This document shows positions 1 through 64,000 of a stretch of 64,000 nt of DNA, piece by piece. Position 1 is the first letter of the stretch; each line of letters opens with the position of its first letter. This stretch comes from Desulfobacterales bacterium (GTDB lineage Bacteria > Desulfobacterota > Desulfovibrionia > Desulfovibrionales > Desulfothermaceae). The notes beneath the pieces were generated by a model. It made no database searches. It saw only the letters and a list, made by a program, of their open reading frames with translations, and was not told the DNA's origin. The stretch covers positions 1,694 through 65,693 of the forward strand of contig JAMOPG010000233.1 of the NCBI GenBank assembly GCA_027064715.1, in the 5' to 3' direction. Made by a program: the position numbers and the translations under genes.

Positions 1-682
1 TAAAGAAAGTTTTGTAAAATATATTGAGGAGATGGATAGATTTTCTGATATAATTGAGATAGGTGTCCCATTTTCAGATCCTGTTGCTGATGGACCTGTT
101 GTGGAAAAGGCATCAAATATTGCACTAGAAAATGGGGTAAATCTTCCATGGATATTTGATACATTGAAATATTTAAAAGGAAGAGTTAAAAGTAAGATAG
201 TTCTTATGGGATATTGCAATCCTTTTTTTAAATATGGTTGGGAAAAGGTTGCAGAAGATGCTAAAGATGCAGGAGTTGTTGGAATAATAGTGGCAGATTT
301 GCCATTGGAAGAAAGTGATGAAATAAGAAAGATATTAAGGGCACATGACATAAACCTTATATACCTTGTAGGGCTTAATACATCAAATGAGAGAATGAAA
401 AGATATGCAGATGTATGTTCTGGTTTTGTATATTTTGTATCAGTATTAGGTACAACTGGAATGCGTGAAAAACTTCCAGATGAGTTAATAGACAAGATAA
501 AACAAGCACGTCAGATATTTTCAATACCAATTGCAATAGGTTTTGGTATTAAATCTCCAAAACAGATAGAAGATATTTATGAATTTATAGATGGAGTGGT
601 GTTTGGTAGTGCCTTGATAAACCATATTGATGAAAAAAAGGATGTAAAGGGCTTTTTTGAGTTGTGGAAAGGTTATATTTAA
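1..682 (+). CDS. trpA: Tryptophan synthase alpha chain, 5' end outside the window
   Basis: The reading frame is open from the window edge (KESFVKYIEE precedes the first Met). Translation contains IEIGVPFSDPVADGPV and IAIGFGIKSP, typical TrpA motifs. At 216 aa it is shorter than the usual ~260 aa. Confidence 0.9.
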   Translation, partial: KESFVKYIEEMDRFSDIIEIGVPFSDPVADGPVVEKASNIALENGVNLPWIFDTLKYLKGRVKSKIVLMGYCNPFFKYGWEKVAEDAKDAGVVGIIVADLPLEESDEIRKILRAHDINLIYLVGLNTSNERMKRYADVCSGFVYFVSVLGTTGMREKLPDELIDKIKQARQIFSIPIAIGFGIKSPKQIEDIYEFIDGVVFGSALINHIDEKKDVKGFFELWKGYI

Positions 683-905
683 TAAGAAGTAATAATTAAA
701 GAATTATAGAAAATAAAAGAAAAATATTTGGTGCTGTACCAAGGAATGAATATAATCAAGAAAGTAATATAGAGGTAGTGGTATAACAAAGATATCCTGA
801 TTTGTTTTTATTAGGTAGGATAAGTAGGTAAAAATTATTTCATGTGTTATTATTGAGTAAGTTTTATGAGGATTTATTAATAATCTTTTAAGAAGGGGGT
901 GTGGT

Positions 906-2639
906 ATGAATTCAACTATTTTAATAGTGTGTGGAGTGTTGTTGTATCTTATTTTATACCATACTTATGGCCGATATTTGAGAAAGGAGGTGGTGAGAGA
1001 ATCAGATATTGAGGTGCCTTCTAAGCGGCTTTATGATGGAGTGGATTTTGTTCCTGCCAACAGGTATGTGCTCTTTGGACACCATTTTGCCTCAATTGCA
1101 GGAGCTGCCCCAATTGTTGGGCCTGCTATTGCTCTTGCATGGGGATGGTTGCCCGCACTGTTGTGGGTATGGTTTGGAAACATTTTTATCGGAGCAGTCC
1201 ATGACTATCTTTCTCTCATGTCTTCAGTGCGCTACGATGGACATTCTATTCAATGGATTGCAGGTAGGGTAATCAGAAAAAGAACAGGTTATGTGTTTGC
1301 ATGGTTTATCTTCTTTGTTTTGATCCTGGTGGTAGCAGCATTTGCTGCGGTTCTTGGAAAACTTTATGTAAAACAGCCAGGTGTTCCAACTGCCTATATT
1401 TTCAAGATTTTGTCTGCGCTTTTTCTTGGCTACCTCCTCTATAAGGTAAAAATGGATTTCAGACTTGCTACCATTATTGGAATTATATTGCTAATAATAT
1501 CTATTATTTTGGGAGACAAATTTCCTTTGCCTGCTAGTTATCAGACATGGATGGTGGTTTTCTTTATATACATCATTGTAGCTGCTTCAATTCCAGTGCA
1601 TGTACTCCTTCAGCCAAGGGATTATTTAAATGCATGGCTGCTGGTAGGAGGGCTTATTATAGGGGCTATATCATTAGTAGCTGCATTATCTCCTGTGAAG
1701 ATTCCTGCTATTACTATGTATAGTGCCCCTATAATAGCAGGAAAACCCACTCCATTTTGGCCAGTGATTCCACTTATTGTTGCATGCGGATCACTTTCAG
1801 GTTTTCACGCAATTGTGGCATCAGGGACCACTTCTAAACAACTCTCATCTGAAAAAGATGGCCTGTTTATTGGCTATGGAGGTATGCTTACAGAGGGATT
1901 TTTATCAACTATAGTTATAGCTGCTATAAGTACTTTTGGACTATCAGTAGTGCCTCCAGAAAAAGCTTCTCTTTTAACTGGCAGTGCTGCTGATTTTGCC
2001 AAAAATTATATTGGGATAGCAAAATCTGTGGGAGGGCCTATTGGGATTTTCTCAAAATCATATGCAGAAGTAGCCAATTCTGTACTCCATTTGCCCAAAA
2101 GTTTTTTAGTAATACTGGCATCCATGTGGGTTGGTTCTTTTGCCATGACCACATTGGATACCACAAATCGTCTTGCCCGTTACACATTTGTAGAAATCTT
2201 TGAACCCATTAAAGAAAAATTCCCAGGATTTTTTAACTTTATTACCAATCGCTGGGTTGCTTCTGCGATCCCAGCCTTAATTGGCATTGGTCTGGCCTGG
2301 AGTGGGGCATGGACCATGTTATGGCCTGCATTTGGTGGCGCAAATCAAATGCTAGCATCCATTGCACTTATGACTGGAGCAGCATGGGTAATAAGGGTTC
2401 AAAGGTCAAAGGGAATAAATGTGCTTATTCCTGCTTTATTTCTCTGGGTAACAGTATCCCTTGCTATGGTGTGGTATCTGATTATAGCCGTGCCTACATT
2501 CTATGCCAAGAACCCTGTTCAAGCTATTATTTTAGGAGCAATTGCTGTGATCATGTTGACATTAAATCTTCTATTGATATACGACTATTTTAAACCTGAA
2601 AAAAATCTTGAAACAAAGCTCCAAGCACATAAGGTGTAA
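906..2639 (+). CDS. cstA: Carbon starvation protein A family transporter
   Basis: 577-aa polytopic membrane protein. HFASIAGAAPIVGPAIALAWGWLPALLWVWFGNIFIGAVHDY matches the CstA family signature region. An RBS-like GGGGGTG lies upstream. Confidence 0.9.
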   Translation: MNSTILIVCGVLLYLILYHTYGRYLRKEVVRESDIEVPSKRLYDGVDFVPANRYVLFGHHFASIAGAAPIVGPAIALAWGWLPALLWVWFGNIFIGAVHDYLSLMSSVRYDGHSIQWIAGRVIRKRTGYVFAWFIFFVLILVVAAFAAVLGKLYVKQPGVPTAYIFKILSALFLGYLLYKVKMDFRLATIIGIILLIISIILGDKFPLPASYQTWMVVFFIYIIVAASIPVHVLLQPRDYLNAWLLVGGLIIGAISLVAALSPVKIPAITMYSAPIIAGKPTPFWPVIPLIVACGSLSGFHAIVASGTTSKQLSSEKDGLFIGYGGMLTEGFLSTIVIAAISTFGLSVVPPEKASLLTGSAADFAKNYIGIAKSVGGPIGIFSKSYAEVANSVLHLPKSFLVILASMWVGSFAMTTLDTTNRLARYTFVEIFEPIKEKFPGFFNFITNRWVASAIPALIGIGLAWSGAWTMLWPAFGGANQMLASIALMTGAAWVIRVQRSKGINVLIPALFLWVTVSLAMVWYLIIAVPTFYAKNPVQAIILGAIAVIMLTLNLLLIYDYFKPEKNLETKLQAHKV

Positions 2640-2645
2640 GATATC

Positions 2646-2915
2646 ATGTTAAAAAAAATAAAAGAGAGTTTCTTGCTTTTTTCAAAAGGATTTCGAGATA
2701 TAAGCATCCGTGCCATTGAGGCTGAACTCAAGGAGCTGGAAAATGTTTTTGCCCTGATATTGATGGGGGCACTCACAGGCATGCCTGCGCCCCCATCATA
2801 CCTTGGGATAAAACTTCTCCCTTTTATGGAACGGGAACTAAGAATAATGATATGCCGTTCAGAGGCCTTAGGTGATATTTTTGCTGATTGGTTTGATATT
2901 TTGGATTTTGGATAA
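2646..2915 (+). CDS. Hypothetical 89-aa protein, translationally coupled to the ArsA-like gene
   Basis: The ORF starts 6 nt after the cstA stop, and its stop overlaps the next start (TAATG at 2913-2917). I recognise no family. It is not the YbdD/YjiX-type small protein usually found after cstA. Confidence 0.5.
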   Translation: MLKKIKESFLLFSKGFRDISIRAIEAELKELENVFALILMGALTGMPAPPSYLGIKLLPFMERELRIMICRSEALGDIFADWFDILDFG

Positions 2916-3850
2916 TGAAAAAACTCTTCTTTTTTTTGGGAAAAGGTGGTGTTGGCAAAACTACCCTTGCGGGAAGCCTTGCTGTATATCTTTCAAAGTG
3001 TCTGAGCAAGGTCTTTATTGCTTCTATTGATCCTGCCCACAATCTTTTTGATTTTTTAGGGGTTTCTGCCAAGTCTGGTCCAATAGAAATATCAGATAAC
3101 TTTATAGCAGAAGAAATTGATGTGGATCTGTATGTGAAAAAGCTCCTCAAAGAGTCAACTCAAAAGATGAAAAAAAACTATCATTATCTGCAAATGATCA
3201 ACCTTGAAAATATGTTTGATGTACTAAAACATTCTCCTGGAATGGAAGAATATGCAATGCTTTGTGCACTTGAAGAACTTATAGATACCTGGAAATCGCA
3301 GGTAGATTACATTGTGATTGATACGCCCCCTACTGGCCTTATGCTGAAAATATTCTTTTTACCCAAGACAACGCTCTTATGGATAGAGAAACTAAAAAAG
3401 TTCAGAAAAAAGATCTTAGAGAGGAGATCCCAACTTGTTCACATCAAAGGAAAACAAGGTGTTGGTGAAGATGTGGCCTGTTGTGAGGAAGAGGATAGGG
3501 TTTTTAAAGAGCTTGAAAATCAGGAGAAAAGGTCAAAAGAAATTTTAGATATATTTTCTAACCCAGAGATCTGTAAAAAGATATTGGTGGTTAACTATGA
3601 TGAACTCTCCTTAAGGGAAGGAATAAAGATAATCAATGAGCTGGCACAAATAGATATTTCAATAGATTTGCTGGTATGCAATAAAAAGGGAATAACGGAC
3701 TCCATATTATCTGACAATGATGTGGAAAATATAGTTGATAAATTCAAAAGCATCAAAAAAGTGGAAATACCTTTTTATAGGGATTATGTTACACCCAGGA
3801 ACAAGATGATAGAAATTGGAAAAGCATTTGTAAAAGAACTTTTATGTTAA
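2915..3850 (+). CDS. ArsA/Get3-family P-loop ATPase (single-domain)
   Basis: Deviant Walker A GKGGVGKTT. SIDPAHNLFDFLG resembles the ArsA STDPAHS motif, and IDTPPTGLMLKIFFLP resembles the DTAPTGHTLRLL switch II, with Leu in place of His. Confidence 0.8.
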   Translation: MKKLFFFLGKGGVGKTTLAGSLAVYLSKCLSKVFIASIDPAHNLFDFLGVSAKSGPIEISDNFIAEEIDVDLYVKKLLKESTQKMKKNYHYLQMINLENMFDVLKHSPGMEEYAMLCALEELIDTWKSQVDYIVIDTPPTGLMLKIFFLPKTTLLWIEKLKKFRKKILERRSQLVHIKGKQGVGEDVACCEEEDRVFKELENQEKRSKEILDIFSNPEICKKILVVNYDELSLREGIKIINELAQIDISIDLLVCNKKGITDSILSDNDVENIVDKFKSIKKVEIPFYRDYVTPRNKMIEIGKAFVKELLC

Positions 3851-4491
3851 ATATAGCGATTTCTAGTTGGGAATTTCCTATTTTTTTGGGTCTATCTATA
3901 GTTATTGTTGTTCTCTATTATATTGGATATAAAAAGAATATTAAGGCTATAGAAGATGTTTCAAAATCCTTAGAAAAAGGACTAAATCCAGAGGATAAGG
4001 AATACATATGGCTCGGTGGGACTTTAGGATTTACAGGAAATTTTTATGTAAAAGGTTTTAAAAAGATATCTGCCTCTGTGTTTATGTTGCCTAGACAAAG
4101 TATCCTTTATTATCCTTTTTCTTTGATTACTACTGGATACGATAGAGTAGAGGTACTATTTTTTTTAAAAGAAAAAATAGAGAATGAAGTACATATAATA
4201 AGACAAGTAATTCCTTCTTATAGGATGCCAAAAATATTTAACATAAATCTTTTGCACAAGAAAAAGTTAAAGATAAATAACAGGTCCTTTATATTGATGT
4301 ATAAAAATAAAACAGAAGATATTAAAGTTATTTTGTCTCTTGCACAGGCCCTTGAACACTTGGGAGTTATGCATATCGCCCTCACTCCAGATAACAGTGT
4401 TTTCTATATAAAACTTAAGGTAAGTCTTAATTCAATTGACAACATAGAAAAGGCCATGAAAAAATGCATAAACTATGTTGGTAAAAATTAA
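3844..4491 (+). CDS. Hypothetical protein with an N-terminal transmembrane anchor
   Basis: The start overlaps the ArsA-like stop by 7 nt. There is one N-terminal hydrophobic helix (FPIFLGLSIVIVVLYYIGY). No recognisable family. Confidence 0.5.
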   Translation: MLNIAISSWEFPIFLGLSIVIVVLYYIGYKKNIKAIEDVSKSLEKGLNPEDKEYIWLGGTLGFTGNFYVKGFKKISASVFMLPRQSILYYPFSLITTGYDRVEVLFFLKEKIENEVHIIRQVIPSYRMPKIFNINLLHKKKLKINNRSFILMYKNKTEDIKVILSLAQALEHLGVMHIALTPDNSVFYIKLKVSLNSIDNIEKAMKKCINYVGKN

Positions 4492-4514
4492 ATGGATGTA
4501 AAAGCATTTTTCAT

Positions 4515-4559
4515 CTAATATCTAATATCTTTTCAATTTTTCAACCATATCAACCATAT
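4515..4559. repeat. Two short tandem repeats: TCTAATA x2.4 and CAACCATAT x2
   Basis: Read directly: tctaatatctaatatct (4515-4531) and caaccatatcaaccatat (4542-4559), in the 5' region of the antiporter gene. Confidence 0.6.
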
Positions 4560-4592
4560 TGGAAAGTGTTTCATACACATAGGAGAATTTGA

Positions 4593-5561
4593 ATGATCCT
4601 CTATTTGACTGCTCTAATTATTGGTATAGCAGGGCTTACATGGGGAGCTGATAAGTTCGTAGAAGGGGCTTCTGAATTTGCAAGGCATATAGGTGTTTCT
4701 CCCATTGTTATTGGTCTGACAATTGTCTCTTTTGGTACATCACTTCCAGAACTACTTACCACTGTAACTGCAACATTTTTAGGGCATCCAGATGTAGCTG
4801 TGGGTAACGTGGTTGGAAGCAATTTAGCAAATATAGGGCTTATTTTAGGTGTTGCCTCTTTGTTTAGACCTCTTACCATTCATTCATCTTTGCTCAACCG
4901 TGAATATCTGTTTTTACTCTTGGTCTCTTTAGTTACCTGGCTTATGGCAAGGGATTTTGTTTTTAGCAGAGTTGAAGGAATAGTCTTGCTTGTGGGAATG
5001 GCATTTTTTATATGGTGGATGAGACAATTTAGCAAGCAGGGAACTCCAAATGAATTACTCAAAGATGTTGCTATAGAAAAAGAATCTATAAAAGATAAAA
5101 ATATCTCTAAGCCAATTTTTTTCTTAATCATGGGATTGGTAAGCCTTACTGTGGGAAGTCGTTTGCTGGTTTGGGGTGGGGTAGGATGTGCACGCAAACT
5201 TGGAGTAAATGAACTGGTAATTGGACTCACACTTATAGCATTTGGAACAAGTCTTCCAGAATTGGCCACATCTATTGCAGGGGCAATAAAAAAAGAAGAT
5301 GACATTGCTGTGGGGAATATTATTGGATCAAATATCTTTAATCTGCTGGCGATCTTGGGAATACCAGCAACTATTACGCCTATCAAGGTTTCTCCAGATG
5401 TTTTTTATAGGGATTTTCCAGTTATGTTACTTGCTACTTTTGTGCTTTGGCCCATATGTCGTTCATGGAAAAAGGGAAAATTAGGTAGAGTAAATCGCAT
5501 AGAAGGTGGTGCCCTTGTTCTGGGATATATTATTTACATAGTCTATCTTTTTTATAAGTAA
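4593..5561 (+). CDS. Ca2+/Na+ antiporter, CaCA family (YrbG-like)
   Basis: Two internal alpha-repeats, GTSLPELLTTV and GTSLPELATSI, each followed by GNVVGSN / GNIIGSN. About 10 TM segments. Confidence 0.85.
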   Translation: MILYLTALIIGIAGLTWGADKFVEGASEFARHIGVSPIVIGLTIVSFGTSLPELLTTVTATFLGHPDVAVGNVVGSNLANIGLILGVASLFRPLTIHSSLLNREYLFLLLVSLVTWLMARDFVFSRVEGIVLLVGMAFFIWWMRQFSKQGTPNELLKDVAIEKESIKDKNISKPIFFLIMGLVSLTVGSRLLVWGGVGCARKLGVNELVIGLTLIAFGTSLPELATSIAGAIKKEDDIAVGNIIGSNIFNLLAILGIPATITPIKVSPDVFYRDFPVMLLATFVLWPICRSWKKGKLGRVNRIEGGALVLGYIIYIVYLFYK

Positions 5562-5574
5562 AAGGCTCTGGCCA

Positions 5575-5781
5575 ATGAAAAAGATAGTTAGAATCGCAGC
5601 TGGAATTTTTTTGATTTTGCTTGGAATTGTGGGACTTTTTTTGCCTGTTTTACAGGGGATTTTATTCATTGCAATGGGGCTTTTTTTATTGCAAAAAGAA
5701 ATACCGTACGTTTCTCGTTTGCTGAATAAATTGGTAAAACGCTATCCTTCTCTTGGGCGTTATATAAAAAGAGATAGATAG
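5575..5781 (+). CDS. Small two-TM membrane protein (YbaN/DUF454-like?)
   Basis: 68 aa with hydrophobic IAAGIFLILLGIVGLFLPVLQGILFIAMGLFLL. The family assignment is tentative. Confidence 0.4.
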   Translation: MKKIVRIAAGIFLILLGIVGLFLPVLQGILFIAMGLFLLQKEIPYVSRLLNKLVKRYPSLGRYIKRDR

Positions 5782-5811
5782 ATCTTTTAGTTAATGCAAC
5801 ATATAAAAAAC

Positions 5812-5845
5812 AAAAAGGCGACCTGGTCCAAGTCGCCTTTTGTTT
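5812..5845 (+). terminator. Rho-independent terminator
   Basis: Stem AAAAGGCGAC (5813-5822) pairs with GTCGCCTTTT (5832-5841), 9-nt loop, followed by TGTTT. Confidence 0.7.
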
Positions 5846-6144
5846 AACCCATCTTTAAAAAAATTAGACCTTCTGTTGCCCTAGTTGCCATATTTTTTAA
5901 TCAACTTAAAAAATATCAATAAAATTTTTACACAAAACTGTTGACACAACCGTGAACTATTACAAAGTTATTCAGATTTTCTAAGTAGACAAGCACAAAC
6001 ATTTTTTATTAAAACAACATTTGATAATCAATACGAATGTGTAGATTAGAAGATTCCCTTGGCAGTGTGTGTGGATCAAAATATCCTTCTACTATAAAGA
6101 TCCAGTGTGTTATATAATTTTTGAAAAAAATAGTTAATCTCTAG

Positions 6145-6483
6145 ATGGAGTATTTCATGCTTAAGCCAAAAGATATAAAGAAGATTCCCTTATTTGAAAG
6201 AATGTCAGATGACATTTTAAAAGAATTGATACAGGGAATGGTCATTAAAAATTTTAAGAAAGGGGAGGTCCTATTTTATAAAGGAGATGTGGGGGATGCT
6301 TTATACATAGTTCATTCTGGTAAAATCAAAATGTCAATACCAACAGAAGAGGGCGAAGAACTAATTGTTTCTATATTTTCAGATGGGGATTTTTTTGGTG
6401 AGCTTTCATTACTTGATGGATCTCCTAGATCTGCAGATGCCGTTGCATTAGAGGATACAATATTATTAAATTTAATTTCGTAG
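6145..6483 (+). CDS. Cyclic-nucleotide-binding domain protein, C-terminally truncated (possible pseudogene)
   Basis: Crp/cNMP-type fold motifs (LFYKGDVGDALYIVHSGKIK, FFGELSLLDGSPRSADAVA). It ends at tandem in-frame stops TAG TGA, before the usual C-helix. Confidence 0.6.
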   Translation: MEYFMLKPKDIKKIPLFERMSDDILKELIQGMVIKNFKKGEVLFYKGDVGDALYIVHSGKIKMSIPTEEGEELIVSIFSDGDFFGELSLLDGSPRSADAVALEDTILLNLIS

Positions 6484-6492
6484 TGAGATAGA

Positions 6493-6718
6493 TGTGAGGC
6501 ATGTGCAAACACAGAATATGCTGGAAGAACAGCTATTCATGAACTCTTGGTTGCAACTCCTAAAAATAAAAAAACTTATTGTTGAAGGGAAACCAGTTGA
6601 GGAGATATTAAAGGTTGGTCTATCAGAGGGTATGCGTATATTAAAACAAGATGGAATTTATAAGGTTTTTAAAGGATATACTGATTTTAAGAGTGTTTTG
6701 AGGGTGTGCATTGTTTAA
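6493..6718 (+). pseudogene. C-terminal remnant of a GspE/PilB-type secretion ATPase, frameshifted
   Basis: In the same frame as the cNMP ORF, the sequence reads CEACANTEYAGRTAIHELL (CxxC...GYxGR-type zinc region). After a frameshift in the A-run at about 6562-6574 it continues KLIVEGKPVEEILKVGLSEGMRILKQDGIYKVFKGYTDFKSVLRV, a typical GspE C-terminus. Confidence 0.65.
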
Positions 6719-6745
6719 TGTAAAGGTTATCAAAAGGAATTTTAT

Positions 6746-7450
6746 ATGCAACATATTCCAATTGAAAAAAGGATTATCTTTGCCCTTGATGTAAATACAA
6801 AAGAAGAAGTTGAAAAATGGTTAAATAGATTAGGAAGTTATATTAAATTTTATAAAGTTGGACTAGAACTTTTTGTCTCCCTGGGATTTGAAGTTGTGGA
6901 CATGATTTCAGATAGAGGATTTGAGGTAATGTTGGACTTAAAACTCTATGATATACCCAAAACTGTGGAACGGACTGTAAAACAAATCAGGAAAAGAAGA
7001 GTGAGTTTTTTAACTGTTCACGGAAACTATGATATCTTAAGGGCTGCAGTGGATGGAGCAGGGGATAGTAATTTAAAAATATTAGGGGTTACAGTGCTTA
7101 CATCTTTCGATGAAAAAGATTTAAAAGAGTTGGGATATAATGTAGCAGTTGAGGAGTTAGTGTTAAACAGGGCACGGCTTACATACAGGGCAGGGTGTGC
7201 TGGTGTTGTAGCCTCTGCCCATGAAGCCAAACTTATAAAAAGTAAAATCCCTGATTTAACTATAGTTACCCCAGGGATTCGAGTTGAGGTTTCAAAAAAA
7301 CAAGATCAAAAAAGGGTAATGACTCCACCAAAGGCAATTGAGATGGGTTCAGATTATCTGGTAATTGGTCGTGCCATTAGAGATAGTGATGAACCAGAAG
7401 TTGTTACAGAAAAAATAATTTCAGAAATCAAGTATTCTTTAAAAAAATAA
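6746..7450 (+). CDS. pyrF: Orotidine 5'-phosphate decarboxylase
   Basis: IFALDV, DLKLYDIPKTV, TVHG, VTPGIR and LVIGRAI motifs. Confidence 0.9.
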   Translation: MQHIPIEKRIIFALDVNTKEEVEKWLNRLGSYIKFYKVGLELFVSLGFEVVDMISDRGFEVMLDLKLYDIPKTVERTVKQIRKRRVSFLTVHGNYDILRAAVDGAGDSNLKILGVTVLTSFDEKDLKELGYNVAVEELVLNRARLTYRAGCAGVVASAHEAKLIKSKIPDLTIVTPGIRVEVSKKQDQKRVMTPPKAIEMGSDYLVIGRAIRDSDEPEVVTEKIISEIKYSLKK

Positions 7451-7479
7451 TTGACACAGAATGGCTTTGAGATTAAATT
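7451..7479 (+). promoter_or_regulatory. Candidate sigma-70 promoter
   Basis: TTGACA (7451-7456), 17-nt spacer, TAAATT (7474-7479), about 45 nt upstream of the 7526 start. Confidence 0.3.
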
Positions 7480-7525
7480 TTTAATAAAAAGAATTTTAAC
7501 ATTAACTTTAATTTAGGAGGACGCC

Positions 7526-7876
7526 ATGAATGTAATTGCTGGCGTTAATGCATTAAGAGCATATGATATAAGACAACAGGTAAATGCCCATAATGTGGCA
7601 AATGTAAATACTGATGGTTTCAAGCCATCTCGCGTCACATTGGAAGAGTTGCAGAATCAAAATGGAAGTAGGATTCAGGAGATAAAAAAGGAAGATAACG
7701 ATTTGAGGGCTGCCAGCACTATAGAGAATGAAAGAGAACAAAAAAGACCAAGTGAAACAGATTTGACACAAGAATTTACCCAGATGATTGAAAACAAAAA
7801 TGCTTACAATGCAAATGCCCAGGCCATCAGAGTGAATGAGCAGATGAGTGGTGAGATAATTAACAAATTGGCCTAA
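7526..7876 (+). CDS. Short flagellar basal-body rod family protein (FlgB/FlgC-like ends)
   Basis: The N-terminal NVANVNTDGFKPSRV resembles the rod-protein signature N-I-A-N-x-N-T-x-G-[FY]-K. The C-terminal EFTQMIENKNAYNANAQAIRVNEQM resembles the rod C-terminal helix. Strong RBS AGGAGG. Confidence 0.6.
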   Translation: MNVIAGVNALRAYDIRQQVNAHNVANVNTDGFKPSRVTLEELQNQNGSRIQEIKKEDNDLRAASTIENEREQKRPSETDLTQEFTQMIENKNAYNANAQAIRVNEQMSGEIINKLA

Positions 7877-8544
7877 ATATAATCTTCCCTGATGGTTGAG
7901 AGCAGTTCCACAATGAATCTAGCAGTTATTCCCCAAATAGTGTAAATATGATGTTTAAAAACATACACATCATAGCAAACAGAGGGCCAGCAGTTATTAT
8001 AAATAGGGGGAAGACCTAATTTGTCAATAGGGAGAGTTTCAATCTTCTCTCCATTTTCATTTATATAATATGGCTTCATTTCCACTACCACTTGATATTG
8101 TGCAGGTGGATTATTTTCAAACCAGGTTACTGGAAGAGTAAATATTTTAGCCACTTCATTTTTATCAATCTGAAAGTCATCTAACGAATTAACATGTAAC
8201 TCTCCCACAAAACTTTCTATTATAATCCCTCTTGGAGAAACAAAGGTGTCAAGTCTACCAATTATTTCAATTTTGTCTTTTGAGATGCCAATTTCTTCTT
8301 CTGTCTCTCGAAGTGCTGCTTCTAGACAACTACTATCTTCTTTTGGTTCAAATTTTCCTCCAGGAAAACTGATTTCTCCACCCTGTCTGATCCTTTTAGC
8401 CCTTTTTTCAAATAAAAAATAATATTCATCTTTAAAAAAAATAAGAGGTATCAATACAGCAGCATTAAAATATTTTTCCCTTCCCATGATATCTGGTCTT
8501 GAGGGAAGGGCATTTTTTAGAATAATTAGATCTTTTTTATCCAT
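7873..8544 (-). CDS. NUDIX hydrolase (CoA pyrophosphatase-like)
   Basis: NUDIX box [26 protein letters not shown]. Confidence 0.75.
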
Positions 8545-9373
8545 TTTTCAGTTTTTCCAGTTCTTGTTTTGGGATTGTAAAAGAGTGTTTTTCTGAAGGA
8601 AATTCTCCATTTTCAACCTCTTGTTTAAAGTTTTTTATAGCTGATTCAATCTCTTTTGAGATATTTGCATATCTTTTTACAAATTTTGGCACAAACTTGT
8701 CAAAAAGCCCAACTAGATCATGGAACACCAATACCTGCCCATCGCAATGTTTCCCTGCCCCTATCCCAATTGTTGGAACTGGACATTTTTCTGTAATAAT
8801 CTCTGCTATCTCCATTGGAATTGCTTCTAAGACTATACTAAAACATCCAGCTTCTGCAAGTGCATATGCATCATCCACTAGCCTTTTGGCAGCTTCAGCA
8901 CTTTTGCCTTGGACTTTAAAACCTCCAAGTTGAGCTACACTTTGTGGGGTTAGACCAAGATGACCTTGCACAGGTATTCCTGCGTTCACAATTGCCTTTA
9001 TCTGAGGTATTACCTGTGCCCCACCTTCTAATTTTATAGCCTGTGCCCCACCTTCTTTTAAAAATCTCCCTGCATTTAACACAGCCTGTTCCACACTTGC
9101 CTGATAAGACATAAAAGGCATATCTCCAATCACCACAGCTCTCTTAACAGCAGAGGTAACTGCCTTTGTATGATGAATCATCTGATCCATTGTAACAGCA
9201 AGGGTATCTTTATGCCCAAGCACCACCATTGCAAGGGAATCTCCAACTAAGATCATATCTATACCACACCTGTCCACTAAAAGTGCAGTAGGGTAGTCAT
9301 AGGCAGTCAGCATTGTAAGCTTTCTTTGTCCCTTTGCAGCCATGATATCAGGTATAGTTAAAGGCTTATCCAT
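8537..9373 (-). CDS. panB: 3-methyl-2-oxobutanoate hydroxymethyltransferase
   Basis: [13 protein letters not shown] and [32 protein letters not shown] are typical PanB sequences. Confidence 0.92.
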
Positions 9374-10298
9374 CTTTTTCCTCCTTTTGTTTTTCTTCTA
9401 TTAATTTTATTAAATTGGTAAGGACCTTGTTTACAGGCGTATTTATGTCAAATTTTTTGCCATATTCCACTATTGCTCCATTAATTGAATCAATTTCAGT
9501 CTGTTTTTTATTTATAATATCTTGATGCATTGATGAGATATTTTTTTGAGTCTTTTTTGCTATATCAACTACTAGCTCAAAAATATCATTATCGATATCT
9601 ATACCCATTGCTCTAGCAACTTTTAATGCCTCCAATACTGCATCTTGTGATATTTCCCTGGCCCATTTAGAACTTGCAATATAGCCATTTTTTACTTTGG
9701 CAATTGCAGTAATTGCATTTATTCCTATGTTGATCAATAATTTTTTCCATATATGATTTTTTATATTATCTGTAACATAGGTTTCAAGATCACAAGCATT
9801 AAAATTCTCCACAATCTTGTTTATTCTTTCTGTAATTTCACCAGATATTTCTCCAATATAAGTTATTCCATTACCACCATGTTTAATAAATCCAGGTTGT
9901 ATCAATGTAGCTCCCTGTCCTGTTGTACCTGCTATAACATAAGATTTTGAAATAAAAGAACAGATTTTTTCAATATTACCTATTCCGTTTTGAAGGGTAA
10001 GGTATAAAGTATCTGGTGAAAATTTGTTATATATATCTTTTAAACCTTTCTCCAACGAATATGTCTTGAGTGTTATTAATACTAGATCAGGATCAAAATC
10101 TATTTGATCTTTATGAAAAACAGCATCTAATTTAAATATGTCTATTTTGCCATCTAATTCTTCAATTTTAAGACCATTTTTTTGGATATTTCGAATATGT
10201 TTTTTATTAGTAGAGTATAGAAGAACCTCATTTGTTTTTGATAACCTGGCACCAAGCAAGCTGCCTAATGCACCTGCGCCAAGTATAAATATTTTCAT
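9366..10298 (-). CDS. panE: 2-dehydropantoate 2-reductase
   Basis: N-terminal Rossmann motif [19 protein letters not shown]. The C-terminal ApbA/PanE-like region includes SSMHQD. Overlaps panB by 8 nt. Confidence 0.85.
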
Positions 10299-10351
10299 GA
10301 CATATCCACCTTATATTTTTTATGTAAAAAAATAGTTATATAACTTAAGAC

Positions 10352-10617
10352 TCAACTTCTTTTCATTGTTATAAAAAATTTATTGTCAATAACTTGGGCT
10401 GACAATGCACCTATGAATGAGTTTGTCATTATTATTTCTTGAAATTTTGGAAGTTCATCAGGGTATATCTTTTTTGTTATTATGTTATAGAACCATCTTT
10501 ATTTAATATAATTGCTTCTTGAAATCCCATTGATTCAGCCCATTGTTTGGCTTTGAAGTAAAATAAATAATTTAAAGTTTTATGGCTTGCAAGGGGAGCT
10601 TGTCTTTTTCTGAAAAA
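10352..10617 (-). pseudogene. Remnant of a class IV (branched-chain / D-amino-acid / ADC lyase type) aminotransferase
   Basis: Minus-strand translation gives HKTLNYLFYFKAKQWAESMGFQEAIILNKDGSIT, followed by a stop. In a different frame it gives IYPDELPKFQEIIMTNSFIGALSAQVIDNKF. These match the K-x-LN-L...AK-EA...G..EAI.L and DE-F-T-S...-PV..ID blocks of fold-type IV enzymes. The roughly 55 aa between those blocks and the whole N-terminal half are missing. Confidence 0.55.
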
Positions 10618-10626
10618 ATTCCAACT

Positions 10627-11305
10627 TTAATTGTCTTGGTTCAGCGTGAAATGGAATTTTCCCGGATAAAAATAAGCTAGTTTTAATTTACAAAAAGGCC
10701 TATAAAAGACAGATGTCCCTGTAACACACATCAAAGGGTTGTCAAGGACAAGCCTTTCAGGTGCGCCTTTGGCGCATCCTTGACACCCATTTTTCGTATG
10801 TTGATTCTGAAAGTGCCGACGGCGGGGGGACGCCGACTCTTCCTTTACCTCTGGCGAAGGGACAATTATTTTTCTCTTTTGACACATTACTTTTCTACGT
10901 TCTCTAGCCTCATAAAGTTTACGATCTCGTTCTTCAAATATCTCTTTATCTCTTCCTTCAAGCTTATCTTTTGGCGTTATATATCCTATGGCGCTATGAA
11001 GACGTTTAGAATTATAGTATTCTACAAAATCACCTACTATTCTCCTGGCATCACTGAGGGAGATAGGGCAGTGGACTCGTAGACACTCTTTCTTTAAACA
11101 TTTGAGAGGGATTTCGGAAGTAGTTGATTAGAGCATTTCTGAGTTTACAAGTTTTAAATCCAAAAGAAGAGTATTTGATTTTAAGCAATTCTTTGATGAG
11201 AGCAAGTTGTCTGTCTAAAATGTCACCGCGAAGGATAACACGATCAAAAGATGAATGGGAAAACTTGATATTTTTTGAAAATTGAGCGATAAAGTTGTTG
11301 TTCAC
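10627..11305 (-). mobile_element. Degraded mobile-element remnant (transposase tail plus unassigned fragments)
   Basis: Contains the IS3-type integrase-core C-terminus, a locally GC-rich structured segment, and an 84-aa ORF of unknown origin. No intact transposase and no paired inverted repeats found. Confidence 0.5.
10888..11100 (-). pseudogene. C-terminal ~70 aa of an IS3-family (rve integrase-core) transposase
   Basis: Minus-strand translation is LKKECLRVHCPISLSDARRIVGDFVEYYNSKRLHSAIGYITPKDKLEGRDKEIFEERDRKLYEARERRK. The YYN..R.HSA.GY.TP block is the conserved end of rve-domain transposases. The catalytic DDE region is absent. Confidence 0.65.
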
Positions 11306-11484
11306 AGGTAATTTTCCTCCTTAAAGAGTGTTTGCAAATCAGCTATTAGGAAATTATCTGTGACCACTCAATTTTTTTTCATACAAAGTTATGGGACTTA
11401 TCAATAACTAAGAAACTCATAATACAAACCAGCATGCAATTTTCGGAACTTTAGTTTGATAAATAAAATATATTGTTTCATTTT

Positions 11485-12927
11485 ATGAGATGTGCTGTAG
11501 TGGTACCACCTATAGAGGATTTTTATTACACTCCCCATAGGGGCAGTTTTTTAGGTGCTCATATTGTAGCAAGGATTTTGAAATCCTTGGGATATTTAGT
11601 TGATCTATATATATTTCCTAATACCAAAAAGCCCAGAATAATCCAAATACCAGATGAACTTAGGTACTTAAAAGATTTTATAATTGATGGTGAAGTAGGG
11701 CCTTTTTCTTATTTTACCACATACAAGAGATTTGGACCAGATTATAAAAAAGCAGCAGAACTTATTTTACTTAATTCTCCTGATTTAGTCTTTATTTCAT
11801 GTTTTGCATTTTGTTATACAAAATCCACTATAAGAGTTGCAGAAGAAATCACGAAAAAAGACAAAAATATTAAAATAATCGTTGGTGGTGCAGGTGTATC
11901 AGTATTCCCAGAATACTTTGAAAATACAGGGCTTTTTTACTCAGTTTTAACAAAAGAAGCTGAAATCGCCATACCTGAGTTTTTTGGAAGGGATGTCAGA
12001 TTTGATTTGATACCTTCGGTGGTAAACACAAAGAATACGAAAAGAGTTTCATATTTTTCTACTTATCTAACAAGGGGATGTCCAAAAAATTGCGGCTTTT
12101 GTTCTGTTGCATTGGTACATGGCAGAAAATTAAGGGAGGTGGATTCCAACCTATTGATGGATATCTTGCCTGATGAAGATAACTCAAAAATTTTTTTATT
12201 TAATTTTGAAGATGACAATGTCTTATTAAAAAAAGAGTCTTTTTTTGAGGTGTTGCAAAAGATCAAAAGTAGATATTCAAAAGTCCTATTTAGTTGTGAA
12301 AATGGCATTGATTATAGGGAATTAGACATAGATACCCTACAAACAATGATAAACTTGGGTTTTAGACAATTTAATTTATCAATCGTTAATGTAAATAAAA
12401 GGATATTATTGGAACAAAAAAGGACATTTTTAAGGGATAAATTTATTGAGCTAGTGGATTATTTAAAGGAACAAGATATTGAAACAATTGTGTATTTTAT
12501 TGCTGGATTTAGAGGTGAGTCTTGGAAAGATAGTATAAAAAATCTTATATTTTTAGCTCAGTTAGGAGAAAGAGTTAGGGTTGGTCTTTCTGTGTTTTAT
12601 CCTGTTCCTGGGATTTTGGGATTTGAAGAAAAAGGATTTTTTTTAGACAAAAGTCCCTATCTTTTATGCTCTTCTGCTGCATATCCATGGAACAATTCTT
12701 TAACAACACAAGATTTTATTACATTATTCAGGTTAGCTAGAGTAATAAATTTTTTAAAAAGACCTATTATAGAAAATGAATCTTATTATGTTGTAAAAAA
12801 AATCATAAGAGAAAAAAGACTCTACACATTTGTAAAAAATATTCCCTATCCTGTTGAAGTAAAAAATTATAATAGAGATATGGTCAAAGAGCTTTTTGAT
12901 AATTTGAAGATTACATTGAAGAAGTAG
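11485..12927 (+). CDS. B12-binding-domain radical SAM protein (class B-like), function unknown
   Basis: Radical SAM cluster motif CPKNCGFC (in YLTRGCPKNCGFCSV), preceded by a Rossmann-like N-terminal domain. The ORF is open from a TTG at 11473; the first ATG is at 11485. Confidence 0.75.
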   Translation: MRCAVVVPPIEDFYYTPHRGSFLGAHIVARILKSLGYLVDLYIFPNTKKPRIIQIPDELRYLKDFIIDGEVGPFSYFTTYKRFGPDYKKAAELILLNSPDLVFISCFAFCYTKSTIRVAEEITKKDKNIKIIVGGAGVSVFPEYFENTGLFYSVLTKEAEIAIPEFFGRDVRFDLIPSVVNTKNTKRVSYFSTYLTRGCPKNCGFCSVALVHGRKLREVDSNLLMDILPDEDNSKIFLFNFEDDNVLLKKESFFEVLQKIKSRYSKVLFSCENGIDYRELDIDTLQTMINLGFRQFNLSIVNVNKRILLEQKRTFLRDKFIELVDYLKEQDIETIVYFIAGFRGESWKDSIKNLIFLAQLGERVRVGLSVFYPVPGILGFEEKGFFLDKSPYLLCSSAAYPWNNSLTTQDFITLFRLARVINFLKRPIIENESYYVVKKIIREKRLYTFVKNIPYPVEVKNYNRDMVKELFDNLKITLKK

Positions 12928-12938
12928 TGGGGTAATTT

Positions 12939-15182
12939 ATGCAAAAATGCTTTTTATTTGTCTGTTTATTTTTCTTGATTACTTTTAAAATTGCCAATGC
13001 AAAAGATAATGTTTTAAAGTTAACGTTAAAAAGATCTCCTTTTCACATGACTGCAGATAGAGTTAAATATCATAGCGAACAAGAGATTATAGAGGCATTT
13101 GGGAATGTGTATTTGAGCTCTGAGGATTATAAAATAAGAGCTGATTATGGAAAATATGATAAAAAGAACAGGATAATATATTTGAAAAAAAATGTATCTG
13201 CTAATTGGAATGGCAACATTATTTCAGGAGATGAGATAGAGGTATATGTTACTAATTCCACTGGATGGATCAGAGGGGGGGAGATATTTTATTCTGTTCC
13301 TCACCTATATTTTAGAGGGAAATTGATGGAGAAAACAGGAAATAAGACCTTTGTTTTTAAAGACACAGAGATCACAGGTTGTGATTCTAGGGTGCCAGAT
13401 TGGTCATTGTGGATAAAAAAAGGTCGTATTGATGAGGATGGTGAGGCACGGTTAAGACATGTATTTTTTGAAATCAAAAAACATAAGGTATTTTATTTTC
13501 CTTATCTGCAACTTCCTGTATTAGTAAAGAGAAAATCAGGATTTTTAATTCCAGAATTTGTTTCTTCTTCAAGGGATGGAAGAGGAGGTATATTGCCATA
13601 TTATCATGTTTTATCAGAAGAACAAGATGTGACCTTTTACCCAGGATATTTGACAAAGAGGGGAAAACTTTTGGGGGTAGAATATAGATTTGCCCCAAAT
13701 TTAAAGACAAAAGGTCTTGTTATGGTGAGTTATCTACATGATAAAGTTGATTATAACACTGAAACAGACGCTCCTTACTCTTATGAGGAGGGACTGATTA
13801 GACCAAATAAGAATAGGTATTGGATTAGAGGAAAGATAAATTCTTATTTTCTTAATCCAGATATAGATCTAAAGATGGATATAGACTATGTATCAGATCA
13901 GGACTATTTAAGGGAATTTGATTCTGGTTATCTTGGATATGAGTCTAGTAGAGCAAGTTTTAAGGATGCATTTGGAAGGGATATTTTAAACAAAGACAGT
14001 TTGATTAGAGAAAATTTTCTTACATTGACAAAAAATATAAATCTTGGTTCTCTTTATTTTAAGACCATATATAGGGAAGATGTGAGATATAAAAATCACA
14101 ATCTAGATCCAACAAAGGATACAACTGTTCAAACTCTTCCAGAAATTGGCTTTAATTTATATAAAACGCCAATATTAGATGACAAGTTCGATTTAGAAGC
14201 ACATAGCGCTGCAACATATTTTTATAGAAGATATTCAACTAAAGGCACAAGGGTAGATTTATATCCAAAAGTAAGTAAAACATTATCCTTTATATATGGA
14301 ACTATTATTCCATCAATTGCCTTAAGAAACACAAGTTATTTTTTAGATGATACAGTGGGCAATGATATGCAGAATTTTGAAAATAGATTTTTATTGGAAA
14401 CAAATATTGATTATTCAACACAATTATACAGAGTCTTTAGGTTTGGGAAAAATGGTATAGATCAGATTGCAGTGAGGCATATGGTTAACCCTGAATTAGG
14501 TTATTTTCACAGGTTTTTAAGGACCAGGGATGATCTACCACGTTTTGATTCTGTTGATTCCTATACCAGAGAAGAATATATAAGTTATAGCCTGGATAAT
14601 ATTTTTACCTTAAAGACCACTAATGAAAATGGTGCAAAAAAATATAGAGATATAGCAAAGTTAAAGATTTCCCAAAAATATGATCTTAAAGAGGCGGGTA
14701 GAGAGAAGGATCTTCACACATATCCAAAAAGGCCTTTTAGTGATGTGCGGTTAGAATATAGATTAATTCCTGTTGAAAATTTGTCCTTAACCGGAAATTT
14801 GTGGTTTTCTCCATATATAAAGGGGATCACAGAGCTGGAAAATAGATTTGAAATAAGGCCAATAACTAATTTGAATTTGCATACCTCCTATAATTATCAA
14901 AGAAAATTAACAGATGATATTCATAGGCTCAATCAAGAGAAATTATCCACCATATCATTTGGAGGAACCTTTAATTTAAACAATAAGTGGGAATTTTCTT
15001 TTGAAAATGAGAAAGATTTATACAGGGATGAGGTGGTAAAGACATGGGCTATAGTTAGATATAGACATCAGTGTTGGAGCATATCAACTGAGTTTGATCA
15101 CACCCAGGATGAAGATAGGGTAGTGATTTATATTTCTCTGGGATCTTTAGGAGAGATAAATCAAGGATTTAGATTGCAATAA
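12939..15182 (+). CDS. lptD: LPS-assembly outer membrane protein LptD
   Basis: Signal peptide (FLITFKIANA), an OstA-like N-terminal domain, and a large beta-barrel C-terminal region of typical LptD length (747 aa). Confidence 0.8.
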   Translation: MQKCFLFVCLFFLITFKIANAKDNVLKLTLKRSPFHMTADRVKYHSEQEIIEAFGNVYLSSEDYKIRADYGKYDKKNRIIYLKKNVSANWNGNIISGDEIEVYVTNSTGWIRGGEIFYSVPHLYFRGKLMEKTGNKTFVFKDTEITGCDSRVPDWSLWIKKGRIDEDGEARLRHVFFEIKKHKVFYFPYLQLPVLVKRKSGFLIPEFVSSSRDGRGGILPYYHVLSEEQDVTFYPGYLTKRGKLLGVEYRFAPNLKTKGLVMVSYLHDKVDYNTETDAPYSYEEGLIRPNKNRYWIRGKINSYFLNPDIDLKMDIDYVSDQDYLREFDSGYLGYESSRASFKDAFGRDILNKDSLIRENFLTLTKNINLGSLYFKTIYREDVRYKNHNLDPTKDTTVQTLPEIGFNLYKTPILDDKFDLEAHSAATYFYRRYSTKGTRVDLYPKVSKTLSFIYGTIIPSIALRNTSYFLDDTVGNDMQNFENRFLLETNIDYSTQLYRVFRFGKNGIDQIAVRHMVNPELGYFHRFLRTRDDLPRFDSVDSYTREEYISYSLDNIFTLKTTNENGAKKYRDIAKLKISQKYDLKEAGREKDLHTYPKRPFSDVRLEYRLIPVENLSLTGNLWFSPYIKGITELENRFEIRPITNLNLHTSYNYQRKLTDDIHRLNQEKLSTISFGGTFNLNNKWEFSFENEKDLYRDEVVKTWAIVRYRHQCWSISTEFDHTQDEDRVVIYISLGSLGEINQGFRLQ

Positions 15183-15201
15183 TTTAGACAAGGATAGATT
15201 T

Positions 15202-16902
15202 ATGCCAAATATCAAAATCTTACCCAAACATGTGCAAAATATGATAGCAGCAGGAGAGGTGGTGGAGCGCCCTGCAAATGTGATTAAAGAACTAATAGAA
15301 AATAGCTTAGATGCTGGGGCTGACAATATTTATTGTGAGATACAGGGGGGAGGAGATATTTTGATTGTGGTTCAAGACAATGGTATAGGGATGGATAAAG
15401 ATGATTTAAGGCTTGCTGTAAAAAGACATGCAACAAGTAAATTATATTCCCACGAGGACTTATTTGCTATTTCATCCTTTGGTTTTAGGGGAGAGGCCCT
15501 TCCATCTATTGGGTCTGTGTCTCATTTAAAGATATGTTCCAAAACAGAAAAAGACGAATATGGTCATGTTATAGAGGTGATCTTTGGGGAAGAGCAAGAA
15601 ATATCTGTGTGTGCAATGAATAAGGGGACAAAGGTGGAGGTTAGAGATCTTTTTTTGAAGGTCCCTGCAAGACTTAAGTTTATGAAATCCAAAAATGTGG
15701 AGGCAAAAAAGTGTCAGGAGATCTTTTATAAAATAGCATTGTGCCATTTAGACAAGGATTTTGTGTTTGTCAGGGAGGGGAAACAAGTGTTGAATTTTTT
15801 TAAGGGAGAGGATTTCTTGACTAGACTGTCAAACATATGGCCAGCTAGGCTTGTGTCAAATTTCAGGGAAGTTCAACTAGTAGAAGGGGATTATAGGGTT
15901 TATGGATATGTAGGTGATCCAAAGTATCCACAGGCTAGGGGAGATCGGATCATATTTTATGTGAACAAAAGACCAATTAAAGATAAACTTTTGCTTAAGG
16001 CCTTAAAGCAGGCATATTCTGGCAAGATACTTGGTAGAGAATATCCTTGCGGAGTAATATTTATAGATATGCCTTTTAATGAAGTAGATGTAAATGTTCA
16101 TCCAGCAAAGATGGAAGTTAAATTTAGAGATGAATCTTATATAATTTCCATTGTATATAGGGCAGTAAAGGGAGCTTTAGATAAGATATATGCATCTTTT
16201 TTTGAAAATAAAAAACAGGATAAAATAGATTTAAATGGGCAGAAGAGTGAGCTAAAAACTAATTATCATTTTAATAAGGATATACTAGCAGTCAAAGAAG
16301 ATAGTTTTGACAAAGATTATCTATTTTCTATAAATAAAGTTTTTAAAGAGGAGAGAAAAAAAACAAAAGAAAAATTTATATATATTGGTCAGATAGCAAA
16401 TACTTATATTGTAATAAAAGAAGATGAGAGGCTAATAATTTTAGACCAACATGCTGTACATGAAAGAATCTTGTTTGAAAATTTTAAAAACAAGATAAAA
16501 AGAGCGCAGCAAAGACTCCTAAATCCAATTGAGATTAAACTCTATAGAGACATAGATGAGAAAGATATAAAGATCTTTCTTGAACAAAGTGGTTTTCAGG
16601 GAAAAATAGAAAATGATAAGCTAATAATCACCTCATATCCTTCATTTCTTGATATAAAAGAGACTAAAGAGTGTTTAACAGAGTTTTTTTTGGGTGGTAA
16701 GATCAAGATAGATGATTTTATAGAGATAATAGCATGTAAAAGGGCAATAAAGGCAGGTCAATATTTAACAGATCACGAAACAGAACAGTTGATTAAAGAA
16801 TGGTTAAAATGTGAAAATAGAGATTTTTGTCCACATGGAAGGCCAACAAATATAATTATTGAGAAAAATATGTTAGAAAAGATGTTTAAAAGAAAGGCAT
16901 AA
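15202..16902 (+). CDS. mutL: DNA mismatch repair protein MutL
   Basis: N-terminal GHKL ATPase motifs: IAAGEVVERPANVIKELIENSLDAGA, DNGIGM, FGFRGEAL. Confidence 0.92.
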   Translation: MPNIKILPKHVQNMIAAGEVVERPANVIKELIENSLDAGADNIYCEIQGGGDILIVVQDNGIGMDKDDLRLAVKRHATSKLYSHEDLFAISSFGFRGEALPSIGSVSHLKICSKTEKDEYGHVIEVIFGEEQEISVCAMNKGTKVEVRDLFLKVPARLKFMKSKNVEAKKCQEIFYKIALCHLDKDFVFVREGKQVLNFFKGEDFLTRLSNIWPARLVSNFREVQLVEGDYRVYGYVGDPKYPQARGDRIIFYVNKRPIKDKLLLKALKQAYSGKILGREYPCGVIFIDMPFNEVDVNVHPAKMEVKFRDESYIISIVYRAVKGALDKIYASFFENKKQDKIDLNGQKSELKTNYHFNKDILAVKEDSFDKDYLFSINKVFKEERKKTKEKFIYIGQIANTYIVIKEDERLIILDQHAVHERILFENFKNKIKRAQQRLLNPIEIKLYRDIDEKDIKIFLEQSGFQGKIENDKLIITSYPSFLDIKETKECLTEFFLGGKIKIDDFIEIIACKRAIKAGQYLTDHETEQLIKEWLKCENRDFCPHGRPTNIIIEKNMLEKMFKRKA

Positions 16903-16993
16903 AAATTTTTTAAAAAGGATATGAGAAGTTTATTTATTATAAGATAAGCACTTTTCTCTTGATGAAAATCCTTTGCTTTTATAGATTGAAACC

Positions 16994-17599
16994 ATGGCAA
17001 CAGAGAAAGAGATCAAATTTTCAATAGACAATTTTCACCATATTAGAGATAGGTTAAAAGAGCTGGGTTTTAATTTTGTGGACAGGTATTTTGAAGAGAA
17101 TGTTGTTTTTGACTTTCAAGATAAAAGATTGAAAACCCAAAAAAAATTGCTCAGGTTAAGAAGTATTAGAGACAGACATATCTTATGCTTTAAACAACCA
17201 ACAGATGCGTCTGATTCTGATCTTAAGTCCATGGAAGAGATAGAGACTGAAATCAAAAACAGAGATAACTTGATTGTGATTTTAAAAAATTTGGGATTAG
17301 CTGTATCATTTAAATATGAAAAAATAAGAGAGAAGTGGGAAAAAGAGGATGTAGTAGTGTGTCTAGATATACTTCCATTTGGGGATTATTTAGAGGTTGA
17401 AACAAAAGGCGATATGGATATAATAGAGGTTGCAAGAGAGATTGGCCTTGATTTACAGAAAAAAGATATTAGAAATTATCATGAAATCAATAGAGAGAAG
17501 AGAAAAGAGTTGGGGCTTGCCCCAGATGATAATTTTACATTTGAAGAGTGGAAAAAAATAAGACAAGATTTAAATGGAGTTTTGGAACATGGATATTAA
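16994..17599 (+). CDS. CYTH-domain protein (class IV adenylate cyclase / triphosphatase family)
   Basis: N-terminal ExExK motif (EKEIKF) and about 200 aa, typical of CyaB/CYTH proteins. Confidence 0.65.
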   Translation: MATEKEIKFSIDNFHHIRDRLKELGFNFVDRYFEENVVFDFQDKRLKTQKKLLRLRSIRDRHILCFKQPTDASDSDLKSMEEIETEIKNRDNLIVILKNLGLAVSFKYEKIREKWEKEDVVVCLDILPFGDYLEVETKGDMDIIEVAREIGLDLQKKDIRNYHEINREKRKELGLAPDDNFTFEEWKKIRQDLNGVLEHGY

Positions 17600-17900
17600 A
17601 GAGCTACCAGAACTCCAAGAAGATGTATCTGTGGATGAGGAGCTGAAAGAGCCACCAAAGTATAAGGTTTTAATGCACAACGATGACTATACAACAATGG
17701 AGTTTGTTGTTAGGGTGTTGATGACAGTGTTTCACAAGCCCAAGGCTGAGGCAGTAAGGATTATGCTCAATATTCACCATACGGGAATAGGTGTGTGTGG
17801 GGTCTATCCCTATGAAATAGCTGAAACAAAGGTGGCCCTTGTTCATAACATGGCTAGAAAGGAAGGTTTTCCTTTAAAATGCACCATAGAAGAGGTTTAA
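17574..17900 (+). CDS. clpS: ATP-dependent Clp protease adaptor ClpS
   Basis: YKVLMHNDDYTTMEFVVRVLMTVFHK is the ClpS core. An alternative start lies at 17589 (MDIKEL). Confidence 0.9.
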   Translation: MEFWNMDIKELPELQEDVSVDEELKEPPKYKVLMHNDDYTTMEFVVRVLMTVFHKPKAEAVRIMLNIHHTGIGVCGVYPYEIAETKVALVHNMARKEGFPLKCTIEEV

Positions 17901-17901
17901 T

Positions 17902-20166
17902 ATGTTAAGTAGAGAGTTAGAAAAGATTTTTGCCCTTGCAATCAGGGAAGTACGAATACGACATCACGAATTTTTGACCTTGGAGCATGTGTTGTATGCA
18001 TATCTTTTGGTGCCTGAAGGCAAAGATATTTTAGTAAATTGCGGGGTAGATTTATCTCGTTTAAAAAGACAGCTAGAGAGATATTTTGCTGACAATTTAG
18101 AGTCATATCCCCATACTTCTGGAAAAGAGGTTATCCAGACATTGGCTGTTCAGAGGGTTCTTCAGCGGGCAATTATTCATGTGCAATCAGCAGACAAAAA
18201 AGAGGTGGAACCTGGGGATTTTTTGGCGGCAGCAATGGAAGAAACAGATTCATATGCAGTATATTTTTTAAAAAGTCATGGAGTAGAGAGGTTAGATATT
18301 TTAGAATATATATCCCATGGCCCAAAAACACAACAACCTTTTCAAAAAAAAGGTGAGTCATTTTTAGAAAAATATACCCAAAACCTTGTGTTAAAGGCAA
18401 AAATGGGTCTTATTGATCCCTTGATTGGTCGCAAAAAAGAACTTGAGAGGACCATTCAAATATTGTGCAGAAGACGAAAGAACAATCCACTCTTTGTTGG
18501 AGAGCCAGGGGTGGGAAAGACTGCCCTTGCAGAGGGTCTTGCATATAAGATTGCCAAAGGTGAGGTACCTGAACGTTTTCTAGATACCACCATCTATGCC
18601 CTTGATATGGGATCTTTAATCGCTGGCACCAAGTTCAGGGGAGATTTTGAGGCAAGACTCAAGGGCATAATAAATGAATTGCAAAAAAAAAGAGATAATG
18701 TGATATTGTTCATTGATGAGATACACACAGTAGTGGGTGCTGGTGCAAGCAGTGGTGGATCTTTGGATGCATCAAATATATTAAAACCTGTTTTGGCATC
18801 TGGTGAGATTAGATGTATTGGGTCAACAACCTATGAGGAATACAAAAACCTATTTGAAAAAGACAGGGCTTTATCTAGGCGTTTTCAGAAGATAGATATT
18901 GAGGAGCCATCACGTGAAGAAACTATTGAGATTTTAAAAGGCCTAAAAAAATATTATGAACAATTTCACAATATTTCTTACACAAATAAGGCGTTAGAGG
19001 CTGCAGTTGATTTGAGTATCAAATATCTGCCTGACAGGTTTTTGCCTGACAAGGCAATAGATGTAATTGATGAATGTGGTGCTCATTTGACTCTGCACAA
19101 AAAGGATAGAAAGGTTGTTGGTGTAAAGGATGTGGAGACTGTTGTTGCAAAGATGGCCAGGGTGCCAATAAAGAGTGTAGAGAGGTCAGACAAGAATAGG
19201 TTAAAATCTTTAGAACAAGAATTGTTAAAGGTTGTGTATGGTCAAGATGAGGCAGTAAAGCAGGTGGTTGCGGCTATTAAAAGGGCAAGGGCGGGGCTTA
19301 GAGAACCAAATAAACCAATTGGGAGCTTTTTATTTGTTGGACCAACTGGAGTTGGAAAGACAGAGCTTGCAAGACAGCTGGCCAATATATTGGGGATCAA
19401 TTTTCTCAGATTTGATATGAGTGAATATATGGAGCAGCATTCAGTGGCGAGGTTAATTGGTGCTCCCCCTGGATATATTGGATTTGATCAAGGAGGACTT
19501 TTGACTGATGCTATCAGAAAACATCCCCAGAGTGTGCTATTGTTAGATGAGATAGAAAAGGCACATCCAGATCTGTTTAATATACTATTACAGGTAATGG
19601 ACTATGCTACTTTGACTGATAATACAGGAAGAAAAGCAGATTTTAGACATGTAATCCTCCTTATGACATCAAATATTGGTGCAAGAGAGATGTCCACTTC
19701 TTCCATTGGATTTGCAAAAGGCGAGATAGAGGATAAGTCTCATAAAGGGATCAAAGCTGCACAAAGATATTTCTCCCCTGAGTTTAGAAATAGATTGGAC
19801 GCCATAATTCCATTCAGACCTCTATCAAAAGATCTCATGAAAAAGATTGTGGATAAGTTTATTAGGGAGTTAAATGAACAAATAAGGGACAAAAAGGTTG
19901 TTGTGAAATTGACTGAAGAAGCTAGAGAGGTTTTGGCTGAAAAAGGTTTTGATCCAGACTATGGGGCAAGGCCTCTAAGACGTGTTATTCAAAAGGAGAT
20001 AGCAAATCCACTTACAGATGAAATACTCTTTGGTAGATTGGAACATGGTGGAGTGGTATATGTGTCTGTTGAAAGAAGAGAAGGTGATGCTACATTTGTG
20101 TTTGAATTTGAAGATAAACAAAAAAATGGTGTAAAAAGGCAGATGTGTGAAGTGGAGTCTTGTTAA
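17902..20166 (+). CDS. clpA: ATP-dependent Clp protease ATP-binding subunit ClpA
   Basis: Two AAA modules (GEPGVGKTA and GPTGVGKTE Walker A motifs) and a Clp N-domain, immediately downstream of clpS. Confidence 0.92.
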
Positions 20167-20773
20167 GGGATTTCAGCCAGTAAGCCTATGTGATTGGCCA
20201 TCTCTTGTCACAAGTGTGATTTTTTTGGGTGGTTGCAATTTCAGGTGTCCAACCTGTCATAACAAAGATATTGCCTTTTTCCCTGAAAGATGCCCTACTA
20301 TTCCCATTGATAACATATTTTCATATCTTGTTAAAAAGCAGATGTGGATTGATGGTGTTGTTATATCAGGAGGAGAACCAACCATATTTAATCATCTACA
20401 TGAGCTCATTTCTGAGATCAGGAAACTGGGCTTTAAGGTTAAGCTTGATACAAATGGTTCAAAGCCAGATATAATTAAAACATTACTTGAAGAAAAAATG
20501 GTTGATCTTTTTGCTGTTGATATAAAAGGGCCTTTTGAAAAATATCCAATACTTACAGGCAATAAGATCACAGAAAGAGAGGTCAAAAAAAATTTTTATA
20601 AAATTTTTGAAATGGCAAATTCCTATCCCTCTAAATTTATTTTCAGAACCACAAAAGTACCCTTTTTGACACAAGAGGATATTCGTATTATAAAGACTTA
20701 TCTACCAAAAGGCTTTGACCTCATACTTCAAGAATATAGAGAAGTTAGTAATATTGGGTTTAAAGATGCATAG
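20147..20773 (+). CDS. nrdG: Anaerobic ribonucleotide reductase activating radical SAM protein
   Basis: GGCNFRCPTCHN radical SAM motif. Small size, adjacent to nrdD. Confidence 0.8.
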   Translation: MKWSLVKGFQPVSLCDWPSLVTSVIFLGGCNFRCPTCHNKDIAFFPERCPTIPIDNIFSYLVKKQMWIDGVVISGGEPTIFNHLHELISEIRKLGFKVKLDTNGSKPDIIKTLLEEKMVDLFAVDIKGPFEKYPILTGNKITEREVKKNFYKIFEMANSYPSKFIFRTTKVPFLTQEDIRIIKTYLPKGFDLILQEYREVSNIGFKDA

Positions 20774-20908
20774 ATAGCGGAAGATGTAGGGAACTATCCT
20801 ATTTTGTTTATCCATTTTTTTAGATTTTTTATAAAACAAAGATATGAAGAGTAAGGGCTCTGGAGTTTCGGGGGATTTATTTTCTTATTGAATATAAGGT
20901 AAAGGGAG

Positions 20909-23011
20909 ATGGATATGAGTTTAGAGATTGCTTTAAATAGAGAGAAGAAAGTAAAAACAATGGATAAGCCCAAAAAAATAAAAAAGAGGGATGGGAGGAT
21001 AGAGACATGGTCAGTTGATAGGATTGCAAATGCCATTTTAAAGGCCCTTAATGCAAGTGGAATAAAAGATCCATTACTGGCAAAAAGATTGGCCATAAAG
21101 GTAGAAAAAAAGCTTTTAGGCATAGAGATTCCAGAGCAAGAGCAAGTGCAGGATATGGTAGAATTGGTCTTAATGGAAAACAGATTATATCATGTGGCAA
21201 AGAGATACATAGTATATAGAGAACAGAGGAGACAGCTTCGGTCCCAAACAGAAGCCTTTTTAAATATAGGGAAAACAATAGATGATTATCTTTCTAAGGA
21301 TGATTGGCGGGTCAATGAAAATGCCAACATGGCTCATTCATTTCAAGGGCTTATGTTGTATCTTTCTGGATCAGTCCAGGCAAGGTATGCACTTGAAAAA
21401 TATCCAGAGGAGATAAGACTTGCCCATGAACATGCATATATTCATATCCATGATCTCTCTTTTGGCTTGGCAGGGTATTGTGCTGGATGGAGTCTGAGGG
21501 ATCTGCTGCTTGAGGGATTTAATTTAGAAGGCAGATGTTCCGCAGGGCCTGCAAAGCACTTTGATTCTGCATTAGGTCAGATGGTGAATTTTTTAGGCAC
21601 ACTCCAAAATGAGTGGGCTGGAGCCCAGGCATTTAACAATGTGGATACATACCTAGCGCCTTTTATAAGAAAGGATAAACTCACATATAAAGAGGTAAAA
21701 CAATCTATACAGAAGTTCATATTTAACTTGAATACCACCTCTAGATGGGGTGGGCAGTCTCCTTTTACCAATGTGACCTTTGATTTGATCCCGCCTGAGC
21801 ACCTTGCAAATGAGGCAGTGATAATTGATGGGAAGCTTCACAATAGCACCTATGGTGAATATGAAAAAGAGATGGAAATGATAAATAGGGCCTTTTTGGA
21901 AACCATGCTTGAAGGAGACTATCATGGACGTATCTTTAGCTTTCCAATTCCAACATATAATGTGACTAAAGATTTTCCATGGGATTCTGAGGTAGGAGAA
22001 CTTCTTCTAAAACTCACAGCCAAATATGGTGTTCCATATTTTCAAAACTTTATAAATTCTGATCTAAAGCCAGAAGATGTAAGGTCAATGTGTTGTAGAT
22101 TGCAGATGGATTTAAGGGAACTAAAGAAGAGGACAGGAGGGCTTTTTGGAGCAGGGGATCTAACAGGTTCAATTGGAGTGGTCACCATTAATTTGCCAAA
22201 GCTTGCATATCTTGCACAGGGCGAGGAGGACTTTTTGGATCTGGTAACTGAATACGCAGAGCTTGCTAAACAATCTTTAGAGTTTAAGAGAAAATGGGTG
22301 TCTGATAATTTAGAGAAAGGTATGTTTCCATATTCCAAGAGATATTTAAAAAATGGATTGAAAAATCATTTTTCCACAATAGGAATCATTGGTGGTCACG
22401 AGGCATGTTTGAATCTTCTGGGAAAAGGAATAGAAACACCTGCTGGAATGAGATTAATGAAAAGGACACTGGAACATCTGAGGGAACTTACTAAAGATTT
22501 TCAGGAAGAGACAGGAAATTTATATAATTTAGAAGCAACACCTGCTGAGGGAGCTAGCTATAGACTGGCAAGGATAGATAAAAGACTTTATAAAGATATA
22601 ATTACATCTGGTAATAATGAGCCCTATTATACAAATTCTACCTGTCTTCCTGTGGACTTTACAGATGATGTATTCACTGCACTGGAACATCAAAATGAAT
22701 TGCAACCACTATATACAGGAGGCACAGTGTTTCATGTTTATCTTGGTGAGGCAGTAACAGATTTACACAGTCTTAAAAATTTTATTATTAAGGCAATGAG
22801 TAATACAAAACTTCCATATATATCAATAACCCCAACATTTTCTGTTTGTAAAAATCATGGTTATCTAAAAGGTGAACATTTTAAATGCCCAAAATGTGGA
22901 GAAGAGACAGAAGTCTATACAAGGGTAGTGGGATATTATAGACCTGTTTCCATGTGGAATAAGGGAAAACAGGAAGAATATAGAGATAGAGTTGTCTTTA
23001 AGTTGAGCTAA
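20909..23011 (+). CDS. nrdD: Anaerobic ribonucleoside-triphosphate reductase
   Basis: N-terminal ATP-cone (IKKRDGRIETWSVDRIANAI). C-terminal Zn ribbon CPKCGEE followed by the glycyl-radical motif RVVGYYRP. Confidence 0.92.
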   Translation: MDMSLEIALNREKKVKTMDKPKKIKKRDGRIETWSVDRIANAILKALNASGIKDPLLAKRLAIKVEKKLLGIEIPEQEQVQDMVELVLMENRLYHVAKRYIVYREQRRQLRSQTEAFLNIGKTIDDYLSKDDWRVNENANMAHSFQGLMLYLSGSVQARYALEKYPEEIRLAHEHAYIHIHDLSFGLAGYCAGWSLRDLLLEGFNLEGRCSAGPAKHFDSALGQMVNFLGTLQNEWAGAQAFNNVDTYLAPFIRKDKLTYKEVKQSIQKFIFNLNTTSRWGGQSPFTNVTFDLIPPEHLANEAVIIDGKLHNSTYGEYEKEMEMINRAFLETMLEGDYHGRIFSFPIPTYNVTKDFPWDSEVGELLLKLTAKYGVPYFQNFINSDLKPEDVRSMCCRLQMDLRELKKRTGGLFGAGDLTGSIGVVTINLPKLAYLAQGEEDFLDLVTEYAELAKQSLEFKRKWVSDNLEKGMFPYSKRYLKNGLKNHFSTIGIIGGHEACLNLLGKGIETPAGMRLMKRTLEHLRELTKDFQEETGNLYNLEATPAEGASYRLARIDKRLYKDIITSGNNEPYYTNSTCLPVDFTDDVFTALEHQNELQPLYTGGTVFHVYLGEAVTDLHSLKNFIIKAMSNTKLPYISITPTFSVCKNHGYLKGEHFKCPKCGEETEVYTRVVGYYRPVSMWNKGKQEEYRDRVVFKLS

Positions 23012-23024
23012 AGGGTATAATATC

Positions 23025-24359
23025 ATGGATGTAGTGATAATTGGTGGAGATGCTGCAGGTATGTCTGCAGCATCTAGATTAAAAAGAATAATGCCAGATA
23101 CAAATGTGATTGTTTTTGAAAAGACAAAGGATGTATCTTATAGCGCATGTGGAATGCCATACAATATTGGAGATCCATCAAGAGAAATAGATGATTTGGT
23201 TGTTAGACCAGCAAAAGTATTTAGAGAAAAACAGGGAATTGATCTAAGACTAAATCATGAAATTATAAAGATAGATCCTCAAAAAAAGATAGTATATGGT
23301 TTAAATGAGAAAGGTGAATTTGAACAACCATATGATAGATTATTAATTGCAACAGGTGCGAAGGCTATAAGACTTGATATCCCAGGAAATAATTTGCCAG
23401 GTGTTTTTGTACTTAAAAACCTTGAGGATGCTAGACGTATCAAAAAATTTATTCAGGAAAAAGGTGTAAAAAGTGCAGTAATAATTGGTATGGGATATAT
23501 TGGTTTAGAGATGTGTGAAGCACTTAGAAATTGGAATATATCAGTTCAGATGGTCAAACCAAATCCCAGATTTTTGCCAAATTTTTGTGAAGAGATTGCT
23601 GATAAGGTAAAACAAGAGGTTGAGAACAAAGGTATTGAGCTCTATTTCTCCAAAATTAATGAAATAAAGCTAAATAATAACAAACTGCATGTTATATGTG
23701 ATGGATTTGATCTTCATTGTGATATGGTTTTGATGGCAGTGGGTGTTGCGCCAAATAGTGAACTGGCAAAGAGTGCGGGGTTGGAAACATCAATAAAAGA
23801 TTCCATAGCTGTTGATAAGACATTTAAAACTTCAGATAATGATATATATGCTGCAGGGGATTGCGCTGATACATATAATGTGATTACTGGAAAAAAGACT
23901 TATGTTCCTCTTGCCTTGCTTGCAAATAGGGGTGGGATCATTGCTGCTGATAATATTGCAGGGAAAAAAGAGACATTTGATGGCATAGTTGGCACAGCGG
24001 TTTTTAAGGTCTTTGGTTTTCAGGTTGCCAGGACAGGGTTAAATGCCCAAGAGGCTAAAAAATATGGCTTTGACCCAGTTTCTGTGACCATCAGAAGTTC
24101 GTCAAGGGCACACCGTCATCCTGGTGCAAAAAAGATTTTAATCCACATGGTTGGAGATAAAGGCACGGGAAGGTTACTTGGAGCACAGATGGTTGGTGAA
24201 GAGGGTGTTGCACATAGGATCAATTCCATTGCAGTGGCATTACATGCAAAGTTCACAGTGAAAGAGTATTTTCAGTGTGACCTTGCCTATGCCCCTCCTT
24301 TTGGCCCAGTTTGGGATCCCACACTTATGGGAGCTAGGCAGCTTTTGAAAAGATTGTAA
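23025..24359 (+). CDS. FAD-dependent pyridine nucleotide-disulfide oxidoreductase (CoA-disulfide reductase / NADH oxidase family)
   Basis: VVIIGGDAAGMSAA dinucleotide fold. A single redox Cys in SYSACGMPY. Second Rossmann motif IIGMGYIGLE. Confidence 0.8.
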   Translation: MDVVIIGGDAAGMSAASRLKRIMPDTNVIVFEKTKDVSYSACGMPYNIGDPSREIDDLVVRPAKVFREKQGIDLRLNHEIIKIDPQKKIVYGLNEKGEFEQPYDRLLIATGAKAIRLDIPGNNLPGVFVLKNLEDARRIKKFIQEKGVKSAVIIGMGYIGLEMCEALRNWNISVQMVKPNPRFLPNFCEEIADKVKQEVENKGIELYFSKINEIKLNNNKLHVICDGFDLHCDMVLMAVGVAPNSELAKSAGLETSIKDSIAVDKTFKTSDNDIYAAGDCADTYNVITGKKTYVPLALLANRGGIIAADNIAGKKETFDGIVGTAVFKVFGFQVARTGLNAQEAKKYGFDPVSVTIRSSSRAHRHPGAKKILIHMVGDKGTGRLLGAQMVGEEGVAHRINSIAVALHAKFTVKEYFQCDLAYAPPFGPVWDPTLMGARQLLKRL

Positions 24360-24392
24360 AAAATGGCAACTAACTTAAGTTGCCATTTTTGA
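24358..24392. terminator. Bidirectional intrinsic terminator between convergent genes
   Basis: AAATGGCAACT (24361-24371) pairs with AGTTGCCATTT (24378-24388). Flanked by an A-run on the left and a T-run on the right. Confidence 0.65.
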
Positions 24393-24406
24393 TATATTTA
24401 ATTGAT

Positions 24407-26020
24407 TTAAACAGAAGATATTAACTTTGAAAGGCGATAATTTACCTCTAATATCTCTTCTCTAAGTTCTGATTGCACTACCCAATCTAATGCTGAAAGT
24501 CTTTCTTTTTTCTGGGTAAGGGCATCTAGTTTTTGTTTTATTTCATCAATTAAAAAATCCCAATCTATTGTTACTTCCTTGATCTTCTTTTCTTCTTCTT
24601 TTATCTCACTTGTGATCTTATCTGTAAGAATTTCTATTTCTTCCAGATAATCAGGTATATAAACTTCAAAGGGAAATTTTTCCTGGATCTTTTCTTTTAA
24701 AACTTTTTGAGATTTATACTCTCCATGTACAAGAAATATCTTCATGTTAGGATTTTTAAAATTTTCAAGCCACTGAAGGATCTGTCTTTGATCAGCATGT
24801 GCAGAGAATCCGTTAATGGTAAAGACCTTTGCATGGATCTCAACTTCTTCTCCAAATATCTTTACAACCTCTGCTCCATCTACAATTCTTCTTCCCAGGG
24901 TTCCCTGAGCCTGAAAGCCCACGAATACTATACTTGCTCCGCGTCTCCATAGATTGTGTTTTAAGTGGTGTTTAATCCTACCAGCATTTGCCATTCCACT
25001 AGCTGAGATTATTATAGCTGGTTCATTTAAGTTATTAAGCCTAATGGAATCTTCTGTAGAAAGAGAAAATTTGAGGTTTTGCAGTTTTAGAGGATTTTCT
25101 CCTTTTTTAAAGAGCTCCTTTGATTCTTCATCAAAATAACTGTGATATTTGTCAAATATCTTTGTGGCATTTATTGCAAGTGGGCTGTCAAGATAAACAG
25201 GTATAGACTCAGGTATCTTTTTCTTTTTAATAAGATAATAGAGGGCATATATAAGTTCCTGGGTCCTCTCCACTGCAAAGGCTGGTATTATAGTCTTTTC
25301 GTTGTTTTTATAACTATAATTTATTGCCTCAGCTAGTTCATCTAGAGTCTGTTCTTCATTTTTATGGAGTCTATTGCCATAGGTGGATTCTAAGAATAAA
25401 AAATCTGCATAATCTATCTTTGATGGATTTTTTACTATAAATTGGTTTGGTCTGCCTAAATCCCCAGAAAATACCACACTATATTTTTTGTCCTGCTCTG
25501 TTATTTTTGTCTCTATTATAGCTGATCCCAATATGTGGCCTGCATCATGTAATATAACCTCTAACCCCTTACACGGTGAAAACATTTGTCCATAATTTAT
25601 TGTGCGTATAAGTGGTATAGAATTGTCTGCATCTATTTCTGTATAAAGGGGTTCTAAAAGGGATTTTCCTTGTCTTTTTCTCTTTTTGTTCAACCATTCA
25701 ATTTCTGCTTGCTGAACATGGGCACTGTCTTTTAACATTATTGTTAATAGATCCATTGTGGGATGTGTGGTGTAGATTTCGCCTTTAAATCCCTCTTTTA
25801 CAAACTTTGGAATAAGTCCTGAATGGTCTATGTGTGCATGAGTTAATATAATAAATTCTATGTTTTTAATATCATATAAATCTGTAAGTCTATTTCTTTC
25901 TTCAATCTCTTTGTTTCCTTGATGCAGTCCACAGTCAATGCAAAATTTATGATTATTTAATTGGATCTGAAAACAGGAGCCAGTGACAGTCCTGGCTGCT
26001 CCTAAGAATTTTATCTTCAT
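24407..26020 (-). CDS. MBL-fold beta-CASP ribonuclease (CPSF/RNase J-like) with a C-terminal coiled-coil extension
   Basis: HAHIDHSG metallo-beta-lactamase motif, with downstream beta-CASP-type spacing. The last ~90 aa are charged and helical. Confidence 0.8.
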   Translation of the reverse strand: MKIKFLGAARTVTGSCFQIQLNNHKFCIDCGLHQGNKEIEERNRLTDLYDIKNIEFIILTHAHIDHSGLIPKFVKEGFKGEIYTTHPTMDLLTIMLKDSAHVQQAEIEWLNKKRKRQGKSLLEPLYTEIDADNSIPLIRTINYGQMFSPCKGLEVILHDAGHILGSAIIETKITEQDKKYSVVFSGDLGRPNQFIVKNPSKIDYADFLFLESTYGNRLHKNEEQTLDELAEAINYSYKNNEKTIIPAFAVERTQELIYALYYLIKKKKIPESIPVYLDSPLAINATKIFDKYHSYFDEESKELFKKGENPLKLQNLKFSLSTEDSIRLNNLNEPAIIISASGMANAGRIKHHLKHNLWRRGASIVFVGFQAQGTLGRRIVDGAEVVKIFGEEVEIHAKVFTINGFSAHADQRQILQWLENFKNPNMKIFLVHGEYKSQKVLKEKIQEKFPFEVYIPDYLEEIEILTDKITSEIKEEEKKIKEVTIDWDFLIDEIKQKLDALTQKKERLSALDWVVQSELREEILEVNYRLSKLISSV

Positions 26021-26283
26021 AACATCCCTTCCTTTAGTTTTTTATATGAAATTCTATAAAAAGACTTTAATAACTTGGTTATAATTTTGCAATATAAATT
26101 TTTATGATTTTTTAAAGTAGTGCAAGATAAAAACATTGACCCAAGATAAAGAAGTTGATTTAAAGATATGTCATTTTAAAAAAGGACACTCTTATTTTTC
26201 CTGAGGTAATGTGCTTTCTTTTAGATATGAAATAGGTTTTGAAGGTGTTAAATCTTTCAAAATTTAGTAGACAATACAAGTTA

Positions 26284-26799
26284 TTATTTATAATTGGATG
26301 CAATTTTTACATAGTGTTTTGCTGTGTTTATGATATTTTCAATCTCTTTTGTTTCAAGGTTCCTCTTTACTTTGGCTGGAATTCCAGCAACCAGTGTGCC
26401 TGATTTTACCTTCATACCAGGTGTTACAACAGAACCTCCAGCAACAATTGAGTGTTTTTCAATATGAGCTCCGTCCATAATTATGGCACCCATTCCAATG
26501 AGACATTCATCATCAATTGTGCATCCATGAACCACTGCTCTATGACCAATGGTGACCATATTGCCAATATGTAAAGGAAATTTCTCTGTGGTAACATGCA
26601 ATGTGCAGTGGTCCTGAATATTTGTCTTACTTCCTATTCTTATAAAATTTACATCTCCCCTTATTAAGGTATAAAACCATATACTTGAGAAATCTCCAAT
26701 AACAACATCCCCTATTACACAGGCATTGTGTGCAATAAATACATTTTTTCCAATAGTTGGATATTTGTTTTTATAATGCAAAATATTAGACACTTGCAT
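26284..26799 (-). CDS. Gamma-carbonic-anhydrase-like hexapeptide-repeat protein
   Basis: Left-handed beta-helix repeats, LIRGDVNFIRIGSKTNIQD and HGCTI, typical of the YrdA/PaaY family. Confidence 0.85.
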   Translation of the reverse strand: MQVSNILHYKNKYPTIGKNVFIAHNACVIGDVVIGDFSSIWFYTLIRGDVNFIRIGSKTNIQDHCTLHVTTEKFPLHIGNMVTIGHRAVVHGCTIDDECLIGMGAIIMDGAHIEKHSIVAGGSVVTPGMKVKSGTLVAGIPAKVKRNLETKEIENIINTAKHYVKIASNYK

Positions 26800-26936
26800 G
26801 GTTTTGTCATCTTGCTGGGTTTTATAGTTGCTGTTAAAAACAGTTGATTTATTTATATATTAAATTGGGCAGTGATGCAAGTTATAATGTAACATAAGTT
26901 GTGTAAAGTTGGATAAAGAGGAAAAAAGGATAGAAG

Positions 26937-26978
26937 AAGGAGAATTCACAGATGTGTATAGATCCATGAATTCTCCTT
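26937..26978. terminator. 12-bp hairpin downstream of the DUF1634-like gene
   Basis: AAGGAGAATTCA (26937-26948) pairs with TGAATTCTCCTT (26967-26978), 18-nt loop. The T-tract is stronger on the plus side, so the assignment is uncertain. Confidence 0.4.
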
Positions 26979-26991
26979 TTATATATTAAAA

Positions 26992-27408
26992 TTAATGTCC
27001 ACCACTTCCCAAAATTCCTGATGCAGCTAATAGTAACACCAATACTTCAACTGTTGCAATTGCAGTATACACTTTTTCACCTTCTTTTAAGTATGCTGGT
27101 ATCAAAGTTAGGTATCCAATTATTGTAAGTGCCCCTAGAATGGCAATTCCTATAAAATTTAAAAAATCTCCTTTCCCTAGCATTGTTATCCAAGTCCATC
27201 CAGGTTGAATATTTGTCTGTTTTAAGAATTCATCTACAGGAAGATGCCATAGGTGCTCAATGGTCTTTATTGGTATATAAGGATCCATAATACCAAAAAT
27301 ATATAATAGATATGTTATAATCATAAGTGCAATACTTCCCCAACTTCCCCAAAATAGTATTTCAGCATAAAGAAGCTGTTCTGGTCTTACTTTAACCTTA
27401 TTATTCAT
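26992..27408 (-). CDS. Small membrane protein (DUF1634-like partner of TauE/SafE)
   Basis: 138 aa with 3-4 TM segments, directly downstream of the TauE-like permease, as is common for DUF81/DUF1634 pairs. Confidence 0.55.
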   Translation of the reverse strand: MNNKVKVRPEQLLYAEILFWGSWGSIALMIITYLLYIFGIMDPYIPIKTIEHLWHLPVDEFLKQTNIQPGWTWITMLGKGDFLNFIGIAILGALTIIGYLTLIPAYLKEGEKVYTAIATVEVLVLLLAASGILGSGGH

Positions 27409-27438
27409 AATTATACCTCCAAAGATATATTTTATTTT

Positions 27439-28395
27439 TTAATGACCAAGACCCTTTAAAAGTGCTTTTCCCCCTGCAAATATAAGTACCCCTATTACCA
27501 GATAACGAATAAGGGCAGGTTTGGCCTTAGCAAGGATTTTTACTCCTACAATAGATCCCAGCATAAGCCCAATAATAGAGGGGATAGTAATAAGCGGAAT
27601 CACGCAACCTCTATTTAAATAAATCCAGGCAGCAGAGGTGTCTGTAATGGAGAGCAAAAACTTACTAGTTGCAACAGCGATCTTTAAAGGTACACCCATA
27701 ACTAGATTTAAAACAGGGAGATTTGCCCAACCAGCCCCGAGACCAAACATACCAGCCACTGTTCCTATAAAGATAAATAAAATAAGACCAGCAAGGGTAT
27801 TTTTGGTCTTCCACTCAATAATTTGTCCTGTAGACTCTTCTAAATAGCTACCATGTAACCCAAGGGCGAGACCAATGGCATCTTGTTTAGTTACCACAGG
27901 GTATTCCACATTTTTTGAAGTAAGTAATAATACTGCTATAAAGAGTATTGTAGCTCCAAGTAATATTTGGACAATGTTAGTAGGGAGGGATAAACCTAAA
28001 AACGCACCACCAATGGCAGATGTAGAAGCAATTAATGCAACAGGAAGGGCCAATCTTAGATTTGCTAGGTTTCGTTTAAGTAATCCTGGTCCAGCAGCTA
28101 ATGCTCCAGAAAGAGCAACAAAAAGGCCTGCTCCTCTCACAAAATCTAAATGAAATGGGAAAAAGGCTGAAACCAAGGGCACATATAAAACTCCTCCTCC
28201 CACACCTGCTAATACAGCAATTATACCTAATACAAAGCAGAAAATGAAAAGAATAGCTGGCCAAAACCACCAGGGCTTTGTTGCAGCTGCAGTTTTAGCA
28301 CTAGCAGTTTCTGCACAAAATCCATACTGAACTATAAAAAATAAAAACAACAAAATAAATAAGAGAATCATAGAGTTAACAAACCTATTTCTCAT
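27439..28395 (-). CDS. TauE/SafE (DUF81) family sulfite/anion exporter
   Basis: Glycine-rich repeated TM pattern (VLAGVGGGVLYVPL ... GMFGLGAGWANLPVL), typical of DUF81. Confidence 0.75.
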   Translation of the reverse strand: MRNRFVNSMILLFILLFLFFIVQYGFCAETASAKTAAATKPWWFWPAILFIFCFVLGIIAVLAGVGGGVLYVPLVSAFFPFHLDFVRGAGLFVALSGALAAGPGLLKRNLANLRLALPVALIASTSAIGGAFLGLSLPTNIVQILLGATILFIAVLLLTSKNVEYPVVTKQDAIGLALGLHGSYLEESTGQIIEWKTKNTLAGLILFIFIGTVAGMFGLGAGWANLPVLNLVMGVPLKIAVATSKFLLSITDTSAAWIYLNRGCVIPLITIPSIIGLMLGSIVGVKILAKAKPALIRYLVIGVLIFAGGKALLKGLGH

Positions 28396-28628
28396 AATCC
28401 TTTACCTCCTATTTTCAATTTTATTTTTTGTTATTTTTTTAACCATAAAGGCACTCTTTTTTGTGAAAAAAAGAACAATATTTTTTTAAAGCCTATAACT
28501 AGTTTTTTATATTCTGTCAACAAAAAAATATGTTTAAAAATGAAACAATTTATAAACAGTGTTTTAGATAGAAATAATAATTAAAAAATAAAAATCAGTG
28601 TTATTAAGTGTTATTAACTAAATAATAT

Positions 28629-30662
28629 CTATATTAAAACTAGATCCATTGTTTCTATGAGTTCTTTTATAAAGATAATTTTTAAGTCTTGAGTTAAGGA
28701 ATTTGGGATTGTAGTAAAGTCTGGCTCGTTTTTTTCTGGAAAGATTACAGTTTTTATACCAGCAAGTTTTGCTGCAAGTAATTTTTCTCTAATACCTCCC
28801 ACTGGTAACACTCTTCCTGACAAAGTAATCTCTCCTGTAAGTCCAATATCTCTTTTGCATTTTTTGCCTGTTATTAGGGAGATTAGAGATGCGAAGATGG
28901 GCACTCCAGCAGATGGTCCATCCTTTGGTATGGCACCTGCTGGGACGTGTATGTGTATATCGTGTGATTTAAAAAAATTATTATCAATATCAAATAGATG
29001 GGCATTGGACTTGATAAAACTAAGTGCTGCTTGAGCTGATTCTTTTAAGACATTGCCTAGAGATCCAGTTAAAATTAGTTTGTCTGATCCTGGCATTTTC
29101 GTTGATTCTATAAATAATATTTCACCGCCATATGGGGTCCATGCAAGGGCTGTTGCCACTCCAACTCTATCTTTTACATCTAATATAGTGGGCTTATATT
29201 TGGGCGGTCCAAGGAGATTTTCCACATCCTTTGATGTAATTTTTATATTTTTGTTTTCACCAAACTCTTTATTCACAATTTTTCTCGCAGTTTTTCTAAG
29301 TATAGAGGATACTTGCCTGTGTAGGTTCCTAAGCCCTGCTTCTTTTGTATATTCTTTTATAATCTTTTTTATTGCTTCGTGTTCAAATACTATATTGTAG
29401 TCTATTAAACCATTTTCTTTTATTTCTCTTGATATTAAGTGCCTTTTGCAAATTTCTATCTTTTCTTCTTCCAAGTATCCATGAACAGGTATTATCTCCA
29501 ATCGATCCAGAAGTGGAGCTGGGATTGTGTCAGTGGTATTTGCTGTTGCAATAAACATTACCTTTGAGAGATCAAAGGGTATATCCAAGTAATGGTCCAC
29601 AAAGTTTTTATTTTGGTGCGGATCTAAGATTTCAAGTAAAGGTGCAGAGGGATCGCCTTTAAAATCCTGTCCAATTTTATCTATTTCATCTAACATAAAC
29701 ACAGGATTTTTGGATCCAGCCCTTCTTATCTCCTGTATAATTCTACCTGGAAGAGCGCCTACATAACTCCTCCTATGCCCTCTAAGCTGGGCTTCGTCTT
29801 TTACACCAGCCAAAGAGATCATGATAAAGTTTCTATTCATACTTTTGGCAATTGCAGCTCCTAAAGATGTTTTTCCAGTTCCAGGAGGACCAACAAAACA
29901 TAAGATAGGTCCTTTTGATTCAAACTCAACTAGCTGATTCTCTAATGCATTTTCAACTGTGGATATGAGCTCATCGAGTTTGATTGGTTTTGATAAAAAA
30001 TGAAAAGATCCCTTTTTTAATGCCTCTACTGCGCTGGATACAGTGGCATAACCAGTGATAATAATAACTTCTGTTGAAGGACTTGCCTTTTTAGCAGCAT
30101 CAAGTACTGAGAGTCCATCAACCTCCTTCATTTTAAGATCAGTAATTATTAGATCAAAATTTATCTTGTTTATATAGTTTAATGCTTCTTCACCACTAAG
30201 TGCTCCATACACCTCATATTCCTTTTTCTCTAAAACATGCTTTATGTTCATGCATGTGAGCTTTTCATCATCCACAACTAAAATTTTAAATCTCTTTTGA
30301 GACTTTAAGATCCTTACAGCAAGGTGTTCCAAGATCCTGTCTTTAATTTCTTGAAGCCCATAATGATACATATCCAATATTTCAGCAGCCCTGTTTAAAT
30401 CAAGATTGTCTTTGGTTAAGGTATTCCAGGGGAGAGAGAGAAGATAATCTATATAATTTATCCCAATTGTGTATTCTGCAGAAGATTCAGAGACATATTT
30501 TATCCTGTCTAACTCCTTTAATGCAGCCTTTGCCACATAATCAGGAAGATCTTTTTCCATTATTTCCTTTCTGAGCTTAGAAAGTTCAGAGAAGCCTTCT
30601 TCCACTTCATTTGATTTTTTAACTGGTGCTTCTTTATTCTCTTTTTTATTAAAAAAGATCAT
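28629..30662 (-). CDS. lon: Atypical Lon protease: no LON N-domain, CheY-like receiver inserted before the AAA+ module
   Basis: Reading order: HYGLQEIKDRILEHLAV, then the receiver (FKILVVDDE...DLIITDLKM...IIITGYATVSSAVEALKKGSFHFLSKP), then Walker A GPILCFVGPPGTGKTS, Walker B FMLDEIDK, protease Ser PKDGPSAG and Lys GGIREKLLAA. The ORF is open to 30683, but GGAGG precedes the ATG at 30662. Confidence 0.85.
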   Translation of the reverse strand: MIFFNKKENKEAPVKKSNEVEEGFSELSKLRKEIMEKDLPDYVAKAALKELDRIKYVSESSAEYTIGINYIDYLLSLPWNTLTKDNLDLNRAAEILDMYHYGLQEIKDRILEHLAVRILKSQKRFKILVVDDEKLTCMNIKHVLEKKEYEVYGALSGEEALNYINKINFDLIITDLKMKEVDGLSVLDAAKKASPSTEVIIITGYATVSSAVEALKKGSFHFLSKPIKLDELISTVENALENQLVEFESKGPILCFVGPPGTGKTSLGAAIAKSMNRNFIMISLAGVKDEAQLRGHRRSYVGALPGRIIQEIRRAGSKNPVFMLDEIDKIGQDFKGDPSAPLLEILDPHQNKNFVDHYLDIPFDLSKVMFIATANTTDTIPAPLLDRLEIIPVHGYLEEEKIEICKRHLISREIKENGLIDYNIVFEHEAIKKIIKEYTKEAGLRNLHRQVSSILRKTARKIVNKEFGENKNIKITSKDVENLLGPPKYKPTILDVKDRVGVATALAWTPYGGEILFIESTKMPGSDKLILTGSLGNVLKESAQAALSFIKSNAHLFDIDNNFFKSHDIHIHVPAGAIPKDGPSAGVPIFASLISLITGKKCKRDIGLTGEITLSGRVLPVGGIREKLLAAKLAGIKTVIFPEKNEPDFTTIPNSLTQDLKIIFIKELIETMDLVLI

Positions 30663-30760
30663 TCTACCTCCAAAAAGTGTCATTGATGTCTCTTCTTTTT
30701 ATATTAAATTATAGAGCACCAAAAGTGAAGTATTTATTGTTGATTTTGTAATGTTTAAAG

Positions 30761-30789
30761 ATGCAACATTTATATTAAAACTGTTGCAT
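30761..30789. promoter_or_regulatory. Candidate enhancer (UAS) palindrome ATGCAACA-N13-TGTTGCAT
   Basis: Perfect 8-bp inverted repeat about 150-170 bp upstream of the sigma-54 promoter. Further TGTTG(C/T)(A/G) copies at 30796, 30853 and 30923. Confidence 0.45.
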
Positions 30790-30933
30790 TTTTATTGTTG
30801 CGTTGGTAACTATTTAAATTTAAATGATAAAATGGAATTTTAAAAATAATCATGTTGTATTTTGCAATAATATAATGTCTGTAAAATGTGGTGTTACAAT
30901 ATTATTTTTAATGAAAACAATATGTTGCAAATT

Positions 30934-30949
30934 TGGCACCTTGTTTGCT
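30934..30949 (+). promoter_or_regulatory. Sigma-54 (-24/-12) promoter
   Basis: TGGCAC-cttgt-TTGCT fits TGGCAC-N5-TTGCW with correct GG/GC spacing. It lies about 35 nt upstream of the ATG at 30984. Confidence 0.65.
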
Positions 30950-30983
30950 GATACAGTAGCAAAGAGAAAAAAGGGGGTATAAG

Positions 30984-31160
30984 ATGTTGAAAAAAGAAAA
31001 AGTTTTAAAAAAACTTGAAAGGATTATGGTAGCAGTGACCTTTGCAGAGGCAAATCTACATGAGGAGTCAGTAAATATCTTGAATGAAGATAAAGAGAAG
31101 AGGGTGGAAAAAGGGATAAGGATTGAGAAAAAACAGCAAAGGCCACAAATTAGATTGTAA
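30984..31160 (+). CDS. Unannotated 58-aa ORF (below the ORF-track cutoff)
   Basis: AAGGGGG RBS 6-7 nt upstream of the ATG. Translation is MLKKEKVLKKLERIMVAVTFAEANLHEESVNILNEDKEKRVEKGIRIEKKQQRPQIRL. It shares the AVxFAE..H motif with the next two genes. Confidence 0.5.
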   Translation: MLKKEKVLKKLERIMVAVTFAEANLHEESVNILNEDKEKRVEKGIRIEKKQQRPQIRL

Positions 31161-31191
31161 CATTTTGGTTTTGAGTAATAGGAGGTAAGAG

Positions 31192-31674
31192 ATGGGGAAG
31201 ATATTGGTGGTCAGTAATGGTATCTATCCTGATCTACAAAGTGTGAGTTATACAGTGGAGCTGGCCACCTCCTTAAACTCACAAGTAGAAATCTTAGAGG
31301 TTGTGCCAAAAGATCAAGGGATAGCTTTTTTAAACAGGAAAAAAAGTCTTTTGGGTGCTGTAAAGTCTTTGATGGAAGATGTGTATGTTGCTGTTGGTTT
31401 TGCAGAAGAAAATCAGCATGACATTGCCAAAGAGATTATAAATGAAGCAGTTATGAATCTTCATCCTTATATTACTAAGTTGAAGAATTGTGGAATCCAT
31501 GCACGTCTAGTGTTAAAAAGTGGTGAATTCTTAAAAGAGACAAAAGATTTTATAAGGAAAAATAAAGATATATTGATGGCAATTTTGGCTATTAAAAAGG
31601 ATAAAAAAAGCCAATTTTATCTTGATAGGTTGAAAAAAGAAGTAGACATACCAATTATAATGGTTGGAACTTAA
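31192..31674 (+). CDS. Universal-stress-protein-like (degenerate USP fold) protein
   Basis: AGGAGG RBS. A USP-like start (KILVVSNG...ELATSLNSQVEILEVV) and end (DIPIIMVG), but no clear G-2x-G-9x-G(S/T) ATP motif. Confidence 0.5.
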   Translation: MGKILVVSNGIYPDLQSVSYTVELATSLNSQVEILEVVPKDQGIAFLNRKKSLLGAVKSLMEDVYVAVGFAEENQHDIAKEIINEAVMNLHPYITKLKNCGIHARLVLKSGEFLKETKDFIRKNKDILMAILAIKKDKKSQFYLDRLKKEVDIPIIMVGT

Positions 31675-31697
31675 TAATTTTTAAAAGGAGGTTAGGT

Positions 31698-32252
31698 ATG
31701 GGGCTTTTTGATATATTCAAGAAAAAGGCAAATGAGGCAAAAGAAGAGATAATTAAATACCAGGAGGCAGTTGCATTTGCTGAGGAAGGAGAACATGGCG
31801 AAGCGAAACGGCGTATGAAAAAAGATACTTCTTTAGGTGATGTAAAGTCCATTTTATTAGTTGTGGGTAATGGCAATTCTTTTGGAAAAGATGTGATTGA
31901 ATATTCTATAGAGATGGCAAAAAAGTTTAATTATAAAATTGTTGCTCTAAATGCGGCTCCGATTGGTGATGATTTACCTGTAAAAAGTAATGAAAGGAGA
32001 AAACTTAGAGAAGAATTTATGGAAAAATGTAACTTATCAGCAGAAAATTTTAGAGATCTTGCTGAAAAACAAGGAATAGAGCTTGAACATGTAGTGAAGT
32101 TTTTGAACAAAGATGATGCTCTAGAAGAGATCAAAAGAGAGATACCAGGGATTGAATTTGTTATATCAGATAAAGAAAGAGATTTTGTACCATGTACATC
32201 GGAAAATAGGGCAAGTAAGAGACCATCTGTATGTGTTTATTCAATGGTATAA
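31698..32252 (+). CDS. USP-like protein with an N-terminal helical extension
   Basis: AGGAGG RBS. SILLVVGNGNSFGKDVIEYSIEMAKKFNYKIVALN resembles the first USP strand-helix-strand. The N-terminal extension carries AVAFAEEGEH. Confidence 0.5.
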   Translation: MGLFDIFKKKANEAKEEIIKYQEAVAFAEEGEHGEAKRRMKKDTSLGDVKSILLVVGNGNSFGKDVIEYSIEMAKKFNYKIVALNAAPIGDDLPVKSNERRKLREEFMEKCNLSAENFRDLAEKQGIELEHVVKFLNKDDALEEIKREIPGIEFVISDKERDFVPCTSENRASKRPSVCVYSMV

Positions 32253-32279
32253 AAAAGGGCCTGAGATTGGCCCTTTTTT
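32252..32279 (+). terminator. Rho-independent terminator
   Basis: AAAAAGGGCC - tgagatt - GGCCCTTTTT, directly after the stop at 32250-32252. Confidence 0.7.
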
Positions 32280-32309
32280 ATAATTTGGTTAAGGAGGTGA
32301 CATAGGAAA

Positions 32310-32402
32310 ATGGATATGGCATTTTATTTAAAAATTTTACTTGTTATAGTAACTTTTGGTATTTGTTTTTTGTTTAAGGAAGAAAATAAAAAAAGCAAAT
32401 AA
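32310..32402 (+). CDS. Candidate 30-aa hydrophobic peptide ORF
   Basis: AAGGAGGTG upstream. Translation is MDMAFYLKILLVIVTFGICFLFKEENKKSK (one TM segment plus a charged tail). It is bracketed by two terminator-like hairpins. Confidence 0.3.
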   Translation: MDMAFYLKILLVIVTFGICFLFKEENKKSK

Positions 32403-32446
32403 TTATCTTATGGGTAGGACGCCTTAATCCTTTTGTTTTTCTCAAA

Positions 32447-32477
32447 CCCTCTCTTAAAAAAGAGGGGATTTTTTTAT
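32447..32477 (+). terminator. Terminator-like hairpin
   Basis: CCCTCT (32447-32452) pairs with AGAGGG (32461-32466), followed by GATTTTTTT. Confidence 0.55.
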
Positions 32478-32516
32478 CTAATGTTCAAATTATTCTAGTT
32501 GAAAGGGGAGGATAGT

Positions 32517-34331
32517 ATGACGCAGGACATGCTCCTTACAATGATTGTTTTAGGATTTGTTATTTTCCTGTTTGTATCTGAATGGGTAAGGGTAGATGTA
32601 GTGGGAATTATGATGATGGTGCTTTTACCACTTATGGGGTTAGTCACTCCATATGAAGCATTTTCTGGTTTAAGTTCCAATGCAGTTGTTTCAATTATTG
32701 CGGTAATTATAATTGGTGCAGGACTTGATAAAACTGGTGTTATGAATAAGGTTGCCAGTCCAATAATAAAACTGGCAGGCAACAACGAAAAGAGAATTAT
32801 AACCCTGATATCTGGTACAGTAGGAATTATCTCATCCATGATGCAAAATATTGGAGCAGCAGCACTATTTTTGCCAGCAGCTCAAAGAATAGCAAAAAGG
32901 ACCGGAGTTCCAGTATCTAGAATACTCATGCCCATGGGTTTCTGTGCAATAATTGGAGGTACCATAACTTTGGTAGGTGCAAGTCCAACCATTTTACTAA
33001 ATGATCTAATGGTCTTAAATGGACAAAAATTAAAACCTTTTGGGCTTTTTACTCAAACTCCAATTGGTATCTGTCTATTGGCAACTGCAATTATCTATTT
33101 CTCCTTTTTTGGCAAGTATGTACTCCCAGCACGAGAGGGACAGGCCGAAAAAGGGATATCTGATTTATTGATGGAAGCATATAGAGGGCTTGAAAGTGTT
33201 TTTGAGTTAGAAGTTCCTGAAGACTTTGGTAAGGCAAAGACATTGGAAGAGCTGGCAATTCGAGAGCGCTTTTTAGTGACAGTTGTGGGAATCTATTCAA
33301 ATAAAAGGAAATACAAGACTTTGGTGCCAAGATCTTCTGATACAATACAGGGCGGAGATGTCATAGCAGTTGTTGGAGCAAAGAAAAATGTAGAACTACT
33401 GACAAGAGAATTAAATTTAGTATTAAAGCCACAGTTAGAGGTCTTTGCTGAAGATCTAGCAAGGACAAATGCAGGACTTGCTGAGACCATAGTTTCACCA
33501 AGGTCAGAGTTAATTGGTAAGACCTTAAGCGAAGTTAAATTTAAGGAATTATTTGGTGTAAATCCTGTGGCCTTGTTCAAGGGAAACAAGATCTTTTACG
33601 CTGGACTTACAAATATTAGACTAAGCATGGGAGATACCCTTTTGCTCTTTGGCCCCTGGGAAAAGTTTCATATTTTAAAAAATAGGCCACAACCTAGACC
33701 ACTTAGTTTTGCATCACCATTAGAAGGAGAAATTTTAAAACCTCAAAAGGCAAAATGGGCTGTGTTTTGGCTGGCACTTGCACTTTTTCAAATTATCTTT
33801 TTTAAGGTAAGGTTGTCTGTGGCACTTATGTCTGGAGCCCTTGGAATGATCTTGACTGGTGTCCTTACAGTGGATGAGGCGTATCAGTCCGTTGACTGGA
33901 TGACAGTATTTTTACTTGGAGGACTTATTCCCTTGGGTATTGCATTTGAAAAGACAGGAACAGCGTCTTTTATTGCCCATAAGATTTTAGAAGTAATTGG
34001 AAAGCCTTCACCAATTGTCCTTCTTACAGTAGTGGCAGTCCTAACATCATTTTTTACACTTGTCATATCCAATGTGGGTGCAACAGTACTTCTGGTACCC
34101 TTATGTATGAATATGGCTGTAATGGCAGGAGCAGATCCAAGAATGGCTGCCCTTGTAGTGGCTCTTTCTGCTTCAAATACCTTTGTGTTACCCACTCATC
34201 AGGTGAATGCACTTATTATGAGACCTGGTGGTTATAGGACTGTTGATTATGCAAAGGCTGGAAGTATAATGACGGTCTTGTTCCTTGTTGTGGAATTGTC
34301 TGTCTTATATTTCTTTTATGGAATCCAATAA
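32517..34331 (+). CDS. SLC13/DASS-family anion transporter with two central TrkA-C (RCK_C) domains
   Basis: Polytopic N- and C-terminal halves flank a soluble region with two RCK_C-like repeats (GKTLEELAIRERFLVTVVGI ... GDVIAVVG and GKTLSEVKFKELFGVNPVAL ... GDTLLLFG). GGAGG precedes the ATG at 32517; the ORF is open from a TTG at 32499. Confidence 0.85.
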   Translation: MTQDMLLTMIVLGFVIFLFVSEWVRVDVVGIMMMVLLPLMGLVTPYEAFSGLSSNAVVSIIAVIIIGAGLDKTGVMNKVASPIIKLAGNNEKRIITLISGTVGIISSMMQNIGAAALFLPAAQRIAKRTGVPVSRILMPMGFCAIIGGTITLVGASPTILLNDLMVLNGQKLKPFGLFTQTPIGICLLATAIIYFSFFGKYVLPAREGQAEKGISDLLMEAYRGLESVFELEVPEDFGKAKTLEELAIRERFLVTVVGIYSNKRKYKTLVPRSSDTIQGGDVIAVVGAKKNVELLTRELNLVLKPQLEVFAEDLARTNAGLAETIVSPRSELIGKTLSEVKFKELFGVNPVALFKGNKIFYAGLTNIRLSMGDTLLLFGPWEKFHILKNRPQPRPLSFASPLEGEILKPQKAKWAVFWLALALFQIIFFKVRLSVALMSGALGMILTGVLTVDEAYQSVDWMTVFLLGGLIPLGIAFEKTGTASFIAHKILEVIGKPSPIVLLTVVAVLTSFFTLVISNVGATVLLVPLCMNMAVMAGADPRMAALVVALSASNTFVLPTHQVNALIMRPGGYRTVDYAKAGSIMTVLFLVVELSVLYFFYGIQ

Positions 34332-34386
34332 TCAACCCAGTCTTGCTGTTGGTAGAAAATGATAAGTATAAAAGGAGGAGGGATAA

Positions 34387-34485
34387 ATGGCAATAATAAC
34401 TATCTCCAGAGAAAGTTATAGTTTTGGAAAAATAGTTGCTGAAAAAATAGATGCATATCAGGCTGCAAATCCAGTATCATCTTAG
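34387..34485 (+). pseudogene. 32-aa stub resembling the N-terminus of cytidylate-kinase-like family proteins
   Basis: MAIITISRESYSFGKIVAEKI resembles the MxIITISRExGSGGxxIAxxL start of that family, with the P-loop glycines lost. It terminates after 32 codons. Confidence 0.3.
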
Positions 34486-34606
34486 TTAGACAAGACTATT
34501 GAACAATAGTATATTAGATGATATGAAAATTGAATTTTGTAATAAATTAAAACAAATATCCTATGTAACAGACATTTATATTCATTTATGGGAGTGATAA
34601 ATTCCT

Positions 34607-36019
34607 ATGTTAAGAATTAGTCTTAGAAATAAAATTTTAATTACATTTTTTATACTTTTTGTTATTTCTTTCTTTATCTGTTTTTATGGATTTTATAACT
34701 ATAATAAATTGAACTATAAAATAGCAGTATTAGAAAAAAAGACAACTTTACTAAACTATATACTTGAAGCCAGAAGGCATGAAAAGAATTTTTTTATAAC
34801 TCGTGATAAGGTTTATTTAAAAACTGCGCTGGAATTTTTAAGAAAATCAGATTCATTAATTAATACTATACTAAAAGAGTATAAAGAATACATGGAGTTT
34901 CACAATTTTGATATAGTACAACAAATACTGTTAGAATATGAAAATGCCATTAAATCTCTCCAGCAAAAAGTTGAGGCAGGGTATAGCGTTGATTTAAAAG
35001 AAGCGGAATATGTAAGACAAAAGGGACACATTATAACAACAAAACTGGAGGAAGCAATAAACAAGGAAAAGGGAGCCATACGCATTCTTATTGAAAAGTC
35101 CAGGGATTATCTATTCTTGAGTGTGTTTTCAATGATTGGTGCAACAATAATTGTTTTGATCTTTTTGATCATAAATGTCATCTGTCCCTTGAAAGAGATT
35201 GAGGATGCAATAAAGAAGATTAGTACAGGTGATTATGAATTAATTCCAGATATTAAATCAGGAGATGAATTTGAAAGGCTGGCTGAAAGGCTAAATACCC
35301 TTTTATCTGATATAAAAAGGAGAAATGAACAACTTGTACAAAGTGAGAAGATGGCAGCTTTGGGTACATTGACTTCTGGAGTGGCACATGAGCTCAATAA
35401 TCCTTTGAACAACATATCTACCTCTCTTCAGATTGTTCTTGAAGAAATTGATGAAGGGGATATAGAATATCAAAAAGAGCTTTTGAGGGAGGCCTTGAAA
35501 CAGGTTGATAGGGCACAAGATATAGTTAAAAGTTTACTGGAGTTCTCAAGAGAGACTGAATTTAGCGTAAGTGAAGAAAATTTACGTCAGTTGGTAAATA
35601 ATACATTAAAATTAATTCAAGGAGAATTACCAGCCAATGTCTATGTTGATGTAGATATCCCTGATCACATCACTGCAAAAGTGGATCCCAGACGCATACA
35701 ACAGGTTTTTTTAAATCTGTTGTTAAATGCAATACAGGCCATGGAAAAAACAGGTGGACATATATATGTGAGGGCTAGAAGAGATGAAGAACAAAAAGGG
35801 GTGGTAATAGAGGTTGAAGATACTGGACCAGGGATCCCTGAAGAGATAATAGGAAAGATATTTGATCCTTTTTTTACTACAAAGGAAGTAGGAAAGGGAT
35901 CAGGGCTTGGTTTATCTGTTTCACAGGGTATAATTAGCCAACATGGAGGGACAATATCTGTCTGGAGTAAGGTTGGGGTAGGCACAAAATTCACCATATT
36001 TTTGCCAGATAAAAAATAG
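34607..36019 (+). CDS. Sensor histidine kinase (2 TM, HAMP, HisKA, HATPase_c)
   Basis: H-box SGVAHELNNPLNNI, an N-box-like region LLLNAIQAM, G-boxes DTGPGI and GSGLGLSV, and a HAMP region around CPLKEIEDAIKKISTGDYE. Confidence 0.88.
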   Translation: MLRISLRNKILITFFILFVISFFICFYGFYNYNKLNYKIAVLEKKTTLLNYILEARRHEKNFFITRDKVYLKTALEFLRKSDSLINTILKEYKEYMEFHNFDIVQQILLEYENAIKSLQQKVEAGYSVDLKEAEYVRQKGHIITTKLEEAINKEKGAIRILIEKSRDYLFLSVFSMIGATIIVLIFLIINVICPLKEIEDAIKKISTGDYELIPDIKSGDEFERLAERLNTLLSDIKRRNEQLVQSEKMAALGTLTSGVAHELNNPLNNISTSLQIVLEEIDEGDIEYQKELLREALKQVDRAQDIVKSLLEFSRETEFSVSEENLRQLVNNTLKLIQGELPANVYVDVDIPDHITAKVDPRRIQQVFLNLLLNAIQAMEKTGGHIYVRARRDEEQKGVVIEVEDTGPGIPEEIIGKIFDPFFTTKEVGKGSGLGLSVSQGIISQHGGTISVWSKVGVGTKFTIFLPDKK

Positions 36020-36034
36020 AGGTTTGTTAAAATC

Positions 36035-37393
36035 ATGGAAAATAGAGAGTTTGAGATTTTAGTTGTGGAAGACGAAGAAATTGCCAGGAAAAATCTGGAG
36101 AGGATTTTGATTAAAGAAGGTTACAGGGTAACAAGTGTGCCCAGCGGATATGAAGCAATAGATAAATTGAAGGAACAGGAGTTTGACCTTGTTGTTACAG
36201 ATCTGAAGATGGAAGGCATTGATGGAATGGAAGTGCTTAGATATGTAAAAGAGAATTTTCCACATACTGAAGTTATAATGATTACAGGTTATGCCACTGT
36301 GGATTCTGCTGTGGAGGCCATGAAAAGTGGGGCATTTCACTATATAGCCAAGCCTTACAAATTGAATGAAGTTAGGATGATAGTAAAACAAGCCCTTTCT
36401 AAAAGAGAGCTTCAGCTTGAAAATATTAAGTTAAAAGAAAAATTGTCTAACAATAAGAGTTCAGTGGTTTTAATTGGAAAGTCAAAGCCTTTTTTATCTG
36501 CACTGGATACAGCAAAACAAGTGGCTCCCACAGATGCAAATGTGTTGATCTTAGGGGAATCAGGTACAGGCAAGGAACTTGTTGCAAAATATATACATCA
36601 GATGAGCAAACGGGCAAAAAATAATTTTATTGCCTTTAATTGTGGTGCGCTTACAGAAGAATTGATGGCAAATGAGCTATTTGGGCATGAAAAAGGGGCA
36701 TATACTGGTGCTGATTCAGTAAAAAAAGGACTACTTGAAGTGGCACATGGTGGAACCCTTTTTTTAGATGAAGTGGGGGATATGCCCTTATCTATGCAGG
36801 TGAAGCTGCTTCGTGCAATTCAAGAAAGGGAAATATTAAGGGTTGGAGGAACAACTCCTATTAAGGTAGATGTGAGATTCATTGCTGCAACACATAGAAA
36901 CCTTCAAAAAGAGGTGGAAGAAGGAAATTTCAGACAGGATTTGTACTATAGATTAAACGTCGTGACCATAAAGCTTCCACCTTTGAGCGAACGAAAAGAA
37001 GATATTCCTTTACTGGTTAATCACTTTATACGCCAAAAATCTAAGGAAATGGAAAAGAATGTAAAAAATATTACAAAACAGGCAATGGATGTATTATTAA
37101 AATATTCATGGCCTGGAAATGTAAGGGAATTAGAAAATGTAATAGAACGAGCAGTGGCTTTGGCTCAAGGTGATGTTATAGATGTGGATCTACTCCCAGA
37201 CTATGTGCAGATGTATGAGGTTCATACCTTTAGAAGGGATGATTCTGACATCCCTACACTTGAGGAGATAGAGAGGGATTATATATTATGGGTATTAAAA
37301 AAATGCGGTGGCAATAAATCCCAGGCTGCAAAGATAATGGGTATTGATAGAGTCTCGTTGTGGCGTAAGTTGAAAAAGTGGATTAATAAGTAG
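36035..37393 (+). CDS. Sigma-54-dependent response regulator (NtrC family: REC-AAA+-HTH)
   Basis: Receiver ILVVEDE...VVTDLKM...KP. Walker A GESGTGKE, GAFTGA-loop variant GHEKGAYTGA, Walker B LFLDEVGDM. Fis-type HTH at the C-terminus (GNKSQAAKIMGIDRVSLWRKLKK). Confidence 0.92.
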   Translation: MENREFEILVVEDEEIARKNLERILIKEGYRVTSVPSGYEAIDKLKEQEFDLVVTDLKMEGIDGMEVLRYVKENFPHTEVIMITGYATVDSAVEAMKSGAFHYIAKPYKLNEVRMIVKQALSKRELQLENIKLKEKLSNNKSSVVLIGKSKPFLSALDTAKQVAPTDANVLILGESGTGKELVAKYIHQMSKRAKNNFIAFNCGALTEELMANELFGHEKGAYTGADSVKKGLLEVAHGGTLFLDEVGDMPLSMQVKLLRAIQEREILRVGGTTPIKVDVRFIAATHRNLQKEVEEGNFRQDLYYRLNVVTIKLPPLSERKEDIPLLVNHFIRQKSKEMEKNVKNITKQAMDVLLKYSWPGNVRELENVIERAVALAQGDVIDVDLLPDYVQMYEVHTFRRDDSDIPTLEEIERDYILWVLKKCGGNKSQAAKIMGIDRVSLWRKLKKWINK

Positions 37394-37395
37394 GA

Positions 37396-38703
37396 TTATA
37401 CGGGTTTTTCCATTAAGTTATAAATTATTTCTCCCAAAAATCTCACTTTCATATCTAATTCATAAAATTGTACAATATCTTCAAGTCCACTATGACAATT
37501 ATGGCAGGGTGCAATTACAATCTTAGCCCCAGTCTTTTTTAGTTGTTCTGCCTTTACTTTATTGCCTTTTACCCTTTTTTCTTTATATATTGGGCCACAA
37601 TTAATAACACCACCCCCTGCTCCACAACAGATATTGTGCTCTTTATTTGGATACATTTCTATTATGTTTTCACACAAATAAGACACAACCTCTCTAAGCA
37701 GGTTATGAAGTCCTCTGCCTCTAGATATATTACATGGATCATGAATCGTAACAGGCTCTTTTATTTTTTCTCTTATTTTTATTTTGCCTCTTTTTAATAG
37801 ATAAGCTAAAAATTCTACAGCATGTATAACCTTTATTGGATAATATTTCCATCCCAACTGTCTATTGATTGTATCGTACACGGACCTAAATGCATGTCCA
37901 CATTCACACATTACAATATAATTACATTTTAGTTTCAAAGCTGCTTCAAAATGAGAACGTTTTAATTGTTGAGAAATTGTATCATCCCTTACATACATTG
38001 CCATGTCACTGTTATCCCAGCCTGGTTGAGATGACATTGTCCAATTTACTTTTGCAATATTAAATATGCTGGACATATAATAAATCAACTCTGGGCTAAA
38101 TTTGGGTTCAGGTGCAATGACAGAGTACATAAAATCTGCACCAACCTTATCTATTGGGATTTCTCCCCAGGGAAATTCCCCTCTTAATTCTTCTTCCTGC
38201 CATTTTAGGGTATCTACCCATTCATCATCCTTTACCCACATTTGATTAAAAAAGGCAGCATGGGAATTTACAGTGTCTTGAATATATTGGGGAACCATCC
38301 CAATTAAACAACAAATCCTTCTTACTACAGACATCAAATAAGCAGTATCTATCCCCATAGGGCAATACAGAACACATCTTTTACAAAGAGTGCATTCAGT
38401 AAAGGCAATTTCAGCTATTTTTGCCATCTCAATTGGTGTTATTTCACCATTTTTCTTTATTATTTTTTTTAAGGTATTTTTTACCTTCCCCACAGGGGAA
38501 TAGTAGGGATCAAAGTTGTGGGATATACAAAAATGACACGCATTAAAACACATGCCACAGTTAATACATGATGATAGATAGAATTTTAATCTACTGCCGT
38601 TCTCTTTATTCAGCACCTGATCAACAGCATTTTTGATATCTTGAGTAGATATTTGTTGGCTAACTTTAATCAGATGACTATCTGTTATTTCAATGGATTC
38701 CAT
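37396..38703 (-). CDS. HdrD/DsrK-like iron-sulfur protein with CCG domains
   Basis: Two ferredoxin-type cluster motifs (CINCGMCFNAC, CTLCKRCVLYCP) and CCG-type cysteine motifs (HDPCN, CCGAGGG, PCHNCH). AGGAG precedes the ATG at 38703; the ORF is open to 38757. Confidence 0.8.
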   Translation of the reverse strand: MESIEITDSHLIKVSQQISTQDIKNAVDQVLNKENGSRLKFYLSSCINCGMCFNACHFCISHNFDPYYSPVGKVKNTLKKIIKKNGEITPIEMAKIAEIAFTECTLCKRCVLYCPMGIDTAYLMSVVRRICCLIGMVPQYIQDTVNSHAAFFNQMWVKDDEWVDTLKWQEEELRGEFPWGEIPIDKVGADFMYSVIAPEPKFSPELIYYMSSIFNIAKVNWTMSSQPGWDNSDMAMYVRDDTISQQLKRSHFEAALKLKCNYIVMCECGHAFRSVYDTINRQLGWKYYPIKVIHAVEFLAYLLKRGKIKIREKIKEPVTIHDPCNISRGRGLHNLLREVVSYLCENIIEMYPNKEHNICCGAGGGVINCGPIYKEKRVKGNKVKAEQLKKTGAKIVIAPCHNCHSGLEDIVQFYELDMKVRFLGEIIYNLMEKPV

Positions 38704-38740
38704 AATAGAAACTCCTATATTTTGAGATAGTTGAATTATT

Positions 38741-39412
38741 TTACCAATCATAGACATTTCTTATTCGTCCAAATTCAGATCCTATATATCCTCTTAAGAT
38801 TGGTGCAAAAATTATATGTGATAATTTGGTAATGGGTATTAAAATAATTAGAAGCTCACTTAACAATATGTGAGTGCAAATAAAAAATTTATAATTAATG
38901 AATTGATGGTAAGAAACAAAACCTGTAAAAAGTACTAAGAAGCACAAACATATCAAAAAATAATCTTGAAAAGTACTTATATATCTTATTTTTTTGTCTA
39001 TTATTCTTCTTATAAAAAGATAAGCAGCAGAAATCAAACCCACAACTGTGAATATATCTGATATAGTTTCTGATAATGTAAAATAACTTATTCCCCATGA
39101 CATTCGTATTAGTATTACATGTGCTGTTAAAAAGATTGGTATAAGAAAAATAGATATGTGAAATAGGATAGTAGCTATTGTGAAGGGAATATTTTGTCGC
39201 CAACTTTTTGCTAAAAAAAGAATATTCCATGCAACAATAGATCTAAATGCATAACCTATATGATAATACCTCAATACTTCTGGATCTTTATTTTTAGATA
39301 GAAAGAAAAAATATAAAATTTTTATAATAAATCCTATAATTAATATGCTAAATGATATCCATGCCATAGGACCTATTAAAAAGCTATAAATGATGTTCAT
39401 AACAGTCTCCAT
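38741..39412 (-). CDS. DsrM/NarI-like integral membrane (heme b-type) subunit
   Basis: 223 aa with about 5-6 TM segments and conserved-looking histidines in TM helices (LFHISIF, TAHVIL, CTHILL, KLSHII). It is coupled to the HdrD/DsrK-like gene. Confidence 0.6.
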   Translation of the reverse strand: METVMNIIYSFLIGPMAWISFSILIIGFIIKILYFFFLSKNKDPEVLRYYHIGYAFRSIVAWNILFLAKSWRQNIPFTIATILFHISIFLIPIFLTAHVILIRMSWGISYFTLSETISDIFTVVGLISAAYLFIRRIIDKKIRYISTFQDYFLICLCFLVLFTGFVSYHQFINYKFFICTHILLSELLIILIPITKLSHIIFAPILRGYIGSEFGRIRNVYDW

Positions 39413-40746
39413 TAAAGTTTTTTTATAAGTTGAGTGAGTTTATTATTTATTATTCCCCACACGATTAGATAATCTTCTACAAAAATAGGTTCAAATATAT
39501 GGTTAAACTTAACATCAAGAATATTATTATCCACTAATACGAAATAATATTCATCCTTTTTTATACACGCCACAAAATGTCTACTTGATTTAGAGAATTT
39601 TGGATAAAGGACTTTTTGGACACATCCTGTTATTTCCTGATCATTTAATATCAACTTTCTCTTGGGTTCTGGGATGATTTTGTTTAGTTTTAGACAGGGA
39701 TAGTGAGTTTGGACAACAGCTAATACCTTAGAGCCATCTGGACTAATCACAACATCTTCTATTAGTGGGAAATTTTTTCTCCAAAATGATCCATTTACAC
39801 ATATAGTGAATTTACCGAATTTTTTTGAACAAATTAATGCTAGAGTCTCTCCATTTTCACTAATCTTAATATCTAAAAGCTGAATAAAAGGCACATCCAA
39901 AAATTTTTCTCCATTTAAATACAAAAACCACCATTTTCCATCTCTTACAGGAACATAAAGTTCATTCTTTTTTTGTGGATGAAATCTAGGGTACCAGGCA
40001 AGATCAAATTCCTTTGGCCAATGAGTATCATTTTGTAGAATCAAAAACCTTTTCCCTTCATTTCTAGCAACAGCAGCAACATTTTCTCCCGTTTTATCCA
40101 TTGCTGGATATTTTATGGTGTAAAAAACAGAATTAATAGGTATACCATTTTTCACCAGACCAAATGTCCCTTTATTAAAGGCTAACACATCCTTTTCTTC
40201 AACTTGAACTAGTCTGCATATCCCCAATGTTGTGTCTGAGTTTTGTGCTAGGAGAAAATTTGACCCATCAGCGTAGAAATTAGGCCACTCTTTATTGTCA
40301 ACAATCATTCCACATCCAATATCCTTTTTTATAGCGGCAGCATAAGAACCACTACTATTAAATTGAAGATCCCAAATAAATTCATACTCACCAATTTGTT
40401 CTCCATTTTTGAATATAAACCATGATCCCATATTAGAAGCTAGCAAAAAGATTTCTCCTTTGGGAGAAATTTGAAGATTCCACGCATTATCAAATTTATC
40501 TGAATTTCCACATCTGATGGAAACATTGTTGTAAGAATATACTATCAAGGCATTCTCAAATGTATCTGAGTCTTCATACTCTCCATTTTCCATCAAAAGG
40601 TAACACGCCTCATCAATATCATATAAAAGAATTACAAATTTGTTGTGTTCTGGACTGACTTTGATAGAATTTATTTTATATCTGTTTAGATCTATCACAC
40701 TTATATCAAACAATGTTTTTGTCTCTATATTCTCAAGAAATTCCAT
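39412..40746 (-). CDS. Repeat protein (WG-repeat / beta-propeller-like), function unknown
   Basis: A recurrent ~45-50 aa unit, for example ISPKGEIFLLASNMGSWFIFKNGEQIGEYE, DGKWWFLYLNGEKFLDVPF and ISENGETLALICSKKFGKFTICVNGSFW. Its stop overlaps the next start (TAATG at 39410-39414). AGGAG precedes the ATG at 40746; the ORF is open from a TTG at 40794. Confidence 0.6.
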   Translation of the reverse strand: MEFLENIETKTLFDISVIDLNRYKINSIKVSPEHNKFVILLYDIDEACYLLMENGEYEDSDTFENALIVYSYNNVSIRCGNSDKFDNAWNLQISPKGEIFLLASNMGSWFIFKNGEQIGEYEFIWDLQFNSSGSYAAAIKKDIGCGMIVDNKEWPNFYADGSNFLLAQNSDTTLGICRLVQVEEKDVLAFNKGTFGLVKNGIPINSVFYTIKYPAMDKTGENVAAVARNEGKRFLILQNDTHWPKEFDLAWYPRFHPQKKNELYVPVRDGKWWFLYLNGEKFLDVPFIQLLDIKISENGETLALICSKKFGKFTICVNGSFWRKNFPLIEDVVISPDGSKVLAVVQTHYPCLKLNKIIPEPKRKLILNDQEITGCVQKVLYPKFSKSSRHFVACIKKDEYYFVLVDNNILDVKFNHIFEPIFVEDYLIVWGIINNKLTQLIKKL

Positions 40747-40766
40747 TTTTTGCTCCTGGTATTTGT

Positions 40767-40782
40767 TGCAAAATGTGTTCCT
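40767..40782 (-). promoter_or_regulatory. Candidate sigma-54 promoter for the repeat-protein/DsrMK-like operon
   Basis: The minus strand reads AGGAAC-acatt-TTGCA, with correct GG/GC spacing, an exact -12 TTGCA and two mismatches in the -24 hexamer. It lies 20 nt upstream of the ATG at 40746, so the leader would be very short. Confidence 0.35.
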
Positions 40783-40919
40783 ACACACGCTCAATTATAT
40801 TTTATAGCTATTTAATGTTATATGAAAGATAATTTTTTAACGTCAGCTATAGCGGAAAGATTCGCCTTCATAAGCAACCTTAGCTCTGAAGACAAAATGA
40901 TTTAAATCATGATTTCCTC

Positions 40920-42128
40920 CTAAATAATTACTTCCCTGTCTCTTATTCCTAAGAAATATAAGATGGCATCTAGGCCCACATTGGTTAAGGATTGTTTTGC
41001 ACCCTCTCTTACAACTGGTTTTGCTCTAAAGGCTATTCCAAGGCCTGCCAGGTTTAACATGGGCAGATCATTTGCACCATCACCAACAGCTATTACCTGC
41101 TCAAGGGATATGTTTTCTTTTTCAGCAATGTGTTTTAAAATCTCTGCCTTTTTCTTTCCATCTATGATTTCACCAACTACTTTTCCTGTGAGAACCCCAT
41201 CCCTGATTTCAAGCTCATTGGCAAATACATAATCAATACCGAGCTTTTTTTTTAGATAATTTCCAAAATATGTAAATCCCCCTGAAATTATGGCTATTTT
41301 ATATCCCAGAACTTTGAGATTCTTAATCAATTTTTCAGCACCATCATTAAGTGGCAGGGTTGATGCTACTTCTTCTAAAACCTCAACTGGAAGTCCTTTT
41401 AATAAAGATACCCTTTTTTCAAGGCTTTGTTTAAAGTCTAACTCGCCCCTCATTGCCTTTTCTGTAATCTGTTTTACCTTATCACCAACCCCCTTTCGTT
41501 TTGCAAGTTCATCAATCACTTCTGTTCTAATCAATGTGGAATCCATGTCAAATGCAATGAGTCTTCTATGCCTTCTATATGGTGTATCCTCTTGAATACC
41601 AACCTCAATATTTTGGTATTGAGACAACATAAGGAGCTTTTTTCTTATTGAAGTTATATCAATCTGTGGGCCCTCTAATGTCATTTCTATGCAACTTAAG
41701 CCCTCACTTTTTTTTGAAGAAAACTTGGGTGCAGACAATCTTTCAATAGATATCACTTGTAGGTTTTCGTTAAAAACCAAGTCAATTAGTAAAGATAGAT
41801 GTGTTGTGGTTATGTTCTGGGCAAGGGCAGTAATTATATATCTTTTTATATCTAGAATATGATCAAAATTAATTATAGATGAGTTAAGATCCACAAAATT
41901 GATATGTAAGCCTAATTTATAACATGTATATAGAAGTTCTTTGAAAAAGACATCCTTATTTACTAACTCAGGAATTTCTATCAAGATTTTTATGGTGAGA
42001 TCTTGAAAAATTACAACTTCATTAATGTCTAAAACAACACATTTAAATAAATTTAAGGTATCAGTTATTTTTTTAAGAGTATCAAGATTGTTTTTTCCAC
42101 TAATACTTATTAAGTATCTATTTTCCAT
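40920..42128 (-). CDS. serB: Phosphoserine phosphatase with N-terminal ACT-like domains
   Basis: HAD motifs FDMDSTLI, SGGF and GDGANDLPML. Confidence 0.85.
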   Translation of the reverse strand: MENRYLISISGKNNLDTLKKITDTLNLFKCVVLDINEVVIFQDLTIKILIEIPELVNKDVFFKELLYTCYKLGLHINFVDLNSSIINFDHILDIKRYIITALAQNITTTHLSLLIDLVFNENLQVISIERLSAPKFSSKKSEGLSCIEMTLEGPQIDITSIRKKLLMLSQYQNIEVGIQEDTPYRRHRRLIAFDMDSTLIRTEVIDELAKRKGVGDKVKQITEKAMRGELDFKQSLEKRVSLLKGLPVEVLEEVASTLPLNDGAEKLIKNLKVLGYKIAIISGGFTYFGNYLKKKLGIDYVFANELEIRDGVLTGKVVGEIIDGKKKAEILKHIAEKENISLEQVIAVGDGANDLPMLNLAGLGIAFRAKPVVREGAKQSLTNVGLDAILYFLGIRDREVII

Positions 42129-42130
42129 AT

Positions 42131-43660
42131 TTACAAATATCCAATCTTATTTGTTAAACTGTGCTTAATAATTTCTTGAACAAGATCTGGTATTGTATAA
42201 TTTTCTGGTATTACATGGGAGTCAAAGCCATGTTCTTTCAACGTATTGGCTGTTATTGGACCAATACATGCAAATTTTATTTTTGGGTTATGTTTGATTA
42301 AATCTGTTGGTATTAATTTAAAGAAATTTTTGACAGTTGATGAACTTGTAAATGTCACATAGTCAATCATATTGTTTTTTATCATTTCAATGACAGTGTC
42401 TTTATCTTGAGATCCTAAAACAGTCTTATAAACTGGCACAACATTCACTTTAGCCCCAAGTCTTTTTAACTCATCAGGCAGTATCTTTCTTGCTTCAAGA
42501 GCCCTTGGTATAAGGATATTTTTTGAGGCTATATCATCCTTTCCCAAGGCTTCAATAATGGATTCTGCAACGTATTTTGGAGGAACTAGATCAGGGATAA
42601 TAGAGTAGTGTCTGATTTTGTTTGCAGTGGCTGGTCCAATGGCACATATTTTTGTATTATAAAGGGCCCTTGAGTCCAGACCTTTTTCAAAGAGTTTTTT
42701 AAAAAATATCTCAACACTATTAACTGAGGTAAAAATGATCCAGTCATATAAATGAAGTCTTTCAAATTCCTTATAAAGATGAGAATAATCTTCCAATGGC
42801 ACAATCTCTATTGTTGGGAACTGGATAACACAGGCACCATTTTCTGAAAGCATAGATACAAGGTCACTGGCCTGTGCTCTGGACCTTGTAATAACAATGT
42901 TTTTCCCTAAAAGTGGCCTTTTTTCAAACCAATCTAATTTAGGTTTTAATTTAACCACATCCCCTACAATCAAAAGTGCAGGTGGAGAGATTTTATTTTT
43001 TTTTGCATCCTCATAGATGTTTTTTAAAGTAGATGTAATGGATCTTTGTTTACATGTTGTACCCCACTGTATCAATGCAGCAGGCATATCAGGGGAAAGA
43101 CCAGCTTTTATTAGGTTGTTTGTAATATTTGGAAGGTTTTTAACTCCCATGAAAAATACCAAAGTGGAGGCTGATCTAGCCAGTTTGTCCCACTCTAACA
43201 CAGATTCTTTTTTTGTCTCAGATTCGTGCCCTGTAACCAAGGTCACTGAAGAAGAAAAATCTCTATGGGTTAAGGGTATTCCTGCATATGCAGTAGCAGC
43301 TACTGCTGATGTAACACCAGGGACCACCTCAAATTCTATATGGTTATCAACTAAATAAGCTGCCTCTTCACCGCCTCTTCCAAATATGTAAGGATCTCCT
43401 CCTTTAAGTCTAACTACTACATCATATTTTTTTGCAAGTGTTACAAGAAGCTCATTTATTTCCTCTTGTTTAAGTGTATGATCTCCACCTTTTTTCCCTG
43501 CATAAATTATATGACATTCAGGCTTAGTCCATTCTAAAAATACTTCATTGGCAAGATAGTCATAGACTATGGCATCTGCCTTTTGAATTAATTTTTTTGC
43601 TTTTAAAGTATAAAGGCCACAATCTCCTGGCCCTGCTCCAACTAAAAAGACCTTTCCCAT
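42131..43660 (-). CDS. cobA: Bifunctional uroporphyrinogen-III C-methyltransferase / uroporphyrinogen-III synthase
   Basis: N-terminal SUMT motifs (VFLVGAGPGD, RLKGGDPYIFGRGGEE), followed by a HemD-like C-terminal half of about 250 aa. Confidence 0.88.
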   Translation of the reverse strand: MGKVFLVGAGPGDCGLYTLKAKKLIQKADAIVYDYLANEVFLEWTKPECHIIYAGKKGGDHTLKQEEINELLVTLAKKYDVVVRLKGGDPYIFGRGGEEAAYLVDNHIEFEVVPGVTSAVAATAYAGIPLTHRDFSSSVTLVTGHESETKKESVLEWDKLARSASTLVFFMGVKNLPNITNNLIKAGLSPDMPAALIQWGTTCKQRSITSTLKNIYEDAKKNKISPPALLIVGDVVKLKPKLDWFEKRPLLGKNIVITRSRAQASDLVSMLSENGACVIQFPTIEIVPLEDYSHLYKEFERLHLYDWIIFTSVNSVEIFFKKLFEKGLDSRALYNTKICAIGPATANKIRHYSIIPDLVPPKYVAESIIEALGKDDIASKNILIPRALEARKILPDELKRLGAKVNVVPVYKTVLGSQDKDTVIEMIKNNMIDYVTFTSSSTVKNFFKLIPTDLIKHNPKIKFACIGPITANTLKEHGFDSHVIPENYTIPDLVQEIIKHSLTNKIGYL

Positions 43661-43675
43661 ATCTTGTCCTTTTAT

Positions 43676-46327
43676 CTAATAAAATGATTTAATCTTACCT
43701 ATAAGCACTCTTATCTTACTTATCTTTTCTTCTATCTCTTCTTTTTTGCTTTTTTCTTTTTCAACAATCTCTTTTGGGGCCTTGTTTAAGAAGTTTTCAT
43801 TTTTAAGTTTTGATTCTACCTTTTTTAACTCTTTCTCTATTTTTGCAAGTTGCTTGTTTAATCTCTCTAATTCTTTATTAAAATTAATAATTTCACCTAA
43901 AGGAACAAAAAATTCACATCCTTCAACCACAAAACTGGCGCATCCTTTTGGGATTTCAGGATTATCACTTAATATTAAGTTGTTCACTCTGGCGAGCTGT
44001 TTTACAATTTCTTTGTTTTGATGGAGAAATTCCAAATGTTCTTTGTCAACTTTGCCAATAACATCTACAAATTGTCCAGGAGAAAGTTCAAATTCGCTCT
44101 TTATATTTCTCACTCCAATAACAACATCCTGGAAGAACTTCATTTTTTCATCTAATTTATCATCTTCAAATTGTGGTCTATTTTCAGGATATCTTACTTT
44201 GCTCAAATCTTTTTCTTTTATCCCAGGTATAAGTGTGTATATATGTTGAGTGATAAAAGGAATAAATGGATGCATGAGTATTAATATTTCAGAAAAGACC
44301 TTTACAAGGCAATTTCTTGCCCTTGTTTTTACATCTTGATCATCACTGTATAGTTCCTTTTTTATCATCTCTAAATACCAATCACAAAATATATGCCAGA
44401 AAAATTGATATAATAGTTGGGCTGCTTCATTGAAAAAATATCCCTCTAAAGTCCGATCTAATTCTTTTTTTACATGTTCTATTGCATGTAATATGTATTT
44501 GTGTGGAAAACTCAATTTTTCATAATCTATATTATCAGGATCTGTATCTTCATCAACATTCATAAGGATCAACCTGCTTGCATTCCATATCTTGTTTATA
44601 AAGTGTTTATATCCTTCAATTCTCGCTTCAGATAATTTTATATCCCTTCCCATTGCAGCAAATGAAGTAAGAGTAAATCTTAAGGCATCAGCTCCATATT
44701 TATCTATCATGTCAAGGGGATCTATTACATTGCCAATAGATTTACTCATTTTTTTTCCATGTTCATCTCTCACCAATGCATGAATGTATACGTGTTTAAA
44801 AGGCACCTCATTCATAAAATGAAGACCCATCATCATCATTCTTGCAACCCAGAAGAAGATAATATCAAATCCAGTAACTAAAAGGGATGTGGGATAATAT
44901 ACATGTAATTCTTTTGTATCATCAGGCCATCCTAAAGTTGAAAAGGGCCACAGGGCAGATGAAAACCAAGTATCAAGCACATCTTCTTCCTGGATTATAT
45001 TTTTTGAACCACACTTTGGGCATCTACTTAAATCTGACGTGGAGACACTTATTTCATTACAATCTTCACATGTCCATGCAGGTATCCTATGCCCCCACCA
45101 GATCTGGCGAGAAATACACCAATCCCGTATATTATCAAGCCATTCAAAATATGTTTTTGTCCAGGATTCAGGGAAAAATTTGGTCCTTCCTTGTAAAACA
45201 GCCTCTTTTGCTGGATGTGCAAGGGGTTTGGTCTTCACAAACCACTGTTTAGACACCAGTGGCTCTATAATGCTTTTGCACCTATAACAGTGACCAACAG
45301 CATGAGTTATATCTTCTATCTTTTCAAGGAGTCCAAGTTCTTTTAAATCCTTTACCACCTTTTCCCTGCACTCAAATCTATCCAATCCCTTGTAATTTTC
45401 TCCTGCTTTTTCCGTCATTCTGCCACTTTCATCTATGACCTTGATTAGATCAAGATTGTGTTTTCTCCCTATTTCAAAGTCATTGGGATCATGGCCAGGG
45501 GTGACTTTAAGGCATCCAGTTCCAAATTCCATATCAACATAACTGTCTGCAATAACAGGTATTATCCTGTTTGTTAGAGGAAGTTTTATCTGTTTGCCAA
45601 TATATTTTTTATATCTCTCATCCCCTGGATTTACACATACTGCTGTATCTCCAAGCATTGTTTCTGGTCTTGTGGTGGCAACTACTAAAAAATCATCTGA
45701 CTCAAGAAGAGGGTATTTTATATAATATAATTTTCCTGGGGATTCTTTATGTTCCACTTCTAAATCAGCAAGGGCAGTATGGCACCTTGGACACCAATTG
45801 ATCATGTAATCCCCTTTGTAGATAAGCCCCTCATTGTACAGCCTAACAAAGACCTCTCTCACTGCCCTTGACAATCCTTCATCCATGGTAAATCTGAGTC
45901 TTGTCCAATCAACTGAAGCACCAAGGGACTTAATCTGATTTAATATCTTGCCCCCATACTCTTCTTTCCACTTCCATACCCTTTCAATGAATTTCTCTCT
46001 ACCCAATTTTTCCCGAGTAAGCCCCTCTTTTGCTATTGCCCGCTCCACCACATTTTGTGTGGCAATACCTGCATGGTCTGTTCCTGGCACCCACAACACA
46101 TTATAGCCTTTTAATCTTTTATATCTGCACATTATGTCCTGAAGTGTAATATTTAATGCATGTCCCATGTGCAGGGTTCCTGTGACATTTGGAGGAGGGA
46201 TTACTATTGAAAATGCAGGGGCTTTTTTTTCTGGATCTGCCCTATAAGTATTTTCTTTTTCCCATCTTTGGATCCATATCTGTTCAATTTCTTTCGGTTC
46301 ATATCCCTTATCTAACATCTGTGTCAT
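43676..46327 (-). CDS. valS: Valine--tRNA ligase
   Basis: HIGH motif (PPNVTGTLHMGHA), KMSKS motif, and a C-terminal coiled coil. Confidence 0.95.
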   Translation of the reverse strand: MTQMLDKGYEPKEIEQIWIQRWEKENTYRADPEKKAPAFSIVIPPPNVTGTLHMGHALNITLQDIMCRYKRLKGYNVLWVPGTDHAGIATQNVVERAIAKEGLTREKLGREKFIERVWKWKEEYGGKILNQIKSLGASVDWTRLRFTMDEGLSRAVREVFVRLYNEGLIYKGDYMINWCPRCHTALADLEVEHKESPGKLYYIKYPLLESDDFLVVATTRPETMLGDTAVCVNPGDERYKKYIGKQIKLPLTNRIIPVIADSYVDMEFGTGCLKVTPGHDPNDFEIGRKHNLDLIKVIDESGRMTEKAGENYKGLDRFECREKVVKDLKELGLLEKIEDITHAVGHCYRCKSIIEPLVSKQWFVKTKPLAHPAKEAVLQGRTKFFPESWTKTYFEWLDNIRDWCISRQIWWGHRIPAWTCEDCNEISVSTSDLSRCPKCGSKNIIQEEDVLDTWFSSALWPFSTLGWPDDTKELHVYYPTSLLVTGFDIIFFWVARMMMMGLHFMNEVPFKHVYIHALVRDEHGKKMSKSIGNVIDPLDMIDKYGADALRFTLTSFAAMGRDIKLSEARIEGYKHFINKIWNASRLILMNVDEDTDPDNIDYEKLSFPHKYILHAIEHVKKELDRTLEGYFFNEAAQLLYQFFWHIFCDWYLEMIKKELYSDDQDVKTRARNCLVKVFSEILILMHPFIPFITQHIYTLIPGIKEKDLSKVRYPENRPQFEDDKLDEKMKFFQDVVIGVRNIKSEFELSPGQFVDVIGKVDKEHLEFLHQNKEIVKQLARVNNLILSDNPEIPKGCASFVVEGCEFFVPLGEIINFNKELERLNKQLAKIEKELKKVESKLKNENFLNKAPKEIVEKEKSKKEEIEEKISKIRVLIGKIKSFY

Positions 46328-46448
46328 ATCTATTTTTCTCCTGTATCATTTTATTATAGAAAATATAGAAAACATTTGGTAAATTAGGAATATTTGATAT
46401 AAAAATAGTTTAAAAACCCAAAATGTATCTTTGTCAAGGGAGAGTAAT

Positions 46449-47285
46449 ATGATTATTGATGCCCATGTGCACATATGTCCTGATGAAGTTAGAAAAAACA
46501 GGGAAAAGTTTTTAGATAATGAGCCTGAATTTGCAGTAATCTATAAGGATCCCAAGGCAAAATTAATTGGAGTAGAGGAGCTCATTGCAAACATGGATGA
46601 GGATGGGGTGCAAAAATCTGTTGTGTTCGGATTTCCCTGGAGAAATGAGGCAAATTATAGATTAAATAATGATTATGTATTAGATGCACACAAGAGATAC
46701 CCAGACAGGATAATTCCCTTTTGTTGCTTTAGTTTAGAGGCAAAGAATATAGAAAAAGAGGCTGAAAGATGCTTAAGTTTAGGTGCAAAGGGAGTAGGGG
46801 AGGTTGCCTTTTACACAAAAGATCTAGGAAAGATGGAGAGATGTATCCTTGGAAGATTGGCAAAACTATGCCGTGATCAAGGGGTTCCAATACTTTTGCA
46901 TACCAATGAACCTGTAGGGCATTATTATCTAGGAAAGGCCCCCATGACTTTAAGAAACCTCTATTTACTTATAAAAGAGAATAGAAAGACAAAGTGGATA
47001 CTTGCTCACCTTGGGGGGGGCCTTCCTTTTTTTGGTTTCATGAAAAAAGAGGTACAAGAGGTCCTTACAAATTGTTGGTTTGATACTGCTGCCATGCTTT
47101 ATCTTTATAAAAAAGAGGCCTTAAAGGTGATGTGTGAAGCTGTTGGAATAGATAAATTTGTTTTTGGGTCTGATTATCCATTGATCTCTCCTAAAAGATA
47201 TTTTAATGAGTTTGGATCACTTGAATTTTTATCTAGTGAGCTTGATAAAATCTTGGGAAAAAATTTTTTACATATATATAAATAA
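46449..47285 (+). CDS. Amidohydrolase-family (TIM-barrel metal-dependent hydrolase) protein
   Basis: N-terminal IIDAHVHI metal-binding motif, a later HLGGG and a C-terminal GSDYP. AGGGAGAG precedes the ATG at 46449; the ORF is open from 46431. Confidence 0.75.
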   Translation: MIIDAHVHICPDEVRKNREKFLDNEPEFAVIYKDPKAKLIGVEELIANMDEDGVQKSVVFGFPWRNEANYRLNNDYVLDAHKRYPDRIIPFCCFSLEAKNIEKEAERCLSLGAKGVGEVAFYTKDLGKMERCILGRLAKLCRDQGVPILLHTNEPVGHYYLGKAPMTLRNLYLLIKENRKTKWILAHLGGGLPFFGFMKKEVQEVLTNCWFDTAAMLYLYKKEALKVMCEAVGIDKFVFGSDYPLISPKRYFNEFGSLEFLSSELDKILGKNFLHIYK

Positions 47286-47296
47286 AAGGGTCTGTT

Positions 47297-48613
47297 ATGA
47301 GGGAGATAATGATTGGAGATAAGGAAATTATTTTGGTGCCTCCAGGAAGATATGTGGTGAGCAATAATATAGGTAGTGTTTTGAGTGCGTCATTGGGACC
47401 ATGTGTTGGGGTCGGTATGGTTGACAAACAGAGACCTGTTGGTGGCCTAGCCCATGTCCTTATACATCACACTCAAAAGATTGGCTTAGATGACTGTATA
47501 TTTGGGGATGAAGTAGTTTCTGTTTTGACTGAAGAAATGGAAAGATTAGGAGCAAAGAGGGAGTCAATTATTGCGGGGATAGCAGGTGGAATTATTTTAG
47601 ATACTCCTTGGGGAAATGATTTAGCAGTAAATACTATAGAACTTATCAAAGAGAATTTAAAAAAACTCAAAATTGAGCTGGCATTCATAGAACCCATTGA
47701 ACATTTAAAATACTCTTTTATTGTGGATGTTGGTCTTAAGACAATGGGATGTATGAATCTTTTTGAGGAACCAGTCAAAGATTATGAAAAAAAGGATATA
47801 GATGAAATTTCAATAAAAGAAGCAATCGAGAAAATAAAACCTATACCTCATGTGATTAGTAAAGTGGTAACCACGATAGGTCAGCCTTATTACAATATGT
47901 CTGAGATTGCAGAAGAACTCAAAAAAGATGATGTAATTGTTGCAAGACTTTTAAAATATTGTAACTCATCTGTATTTTCTCCAAAGCAAAAAATAGATTC
48001 TGTGGAAAAAGCTGTGATTTTTTTGGGAAGTAAAAATCTTCTCAATGTAATTTTACGGGTTTATTTGATGGGATTTTATAGGGAGTCAGCCTATGAACTT
48101 CAACCACAGGGAATGTATAACCATTCCCTTGCTGTTGGCATGATATCTCAAAAATTATGTGAAAGATTGGGTATGCCTCAAGATGTTGGTTTTACATGTG
48201 GGCTTTTACATGATATTGGCAAAAAGGTCTTAGATGAGCTAGTGAAAAATAATAAAAAGAAATATTATGAGGAGGTAAGTAAAGGTAGAGATTCAGTGGA
48301 TGTTGAGAGGGAAATGTTTAAAGTGGACCATTGTTTTTTGGGCACATATTTGGGTAAGATGTGGAATTTTCCTGATATAATTTTAAAGGTGTTAGAAGGA
48401 CACCATAGAGTCTCAAAAGATTCAGAACAAATGGTAAAGATCGTTTTTTTGGCTGATATTTTGGCTCATTATATTCTCCCTGGAATAGTGGTTGGAATGC
48501 CATCTGCTAAGAATTTTGATCAAATACTTAAGAATATAGGACTTGGTCATAGTGATCTTGTGGAGATAATACAAAACTTACCCATTACTATGTTCACAAA
48601 TGAAGAAATTTAG
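47297..48613 (+). CDS. CheD-like domain fused to an HDOD domain
   Basis: The N-terminal ~160 aa has LGPCVGVGMVD and GGLAHVL, like the CheD Cys/His region. The C-terminal part has HSLAVGMISQKL and CGLLHDIGKKVL, typical of HDOD. Confidence 0.7.
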   Translation: MREIMIGDKEIILVPPGRYVVSNNIGSVLSASLGPCVGVGMVDKQRPVGGLAHVLIHHTQKIGLDDCIFGDEVVSVLTEEMERLGAKRESIIAGIAGGIILDTPWGNDLAVNTIELIKENLKKLKIELAFIEPIEHLKYSFIVDVGLKTMGCMNLFEEPVKDYEKKDIDEISIKEAIEKIKPIPHVISKVVTTIGQPYYNMSEIAEELKKDDVIVARLLKYCNSSVFSPKQKIDSVEKAVIFLGSKNLLNVILRVYLMGFYRESAYELQPQGMYNHSLAVGMISQKLCERLGMPQDVGFTCGLLHDIGKKVLDELVKNNKKKYYEEVSKGRDSVDVEREMFKVDHCFLGTYLGKMWNFPDIILKVLEGHHRVSKDSEQMVKIVFLADILAHYILPGIVVGMPSAKNFDQILKNIGLGHSDLVEIIQNLPITMFTNEEI

Positions 48614-49481
48614 GCCAATACTAATTTTCATATCTTTTTTGGTTATTGTTTTTGTGATTATGTATTATTTCCCTGTGCAAAGTGAAGTTACAGAGATGAC
48701 TATATTAGAAAAACGGGCAAAAATGGGACACGCAGTGGATGAATATCTGTATGGAAGGATGTTGATTTTGGGTGATTTTCCTAAAGAAAAAAAGCAAGAA
48801 GGGCTGGCCTTTTTAGAAAAAGCAGCAACCAAGGAATATAAACCAGCAATAATTTTTTTAGCACAGATCTATGAAAAGGGCATAGGGGGCATACATAGGG
48901 ATTACATTAAAGCCTTTAAGTGGTATAAAAAAGGAGCTCAATTAGGAATAAAAACAGCACAGTTAAAACTCTCTCCTTTTGAAGAGTTAAAAAAGGATAA
49001 AAATAGTTTTATTCTTTTTGGAATCCCGATAAAAAAGGCACGGAGATTTAGTGTAAGGTATATATTACAAAAAAATGGTGCTGTTCCAATAGACTTAAAT
49101 GATGATTCCTTTTGTGACATATTTTCTTCTAACAACTTTTTGCCTGGCACAGATAAAATGCAGGTATGTTACGGACTTGATGGATATTTTGTGTTACTTG
49201 AATATAGATATCCACCAAGACGCACAAAATATGGGGAGATCTTAGCAAAAAACATGTCTAAACTCATTAAAAAATATGGAAATCCCAAGACAATTAGTAA
49301 AGTGAATGTAGTGGATTATTATTTATGGGAGAAAGATGGTGTAAATATCTATCTATGGATGGAACCAAAAACAAATACATGTTTTTTAAGATATGTGGTA
49401 ATGAATAGGTATTTGGAGTTAGTTAATTATTTGATGTCAAAAAAAAGAGAAAAAGAAGTCCCAAAAGTTGAATTTTATTAA
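48600..49481 (+). CDS. Membrane-anchored Sel1-repeat protein with an unknown C-terminal domain
   Basis: N-terminal TM segment. Sel1-like repeats (GLAFLEKAATKEYKPAIIFLAQIYEKGIG, AFKWYKKGAQLG). Overlaps the previous gene by 14 nt. Confidence 0.6.
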   Translation: MKKFRPILIFISFLVIVFVIMYYFPVQSEVTEMTILEKRAKMGHAVDEYLYGRMLILGDFPKEKKQEGLAFLEKAATKEYKPAIIFLAQIYEKGIGGIHRDYIKAFKWYKKGAQLGIKTAQLKLSPFEELKKDKNSFILFGIPIKKARRFSVRYILQKNGAVPIDLNDDSFCDIFSSNNFLPGTDKMQVCYGLDGYFVLLEYRYPPRRTKYGEILAKNMSKLIKKYGNPKTISKVNVVDYYLWEKDGVNIYLWMEPKTNTCFLRYVVMNRYLELVNYLMSKKREKEVPKVEFY

Positions 49482-49499
49482 CATACAAAAAAATATAAG

Positions 49500-50855
49500 A
49501 TGAAAATAAAACTTCGTATCTCTCCATATGCATATCCAATCTTATTTTTTGCAGGTGCGATATTAGTAGGTGCCTTTTGTTTGCATTGTAATTTTAGTTT
49601 AAGACATAATTCAATATCATGGATAGATTCCCTTTTTACAGCTACTTCAGCAACCTGTGTTACAGGCCTGGCAGTTGTTGATACAGGAACTTATTTTTCA
49701 ACTATTGGACAAATAATAATACTTTGTCTCATACAGGTTGGTGGCCTTGGAATAATGACTATTACCTCCTTGATATTTTATCTGTGGAGCAAAAAAATAT
49801 CTTTAACTGATAAGATAGCAGTAGGGCAGGGGCTCTTACATGATCCAACTTTTTCCCTTGGCAATTTTTTAATAAATATAGTTACCATGGCTTTTACAAT
49901 AGAAGCGTTAGGTGCCCTTTTTTTGTATATTTTATCGCCTCAAAAAGTAGGTCTATTTTCATCTCTATTTCATTCAATATCTGCCTTTTGCAATGCAGGT
50001 TTTTCATTATATGAAAATAGCTTAATGGATTTTAAGGACAATTTAGGAGTAAATCTGGTTATTATGATACTCATTATATTGGGCGGACTGGGTTTTTCTG
50101 TTTTACAAGAGCTCATTATTTACTTTAAGCACAAAATCAATCATAAAAGATATGTATTAAGCTGGCATACAAATGTGGTTTTGTCTACTACTGCTTATCT
50201 TATTTTGTTTGGATCTTTATTTATATTTTTAGGTGAATATGTTTTTGGTCCTGGTAAAGAGACACCTTTAGGCGAATCAATATTGGTATCTCTGTTTCAG
50301 GCAGTAACTTGTAGGACAGCTGGATTCAATACTGTTGATATTGCATATATGACTAATGTATCCCTTTGTATAATGATTCTTTTAATGTTTATTGGAGGTG
50401 GACCTGGGTCGTGTGCTGGCGGAATTAAAGTTACAACATTTAGGGTATTATGGGCATATATAAAGGGACAGATATTCATTAAAGGAAAACAAGCTGTAAT
50501 AGGCAGGTTTGCTGCTAAAGAGGAGGATCTAAACAAGGCAGTGATCCTTTTTGTATTCTCTTGTATATTAATTTCAATAGGTATTTTGATTTTAAATATA
50601 ACAGAGGGGGGCGAGGCGCCTCATATTTATTCCAGAGGCATTTTTTTGAGTATTGCATTTGAGGTTGTGTCTGCCTTTGGTACTGTGGGGCTTTCTACTG
50701 GACTGACCCCTCACTTAACTTTTGTGGGAAAATGTGTTGTGATATGTTTGATGTTTATTGGAAGGCTTGGTCCAATCATATTTTTGTCTTTGATACAACA
50801 TATACAAGAAGAACCTAGATTTGCATGGCCAAAGGAAAATATCTTAATTGGATAA
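49500..50855 (+). CDS. ktrB: TrkH/KtrB-family K+ uptake membrane subunit
   Basis: Repeated M1-P-M2 units with selectivity-filter-like glycines (TATCVTGLAV, CNAGFS, CRTAGFN, FGTVGLSTG). Confidence 0.88.
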   Translation: MKIKLRISPYAYPILFFAGAILVGAFCLHCNFSLRHNSISWIDSLFTATSATCVTGLAVVDTGTYFSTIGQIIILCLIQVGGLGIMTITSLIFYLWSKKISLTDKIAVGQGLLHDPTFSLGNFLINIVTMAFTIEALGALFLYILSPQKVGLFSSLFHSISAFCNAGFSLYENSLMDFKDNLGVNLVIMILIILGGLGFSVLQELIIYFKHKINHKRYVLSWHTNVVLSTTAYLILFGSLFIFLGEYVFGPGKETPLGESILVSLFQAVTCRTAGFNTVDIAYMTNVSLCIMILLMFIGGGPGSCAGGIKVTTFRVLWAYIKGQIFIKGKQAVIGRFAAKEEDLNKAVILFVFSCILISIGILILNITEGGEAPHIYSRGIFLSIAFEVVSAFGTVGLSTGLTPHLTFVGKCVVICLMFIGRLGPIIFLSLIQHIQEEPRFAWPKENILIG

Positions 50856-50868
50856 AATTTATAAATAA

Positions 50869-51537
50869 ATGAGAGTTGCCATGGCAAAAAAGATGTTAAT
50901 AGGAGTAATTGGGCTTGGTAAATTTGGAACAGCCTTAGGTAAAAACCTTGTTAATATGGGGTATGAGGTTTTGGGAGTGGATAAAAGTGAAGAGGCAGTA
51001 CAAAGGTGTCAATCCTTATTTACTCAAGTGTATAGGGCAGATATCAGTGATAAAAAGGTGTTGGAACAACTTGGCTTTAAAGAAGTAACCCATGCAGTGG
51101 TTAGTGTAGGTTCTTCAATTTCAACAAGTATTATGGTATCCTTTTATTTGAAAGAACTTGGAGTTTCTAAAGTTTGGGTGAAAGCTGTAAATGAAGATCA
51201 TGAAAAGCTTTTAAAAAAGATTGGTGTTGATCATGTTGTGATACCAGAGAGATCAGCTGCACAAGAAGTGGCATTGAAGATGGCCCTTCCAGGTTTTTTA
51301 GAGATATTGCCTTTTGGGGAAAAGGTGGTGATACAGGAAAAGGTTGTTGAAAAATGGAGTGATAAGACCATAAAAGACCTTGATGTGGCAAATAAGTATC
51401 AAATCCAAATAATAGCAATTAAAAGAAAACAAAACAATGAATATCAATTTGTGCCTAAAGGTAGTGACTTGTTAACTCAGGGAGATAAGATTATAGTTAT
51501 TGGGGAGATGGAAAAGTTACTAAAAGTTCAATCTTAA
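50869..51537 (+). CDS. ktrA: TrkA/KtrA-family K+ uptake regulatory subunit (RCK_N + RCK_C)
   Basis: GVIGLGKFG Rossmann motif. C-terminal RCK_C region (KTIKDLDVANKYQIQIIAIKR ... GDKIIVIG). Confidence 0.85.
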   Translation: MRVAMAKKMLIGVIGLGKFGTALGKNLVNMGYEVLGVDKSEEAVQRCQSLFTQVYRADISDKKVLEQLGFKEVTHAVVSVGSSISTSIMVSFYLKELGVSKVWVKAVNEDHEKLLKKIGVDHVVIPERSAAQEVALKMALPGFLEILPFGEKVVIQEKVVEKWSDKTIKDLDVANKYQIQIIAIKRKQNNEYQFVPKGSDLLTQGDKIIVIGEMEKLLKVQS

Positions 51538-51556
51538 AATCATAAGGGGAGAGTAA

Positions 51557-53032
51557 GTGATAGCCAAGTTATTTAAATGGACAAAAAAAGAGCTTCCCAC
51601 TCAAGAATTTGGAGAAGAGTTAAAAAAACATATTGTTTTAGAAAATCCTGTATTAAAGGATGTGGTGGATGGTTTTTTAAAATTGGACTCTCTTTTTAGA
51701 TCAATTGGGTATTTTAAAGCAGATGAAAGCCTTACTAAAAAGATGTCATGGTGGCCTGTTATTTCTGTGTTAGGTACTTATTCTGCTGGTAAGTCTTCTT
51801 TTATAAATTTTTATTTAAGATATCCTATTCAAGAAACAGGTGTTCAGGCAGTGGATGATAAATTCACAGTAATATGTTATTCTCAAGACAAAAATGTAAG
51901 GACACTTCCAGGTTTTGCTCTTGATTCAGACCCAAGATTCCCATTTTATAAGATAAGCAAAGCAATTGATGAGGTGGCTCCAGGAGAAGGGGCTTATCTT
52001 GATTCTTATCTTCAACTTAAGACATGCCCCAGCGAAAGATTAAAGGGAAAGATCTTTATTGACTCTCCTGGGTTTGATGCAGATGAAAAGAGATCATCTA
52101 TTTTAAGGATAACTGACAGGATAATTGATTTATCTGATCTGGTTCTTATCTTCTTTGATGCAAGGCATCCTGAACCAGGTTCTATGAGAGATACTTTAGA
52201 ACATCTAGTAAAAAACACAATAAAGAGACGGGATGCAAATAAATTTTTATACATATTAAATCAAATTGATGTAACAGCTAAGGAAGACAATCTGGAAAAT
52301 GTATTTGCTTCATGGCAAAGGGCACTAGTAAAATATGGAGTTACTGCAGGAAAATATTTTTGTATTTATAATCCTGATGTCTGTAATATAATAGAAGATG
52401 ATGAAATAAGAAGAAGATATGAAAGAAAGAGGGATGAAGATCTAAAAGAAATAGAAAAAAGGATAGAACATGTAAAAATAGAAAGGACATATCGCTTAAT
52501 TGGACTTTTGAGGGAATATATTGCAAAGTTGAAAAATGTAATTCTACCTGAAGTAAATAAATTTAGAAAAGAACTTAAAAAATACATGTTAATTAGTGAT
52601 AGTTGTGTTTTATTACTATTTTTGATCCTTTTTGGGATATTTAATAGTATGGCAAGTGATAGAAGTATGTTATCTGTGTTTGGCTATATCTTAACCCATA
52701 TGTTTTCATCTATATGGGGATTTTTATCTTTTGTTTTAGTTTGCAGTTTATTTTTTGGTATACACTCTTTTTTAAAAAATAAGATAGGAAATTTTTTGAT
52801 ACAAAGAACTTTAAACAATTTTTCTGAAGAAGAAGAACAACTAAAGTTTAAGAATGTATTTAGCAAAAACATAAAATGGTATGAATCACTTTTGAAAAAG
52901 TTTCCTGCTGGCTGGAATGAATCAATGGAAAATATGTTAAATGATCTGCACCTTGAGACAAATAGGCTTATACAAAGACTGAATATGGAATATACAGATC
53001 CTTCTGGGCAGAGGGGTCTGTTAGACAAGTAA
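51557..53032 (+). CDS. Dynamin-family GTPase-like protein with C-terminal TM helices
   Basis: G1 GTYSAGKSS, G3 DSPGFD, G4-like NQID. Two hydrophobic helices lie around residues 345-400. GTG start with a GGGGAGAG RBS. Confidence 0.7.
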   Translation: MIAKLFKWTKKELPTQEFGEELKKHIVLENPVLKDVVDGFLKLDSLFRSIGYFKADESLTKKMSWWPVISVLGTYSAGKSSFINFYLRYPIQETGVQAVDDKFTVICYSQDKNVRTLPGFALDSDPRFPFYKISKAIDEVAPGEGAYLDSYLQLKTCPSERLKGKIFIDSPGFDADEKRSSILRITDRIIDLSDLVLIFFDARHPEPGSMRDTLEHLVKNTIKRRDANKFLYILNQIDVTAKEDNLENVFASWQRALVKYGVTAGKYFCIYNPDVCNIIEDDEIRRRYERKRDEDLKEIEKRIEHVKIERTYRLIGLLREYIAKLKNVILPEVNKFRKELKKYMLISDSCVLLLFLILFGIFNSMASDRSMLSVFGYILTHMFSSIWGFLSFVLVCSLFFGIHSFLKNKIGNFLIQRTLNNFSEEEEQLKFKNVFSKNIKWYESLLKKFPAGWNESMENMLNDLHLETNRLIQRLNMEYTDPSGQRGLLDK

Positions 53033-53187
53033 AATTTTTTATACATAAACATCATATCTTGGATCATACATAAGGGACTTTAAATTTTGTAGCAAAATAA
53101 AATTTTCAAATCATAAATTTTCTCATAGGTTCTTTATTTTTAAATAAAAAATATATGCCTTTGCCATGAGGTTAGATGAATGGACAC

Positions 53188-54135
53188 TTAAATCAAACTA
53201 CATCTTACCCAATGGCCCTTTTCAATTTCCCTAAGATCAAGATTGTTTTCACATTTTTTTGAGAAGTATTTGCATCTAGGTGCAAATCCACATTGAGTGT
53301 TAAGTTGACTATCCTGTTTATTAATAAACACAGAATCTGGTCTTTGTTTTCTTTTGCCAGGTATTGAATCAAGAAGTAGTCTGGTATAGGGATGATGAGG
53401 ATTTTTAAAAATATCCAAAGTAGGTGCACATTCAACTATCTTTCCCATGTACATTACATATACATAATCGCAAAAATATCCCACCAGATTCAGATCATGG
53501 GTGATAAATATAAGTGATAGACCAATCTTTTCTTTTAATTCCATAAGCAAATTTATTATCTGTGCTTGCACAGATACATCTAATGCAGATACTGGTTCGT
53601 CACATACAATTAGTTCTGGATTTAGACTCAATGCCCGTGCTATACATATTCGTTGTCTCTGGCCACCACTAAATTGATGTGGATATTTGTGCATGGAATC
53701 TTTTGGAAGCCCAACAAGTTCTAAAAGTTCACTAATTTTTTCTATTCTTTTAGGTTTTTCTACATTTGCCTGTTTAACACCATCCATTAATGAAGACTTA
53801 ATAGTCAATTTGGGATTTAATGAACTGTATGGATCTTGAAATACAATCTGCACCTTTTGCCTATAAGATTTTAATTCTTTTTTTGTTAGGGTTGTTACAT
53901 CTTTTCCATTAAAAAAGATCTTTCCATCATCAATTTCATATAGTCTCAGTATACATCTTGCTAAAGTTGACTTCCCACATCCACTTTCACCAACAATCCC
54001 AACAATCTGGTTTCGTTTTACAAAAAGGTCCACATGATCAACCGCCTTAATATACCCAACAGTGCGCTTTAAAAGTCCTTTTTGTATGGGAAAATATTTT
54101 TTTATTCCTCTAAGTTCCAAAATTGTATCTTTCAT
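53188..54135 (-). CDS. Oligopeptide/dipeptide-type ABC transporter ATP-binding protein (OppF/DppF-like)
   Basis: Walker A GESGCGKST, signature FSGGQRQR, Walker B IVCDEPVSALD. Opp-type C-terminal extension with Cys residues. Confidence 0.88.
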   Translation of the reverse strand: MKDTILELRGIKKYFPIQKGLLKRTVGYIKAVDHVDLFVKRNQIVGIVGESGCGKSTLARCILRLYEIDDGKIFFNGKDVTTLTKKELKSYRQKVQIVFQDPYSSLNPKLTIKSSLMDGVKQANVEKPKRIEKISELLELVGLPKDSMHKYPHQFSGGQRQRICIARALSLNPELIVCDEPVSALDVSVQAQIINLLMELKEKIGLSLIFITHDLNLVGYFCDYVYVMYMGKIVECAPTLDIFKNPHHPYTRLLLDSIPGKRKQRPDSVFINKQDSQLNTQCGFAPRCKYFSKKCENNLDLREIEKGHWVRCSLI

Positions 54136-54139
54136 ATTC

Positions 54140-55099
54140 TTATTTTACCAAATGACAATAAACAAAGTGATTATCAGAAACAAAGGTTTTGTCTGGGACC
54201 TTTTTTGTGCATATTGCTTGTTTTTTTAAACATCTTGGATGAAATGGGCAGCCTTTTGGTCTATTTTCAGCACTTGGGACAAATCCTGGAATAGGGGTTA
54301 AGTAAGATCCCCTTTTTTCAAGGGATGGTATGGAGTTAAGCAACCCTTTGGTATAAGGATGATACGGATTGTTCAGGATTGATTCTTTTGGTCCCTGTTC
54401 TAAGATAGTTCCTGCATACATGATTATAACCCTATCACCAACCTCTGACACCACTGACAGGTCATGAGTTATATATAAGGCAGAGAGTCCTTTTTTTCTT
54501 TTGAGCCTGTTGAATAGACTTAATATTTCATACTGGATAGTGACATCTAATGCTGTTGTTGGTTCATCTGCAATAATGATGTCTGGCTCAAGTGCCACAG
54601 CCATTCCTATTAAGATCCTTTGCCTTTGCCCACCGCTTAGTTCATGGGGATAGGAAAAGAGCTTGGTTTTGGGGTCAGGAATCTTAACATCTTCAAGGAT
54701 TTTTAGACATCTTGTCTTTAACTCTTTTTTGTTTTTAAACCCATGGGCAATAAAGATTTCAGACAACTGTTCATAGATTGAAAACAAAGGATTCAGAGAT
54801 GTCAAAGGATCTTGAAACACCATTGATATCTCTTTTCCACGAATATCTCTCAGCTCTTCATTACTCAGTTGTAGTAGATTTTTGCCCTTAAACATAATTT
54901 TACCATAGGCTTTAGCCTTTTTGGGCAGAAGTCCCATTATGCTTAAGGCTGTAAAGCTCTTTCCGCATCCACTCTCGCCAACAATACAGAGTGTCTCTCC
55001 CTTTTGCAGATCAAAATTTATATTATTAAGGATTGTGATATCCTGTTGATTTTTTATCTGGACAGTTAAATCTTGAACAGTGAGTATAGGATTTTCCAT
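54140..55099 (-). CDS. Oligopeptide/dipeptide-type ABC transporter ATP-binding protein (OppD/DppD-like)
   Basis: Walker A GESGCGKSF, signature LSGGQRQR, Walker B IIADEPTTALD. Confidence 0.88.
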   Translation of the reverse strand: MENPILTVQDLTVQIKNQQDITILNNINFDLQKGETLCIVGESGCGKSFTALSIMGLLPKKAKAYGKIMFKGKNLLQLSNEELRDIRGKEISMVFQDPLTSLNPLFSIYEQLSEIFIAHGFKNKKELKTRCLKILEDVKIPDPKTKLFSYPHELSGGQRQRILIGMAVALEPDIIIADEPTTALDVTIQYEILSLFNRLKRKKGLSALYITHDLSVVSEVGDRVIIMYAGTILEQGPKESILNNPYHPYTKGLLNSIPSLEKRGSYLTPIPGFVPSAENRPKGCPFHPRCLKKQAICTKKVPDKTFVSDNHFVYCHLVK

Positions 55100-55100
55100 T

Positions 55101-56207
55101 TTAGTCTCTTGATTTTGGGTTTAGTGCATCCCTTAAGCCTTCTCCAAAGAGATTAAATGCCAAAACCACTATTAAAATTGCTGTGCCAGGAATCAAAGTG
55201 AGCCATGGAGCATCAAAGAGATAATATTTCCCTTCTGAGAGGATATTTCCCCATGTTGCATGTGGTGGTGGAACTCCAAATCCAAGAAAACTGAGGCCAG
55301 CTTCAGTCAAGATTGCCCTAGCTATGCCAATGGTTGCAGATACCAAAACAGGTGTTATTGCATTTGGAAGCATGTGTTTAAAGATTATTATGAGGTCTGA
55401 AACACCCATAGCCTTTGCTGCAAGTACAAATTCCCTTTCCCTTAAAGACAAAAACTCTGCCCTGATAAACCTGGCTGTCCCCATCCAGCTTGTTAAACCA
55501 ATAACAACCATAATATTATAGATACTTGGTGGAAGTAGTGCTACAACTGTTAAAATTAGAAAAAAAGATGGGAAACATAACATAATGTCAATTATACCCA
55601 TGATAATAGAATCTATTAGAATTGAAAAATTAAAAAAATTCTTTTTAAATAATTTTTTTATGGATGTTGCTACAATAAAAAAAAGTAAAATAAATGTGCC
55701 CAGCCACTTTTTATAATAGATTATTATCAATCCACATATAAGTATTATAAATAGCAACAAATAATCTAATGAGATACTTTTGTTTCCATAATATCCAGCT
55801 ATTCCCCCGATAATTATTCCAATAAATACAGAAATACCCACTGCAACAAAACCAACAGTTAGAGATACCCATGCCCCTTGAAGCATTCTAGAAAATACAT
55901 CGCGGCCCAAATGATCAGTTCCAAACAAAAATATTCTAAAAGGGGGGATGTCTTTTTCATTTAATGTATTTAATGTATTTTCATGAATAACTGTCATTGG
56001 AGGCAGAAGCTTTGCCTCGAGTCTTACCTTTGCTGGATCATATATTGGATTTTTCCCTGAGGTAAGAAAAAGCCCCAAAATGGCAACAAGAAAAAATATC
56101 AAAAGGGTAGTGAGGCCTGCAATTGCCAATCTGTTTTTTTTGAGTATTTCCCAAAGTTCATATAAAGGGGGACTCATATTCTCCATTTTGCTTTGCATTT
56201 TAATCAA
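55101..56207 (-). CDS. OppC/DppC-type ABC permease with a ~55-aa two-helix insertion
   Basis: Contains GTDHLGRDVFSRML and the EAA-loop region (FVLAAKAMGVSD). Extra hydrophobic segment between GIAGYYG and IIDIMLCFP. The ORF starts at a TTG (56207); ATG alternatives are at 56198 and 56186. Confidence 0.85.
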   Translation of the reverse strand: MIKMQSKMENMSPPLYELWEILKKNRLAIAGLTTLLIFFLVAILGLFLTSGKNPIYDPAKVRLEAKLLPPMTVIHENTLNTLNEKDIPPFRIFLFGTDHLGRDVFSRMLQGAWVSLTVGFVAVGISVFIGIIIGGIAGYYGNKSISLDYLLLFIILICGLIIIYYKKWLGTFILLFFIVATSIKKLFKKNFFNFSILIDSIIMGIIDIMLCFPSFFLILTVVALLPPSIYNIMVVIGLTSWMGTARFIRAEFLSLREREFVLAAKAMGVSDLIIIFKHMLPNAITPVLVSATIGIARAILTEAGLSFLGFGVPPPHATWGNILSEGKYYLFDAPWLTLIPGTAILIVVLAFNLFGEGLRDALNPKSRD

Positions 56208-56248
56208 TATTTTCTAAGCAATATCCATCAATATTTTTTGTTTATGCA

Positions 56249-56383
56249 TTACCTTCTTGGACCTTTTTCTAATACACGCAAAAGTTTTTCCTGCATTGGC
56301 TCTGGCAAATCCCTTATTTCATCAAGTAAAATATCTCCTTTGTTGGCGAGTTCAGATCTACTCTTTCTTGTTTTCCCTATCAT
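56249..56383 (-). pseudogene. 44-aa fragment of a sigma-54 activator AAA+ domain
   Basis: The minus-strand ORF MIGKTRKSRSELANKGDILLDEIRDLPEPMQEKLLRVLEKGPRR matches the Walker B / following helix of bEBPs (G-x-LFLDEI-x-L-x-x-x-Q-x-KLLRVLQE). Confidence 0.5.
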
Positions 56384-56576
56384 AAGTCCTTTTTACATAG
56401 TCTCTATCACTACTTCTCAAAAACCCTTAACTCTGTTTTGCATGTGAATTTGCTTAATGTTAACTTATAACTATGTTAACTTATTAAGTGTAAAAATATT
56501 AACAGAAAAAAATAGAACTGTAAATAATTATTGAAAAATTTCAATAAATTCAAGGTATAAAAAATAAAAAGAATGC

Positions 56577-56592
56577 TGGCACATAATCTGCA
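56577..56592 (+). promoter_or_regulatory. Sigma-54-like -24/-12 motif with no obvious cognate gene
   Basis: TGGCAC-ataat-CTGCA with correct GG/GC spacing. The nearest downstream gene is uvrB, about 190 nt away. Confidence 0.3.
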
Positions 56593-56783
56593 GCTTAATA
56601 AATAAAAAAGGAGGAGTAATAAAAAGTCTTTATGGTTTGAGGTAAATGGAATAAGATGTCTGAAGCTAGATGGTTTTAGGCAGCAAGGCTACAGTTCGTC
56701 TTAACTCTGTGTTTTTGCTTCTTGAATGTTTATTGAAGCTCATATAAAATTGATGTGAAAAAAAATAATAGGTGTAGAGTAAC

Positions 56784-58781
56784 ATGAGATTTAAGTTAAT
56801 ATCACAATATAAGCCAAAAGGAGACCAACCAAAGGCAATAGATTTTTTGACAAAAAATCTAGAAAAGGGTGTAAAACACCAAGTGTTATTGGGTGTCACT
56901 GGTTCAGGCAAGACTTATACTATGGCAAATGTTATAGCTAAAGTAAATAAGCCCACCTTGGTAATGGCACCAAACAAGACTTTAGCTGCACAACTATACA
57001 ATGAATTCAAACAATTGTTTCCAGAAAATGCGGTGGAATATTTTGTGAGTTATTATGATTATTACCAACCTGAAGCATATGTGCCTGAGAGCGATTTATA
57101 TATTGAAAAAGACTCATCTATTAATGAAGATATTGATAAATTAAGGCATTCTGCAACTTATTCCTTACTAACCAGGCGAGATGTAATCATTGTTGCATCT
57201 GTGTCATGCATATATGGTCTAGGTTCACCTGAATATTACAAAAAAATGGTTATCCCAGTTGGAGTAGGGCAGGTTTTACCAATGGAGAAGTTTATCCAGA
57301 GACTTATTGAGATTTATTATGAAAGAAATGACTATGATTTTCACAGGGGGACGTTCAGAGTAAGGGGAGATGTAGTGGAGATAATTCCTTCTTATAAACA
57401 GGATCAGGCCTTAAGGATAGAATTTTTTGGCGATGAAATAGATGGGTTATACGAAATAAATCCTTTAACTGGTGAGATATTAGATAGATTAGAAAATAGT
57501 GTAATATATCCTGCAAGCCACTATGTCTCTGAAAGGGACAACTTGATTAGGGCAATGAATGATATTAGAGAGGAATTAAGGGAAAGGATCAATTGGTTTA
57601 AGTCTCAAAATAAACTTGTTGAGGCACAGAGAATAGAACAGAGGACTCTTTTAGATTTAGAAATGATAGAGGAGATGGGGTATTGCAATGGCATAGAAAA
57701 TTATTCTAGACACCTAGATGGAAGACCCCCGGGAACACCACCTGCCTGTTTGTTAGATTATTTTCCAGATGATTTTCTTATGTTTATTGATGAATCACAT
57801 ATTACAATACCACAAATCAGAGGAATGTATAATGGAGATAGGTCTAGAAAACAAAATCTAGTTGACTATGGATTTAGGCTCCCTTCAGCCTTAGACAATA
57901 GGCCCTTAAATTTTGAAGAATTTATGGAACGGATAAATCAGGTAGTATATGTATCAGCTACCCCTGGAGAATTTGAACTTAAGATGGCAAAAGAGCATGT
58001 GGTTGAACTTATAATTCGGCCAACAGGTCTTGTGGATCCTAAAGTTGAAGTATATCCCACAAAGGGACAAATAGATCATTTAATGTCAGAATGTAGAAGG
58101 GTGATGGAGAGGGATGAGAGGGTGTTAGTGACCACACTTACAAAAAGGATGGCGGAAGATCTAACAGACTTTTTAAATGAACATGGGATACCAGCTAAAT
58201 ACATGCACTCTGATATAGATTCTCTTGAGAGGATATCCATTATTCAACAATTGAGAGAAGGGGAGTTTTATGTTTTAGTGGGGATAAATTTATTGAGAGA
58301 GGGGTTGGATATTCCAGAGGTCTCTTTAGTTGCCATTTTAGATGCTGATAAAGAAGGATTCTTAAGATCAACCCAATCTCTGATCCAAACCTTTGGTAGA
58401 GCTGCAAGAAATGCAAATGGTAAAGTTATTATGTATGCAGATACAATGACTAAATCCATGAAACAGGCAGTTGAAGAGACCAATAGAAGAAGAGAAATAC
58501 AATTAGAATATAACAAAAGGCATAACATTACACCTAAGACTATTAGGAAGTCCCATAAAAATCCATTATATGAATTTGGACAAAGAAAAAAAGATGCAGG
58601 CTTTGTGGTTGCAGAACAAAGAGAATTCTATTATTTATCCAAAGAAGAGTTAGAAAAAAAGATCAGGCAGTTGGAAAAAAAGATGAGAGATGCGGCAAAG
58701 GAATTGGAATTTGAAAGGGCTGCAAAAATAAGAGATGAGATTTATAAATTAAAGGAAATATTGTTAGAAACAAGAATATAG
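56784..58781 (+). CDS. uvrB: Excinuclease ABC subunit B
   Basis: [19 protein letters not shown], helicase motifs, and a C-terminal UVR domain ([14 protein letters not shown]). Confidence 0.95.
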
Positions 58782-58784
58782 CTC

Positions 58785-61867
<3,083 letters not shown>

Positions 61868-61883
61868 TAGGAGGTTAAATATT

Positions 61884-62666
61884 ATGGCAGTTCAAGTGAT
61901 TGTTATGGGAGCAGCTGGACGCATGGGGAGTATTATTGGCAAACTGGTTCAAGAAGATAAAGATATGGAACTTGTTGCCGCAGTTGAAAAAGAAGAATCT
62001 TTGTCAAATATCAATTTAAAGCCTAATTTGATTACTTCCTCTTTAGATAAAGCTGCATCAAAATACAAAGAAGCAGTTATTATAGATTTTACATATCCTG
62101 AAGTTACAATAAATAATGTACAAGTTGCACTCAAATACCATAACAAAATGGTCATTGGAACCACTGGTCTTAATGAAGAACAAATGGGTTTTCTTGAAAA
62201 GAGTGCAGCAAAGATTCCTATTTTATGGGCACCAAATATGAGCGTTGGGATAAATGTATTATTTGAACTCATGCCCAAAATTGTGGAGATGTTAGGGGAA
62301 CTCTATGATGTAGAAATTTCAGAGATTCACCATAAATTTAAAAAAGACGCCCCAAGTGGAACTGCTGTGAAATTGGCAGAGATACTTGCGAGGGCAAAGG
62401 GATTTGGAAAAGAAAATCTTCGTTATTGTCGGCAAGGCATAATAGGGGAAAGGCCCAAAAATGAAATCGGAGTGCAGAGTCTTAGGGGTGGTGATGTTGT
62501 TGGAGACCACACAATTTATTTCTTTGGTCCTGGTGAGAGAATAGAAATTACACATAGGGCCCATTCTAGAGAAACCTTTGCCCAAGGAGCTGTTAGGGCA
62601 GCTAAATGGATAAATGACAAAAGGCCTGGGAAATTATATTCTATGAAAGATGTCCTCTTAGCCTAA
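61884..62666 (+). CDS. dapB: 4-hydroxy-tetrahydrodipicolinate reductase
   Basis: GAAGRMG, IGTTG, APNMSVG and EIHHKFKKDAPSGTA motifs. Confidence 0.92.
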   Translation: MAVQVIVMGAAGRMGSIIGKLVQEDKDMELVAAVEKEESLSNINLKPNLITSSLDKAASKYKEAVIIDFTYPEVTINNVQVALKYHNKMVIGTTGLNEEQMGFLEKSAAKIPILWAPNMSVGINVLFELMPKIVEMLGELYDVEISEIHHKFKKDAPSGTAVKLAEILARAKGFGKENLRYCRQGIIGERPKNEIGVQSLRGGDVVGDHTIYFFGPGERIEITHRAHSRETFAQGAVRAAKWINDKRPGKLYSMKDVLLA

Positions 62667-62677
62667 AAACGTGATAA

Positions 62678-63478
62678 ATGAAAAAATATGTTTTAATAAT
62701 AATTTTTATTCTTATAAGTAGTAGTGGGGTCTGTTCCAGTTTAAAAGATCTGGATAAGGGGCTTCAATTTTACAATTTTCAGGGAGCCGTTGCAGGATAT
62801 AACTATGATATATATATTTTAAAAATAAATCCTGATTTTTATTCTCTAACGCTCCTTATGTGTTCAAAAACCAAGCAAAAACCCATGACACTAAAAAAAT
62901 GGGCTGAAAAATATAATTTAATAGCAGCGATTAATGCAAGTATGTTCTGGAAAGATCAAAGGACTAGTACTGGTTATATGCGATCCAATAAATACATCAA
63001 TCAAAAACTAATACATAAAGGATATGGGGGTTTTTTTGTCTTTGATCCTAAAGATAAAGATCTCCCTTATGTAGATATAGTTGAGAGAGGGAAAGCTATT
63101 GATAGCTGGAAAAATTTATTAGAAAGATATAACAATGTGATACAAAATTTTAGGATGATCAGTAAAAATGGGAAAAACCTTTGGAGGGAAAAGGAAAAAG
63201 CATTTAGTGTTTCAGCAATTGGAATTGATAAAAAACAAAATGTATTATTTATTTTTAGCAAATTTCCAGTACCAATGTATTATTTAAACGAAATACTTTT
63301 AAAATTGCCCATAAATATAAATGGTTGTTTATTTACTGAAGGTGGAAGCACATCAGGACTTTATATAAGATATAAAGATTTTGAATTTGAATCATCTGGA
63401 TATAGTCAGATAGAAGTTCTTCCCATGTCGGAGCAAAAACAGAATATACCAAATGTATTGGGAATAAAAAAAAGATAA
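62678..63478 (+). CDS. Secreted protein, possibly phosphodiester glycosidase (DUF2233) family
   Basis: Signal peptide. IAAINASMF and the C-terminal TEGGSTSGLY loosely resemble DUF2233 motifs. The assignment is tentative. Confidence 0.4.
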   Translation: MKKYVLIIIFILISSSGVCSSLKDLDKGLQFYNFQGAVAGYNYDIYILKINPDFYSLTLLMCSKTKQKPMTLKKWAEKYNLIAAINASMFWKDQRTSTGYMRSNKYINQKLIHKGYGGFFVFDPKDKDLPYVDIVERGKAIDSWKNLLERYNNVIQNFRMISKNGKNLWREKEKAFSVSAIGIDKKQNVLFIFSKFPVPMYYLNEILLKLPININGCLFTEGGSTSGLYIRYKDFEFESSGYSQIEVLPMSEQKQNIPNVLGIKKR

Positions 63479-63488
63479 GGATAGCAAA

Positions 63489-64000
63489 ATGACAAAAAAG
63501 GTATTTTTTTTAAATCTATTGATTATATTTTTTTTTACATCTACAATTAATTCTCAAGAAGACCAAATTTGTGATATAATTTTACAAAAATACAGGAAGA
63601 TAAATACAATAAAGACTTCATTTGATCAAATATTAAAAAGTAAAACAACAAAACAAGAAGAACAGAGAAAAGGTATAATTATATGTAAAAAGACAAAACA
63701 TGCATTAAAGGTAAGATGGGAAATCCAAAGCCCTGAAAAGGAAGTTTTAATAGTCAATGGTGATACAATATGGGATTATTTTCCTGAGAATGAGATTGCA
63801 TATAAATATAAACTTTCAAAAATAGAACAATCCAGGATAATTTTTGATTTAATATCTGGAAGGCTAAATATAAAAGAAAAATTTACCATTGAACCAGATA
63901 GAGATAAAAAAGATAAAAATTTGCAAAAATACAAACTAATTCCAAATAAGCCTGAACCTAATATGGTCCTGGTTTATTTGTGGATAGATAATGATTATTG
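63489..64000 (+). CDS. lolA: LolA-like outer-membrane lipoprotein carrier, 3' end outside the window
   Basis: Signal peptide, then FDQILKS...RKGIIICKKTKHALKVRWEIQSPEKEVLIVNGDTIWDYFPE, matching the LolA pattern F-Q...G-l...P-kfRW....P..q.iv.dG..lw.Y.P. The frame is open to the window end. Confidence 0.6.
   Translation, partial: MTKKVFFLNLLIIFFFTSTINSQEDQICDIILQKYRKINTIKTSFDQILKSKTTKQEEQRKGIIICKKTKHALKVRWEIQSPEKEVLIVNGDTIWDYFPENEIAYKYKLSKIEQSRIIFDLISGRLNIKEKFTIEPDRDKKDKNLQKYKLIPNKPEPNMVLVYLWIDNDY

Follow-up and report, generated by a model that had tools for sequence, protein, structure and literature searches.

We confirmed that the open reading frame at positions 28629..30683 (-) of the 64-kb window, the whole stretch of DNA analyzed here, encodes a LonA-type protease with a complete, CheY-like response-regulator receiver domain between the HYGL...LAV helix and Walker A (REC-Lon). 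In the list of open reading frames, the coding sequence is 684 aa long, and, because the family consensus begins there, the true start is probably M8 (nt 30662), which would give a protein of 677 aa. The reading frame scored 710.2 bits with TIGR00763 (lon), above the cut-off of 608.05, and 555.5 with NF008053, the E. coli-type equivalog, under the cut-off of 891. The HMM scan suggested by the earlier note confirmed the domain order: Response_reg matched residues 134-243 (E=1.1e-26, with model positions 1-110 of 111 covered), AAA residues 261-397, Lon_lid residues 422-473 (E=4.6e-18), and Lon_C residues 481-683 (E=1.2e-80). In alignments with solved structures, residues 8-103 and 106-530 of B. 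subtilis Lon (3m6a) corresponded to residues 32-127 and 256-683 of the query, and residues 232-349 and 348-775 of T. thermophilus Lon corresponded to residues 15-132 and 253-683. Because two Lon blocks flank the receiver, the insertion amounts to ~125 residues at a site occupied by 2-3 in canonical Lon. Overall, the Pfam order, the two-block structure alignment, and the AF2 topology agree on a receiver placed between the Lon helical region and Walker A, as the earlier note had claimed.

N-terminal to the receiver, REC-Lon retains ~100 aa from the helical end of the LonA N-region (residues 32-128; 30300..30590 (-)), which is delimited by the alignments to 3m6a (8-103) and T. thermophilus Lon (232-349), ends in the HYGL...RILEHLAV helix, and comprises five helices predicted by AF2, H33-43 through H111-128. 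The globular N domain and most of the long helix are lost. The Pfam scan gave no match to LON_substr_bdg (PF02190) in REC-Lon, and full-length Lon aligns only from about residue 232 onward; lack of the N domain is thus upheld, whereas the extent of the loss is ~230-250 aa rather than the ~300 originally put forward. Because the N-terminal ~250 aa of canonical Lon, used as a query, found nothing anywhere in the 64-kb window, we rejected the possibility that the gene is split or that another part of the window encodes the N domain. Family members of greater length (709-780 aa) were tested as N-domain carriers, and none matched PF02190; in those extended at the N terminus, the added stretch matches no domain and may be a mis-called start.

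The remainder of the protein has the features of an active Lon. The AAA+ alpha/beta subdomain (Pfam AAA; residues 256-400; 29484..29918 (-)) contains Walker A (residues 265-272; nt 29868-29891 (-)), pore-loop Y307, Walker B D332/E333, sensor-1 N382, and Arg finger R394, and it is followed by the lid subdomain (Pfam Lon_lid; residues 401-480; 29244..29483 (-)) with sensor-2 R452 and by the S16 Lon protease domain (Pfam Lon_C; residues 481-683; 28635..29243 (-)). In sets of 120 or 54 homologues, K271, D332/E333, Y307, N382, R394, and R452 were invariant. Likewise, catalytic S591 (nt 28911-28913), which is preceded by P590, and K634 (nt 28782-28784) were verified at the codon level and were invariant among 120 homologues, which bears out the earlier view that the active sites are intact. 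The LonA signature consists of a Pro before the Ser and 42 residues between the Ser and the Lys (PMC9569914), and P590-S591...K634 of REC-Lon forms such an A-type Ser-Lys dyad. We propose that REC-Lon is a LonA-derived AAA+ protease that has kept catalytic competence and lost the general substrate-recognition N domain. An engineered M. taiwanensis Lon without residues 1-241 is as active as the wild type as an ATPase and peptidase and still degrades casein, but it has lost the ability to degrade damaged folded proteins (PMC8087443). Because this deletion variant is active but restricted, we expect a natural Lon with an equivalent start to be active yet specialized.

The inserted receiver (REC) spans residues 133-254 (29922..30287 (-)), for which the AF2 model has a (beta-alpha)5 topology, with five strands alternating with five helices by DSSP and a pLDDT of ~80-87; in the same monomer model, the AAA+ alpha/beta subdomain was poorly modelled (pLDDT <50). 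The phospho-acceptor D182 (nt 30138-30140, codon verified), D139, and K232 were each found in 120/120 homologues and D138 in 119/120, and the T210 position was Thr in 116 and Ser in 4. With these residues, Walker A, S591, and K634, all of the motifs quoted in the earlier note are present. Mean column identity was 0.76 in the receiver versus 0.72-0.89 in the remaining protein, and a receiver conserved as much as the other parts of REC-Lon is under selection. The nearest solved receivers were those of NtrC1 (E=1e-22), NtrC4, and other NtrC-family proteins, and by sequence the Lon receiver belongs to the NtrC subfamily. There was no Pfam match to Sigma54_activat or HTH_8 in REC-Lon, and the NtrC-likeness is limited to the receiver. 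Models of RssB and CpdR gave receiver-level matches to REC-Lon.

The architecture was found, uninterrupted and 665-700 aa long, in at least 240 sequence clusters from independent assemblies and is therefore not chimeric. It occurs in complete isolate genomes (Desulfobacter vibrioformis, Pseudodesulfovibrio, Maridesulfovibrio, and Thermodesulforhabdus), is present in hundreds of genomes, and is common among sulfate-reducer relatives, so that the earlier note overstated its novelty. The nearest named relative was Desulfonauticus, at 61-63% identity; a search of Desulfovibrionaceae gave many REC-Lon relatives among the matches listed, and the name D. vulgaris was not among these. In a neighbor-joining tree, REC-Lon appeared to have a single origin. 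DVU3303-3305 of Desulfovibrio vulgaris Hildenborough has been described as a three-component system with a Lon-containing response regulator (Rajeev et al. 2011, PMC3333781), in which DVU3305 binds upstream of both D. vulgaris operons and the genes are stress-induced (PMC3333781). Further, DVU3303, DVU3304, and DVU3305 show pairwise cofitness >0.9 (Trotter et al. 2023, PMC10102598), and DVU3299 is described as an anion transporter and a regulatory target (PMC10102598). The REC-Lon architecture and the accompanying hypothesis are thus not new and have been in print since 2011. The literature searched yielded no biochemical assay or structure of REC-Lon; the statement that no characterized example is known therefore holds for biochemistry but not for the architecture, noted in 2011, or the genetics, reported in 2023 (PMC10102598).

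Divergent from lon lies a module consisting of a sigma54 promoter, three small proteins, an anion transporter, a HAMP kinase, and a sigma54 activator. The -24/-12 promoter TGGCACCTTGTTTGCT (30934..30949 (+)) is the single perfect sigma54 match within the 64-kb window and is aimed away from lon, into the divergent operon; in two other loci (L081 and L083), an equivalent element precedes the first small ORF by 35-57 nt, so that the promoter is conserved in position. The inverted repeat ATGCAACA-N13-TGTTGCAT (30761..30789, assigned to neither strand), read directly from the sequence, is only a candidate binding site for the sigma54 activator. TGCAAC-type repeats are also found upstream of the promoter in L081 and L083. 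The heptamer TGTTGCA is over-represented window-wide (33 occurrences vs 10 expected), and, because it is common throughout the window, its intergenic copies remain candidate sites only. For lon itself, no sigma54 promoter was detectable in the window, and candidates in other loci were inconsistent; sigma70 promoter and terminator scans around lon gave nothing beyond shuffled expectation. No terminator was found between lon and the downstream TauE gene, a neighbor that is not conserved elsewhere.

The first gene after the promoter is a conserved 58-aa ORF (30984..31160 (+)) with a FAEAG-type motif, recognized by alignment and motif, and homologous ORFs of 54-61 aa occupy the corresponding position in L081, L082, L083, L084, and L085. 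It is followed by a 160-aa protein (31192..31674 (+)) with the same type of motif (motif HMM E=4e-11), which has homologues in L081 and L083 and no credible Pfam or NCBIfam family, and by a 184-aa protein (31698..32252 (+)) with the motif at its N terminus (motif HMM E=1.5e-10) and a weak universal-stress-protein-like domain (Pfam Usp E=0.0015, under the cut-off), the relatives of which have faint or weak Usp matches. The motif common to the three small proteins is ~25 residues long, with a consensus of about +KLE+hMxAhTFAEAGExETA+, and is undescribed and new here. Next in the operon are a CitMHS/DASS-type anion transporter with TrkA_C domains (32499..34331 (+); Pfam CitMHS E=5e-78), the likely counterpart of DVU3299, and two proteins assigned by Pfam: a HAMP-HisKA-HATPase histidine kinase (34607..36019 (+)), which is the only kinase of the module and its presumed phosphodonor, and a REC-sigma54 activator-HTH_8 response regulator (36035..37393 (+)). 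The transporter was found beside REC-Lon in 6/17 genome loci and also in L081-L086.

The kinase and the activator accompany REC-Lon widely. A full-length kinase homologue was located at most 9 kb from REC-Lon in 15/17 genome loci, and within that distance these 15 loci contained both a kinase (33-45% identity) and a sigma54 activator (50-58% identity); the other 2 loci had no kinase or activator within the DNA available there. Because the genes occur in at least three orders (divergent, convergent, and as a lon-HK-EBP operon), their linkage to REC-Lon has survived rearrangement, and it recurs in four further metagenome or genome loci. In L085, the module of small protein, transporter, kinase, and activator was present with no REC-Lon within 7 kb. 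The sole other receiver detectable in the 64-kb window is that of the sigma54 activator. It is 48% identical to the Lon receiver, compared with 53% among Lon receivers and 51% among activator receivers, and the Lon and activator receiver sets form one exclusive clade with all 16 other receivers of these loci outside. On this comparison, the Lon and activator receivers are twin paralogues, a relationship that is new here and that points to one shared kinase. In a receiver-only search of 1.84 billion representatives, the ranking was swamped by multi-receiver proteins with summed scores.

With the architecture, its conservation, the gene linkage, and the twin receivers established, we consider it reasonably probable that these genes form a branched three-component pathway with a phospho-controlled REC-Lon. 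In such a pathway, the neighboring HAMP histidine kinase would phosphorylate two paralogous receivers, that of the activator and that of Lon. The phosphorylated sigma54 activator would turn on the divergent operon from the promoter at 30934-30949, leading to production of the three small motif proteins, the anion transporter, the kinase, and the activator itself, and phosphorylation of D182 would alter the proteolytic output of REC-Lon, most likely through rearrangement of a six-receiver ring over the substrate entry port or through a change in ring assembly. Our inference covers three parts of this pathway: the transfer of phosphate from this kinase, whether the effect is on or off, and the substrates. 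Phosphorylation-gated proteolysis, which the earlier note had already suggested, is plausible because the phospho-acceptor quintet is invariant, a histidine kinase is conserved nearby, and the activator receiver is a twin of the Lon receiver; the literature searched contained no demonstration of it and no biochemical evidence of phosphorylation altering REC-Lon activity. Also against the pathway stand L085, the 2 loci with no kinase or activator in the DNA available, and the inconsistent sigma54 promoters in front of lon. Moreover, because DVU3303 is the first gene of its operon, its cofitness with the kinase and activator could in part result from polar effects. We regard as unlikely an extension of the pathway to a synthesis-and-degradation circuit, in which the kinase would induce the three motif proteins by way of the sigma54 activator and, by way of the twin receiver, would control their degradation by REC-Lon or their use as adaptors. 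The shared motif would then be a docking tag or degron substituting for the lost N domain, and, if true, this Lon would be switched by phosphorylation and dedicated to a set of substrates encoded by linked genes.

The relationship between the two receivers also bears on other roles for the inserted domain. The receiver could be a substrate-docking device that forms a heterodimer with the activator receiver through alpha4-beta5-alpha5 and delivers the activator to the protease in one phosphorylation state, resulting in negative feedback or signal termination. Consistent with docking, the twin receivers share one exclusive clade, the beta4-alpha4 region (T210-S226) of the Lon receiver is highly conserved, the loss of the general substrate-binding domain calls for another recognition element, and the closest solved relatives are NtrC1-type receivers, which dimerize. 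However, in D. vulgaris one fitness pattern is shared by mutants of the protease, the kinase, and the activator (cofitness >0.9). If the protease removed the activator, its mutant should instead show an opposite or different phenotype, barring polarity as the cause of this pattern. Taken together, we consider docking unlikely. Twin receivers also suggest competition for one kinase, and one-kinase, two-receiver branched pathways with sink receivers are established in other systems; the Lon receiver could, then, be mainly a phosphate sink that competes with the activator and tunes transcription while proteolysis is constitutive. A sink, however, has no need for an exact insertion inside an AAA+ protease, and the fact that at least 240 clusters conserve the fusion, its site of insertion, and all protease and ATPase residues argues for functional coupling, which renders the sink quite unlikely.

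A structural role that does not depend on phosphorylation appears very improbable. The canonical LonA N-region contributes to assembly, and the insertion is located where the N-region meets the ring, as would befit a pseudo-receiver that stands in for the N domain and stabilizes the hexamer, but pseudo-receivers usually lose the acidic pocket, the Thr, or the Lys, whereas REC-Lon has retained D138, D139, D182, T210, and K232 with little or no variation across 120 homologues, and a kinase is conserved in the neighborhood. Finally, although TIGR originally annotated DVU3303 as 'ATP-dependent protease La, truncation', we see practically no chance that REC-Lon reflects a chimeric assembly, a frameshift artefact, or a pseudogene undergoing decay; the comparative data refute this, because the architecture is unbroken in clusters that include complete isolate genomes, the catalytic residues are all conserved, and the missing N domain is not encoded as a fragment anywhere in the window.

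To our knowledge, all well-studied routes from two-component signaling to regulated proteolysis use separate adaptor proteins (RssB and CpdR for ClpXP). A Lon with a receiver in the loop entering its ATPase would be a one-polypeptide link between signaling and proteolysis, and REC-Lon would also be a natural experiment on Lon function without the substrate-recognition domain. Because the family is large, occurs in cultivable and genetically tractable sulfate reducers, and comes with a defined kinase, a twin-receiver partner, and candidate linked substrates, phospho-gating of an AAA+ protease in cis is directly testable.

Among known systems, the closest is that of DVU3303, which likewise consists of a Lon-containing response regulator, one histidine kinase, and one sigma54-dependent response regulator and adjoins a sigma54-controlled operon encoding hypothetical or UspA-type proteins and an anion transporter. 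In D. vulgaris, lon, kinase, and activator share one operon, which the activator also targets, whereas here lon stands alone and divergent and the kinase and activator end the sigma54 operon; both gene orders occur among relatives. We classify REC-Lon as DVU3303-type, with putative orthology resting on matching architecture and context rather than on direct sequence comparison. The AAA+ module, lid, and S16 protease of REC-Lon are ~52-57% identical to those of canonical LonA of related bacteria, from which REC-Lon differs by having no globular N domain or long helix and by the 125-residue receiver that interrupts the short loop joining the last N-terminal helix to beta1. Its N terminus lies close to that of AAAP, the engineered N-domain deletion, in which the first residue is 242. 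The membrane anchor of LonB and the helical hairpin of LonC are also embedded in the Lon AAA+ module (PMC9569914), but, unlike the receiver of REC-Lon, these insertions lie inside the alpha/beta subdomain and are non-signaling. The classification of Lon into A, B, C, and BA makes no mention of a receiver or response regulator (PMC9569914). Of the Lon-like proteins of anti-phage defense (BrxL and others), there was only a partial match to the BrxL protease domain (54 bits), and a defense-island reading was rejected because the surroundings are housekeeping and two-component signaling genes.

As in REC-Lon, a receiver directly precedes an AAA+ P-loop domain on one polypeptide in the NtrC1, DctD, and NtrC activators, and the Lon receiver has its closest relative in the adjacent activator. 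In these activators, the receiver precedes the entire ATPase and is joined to it by a linker of ~45 residues, whereas in REC-Lon it is inserted internally, with only ~10 residues separating helix alpha5 from beta1, and the output is proteolysis rather than sigma54 remodelling. The likeness is one of possible mechanism and not of family membership. RssB of E. coli and CpdR of Caulobacter are separate response-regulator adaptors that act in trans on ClpXP. As in REC-Lon, a receiver couples two-component signaling to an AAA+ protease, but in REC-Lon that receiver is part of the same chain as the protease, which is Lon rather than ClpXP.

The minus-strand ORF at 28629-30683 is listed at 684 amino acids, and a Pfam scan of its product, REC-Lon, revealed Response_reg (residues 134-243, E=1.1e-26) followed by AAA (261-397), Lon_lid (422-473) and Lon_C (481-683), which is the domain order that the earlier note had read from the sequence. 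REC-Lon passed the NCBIfam endopeptidase La model TIGR00763 (710 vs 608 bits) and fell below the cut-off of the NCBIfam E. coli-type Lon equivalog. Against solved structures, two Lon-matching blocks flanked the receiver: residues 32-127 aligned with residues 8-103 of B. subtilis Lon (3m6a) and residues 256-683 with residues 106-530, and T. thermophilus Lon gave the same two-block split (232-349 and 348-775). Therefore, the receiver is a clean insertion of ~125 residues, located in the loop between the HYGL...RILEHLAV helix and strand β1/Walker A, which spans a few residues in canonical Lon. In the AF2 model, residues 133-254 form a textbook (βα)5 receiver (pLDDT ~80-87), with helix α5 (236-254) leading nearly straight into the ATPase. 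The Pfam scan, the structure alignments and the AF2 fold thus confirm that the receiver lies just before Walker A, and all of the residues named in the earlier note are present. Whereas in the activators the receiver is fused N-terminally through a long linker, in REC-Lon it is internal, with only ~10 residues between α5 and β1; this internal insertion with short spacing is a new point of our analysis.

REC-Lon gave no Pfam match to the Lon substrate-binding N domain, and the 64-kb window encodes no fragments of this domain elsewhere. The absence previously claimed therefore stands, but the lost stretch is ~230-250 aa and not 300 aa, since REC-Lon keeps the final ~100 aa of the helical N-region. 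The family consensus in the homologue alignment begins at M8, and nucleotide 30662 is therefore probably the true start. The pLDDT was <50 over most of the AAA+ α/β subdomain (residues 252-266, 302-309, and 331-400; nucleotides ~29484-29928) despite this being the most conserved part of REC-Lon; a shallow 54-sequence alignment of close relatives is a possible cause, and the low values are therefore not evidence of disorder.

Response_reg and Lon_C are both present in every one of the best 120 database relatives (59-100% identical, 665-700 aa), and a search seeded with a Desulfovibrio member returned at least 120 more, all of those listed having the same architecture and many coming from complete isolate genomes (Pseudodesulfovibrio, Maridesulfovibrio, Salidesulfovibrio, Paucidesulfovibrio, and Thermodesulforhabdus). 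Among the 120 homologues, the receiver quintet (D138, D139, D182, T210, and K232) and the Lon residues K271, D332/E333, Y307, N382, R394, R452, S591, and K634 are invariant or nearly so, in agreement with the earlier view that the protease Ser (S591) and Lys (K634) are intact. Further, the receiver is conserved on a par with the other REC-Lon domains. These conservation data are poorly compatible with REC-Lon being an artefact and equally fit poorly with a phosphorylation-independent structural role for the receiver. A chimera or pseudogene was ruled out because the architecture recurs in relatives, isolate genomes included, with catalytic and receiver residues conserved. A neighbour-joining tree built on the ATPase-protease region put 18 REC-Lons in a single clade, separate from 57 canonical Lons; because the separating branch is short and the tree carries no bootstrap, a single origin of REC-Lon is likely, not secure. 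Residue 155 (codon at nucleotides 30219-30221), in the predicted α1-β2 loop of the receiver, is Glu in the window and Gly in 118 of the 120 homologues, including a sibling sequence, P0001, whose sole difference from the window protein is this residue; Glu155 reflects strain variation or else an error in sequencing.

Divergent from lon, the sigma54 promoter TGGCACCTTGTTTGCT at 30934-30949, the sole perfect match in 64 kb, precedes six genes, which encode a 58-aa ORF (30984-31160, plus strand), a 160-aa protein (31192-31674, plus), a 184-aa protein with a weak Usp match (31698-32252, plus), a CitMHS/TrkA_C anion transporter, a HAMP-HisKA-HATPase kinase (34607-36019, plus) and, lastly, a REC-sigma54-HTH_8 activator (36035-37393, plus). 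The 58-aa ORF is under the 60-aa listing threshold, and its position and sequence are kept in five other loci (54-61 aa); as it is conserved and first after the promoter, it is probably a real small protein. Upstream of the promoter are an inverted repeat, ATGCAACA-N13-TGTTGCAT (30761-30789), and more copies of TGTTGCA, including one at 30923-30929; the equivalent regions of two other loci, L081 and L083, hold TGCAAC-type repeats. These repeats are candidate activator binding sites. TGTTGCA is over-represented across the window (33 observed vs 10 expected). On the other side of lon (28396-28628 and 26992-28395, minus strand), no terminator-like site was found before the downstream TauE-family permease and DUF1634 genes, and the three may therefore share a transcript in this genome; other REC-Lon loci do not conserve this neighbour. 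The regions 12939-23011 and 37396-46327 hold ordinary chromosomal genes, including those for LptD, MutL, anaerobic ribonucleotide reductase NrdD and valyl-tRNA synthetase. The surroundings also encode a ClpA-type double AAA+ unfoldase (17902-20166), a CCG/4Fe-4S heterodisulfide-reductase-like protein, a HAD phosphatase with an ACT domain and a fused tetrapyrrole methylase-HemD; the window contains no canonical Lon.

Desulfonauticus and a complete Desulfobacterales genome also carry the seven-gene module, small ORF included and with a promoter 35-57 nt ahead of it; two further loci carry it slightly altered. Of 17 REC-Lon loci, all taken from species-representative genomes (Desulfobacter, Desulfonema, Desulfomonilaceae, Syntrophobacter, Desulfocapsaceae, Desulfovibrio, Nitrospirota, and Thermodesulfovibrionales), 15 had a full-length homologous kinase and activator <9 kb from REC-Lon, and the three genes were arranged divergently, convergently or as a same-strand operon. 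That the linkage outlasts rearrangement is strong evidence, independent of D. vulgaris genetics, that REC-Lon, kinase and activator work together.

The three small proteins of the operon have in common a ~25-residue motif, approximately +KLE+hMxAhTFAEAGExETA+ (KKLERIMVAVTFAEANLHEESVNILN; SLMEDVYVAVGFAEENQHDIAKEIIN; EEIIKYQEAVAFAEEGEHGEAKRRMK), for which no Pfam or NCBIfam family was found. In the window, the strict pattern matched these proteins only; it occurred 12 times in 332 kb of REC-Lon loci, always in genes just upstream of lon, vs one unrelated match in 799 kb of canonical-Lon loci. With a motif HMM, 9 of 20 REC-Lon loci had it next to lon, vs 0 of 63 canonical-Lon control loci; besides the window, it lies just upstream of lon in loci L001, L006, L008, L009, L011, L013, L081, and L083. 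The small proteins could be substrates, adaptors or unrelated regulon cargo. The module of small-protein, Usp, transporter, kinase and activator genes also occurs in L085, a metagenome locus, where a second sigma54 activator (4443-5798) fills the divergent slot usual for REC-Lon.

The receivers of REC-Lon and the adjacent activator are 48% identical, close to the identity among Lon receivers (53%) and among activator receivers (51%). In a tree of all 50 receivers from 80 loci and the window, both kinds formed one exclusive, interleaved clade with all 16 other receivers outside. Pairs from the same locus resembled each other slightly more than pairs from different loci did (permutation p=0.00025), a difference to which relatedness of the host genomes may contribute. 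These twin receivers, a second new point, fit a single kinase feeding two siblings. The best-supported reading, resting on architecture, conservation, linkage and twin receivers, is a branched pathway in which the HAMP kinase would phosphorylate the activator, with ensuing sigma54-dependent transcription of the genes for the small proteins, the transporter, the kinase and the activator itself, and would also phosphorylate REC-Lon at D182, altering proteolysis. Six receivers would occupy the place that the N domains normally take over the entry port; the most likely route is therefore gating, either of substrate access or of ring assembly. Phosphotransfer, the direction of its effect and the substrates are the parts of this pathway that we infer. 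Besides the structural role and the artefact considered above, its rivals are that receiver-receiver docking hands the activator to REC-Lon for degradation, or that the receiver is a phosphate sink. The phosphorylation-gated proteolysis put forward in the earlier note, and proposed before it, is plausible and partly supported.

REC-Lon is widespread, neither rare nor newly discovered, and already in print: Rajeev et al. 2011 (PMC3333781) described a three-component system made up of DVU3303, the D. vulgaris Hildenborough counterpart, DVU3304, a kinase, and DVU3305, a sigma54-dependent regulator. Trotter et al. 2023 (PMC10102598) tied the phenotype of the three genes to the anion transporter DVU3299 and reported pairwise cofitness >0.9, suggesting that protease, kinase and activator pull in one direction; we caution that, with DVU3303 heading its operon, polarity may account for some of the cofitness. 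No biochemical or structural study of REC-Lon was found in the literature searched, nor, in a structure search, any solved structure joining a receiver with Lon. A paper on Lon subfamilies, which reviews the A/B/C classification and proposes LonBA (PMC9569914), leaves receivers unmentioned. The design is little known among Lon specialists and now easy to test. A third new point is that REC-Lon starts at about the same place as AAAP, an engineered M. taiwanensis Lon (residues 242-793) that keeps ATPase and peptidase activity at the wild-type level and degrades casein, and is unable to degrade damaged folded proteins (PMC8087443). By this analogy, one would predict that REC-Lon is active but specialised, and not a quality-control protease.

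Follow-up and report, generated by a model that had tools for sequence, protein, structure and literature searches.

The DNA analysed here, referred to as the window, is a stretch of 64,000 nucleotides that carries a gene for a Lon protease with an inserted receiver (REC) domain (REC-Lon) and, on the other strand, a short ORF, two Usp-like genes, a transporter gene, and the genes of a histidine kinase (HK) and a sigma-54 activator (EBP) (Table 1). A domain census of the whole window returned two REC domains, one HK and one EBP and no more, and the single kinase gene reported in the first-pass annotation is indeed the sole HK of the window.

Table 1. Features of the locus, in window positions
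Feature	Position	Strand	Description
REC-Lon	28629-30683	-	684-aa ORF; N-terminally shortened LonA without LAN domain, receiver before AAA+ module
Inserted receiver of Lon	29919-30302	-	residues 128-255
Candidate enhancer (UAS) region	30753-30868	.	GTTGC/GCAAC half-sites; likeness to DVU3305 site
TGTTGCA half-sites	30762; 30782; 30923	-; +; +	first two inside UAS region, third outside
Candidate UAS site GTTGCGTTGGTAAC	30797-30810		within 30753-30868
Candidate UAS site GTTGTATTTTGCAAT	30854-30868		within 30753-30868
Sigma-54 promoter TGGCACCTTGTTTGCT	30934-30949	+	TGGCAC-N5-TTGCT; divergent from Lon, faces 58-aa ORF and Usp-like genes
58-aa ORF, conserved	30984-31160	+	first gene downstream of sigma-54 promoter; sequence and RBS
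Usp-like protein 1	31192-31674	+	160 aa; weak paralogue of Usp-like protein 2
Usp-like protein 2	31698-32252	+	184 aa; weak Pfam Usp match, E = 0.0015
Terminator-like hairpin	32248-32282	+	14 pairs and T run, directly 3' of Usp-like 2
Second terminator-like hairpin	32448-32467		also after Usp-like 2
DASS/CitMHS anion transporter	32499-34331	+	two TrkA_C (RCK_C) domains; Pfam, NCBIfam dass
Histidine kinase (HK)	34607-36019	+	470 aa, membrane; two TM segments, HAMP, HisKA, HATPase_c (Pfam)
Sigma-54 activator (EBP)	36035-37393	+	452 aa; REC 8-117, Sigma54_activat, HTH_8; DVU3305-type

Several of the smaller genes recur in related loci. The 58-aa ORF is annotated as a gene in the public assembly, and ORFs of 55-60 aa occupy the equivalent position in loci L082, L083 and L084, with a homologue in L002. 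Usp-like protein 1 has no match in a Pfam scan, and its position is kept in L082-L084; homologues of Usp-like protein 2 adjoin REC-Lon in L001-L004, L006, L012-L014 and L016. The transporter, which likely starts at 32517, adjoins REC-Lon also in L001, L002, L014, L016, L023 and L082-L084. Its RCK_C domains and its place between the two halves of the locus, both pointed out earlier, agree with the ORF coordinates and with Pfam, and a search of all 64 kb against Rfam, aimed at riboswitches or leaders close to the transporter, gave nothing at the gathering score. The EBP is of the NtrC family, with a Sigma54_activat AAA+ domain (E = 5e-73) that carries a GAFTGA-type loop and a Fis-type HTH (HTH_8, E = 5e-15); its sigma-54 contact loop reads GAYTGA, a variant present in 3 of 26 orthologues.

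Promoter and candidate enhancer sites

TGGCA-N6-TTGCW is matched without mismatch at one place in the 64 kb window, the sigma-54 promoter, and equivalent divergent TGGCAC promoters are found in related loci. Many related loci lack the canonical TTGC of the -12 element and have a conserved TGGCAC-N5-yTTGA/TTGT instead. The first-pass annotation had suggested this promoter as the point at which a single signal could control transcription. As a unique exact match the element stands, but it is directed away from Lon, and a strong hairpin follows Usp-like 2, so that transcription from it may end before the transporter, HK and EBP genes.

The candidate UAS sites resemble the EMSA-validated site of DVU3305 (TGTTGCGATATGCAACA), the Desulfovibrio vulgaris activator discussed below. 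The single exact match to GTTGC-N4-GYAAC across the 64 kb precedes the promoter by about 125 bp, and the window holds two sites with a 5-bp spacer, each with 2 mismatches to the DVU3305 motif TGTTGC-N4/5-GCAACA; no 5-bp-spacer site with one mismatch or fewer was found in the Lon/Usp intergenic region. The window's sites are thus degenerate, with either a 4-bp spacer or two mismatches. In related loci the GTTGC/GCAAC motif is 31-fold enriched upstream of Lon, often as pairs about 88 bp apart.

A receiver within LonA

REC-Lon has the Pfam domains Response_reg (residues 134-243), AAA (261-397), Lon_lid and Lon_C (E = 1e-80), and its score of 710 passes the TIGR00763 lon cut-off of 608. The receiver forms a clean insert of 128 residues that separates the N-terminal helical bundle from the AAA+ domain, exactly before AAA+ strand beta1: the B. 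subtilis LonA structure 3m6a aligns to residues 32-127 and 256-683 of REC-Lon, two segments that are contiguous in the 3m6a chain (E = 1e-168). Residues 32-127 are the sole N-terminal part that aligns to LonA, and the match falls on the LonA helical region; a Pfam scan gave no LON_substr_bdg match, the LAN substrate-recognition domain (PF02190) being absent. Compared with canonical LonA (endopeptidase La) of E. coli and B. subtilis, the AAA+, lid and S16 protease parts align end to end and the helical bundle is retained, whereas the LAN N-domain is missing and the receiver has been inserted. An AF2 model of the receiver predicts a (beta-alpha)5 fold at 133-253, held by tethers of 4 and 6 residues. 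The true start of the protein is probably Met8 (ATG at 30662), because family conservation begins there. Sulfate reducers and their relatives have a very large number of REC-Lon proteins, and the family is old; its members are annotated simply as 'endopeptidase La' or 'response regulator' because there is no dedicated Pfam or NCBIfam model.

Across 68 REC-Lon homologues, Walker A (GPPGTGKTS), Walker B (MLDEIDK), the PKDGPSAG motif with Ser591, and Lys634 are invariant, as is the pore-loop region, which argues that proteolysis is under selection. The phospho-acceptor is Asp182, accompanied by the acidic pair D138/D139, T210 and K232; the aligned positions of the EBP receiver are D57, E13, D14, T85 and K107. 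The same 68 proteins show no variation at D138, D139, D182 and K232, and at least 90% of them keep T210. These patterns bear on an alternative in which the Lon receiver does not switch proteolysis but mainly takes up phosphate, as a sink or competitor, and so tunes how far the EBP is phosphorylated, or else is a structural pseudo-receiver. Competition is inevitable where one kinase feeds two receivers, and a sink is weakly compatible with the finding that all three mutants of the corresponding D. vulgaris system have phenotypes of the same sign (PMC10102598), although a sink that opposed the EBP would not predict this. The invariant Ser-Lys dyad, Walker motifs and pore-loop region speak against a sink, as does the wiring of the receiver into the protease by very short tethers at a mechanically sensitive junction, and conservation of the phospho-acceptor residues speaks against a pseudo-receiver. 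Both forms of this alternative are unlikely, and we favor a regulatory role for the receiver within the protease.

Other known systems offer partial parallels. The closest solved receiver is that of A. aeolicus NtrC1 (PDB 1zy2, E = 1.9e-21), and in NtrC1/DctD-type EBPs, as in REC-Lon, the receiver lies directly N-terminal to a ring-forming AAA+ module. The window's EBP has a heptad-like L..EN..L linker, typical of that class. In the NtrC1 mechanism a dimeric linker keeps the AAA+ domains apart; the REC-AAA+ linker of REC-Lon differs in being only about 6 residues long and lacking a coiled-coil, and so the mechanism is not simply transferable. In two-component-regulated proteolysis, RssB and CpdR are separate receiver adaptors that act in trans on ClpXP. 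The proposed role of REC-Lon is alike in concept, phosphorylation of a CheY-like receiver controlling an AAA+ protease, but Lon carries its receiver in cis, as part of its own chain. REC-Lon is neither of these adaptors: its NCBIfam matches to them cover the receiver alone and fall far short of the cut-offs (62 bits against 700 for RssB, 69 against 180 for CpdR). A survey of serine protease architectures makes no mention of the receiver-Lon combination (PMC2605481), and no in-cis two-component switch in a biochemically characterized AAA+ protease was found in the literature searched.

Relationship and age of the two receivers

The first-pass annotation had aligned the Lon and EBP receivers by hand and counted identities at about 58 of 115 positions. 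This count was accurate, since the two cores align without gaps at 58/116 identities, and BLASTP gives 59/126 (E = 9e-41). The relationship was placed in context with a panel of 131 RECs, most of them recovered through a common TDLKM..DG motif; its outgroup RECs are those among the matches listed. In this panel Lon RECs are about 46-48% identical to DVU3305-type EBP RECs, 36% to other EBP RECs and 33% to other RECs; against E. coli NtrC and CheY, identity is about 30%. Among the panel RECs, the nearest non-Lon REC of every Lon REC is a DVU3305-type EBP REC. Reciprocal profile ranking gave the same pairing, with the best 25 non-Lon matches of a Lon-REC profile all orthologous EBP RECs and the best 17 non-EBP matches of an EBP-REC profile all Lon RECs. 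In bootstrap nearest-neighbour analysis the other family was chosen by 19.2 of 20 Lon RECs and 24.3 of 26 EBP RECs, and the order of group distances was stable in 500/500 replicates. The two families are divided by one conserved column alone, and they have in common the derived alpha1 residues IARxNL; in two-component pairs already described, the kinase makes contact at the alpha1 surface.

The alignment and phylogeny that the earlier annotation proposed had two outcomes: distance and profile tests pair the families, while a strict neighbour-joining bootstrap (131 RECs, 121 columns) gave a joint Lon and EBP clade a support of just 4/300. Neither family is monophyletic in that tree, and the rogues include the EBP RECs of L014 and L016. 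The nearest-neighbour, group-distance and reciprocal-profile tests were used in place of the clade bootstrap. A library search with the Lon REC alone ranks by summed score, which favours multi-receiver proteins; its best 150 matches were filled by proteins with 2-6 receivers, and it is uninformative about the nearest single REC. Taken together, the sequence comparisons support the view that no REC family is nearer to the Lon RECs than the DVU3305-type EBP RECs, and vice versa, with other TDLKM-type RECs about 10 identity points behind.

The earlier suggestion that the regulator's receiver was duplicated into Lon is borne out as regards the specific kinship of the receivers, but not as an event in this genome. 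Taken literally, it implied a recent local duplication or gene conversion of this genome's EBP REC into its own Lon. Same-genome Lon/EBP pairs are slightly more alike (47.9%) than cross-genome or shuffled pairs (about 45.7-45.8%; permutation p = 2e-4), yet the excess is 2 points, which shared composition or co-evolution with the kinase could produce. Against a local event, the window's Lon REC matches EBP RECs from other genomes (50%) better than the EBP REC of the window, and there are many REC-Lon orthologues with 59-88% full-length identity, all of which, among the matches listed, carry the receiver. Both database searches with REC-Lon listed REC+AAA+Lon_C proteins at 59% identity or more. 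A recent local duplication was rejected on these grounds and is highly improbable. That pairs from one genome hardly exceed pairs from different genomes in identity points to an ancient duplication: both receivers would derive from one event, older than the dispersal of the system across Desulfobacterota and Nitrospirota, with the same alpha1 surface kept by both copies.

Linkage and proposed signalling

The earlier annotation also asked whether the HK, EBP and REC-Lon genes stay linked in related genomes, and they do. In 17 of the 19 REC-Lon loci examined (Desulfobacterota and Nitrospirota), orthologues of the HK and EBP are found no more than 10 kb from REC-Lon, and the Desulfonauticus-like locus L083, a close relative, has a gene order identical to that of the window. 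L082 has an intact REC-Lon without a local HK and without the REC of the EBP, so that the Lon receiver can be served from elsewhere. Conversely, HK-EBP pairs without REC-Lon within 10 kb occur in eight loci (L017-L019, L021, L022, L025, L026, L043).

The system has a counterpart in D. vulgaris Hildenborough, where DVU3303 (REC-Lon), DVU3304 (HK) and DVU3305 (EBP) gave rise to the hypothesis of a 'three-component' stress system with conserved linkage (Rajeev 2011, PMC3333781), and where the three genes have pairwise cofitness above 0.9 (Trotter 2023, PMC10102598). For DVU3303-3305, joint control of transcription and proteolysis by a single signal is already a published hypothesis, and the cofitness supports it; the locus-level model is therefore not new, having been in print since 2011, and its value as a discovery is limited. 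What the present analysis adds is that both receivers fall in a single REC subfamily and share its alpha1 surface, the exact insertion point in LonA, and a conserved layout of candidate enhancer and promoter.

Both Lon proteins bear a receiver and lack the N-terminus (DVU3303 is annotated 'protease La, truncation'), and each system has one HK and one REC-AAA-HTH sigma-54 activator (about 451 aa in D. vulgaris, 452 aa here), the contact loop being GAFSGA in DVU3305. Both have a neighbouring operon of small hypothetical or Usp-type genes with an anion-type membrane transporter, and a shared intergenic region with a sigma-54 promoter; for the GTTGC...GCAAC palindromic motif of the D. vulgaris region, the window has more degenerate, candidate sites. 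The published targets, DVU3298-3302, include Usp-type genes and an anion transporter, matching in type the genes found here, and the window's transporter corresponds in position and type to the target DVU3299, a 'putative anion transporter' (PMC10102598). The arrangement differs: in D. vulgaris Lon, HK and EBP form one operon divergent from the Usp/transporter operon, whereas in the window, as in L083, HK and EBP come after the Usp/transporter genes and Lon is a solitary gene on the opposite strand. With a Desulfovibrionaceae REC-Lon as query, the best 120 matches were other REC-Lon proteins (Humidesulfovibrio and others), and DVU3303 was absent among the matches listed. On architecture and gene content, the locus is taken as the probable orthologue of DVU3303-DVU3304-DVU3305, and this identity together with the mechanism set out below makes a probable explanation as a whole.

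The alternative is that the likeness of the receivers is generic to the NtrC subfamily, the Lon receiver being served by another, unlinked kinase and the neighbourhood being coincidental. The RECs of bEBPs are indeed broadly similar, with some non-orthologous RECs up to 51% identical to a Lon REC, and both the persistence of REC-Lon in L082 and the HK-EBP pairs that lack it agree with such a reading. However, the reciprocal pairing of the receiver families with its identity margin, the linkage across two phyla and the D. vulgaris cofitness all argue against it, and we consider it quite improbable, somewhat more so than the sink or pseudo-receiver.

A shared input for the two receivers can be envisioned as follows. 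The membrane HK would sense a signal, probably envelope- or anion-related, and would phosphorylate both receivers of the one REC subfamily. The first, on the EBP, would bring about binding to the GTTGC/GCAAC sites in the Lon/Usp intergenic region and firing of the promoter at 30934 toward the 58-aa ORF and the two Usp-like genes; the RCK_C-bearing transporter would be reached by read-through or from a separate promoter. In D. vulgaris, system mutants and target-transporter mutants have opposite chlorate phenotypes (PMC10102598), which does not fit simple activation. The second receiver would sit on its short tethers where the helical bundle of a LAN-less LonA meets the AAA+ ring, and phosphorylation of Asp182 there could turn the ATPase/protease ring on or off or alter substrate choice, so that transcription and proteolysis would respond together. 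The architecture, receiver kinship, synteny, promoter and binding-type sites were computed here, and DVU3305 DNA binding and the cofitness of the three genes come from published work; we infer phosphotransfer to both receivers, the effect on Lon, and the substrates.

A more specific version, offered tentatively and at somewhat less than even chances, is that REC-Lon is a phosphorylation-gated AAA+ protease whose receiver was borrowed long ago from the partner EBP and replaces LAN as the means of control. Asp182 would then set ring assembly, activity or substrate entry, and the same HK would govern how members of one stress regulon, such as the Usp-like proteins or the RCK_C transporter, are both made and degraded. 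If the receiver inside Lon is a true switch, it would link a membrane sensor to protein degradation more simply and directly than separate adaptors do.

Gene organization and the receiver inserted in Lon

All of the ORFs named in the first-pass annotation are present in the locus (see table), and each of its domain calls was upheld by Pfam. The single histidine kinase (HK) placed in the locus is indeed the only one within the window, and no further receiver, kinase or sigma-54 activator was found in the 64-kb window besides two receiver domains (RECs), one HK and one sigma-54 enhancer-binding activator (EBP). The ORF coordinates and the two Pfam TrkA_C domains likewise bear out the earlier placement of a DASS transporter with RCK_C domains between the two halves of the locus.

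Features of the locus and its surroundings (window positions)
Feature	Position	Strand	Basis
TauE/SafE permease and DUF1634-like membrane protein pair	26992-28395	(-)	
Lon, 684 aa	28629-30683	(-)	ORF call, Pfam
Lon domains (residues): Response_reg 134-243, AAA 261-397, Lon_lid, Lon_C			Pfam
Intergenic region, 300 bp, between Lon and 58-aa ORF			
58-aa ORF	30984-31160	(+)	ORF call
Usp-like gene 1	31192-31674	(+)	
Usp-like gene 2	31698-32252	(+)	
Terminator-like hairpin, 14 pairs, 3' of Usp-like gene 2	32248-32282	(+)	
30-aa hydrophobic ORF	32310-32402		
Second terminator-like hairpin	32448-32467	(+)	
DASS/CitMHS transporter, two TrkA_C domains	32499/32517-34331	(+)	Pfam
32-aa ORF	34387-34485	(+)	
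Histidine kinase: HAMP, HisKA, HATPase_c	34607-36019	(+)	Pfam
Sigma-54 activator: Response_reg, Sigma54_activat, HTH_8	36035-37393	(+)	Pfam
HdrD/DsrK-like protein and DsrM-like membrane protein	37396-39412	(-)	

In an alignment with 3m6a, a crystal construct of B. subtilis LonA, residues 32-127 of the receiver-bearing Lon (REC-Lon) match chain residues 8-103, and residues 256-683 match 106-530. Because the two 3m6a segments adjoin, LonA is contiguous where REC-Lon carries 128 extra residues. Judged from sequence, the receiver has been inserted cleanly between the pre-ATPase helical bundle and the first AAA+ strand. The globular N-terminal substrate-binding domain of LonA (LAN) is absent from REC-Lon by both Pfam and the 3m6a alignment, in agreement with the older annotation of DVU3303 (the D. 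vulgaris REC-Lon) as 'protease La, truncation'. AlphaFold2 modeling with 68 homologues as input (mean pLDDT 80.7) predicts that residues 133-253 form a receiver of the standard (beta-alpha)5 fold, with tethers of just 4 and 6 residues. The D138/D139 acidic pair, the acceptor D182, T210 and K232 are invariant or nearly so in the 68 homologues, as are Walker A, Walker B and the catalytic Ser591 and Lys634. Because acceptor-site, Walker and Ser-Lys residues are all conserved, REC-Lon has the appearance of a functional ATP-dependent protease carrying a receiver that can be phosphorylated. REC-Lon passes the generic NCBIfam 'lon' equivalog, and no Pfam or NCBIfam model specific to the REC-Lon family was found. 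The listed ORF begins at 30683, and its first 29 residues are disordered in the AlphaFold2 model. The true start is probably at 30662, since conservation in the family sets in at Met8 (MIFF..., with its ATG at that position).

The sigma-54 contact loop of the EBP (residues ~221-226) reads GAYTGA rather than GAFTGA, a variant also present in 3 of 26 EBP orthologues; the published loop of the D. vulgaris EBP, DVU3305, is GAFSGA. Directly 3' of the EBP, on the opposite strand, lies an HdrD/DsrK-like gene (4Fe-4S dicluster and CCG domain) that overlaps one for a DsrM-like, 223-aa multi-span membrane protein; in another REC-Lon locus (L010) a homologous pair lies ~2.5 kb downstream of REC-Lon. The TauE/SafE and DUF1634-like pair that adjoins Lon in the window also adjoins HK-EBP orthologues in Caldimicrobium and a Nitrospirae MAG (L019:11551-13077 and L022:12286-13755), where REC-Lon is absent within 10 kb of these orthologues.

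Kinship of the two receivers

The first-pass annotation had proposed that the activator's REC was duplicated into Lon, based on a hand alignment with about 58 of 115 positions identical. The count was right: the two REC cores align without gaps at 58/116 identical positions, and BLASTP of the Lon REC against the EBP REC gives 59/126 (E = 9e-41). Kinship was analyzed in a panel of 131 receivers from the scanned loci and the window. Most of these loci were recovered via the pattern TD[LF]KM..DG, which biases the panel toward the most Lon-like receivers and makes the test correspondingly stricter. Mean identity is 53% among Lon RECs and 51% among orthologous EBP RECs; between Lon RECs and orthologous EBP RECs it is 47.9% within the same genome and 45.8% across genomes. 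The corresponding values for Lon RECs are 36% against other EBP RECs, 33% against other RECs and about 30% against E. coli NtrC and CheY.

The nearest non-Lon receiver of each Lon REC in the panel is an orthologous EBP REC. Correspondingly, the top 25 non-Lon matches of a Lon-REC profile are all orthologous EBP RECs, and the top 17 non-EBP matches of an EBP-REC profile are all Lon RECs. Under a column bootstrap, the other family stays nearest for 19.2 of 20 Lon RECs and 24.3 of 26 EBP RECs, and the ordering of group distances is kept in 500/500 replicates. The families are told apart by one conserved column only, and they have in common derived residues (IARxNL) in helix alpha1, the helix through which the receivers of known HK-receiver pairs touch their kinase. 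The smallest neighbor-joining (NJ) clade with every Lon REC contains 20 Lon and 24 EBP RECs and none else; within the 131 RECs, however, the families interleave, and the strict NJ clade test gives the joint clade a bootstrap of 4/300. Thus, the proposition that the two families are closest relatives is borne out by the nearest-neighbor and reciprocal-profile tests but not by a strict clade. The two sets are best read, from their sequences, as one REC subfamily divided between two output proteins.

Same-genome pairs of Lon and EBP RECs beat shuffled pairs by just two points (p = 2e-4), an excess that shared composition, or co-evolution with a common kinase, could account for. So small an excess does not fit a recent local copy of the EBP REC into Lon; of the duplication proposal, paralogy stands and local duplication does not.

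Conserved linkage and the D. vulgaris system

In a 5.8-billion-protein collection, the best 120 matches to the window REC-Lon are all REC+AAA+Lon_C proteins of at least 59% identity, from Desulfonauticus, Desulfobacula, Desulfobacterales and numerous metagenomes; a search seeded with Desulfocurvus REC-Lon gave the same picture among the matches listed. Synteny was scanned by aligning the REC-Lon junction region against one genome per GTDB species, and window proteins were searched against all ORFs of the scanned loci. The scan found at least 19 loci with full-length REC-Lon matches, along with many receiver-only matches. Among the matches listed, HK and EBP orthologues lie at most 10 kb from REC-Lon in 17/19 loci, so that the suggested linkage of the three genes in related genomes holds; one exception (L002) is cut off by a contig end and the other (L006) has just a fragment of the activator. 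The loci come from Desulfobacter, Desulfonema, Desulfococcaceae, Syntrophobacter, Desulfomonilaceae, Desulfovibrionaceae, Desulfocurvus, Desulfocapsaceae, Desulfobulbales and Thermodesulfovibrionales (Nitrospirota). Usp-like genes and a DASS transporter repeatedly adjoin Lon, a Desulfonauticus-like genome has a gene order identical to that of the window, and an 88%-identical relative also has the outer neighbors in common. In one MAG, REC-Lon is broken across three reading frames (L028:9824-11878), through either frameshifting in a pseudogene or an error in the assembly.

A natural variant occurs in GCA_054035815.1 (L082:4514-6530, with REC-Lon at L082:10001-12025). Its REC-Lon is 67% identical to that of the window and retains the receiver with all phospho-acceptor residues, and the divergent operon is intact. 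The activator orthologue lacks a receiver (323 aa, with the AAA+ domain at its start and 70% identity to EBP residues 145-449), and a histidine kinase is absent from the locus. Because this Lon keeps its REC with neither a local kinase nor an EBP receiver, the variant shows, at the level of gene content, that the two arms are separable and that the Lon receiver may be able to depend on a kinase encoded elsewhere. A full-length Cytidylate_kin2 gene occupies the kinase's place. In the window, a 32-aa ORF that has a strong RBS lies between transporter and kinase, and its N-terminus resembles Pfam Cytidylate_kin2 over positions 1-19 (E = 0.085); since the variant has a full 281-aa gene at the same place, the ORF has the look of a truncated remnant.

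In D. vulgaris, DVU3305 binds between DVU3302 and DVU3303, and Usp-type and membrane proteins (DVU3298-3302) are among the members of its regulon; the operons are responsive to high pH, to heat and to stationary phase (Rajeev et al., PMC3333781). The same authors proposed that DVU3303 activity may require phosphorylation, and reported conservation of the RR/Lon-RR association and binding site in Desulfovibrio, Desulfomicrobium, Desulfohalobium, Thermodesulfovibrio, Thioalkalivibrio and Dechloromonas (PMC3333781). The regulon was later listed as 'general stress response, transmembrane transport' (Kazakov et al. 2015). Pairwise cofitness among DVU3303, DVU3304 (the HK) and DVU3305 exceeds 0.9; disruption of any of the three is beneficial in chlorate, where DVU3299, a target and putative anion transporter, is needed (Trotter et al. 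2023, PMC10102598). The window locus, likened to DVU3303-3305 by published description, thus belongs to a known, genetically supported system. The first-pass model was right that the receivers are paralogous, that the kinase is single and that linkage is conserved; at the locus level it is the model already in print, and so without novelty. A literature search found no biochemistry on REC-Lon.

In the best-supported reading, a single kinase would feed two receivers that are paralogues of each other. For the activator arm, this is the usual sigma-54 enhancer scheme. In the Lon arm, phosphorylation may alter ring assembly, ring activity or pore access, as suggested by the conserved acceptor site, the intact protease, the loss of LAN and the short-tether insertion at the junction of helical bundle and ATPase. 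The nearest solved receiver to the Lon REC is that of NtrC1 of A. aeolicus. NtrC1-type activators use a coiled-coil in the REC-AAA+ linker, whereas the linker in Lon has 6 residues and no such coiled-coil, and so the NtrC1 mechanism is not simply transferable. In D. vulgaris, the phenotypes group Lon with the kinase and activator, and are hard to square with the transporter simply being activated.

Candidate control elements

The promoter proposed earlier at 30934 (+), TGGCACCTTGTTTGCT, is the sole exact sigma-54 consensus match in the window; the predicted promoter faces the 58-aa ORF and is directed away from Lon. The DVU3305 site validated by EMSA is TGTTGCGATATGCAACA, and published variants have 4-bp spacers, e.g. 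GTTGCATTGGTAAC. The window's sole exact GTTGC-N4-GYAAC, GTTGCGTTGGTAAC at 30797, is a candidate site ~125 bp upstream of the promoter. The intergenic region also has two candidate sites with 5-bp spacers (2 mismatches each), along with three TGTTGCA half-sites within 30762-30929. This heptamer occurs 33 times in the window versus 10.1 expected (33 reached in 0/100 shuffles), with copies scattered across all 64 kb, beyond the control region.

The motif is much clearer in related loci than in the window: 25 sites with at most 1 mismatch lie within -400..+60 of the Lon start, versus 31 in the remaining 338 kb, a 31-fold lower density. Paired sites 85-91 bp apart occur in ten related loci, and beyond the sites there is a divergent promoter of the form TGGCAC-N5-yTTG(A/T). 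Upstream of REC-Lon in eight loci (L003-L005, L008, L009, L012, L013 and L020), the promoter reads TGGCAC-N5-(C/T)TTG(A/T), so that the -12 element is TTGA or TTGT, not the canonical TTGC; it is TTGC in the window and in L002.

Between Usp-like gene 2 and the DASS transporter, the two terminator-like hairpins flank the 30-aa hydrophobic ORF, which has an RBS. The hairpin region (32248-32467) has no Rfam family match; the element could be an attenuator or encode a small membrane peptide.

Follow-up and report, generated by a model that had tools for sequence, protein, structure and literature searches.

A predicted sigma-54 control region in an AT-rich Desulfothermaceae-like genome corresponds to that of the DVU3305 regulon of Desulfovibrio vulgaris

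Introduction

A 300-bp spacer (positions 30684-30983 of the window, by which we mean the whole 64,000-nucleotide stretch of DNA analyzed here) separates lon-REC, which encodes a fusion of Lon protease and receiver domain, from a divergent series of genes for small proteins. A sequence-only reading had placed a -24/-12 promoter in this spacer, had taken a perfect inverted repeat farther upstream for its enhancer, had named a kinase and a sigma-54 activator encoded downstream as the likely regulators, and had considered an influence on lon-REC as well. Which element drives the operon, through which sites and with which regulator are the questions addressed below. That the regulon is already known from another organism was missed in that reading.

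The general architecture is that of the classical NtrB/NtrC system at glnAp2, where a phosphorylated activator with REC, AAA+ and Fis-type HTH domains occupies inverted-repeat sites that lie as a pair some 100-200 bp upstream and reaches the sigma-54 holoenzyme on a GG-N10-GC promoter through DNA looping. The locus described here shares with it the paired upstream inverted-repeat sites, the GG-N10-GC promoter, and an activator of the REC/AAA+/HTH type that would act by looping. It differs in recognition sequence, sensed signal and regulated genes, and there is no exact match to the IHF consensus WATCAANNNNTTR in the spacer between its activator sites and its promoter.

A much closer precedent comes from Desulfovibrio vulgaris Hildenborough, where the kinase DVU3304, the regulator DVU3305, and the Lon-protease response regulator DVU3303 were described as a "three-component system for general stress responses" (Rajeev 2011, PMC3333781). 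The divergent DVU3302-3298 operon specifies membrane proteins and hypothetical proteins, of which some contain UspA domains, and orthologs elsewhere still have the Lon partner as well as the binding site (Rajeev 2011, PMC3333781). In gel-shift assays (EMSA) from the same study, DVU3305 shifted TGTTGC-GATAT-GCAACA (substrate AAAGCCTCGTGTTGCGATATGCAACACGAGGCCAC), while substrates with mutated half-sites were unshifted; Tables S7 and S9 of that work contain 34 sites of the form GTTGC-N5-GCAAC. DVU3305, a sigma-54 response regulator, is assigned to "general stress response, transmembrane transport", and its targets include DVU3302-DVU3298, with a sigma-54 promoter, and DVU3303-DVU3305, without one (Kazakov 2015, PMC4641369). 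The genes DVU3303-3305 show pairwise cofitness >0.9, and the chlorate phenotype of the system is tied to the anion transporter DVU3299 (Trotter 2023, PMC10102598).

Results

A -24/-12 promoter conserved among diverged lineages

The features of the locus are collected in Table 1. The promoter match, TGGCACcttgtTTGCT, shows zero mismatches to TGGCAC-N5-TTGCW. It consists of TGGCAC (30934-30939), the spacer cttgt (30940-30944) and TTGCT (30945-30949), so placed that exactly 10 nt lie between the GG (30935-30936) and the GC (30947-30948). Across the whole 64 kb window the exact pattern is found once, with an expectation of 0.04. When one mismatch is allowed, the window holds four sigma-54-like matches where 1.7 are expected, a difference that is not significant. 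The ATG of the first operon gene lies 35 nt past the -12 element and 36 nt past the GC, following a ribosome-binding site, AAGGGGG, at 30971-30977; transcription would be expected to start near 30959-30961.

Table 1. Coordinates of features at the locus (positions in the window).
Feature	Position	Strand	Remarks
Lon protease fused to receiver domain (lon-REC), counterpart of DVU3303	28629-30683	-	Pfam
Distal activator site GTTTA-aagat-GCAAC	30753-30767		rank 3 in window, 10.7 bits
Palindrome ATGCAACA-N13-TGTTGCAT	30761-30789		two half-sites facing outwards
Possible extra site with 4-bp spacer, GTTGC-gttg-GTAAC	30797-30810		one mismatch in half-site scan
Proximal activator site GTTGT-atttt-GCAAT	30854-30868		rank 1 in window, 12.0 bits
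Sigma-54 (-24/-12) promoter TGGCAC-cttgt-TTGCT	30934-30949	+	sole exact match in window; position kept in nine lineages
First operon gene, 58-aa protein	30984-31160	+	VAVTFAEAN motif; 57-63 aa in eight lineages
160-aa protein	31192-31674	+	central VAVGFAEEN motif; no Pfam family
p184, 184-aa protein	31698-32252	+	N-terminal AVAFAEEGE motif; USP-like domain
Terminator-like hairpin directly 3' of the p184 gene	32248-32282	+	probably a partial stop
30-aa single-helix membrane peptide, MDMAFYLKILLVIVTFGICFLFKEENKKSK	32310-32402	+	kept in all nine lineages
CitMHS/DASS-type anion transporter with TrkA_C domains, counterpart of DVU3299	32517-34331	+	Pfam
32-codon ORF MAIITISRESYSFGKIVAEKIDAYQAANPVSS	34388-34486	+	resembles N-terminal remnant of a cytidylate-kinase-like gene
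HAMP/HisKA/HATPase sensor histidine kinase, counterpart of DVU3304	34607-36019	+	Pfam
NtrC-family sigma-54 activator (REC, AAA+, HTH_8), counterpart of DVU3305	36035-37393	+

Syntenic loci were found through homologs of the 160-aa and 184-aa proteins. The search with the former returned three matches, and the latter proved the better handle; a 6-sequence alignment was used for the locus scan, one of 16 sequences being too diverse. Loci L003 and L004 come from near-identical strains and L001 and L002 from relatives with about 69% protein identity. The remainder are L010, L012 and L013 from hydrothermal-vent metagenomes; L016, which is Desulfothermus okinawensis JCM 13304 (Desulfothermaceae, Desulfovibrionales); L005 and L006, at 46% GC; L007-L009 and L014, from a Desulfohalobiaceae MAG; L015, a Deltaproteobacteria MAG with 57% GC; and L017, a Desulfobacterales MAG. 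Wherever the contig is long enough, the cluster keeps the genes for the 58-aa, ~160-aa and ~170-184-aa proteins, the transporter and the sigma-54 activator; the kinase gene is usually present and a cytidylate-kinase-like gene sometimes. A divergent lon-REC gene precedes the cluster in most loci and is apparently absent in L015.

Promoters from nine lineages, spanning 34-57% GC, were compared after anchoring on the GG (Table 2). In all nine the element lies 31-47 nt ahead of the ATG of the first gene. Seven diverged lineages have at most one mismatch to the 11-base consensus: the match is exact in L001, L002 and L015 despite differing spacers, and there is a single mismatch in L005, L012, L016 and L017. 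The exception is the L007/L014 lineage, where the -12 element is defective and its GC missing. Spacer and flanks diverge while the -24 and -12 elements persist, which is a signature of selection. The promoter proposed from sequence alone is thus borne out in both position and sequence, and all coordinates given for the spacer in that reading were found correct when the sequence was rechecked.

Table 2. Promoter elements of the compared lineages.
Locus	-24 element	Spacer	-12 element
Window	TGGCAC	cttgt	TTGCT
L001 and L002	TGGCAC	tttca	TTGCT
L012	TGGCAT	ctaag	TTGCT
L016	TGGCAT	caatg	TTGCT
L005	TGGCAC	acttt	CTGCT
L015	TGGCAC	gtgcc	TTGCT
L017	TGGTAC	gctaa	TTGCT
L007	TGGCAC	agtat	ATGAT

A scan with sigma-70 and terminator consensus patterns gave promoter-like matches at chance level (27 found, 25 expected). 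No protein with an RpoN box is encoded in the 64 kb window.

Paired activator sites upstream of the promoter

A k-mer count made without any prior motif on the upstream regions of five lineages found words that all or most of them share: TTGCAA eight times (0.98 expected), TGCAAC eight times (1.06 expected), and GCAACA/TGTTGC nine times (1.19 expected). The most enriched shared k-mers were TTGCAA, TTGCAAC and TGCAACA, and TGGCAC was listed too. Laid out against the promoter, the enriched k-mers resolve into the conserved upstream unit, a 15-bp inverted repeat GTTGC-N5-GCAAC, of which GTTGCatttcGCAAC in L015, GTTGCatattGCAAT in L017, GTTGCtttttGCAAT in L001 and GTTGTattttGCAAT in the window are examples. 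The core 5-mer GTTGC/GCAAC occurs four times in the 300-bp spacer, where 0.49 occurrences are expected (Poisson P = 0.0016). A single copy of the longer TGTTGCA means little, because this heptamer is common throughout the window (33 copies found, 10 expected).

A scoring matrix was built solely from the 34 published DVU3305-family sites and run over the ~64,000 positions of the window. Its first- and third-ranked matches, the proximal and distal sites of Table 1, both fall inside the 300-bp spacer; if position alone decided, two of the top three would land there with a chance of roughly 7e-5, a rough estimate. Both are weak, against a published median of 18.9 bits (range 8.4-23.8), and with two half-site mismatches each they are more degenerate than the sites of D. 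vulgaris. The proximal site is centered 74 nt 5' of the GG, or about -98 from the expected start. The distal site is centered 175 nt 5' of the GG (about -199), a point 77 nt ahead of the start codon of lon-REC; the block GTTTAAA..TG(C/T)AACAT of this site is kept in L001/L002.

The other eight lineages each have a proximal and a distal site, 85-101 bp apart, within the five best matrix matches of their locus. Across all nine, proximal sites are centered 65-88 nt and distal sites 157-176 nt 5' of the GG. Taking promoter and sites together, we regard the predicted sigma-54 promoter with upstream activator sites as real, judging from sequence conservation.

The enhancer unit singled out by the sequence-only reading was a different one, the perfect inverted repeat formed by ATGCAACA (30761-30768) and TGTTGCAT (30782-30789) with 13 nt between them, and under that proposal one activator dimer would bind across both arms. 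Its perfect 8-nt arms do contain the correct half-site core, the half-site centers are 20 bp apart and thus, at about two helical turns, on the same face of the DNA, and the left arm lies within the distal matrix match, where it supplies the right half of that site. The half-sites, however, face outward (GCAAC...GTTGC), opposite to the validated GTTGC-N5-GCAAC, and the right arm, with its GTTGC at 30783, has no partner at 5-nt spacing. Among the lineages compared, the window and its near-identical strains L003 and L004 are alone in having the palindrome; L001/L002 lack the right arm. Perfect inverted repeats with 8-nt arms and spacers of 0-20 nt number 100 in this AT-rich window, 36 of them with at least three G/C per arm, so the N13 palindrome alone is weak evidence. 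We consider it improbable that this repeat is the enhancer. The reading had been right that a TGTTGCA-type sequence matters, as it is a half-site of the activator site, and the further TGTTG(C/T)(A/G) copies that it listed at 30796, 30853 and 30923 are all present, but the wrong unit was chosen: the best site, at 30854-30868, had been noted merely as an extra half-site, and the other, at 30753-30767, holds the left arm of the palindrome.

Two further candidates lie between the distal site and the promoter. The sequence at 30797-30810 resembles GTTGCATTGGTAAC, a variant with a 4-bp spacer reported for DVU3305 at DVU0369, and is not conserved in L001/L002. TGTTGCAA at 30923-30930, abutting the -24 element, was tried as a third site and rejected; L001/L002 keep no more of it than TGTT, and the half-site that pairs with it best is the GCAC of the promoter itself.

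As a separate observation, six lineages carry a GTTGC-N5-GCAAC site scoring 12.6-20 bits over codons 1-6 of the small first ORF, 3' of the expected start of transcription (L001 1296-1310, L002 9882-9896, L012 275-289, L016 7287-7301, L005 7095-7109 and L007 7301-7315). The counterpart in the window, GTTGAAAAAAGAAAA at 30986-31000, is degenerate, with three mismatches. In L007 the encoded peptide begins MFQIAT rather than MLQKET, yet the palindrome is still kept, which suggests selection on the DNA.

The linked kinase and activator

Pfam matches confirm a sensor kinase and a sigma-54 activator in the neighborhood (Sigma54_activat, E = 5e-73 for the activator), and these are the likely regulators, as had been proposed. 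The activator loop reads GAYTGA instead of GAFTGA, a conservative variant (DVU3305 has GAFSGA); an F-to-Y change in this loop is tolerated. The related variants GAYTDA and GAYTGS were accepted by Kazakov 2015 (PMC4641369). Activators of the syntenic loci are 61-67% identical to that of the window, and their C-terminal helix-turn-helix, GNK(S/T)xAAKxMGIDRVSLWRKLK, is nearly invariant.

A sigma-54 promoter could in principle be driven mainly by, or shared with, an activator encoded elsewhere in the genome. In D. vulgaris, the DVU3302/3303 region was also recovered in pull-downs with DVU2394, with no recognizable motif (Rajeev 2011, PMC3333781), and DVU3305 itself has extra targets. Against such an arrangement, the neighboring activator gene is the only one of its kind found in the window and is linked to the operon on every long contig, in all lineages, and the sites fit the validated motif of that activator's own family; we hold a remote activator to be very improbable. 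Least credible of all is that the -24/-12 match arose by chance and an ordinary sigma-70 promoter transcribes the operon. In favor of this are the weak sigma-70-like hexamer pairs of the AT-rich spacer and the chance-level frequency of one-mismatch sigma-54-like matches in the window; against it are the low expectation for the exact match, an element whose distance from the ATG is kept in nine lineages over a wide GC range while its flanks diverged, a sigma-54 activator gene that is always linked, and the listing of D. vulgaris DVU3302-3298 with a sigma-54 promoter (Kazakov 2015, PMC4641369).

A variant arrangement is seen in L007, L008, L009 and L014. The linked activator there (10725-12044) has 439 aa and lacks a receiver domain, and no kinase gene is present. 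In these L007-type loci the -12 element is degraded to ATGAT, yet both enhancer sites score 15-16 bits.

The divergent lon-REC gene

The lon-REC product, with its Response_reg, AAA, Lon_lid and Lon_C domains, is encoded divergently from the promoter. In a looser sigma-54 scan, no minus-strand match facing lon-REC had fewer than three mismatches, and ahead of the transporter gene there is no sigma-54 site at two or fewer mismatches. Neither gene has a canonical sigma-54 promoter of its own. That the same regulator also acts on lon-REC, as the earlier reading had considered, is plausible by analogy, DVU3305 being known to bind the equivalent shared spacer of D. vulgaris. From the distal site, the regulator may affect lon-REC through a promoter that is not of the sigma-54 type.

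Conserved blocks lie just upstream of lon-REC at 30705-30740, where TAAATTATAGA and AAAAGTGAAG(T/C)ATTTATTG are common to the window and L001/L002. The reverse complement of TAAATTATAGA contains TATAAT, and AAAAGTGAAGT from this upstream region also occurs in D. okinawensis. These blocks may represent a sigma-70 promoter or an operator of lon-REC.

Operon genes, hairpins and the transporter

The 58-aa ORF is taken to be a real gene because its length and sequence are kept in eight lineages and the third codon position takes up most of the substitutions (9, 6 and 25 differences from L001 at the first, second and third). Pfam has no family for the 58-aa and 160-aa proteins. The Usp match of p184 is weak (E = 0.0015); its core, residues 50-160, is modeled by AlphaFold2 with pLDDT of about 90, and its top fold matches in the PDB are all universal stress proteins (USP).

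Between the p184 and transporter genes sits an unannotated gene for a 30-aa peptide with a strong ribosome-binding site; the peptide may serve the transporter as a small accessory subunit. All long loci have the transporter gene in syntenic position; its start was set from a 604-aa gene call in L003. Whether these two genes belong to the same transcript is made uncertain by the terminator-like hairpin that follows the p184 gene. The T-run of that hairpin ends some 10 nt from the next ribosome-binding site, a gap into which no promoter fits, so expression of peptide and transporter by read-through would be the most likely route. We rate read-through at slightly better than even odds; it would fit the single DVU3302-3298 operon of D. 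vulgaris.

A second terminator-like hairpin with a T-run, at 32448-32467, precedes the start of the transporter gene by about 50 nt. L001/L002, L013 and L016 have a hairpin at the same position with differing stem sequences, and the element may attenuate expression of the transporter. An Rfam scan of 26000-39000 at a relaxed threshold returned sub-threshold chance matches, with no known leader or small RNA among them.

A cytidylate-kinase-like gene is intact (283-300 aa) in the interval between transporter and kinase in L005, L015 and L017. In the window, unlike these relatives, it appears to be cut to the short ORF given in Table 1.

Discussion

On gene order and motif, which are the grounds for calling it orthologous, the locus is the counterpart of the DVU3298-DVU3305 regulon. 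It shares with the D. vulgaris regulon the set of regulatory proteins (a receiver-domain Lon protease, a sensor kinase and a sigma-54 activator of the REC/AAA+/HTH type), the divergent spacer ahead of a sigma-54 operon for small hypothetical and USP-type proteins and an anion transporter, and two GTTGC-N5-GCAAC activator sites in that shared spacer. It differs in that kinase and activator genes are co-transcribed with lon in D. vulgaris, whereas here they follow the transporter on the operon strand, and in its host, an AT-rich Desulfothermus relative (Desulfothermaceae); the window has a GC content of 34%. We therefore read the spacer as the control region of a DVU3305-type regulon, and assign a probability of about 0.85 to promoter, enhancer and cognate activator taken together.

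By this reading, sigma-54 RNA polymerase would form a closed complex on TGGCAC-N5-TTGCT. The kinase would phosphorylate the NtrC-family regulator, whose dimers would occupy the proximal and distal sites, at about -98 and -199; a larger activator complex may assemble with the help of the extra half-sites at 30783 and 30797-30810. The AT-rich DNA between sites and promoter would loop, and the activator ATPase would open the promoter. The transcript, from about 30960, would cover the genes for the 58-aa, 160-aa and USP-like 184-aa proteins, and would probably run past a leaky hairpin to include the genes for the peptide and the transporter.

With this locus, a regulon mapped experimentally in Desulfovibrio is extended to a Desulfothermaceae-like lineage that is thermophilic and AT-rich. 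Since promoter, recognition motif and the two-site layout of the enhancer hold across widely differing GC contents, annotation transfer should be reliable. No new regulatory principle is added.

The fresher leads are in the cargo, conserved and uncharacterized: the micro-peptide and three proteins that share a motif. A segment (V/A)A(V/x)xFAE(A/E)(G/N) occurs in all three operon proteins (encoded at about 31029-31055, 31387-31413 and 31764-31790) and is invariant in their homologs from every lineage examined. A full-text literature search on this FAE motif returned nothing relevant. One could propose that the promoter drives an unstudied protein module instead of generic stress proteins, and that the phosphorylation-activated Lon-REC protease controls the transporter by way of these proteins as its partners or substrates, with sigma-54 transcription and proteolysis coupled; we think this unlikely. 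If it were true, one kinase would govern both sigma-54 transcription and regulated proteolysis. In profile comparison, the motif segments of the 160-aa protein and p184 were linked with 90% probability.

Elsewhere in the window, a second sigma-54-like element, TGGCACataatCTGCA, was noted at 56577-56592 (plus strand), with one mismatch to the consensus. The element falls some 190 nt ahead of the ATG of uvrB, within the 576 bp that separate this gene from one for an oligopeptide permease, and could be the promoter of a small RNA or a chance match.
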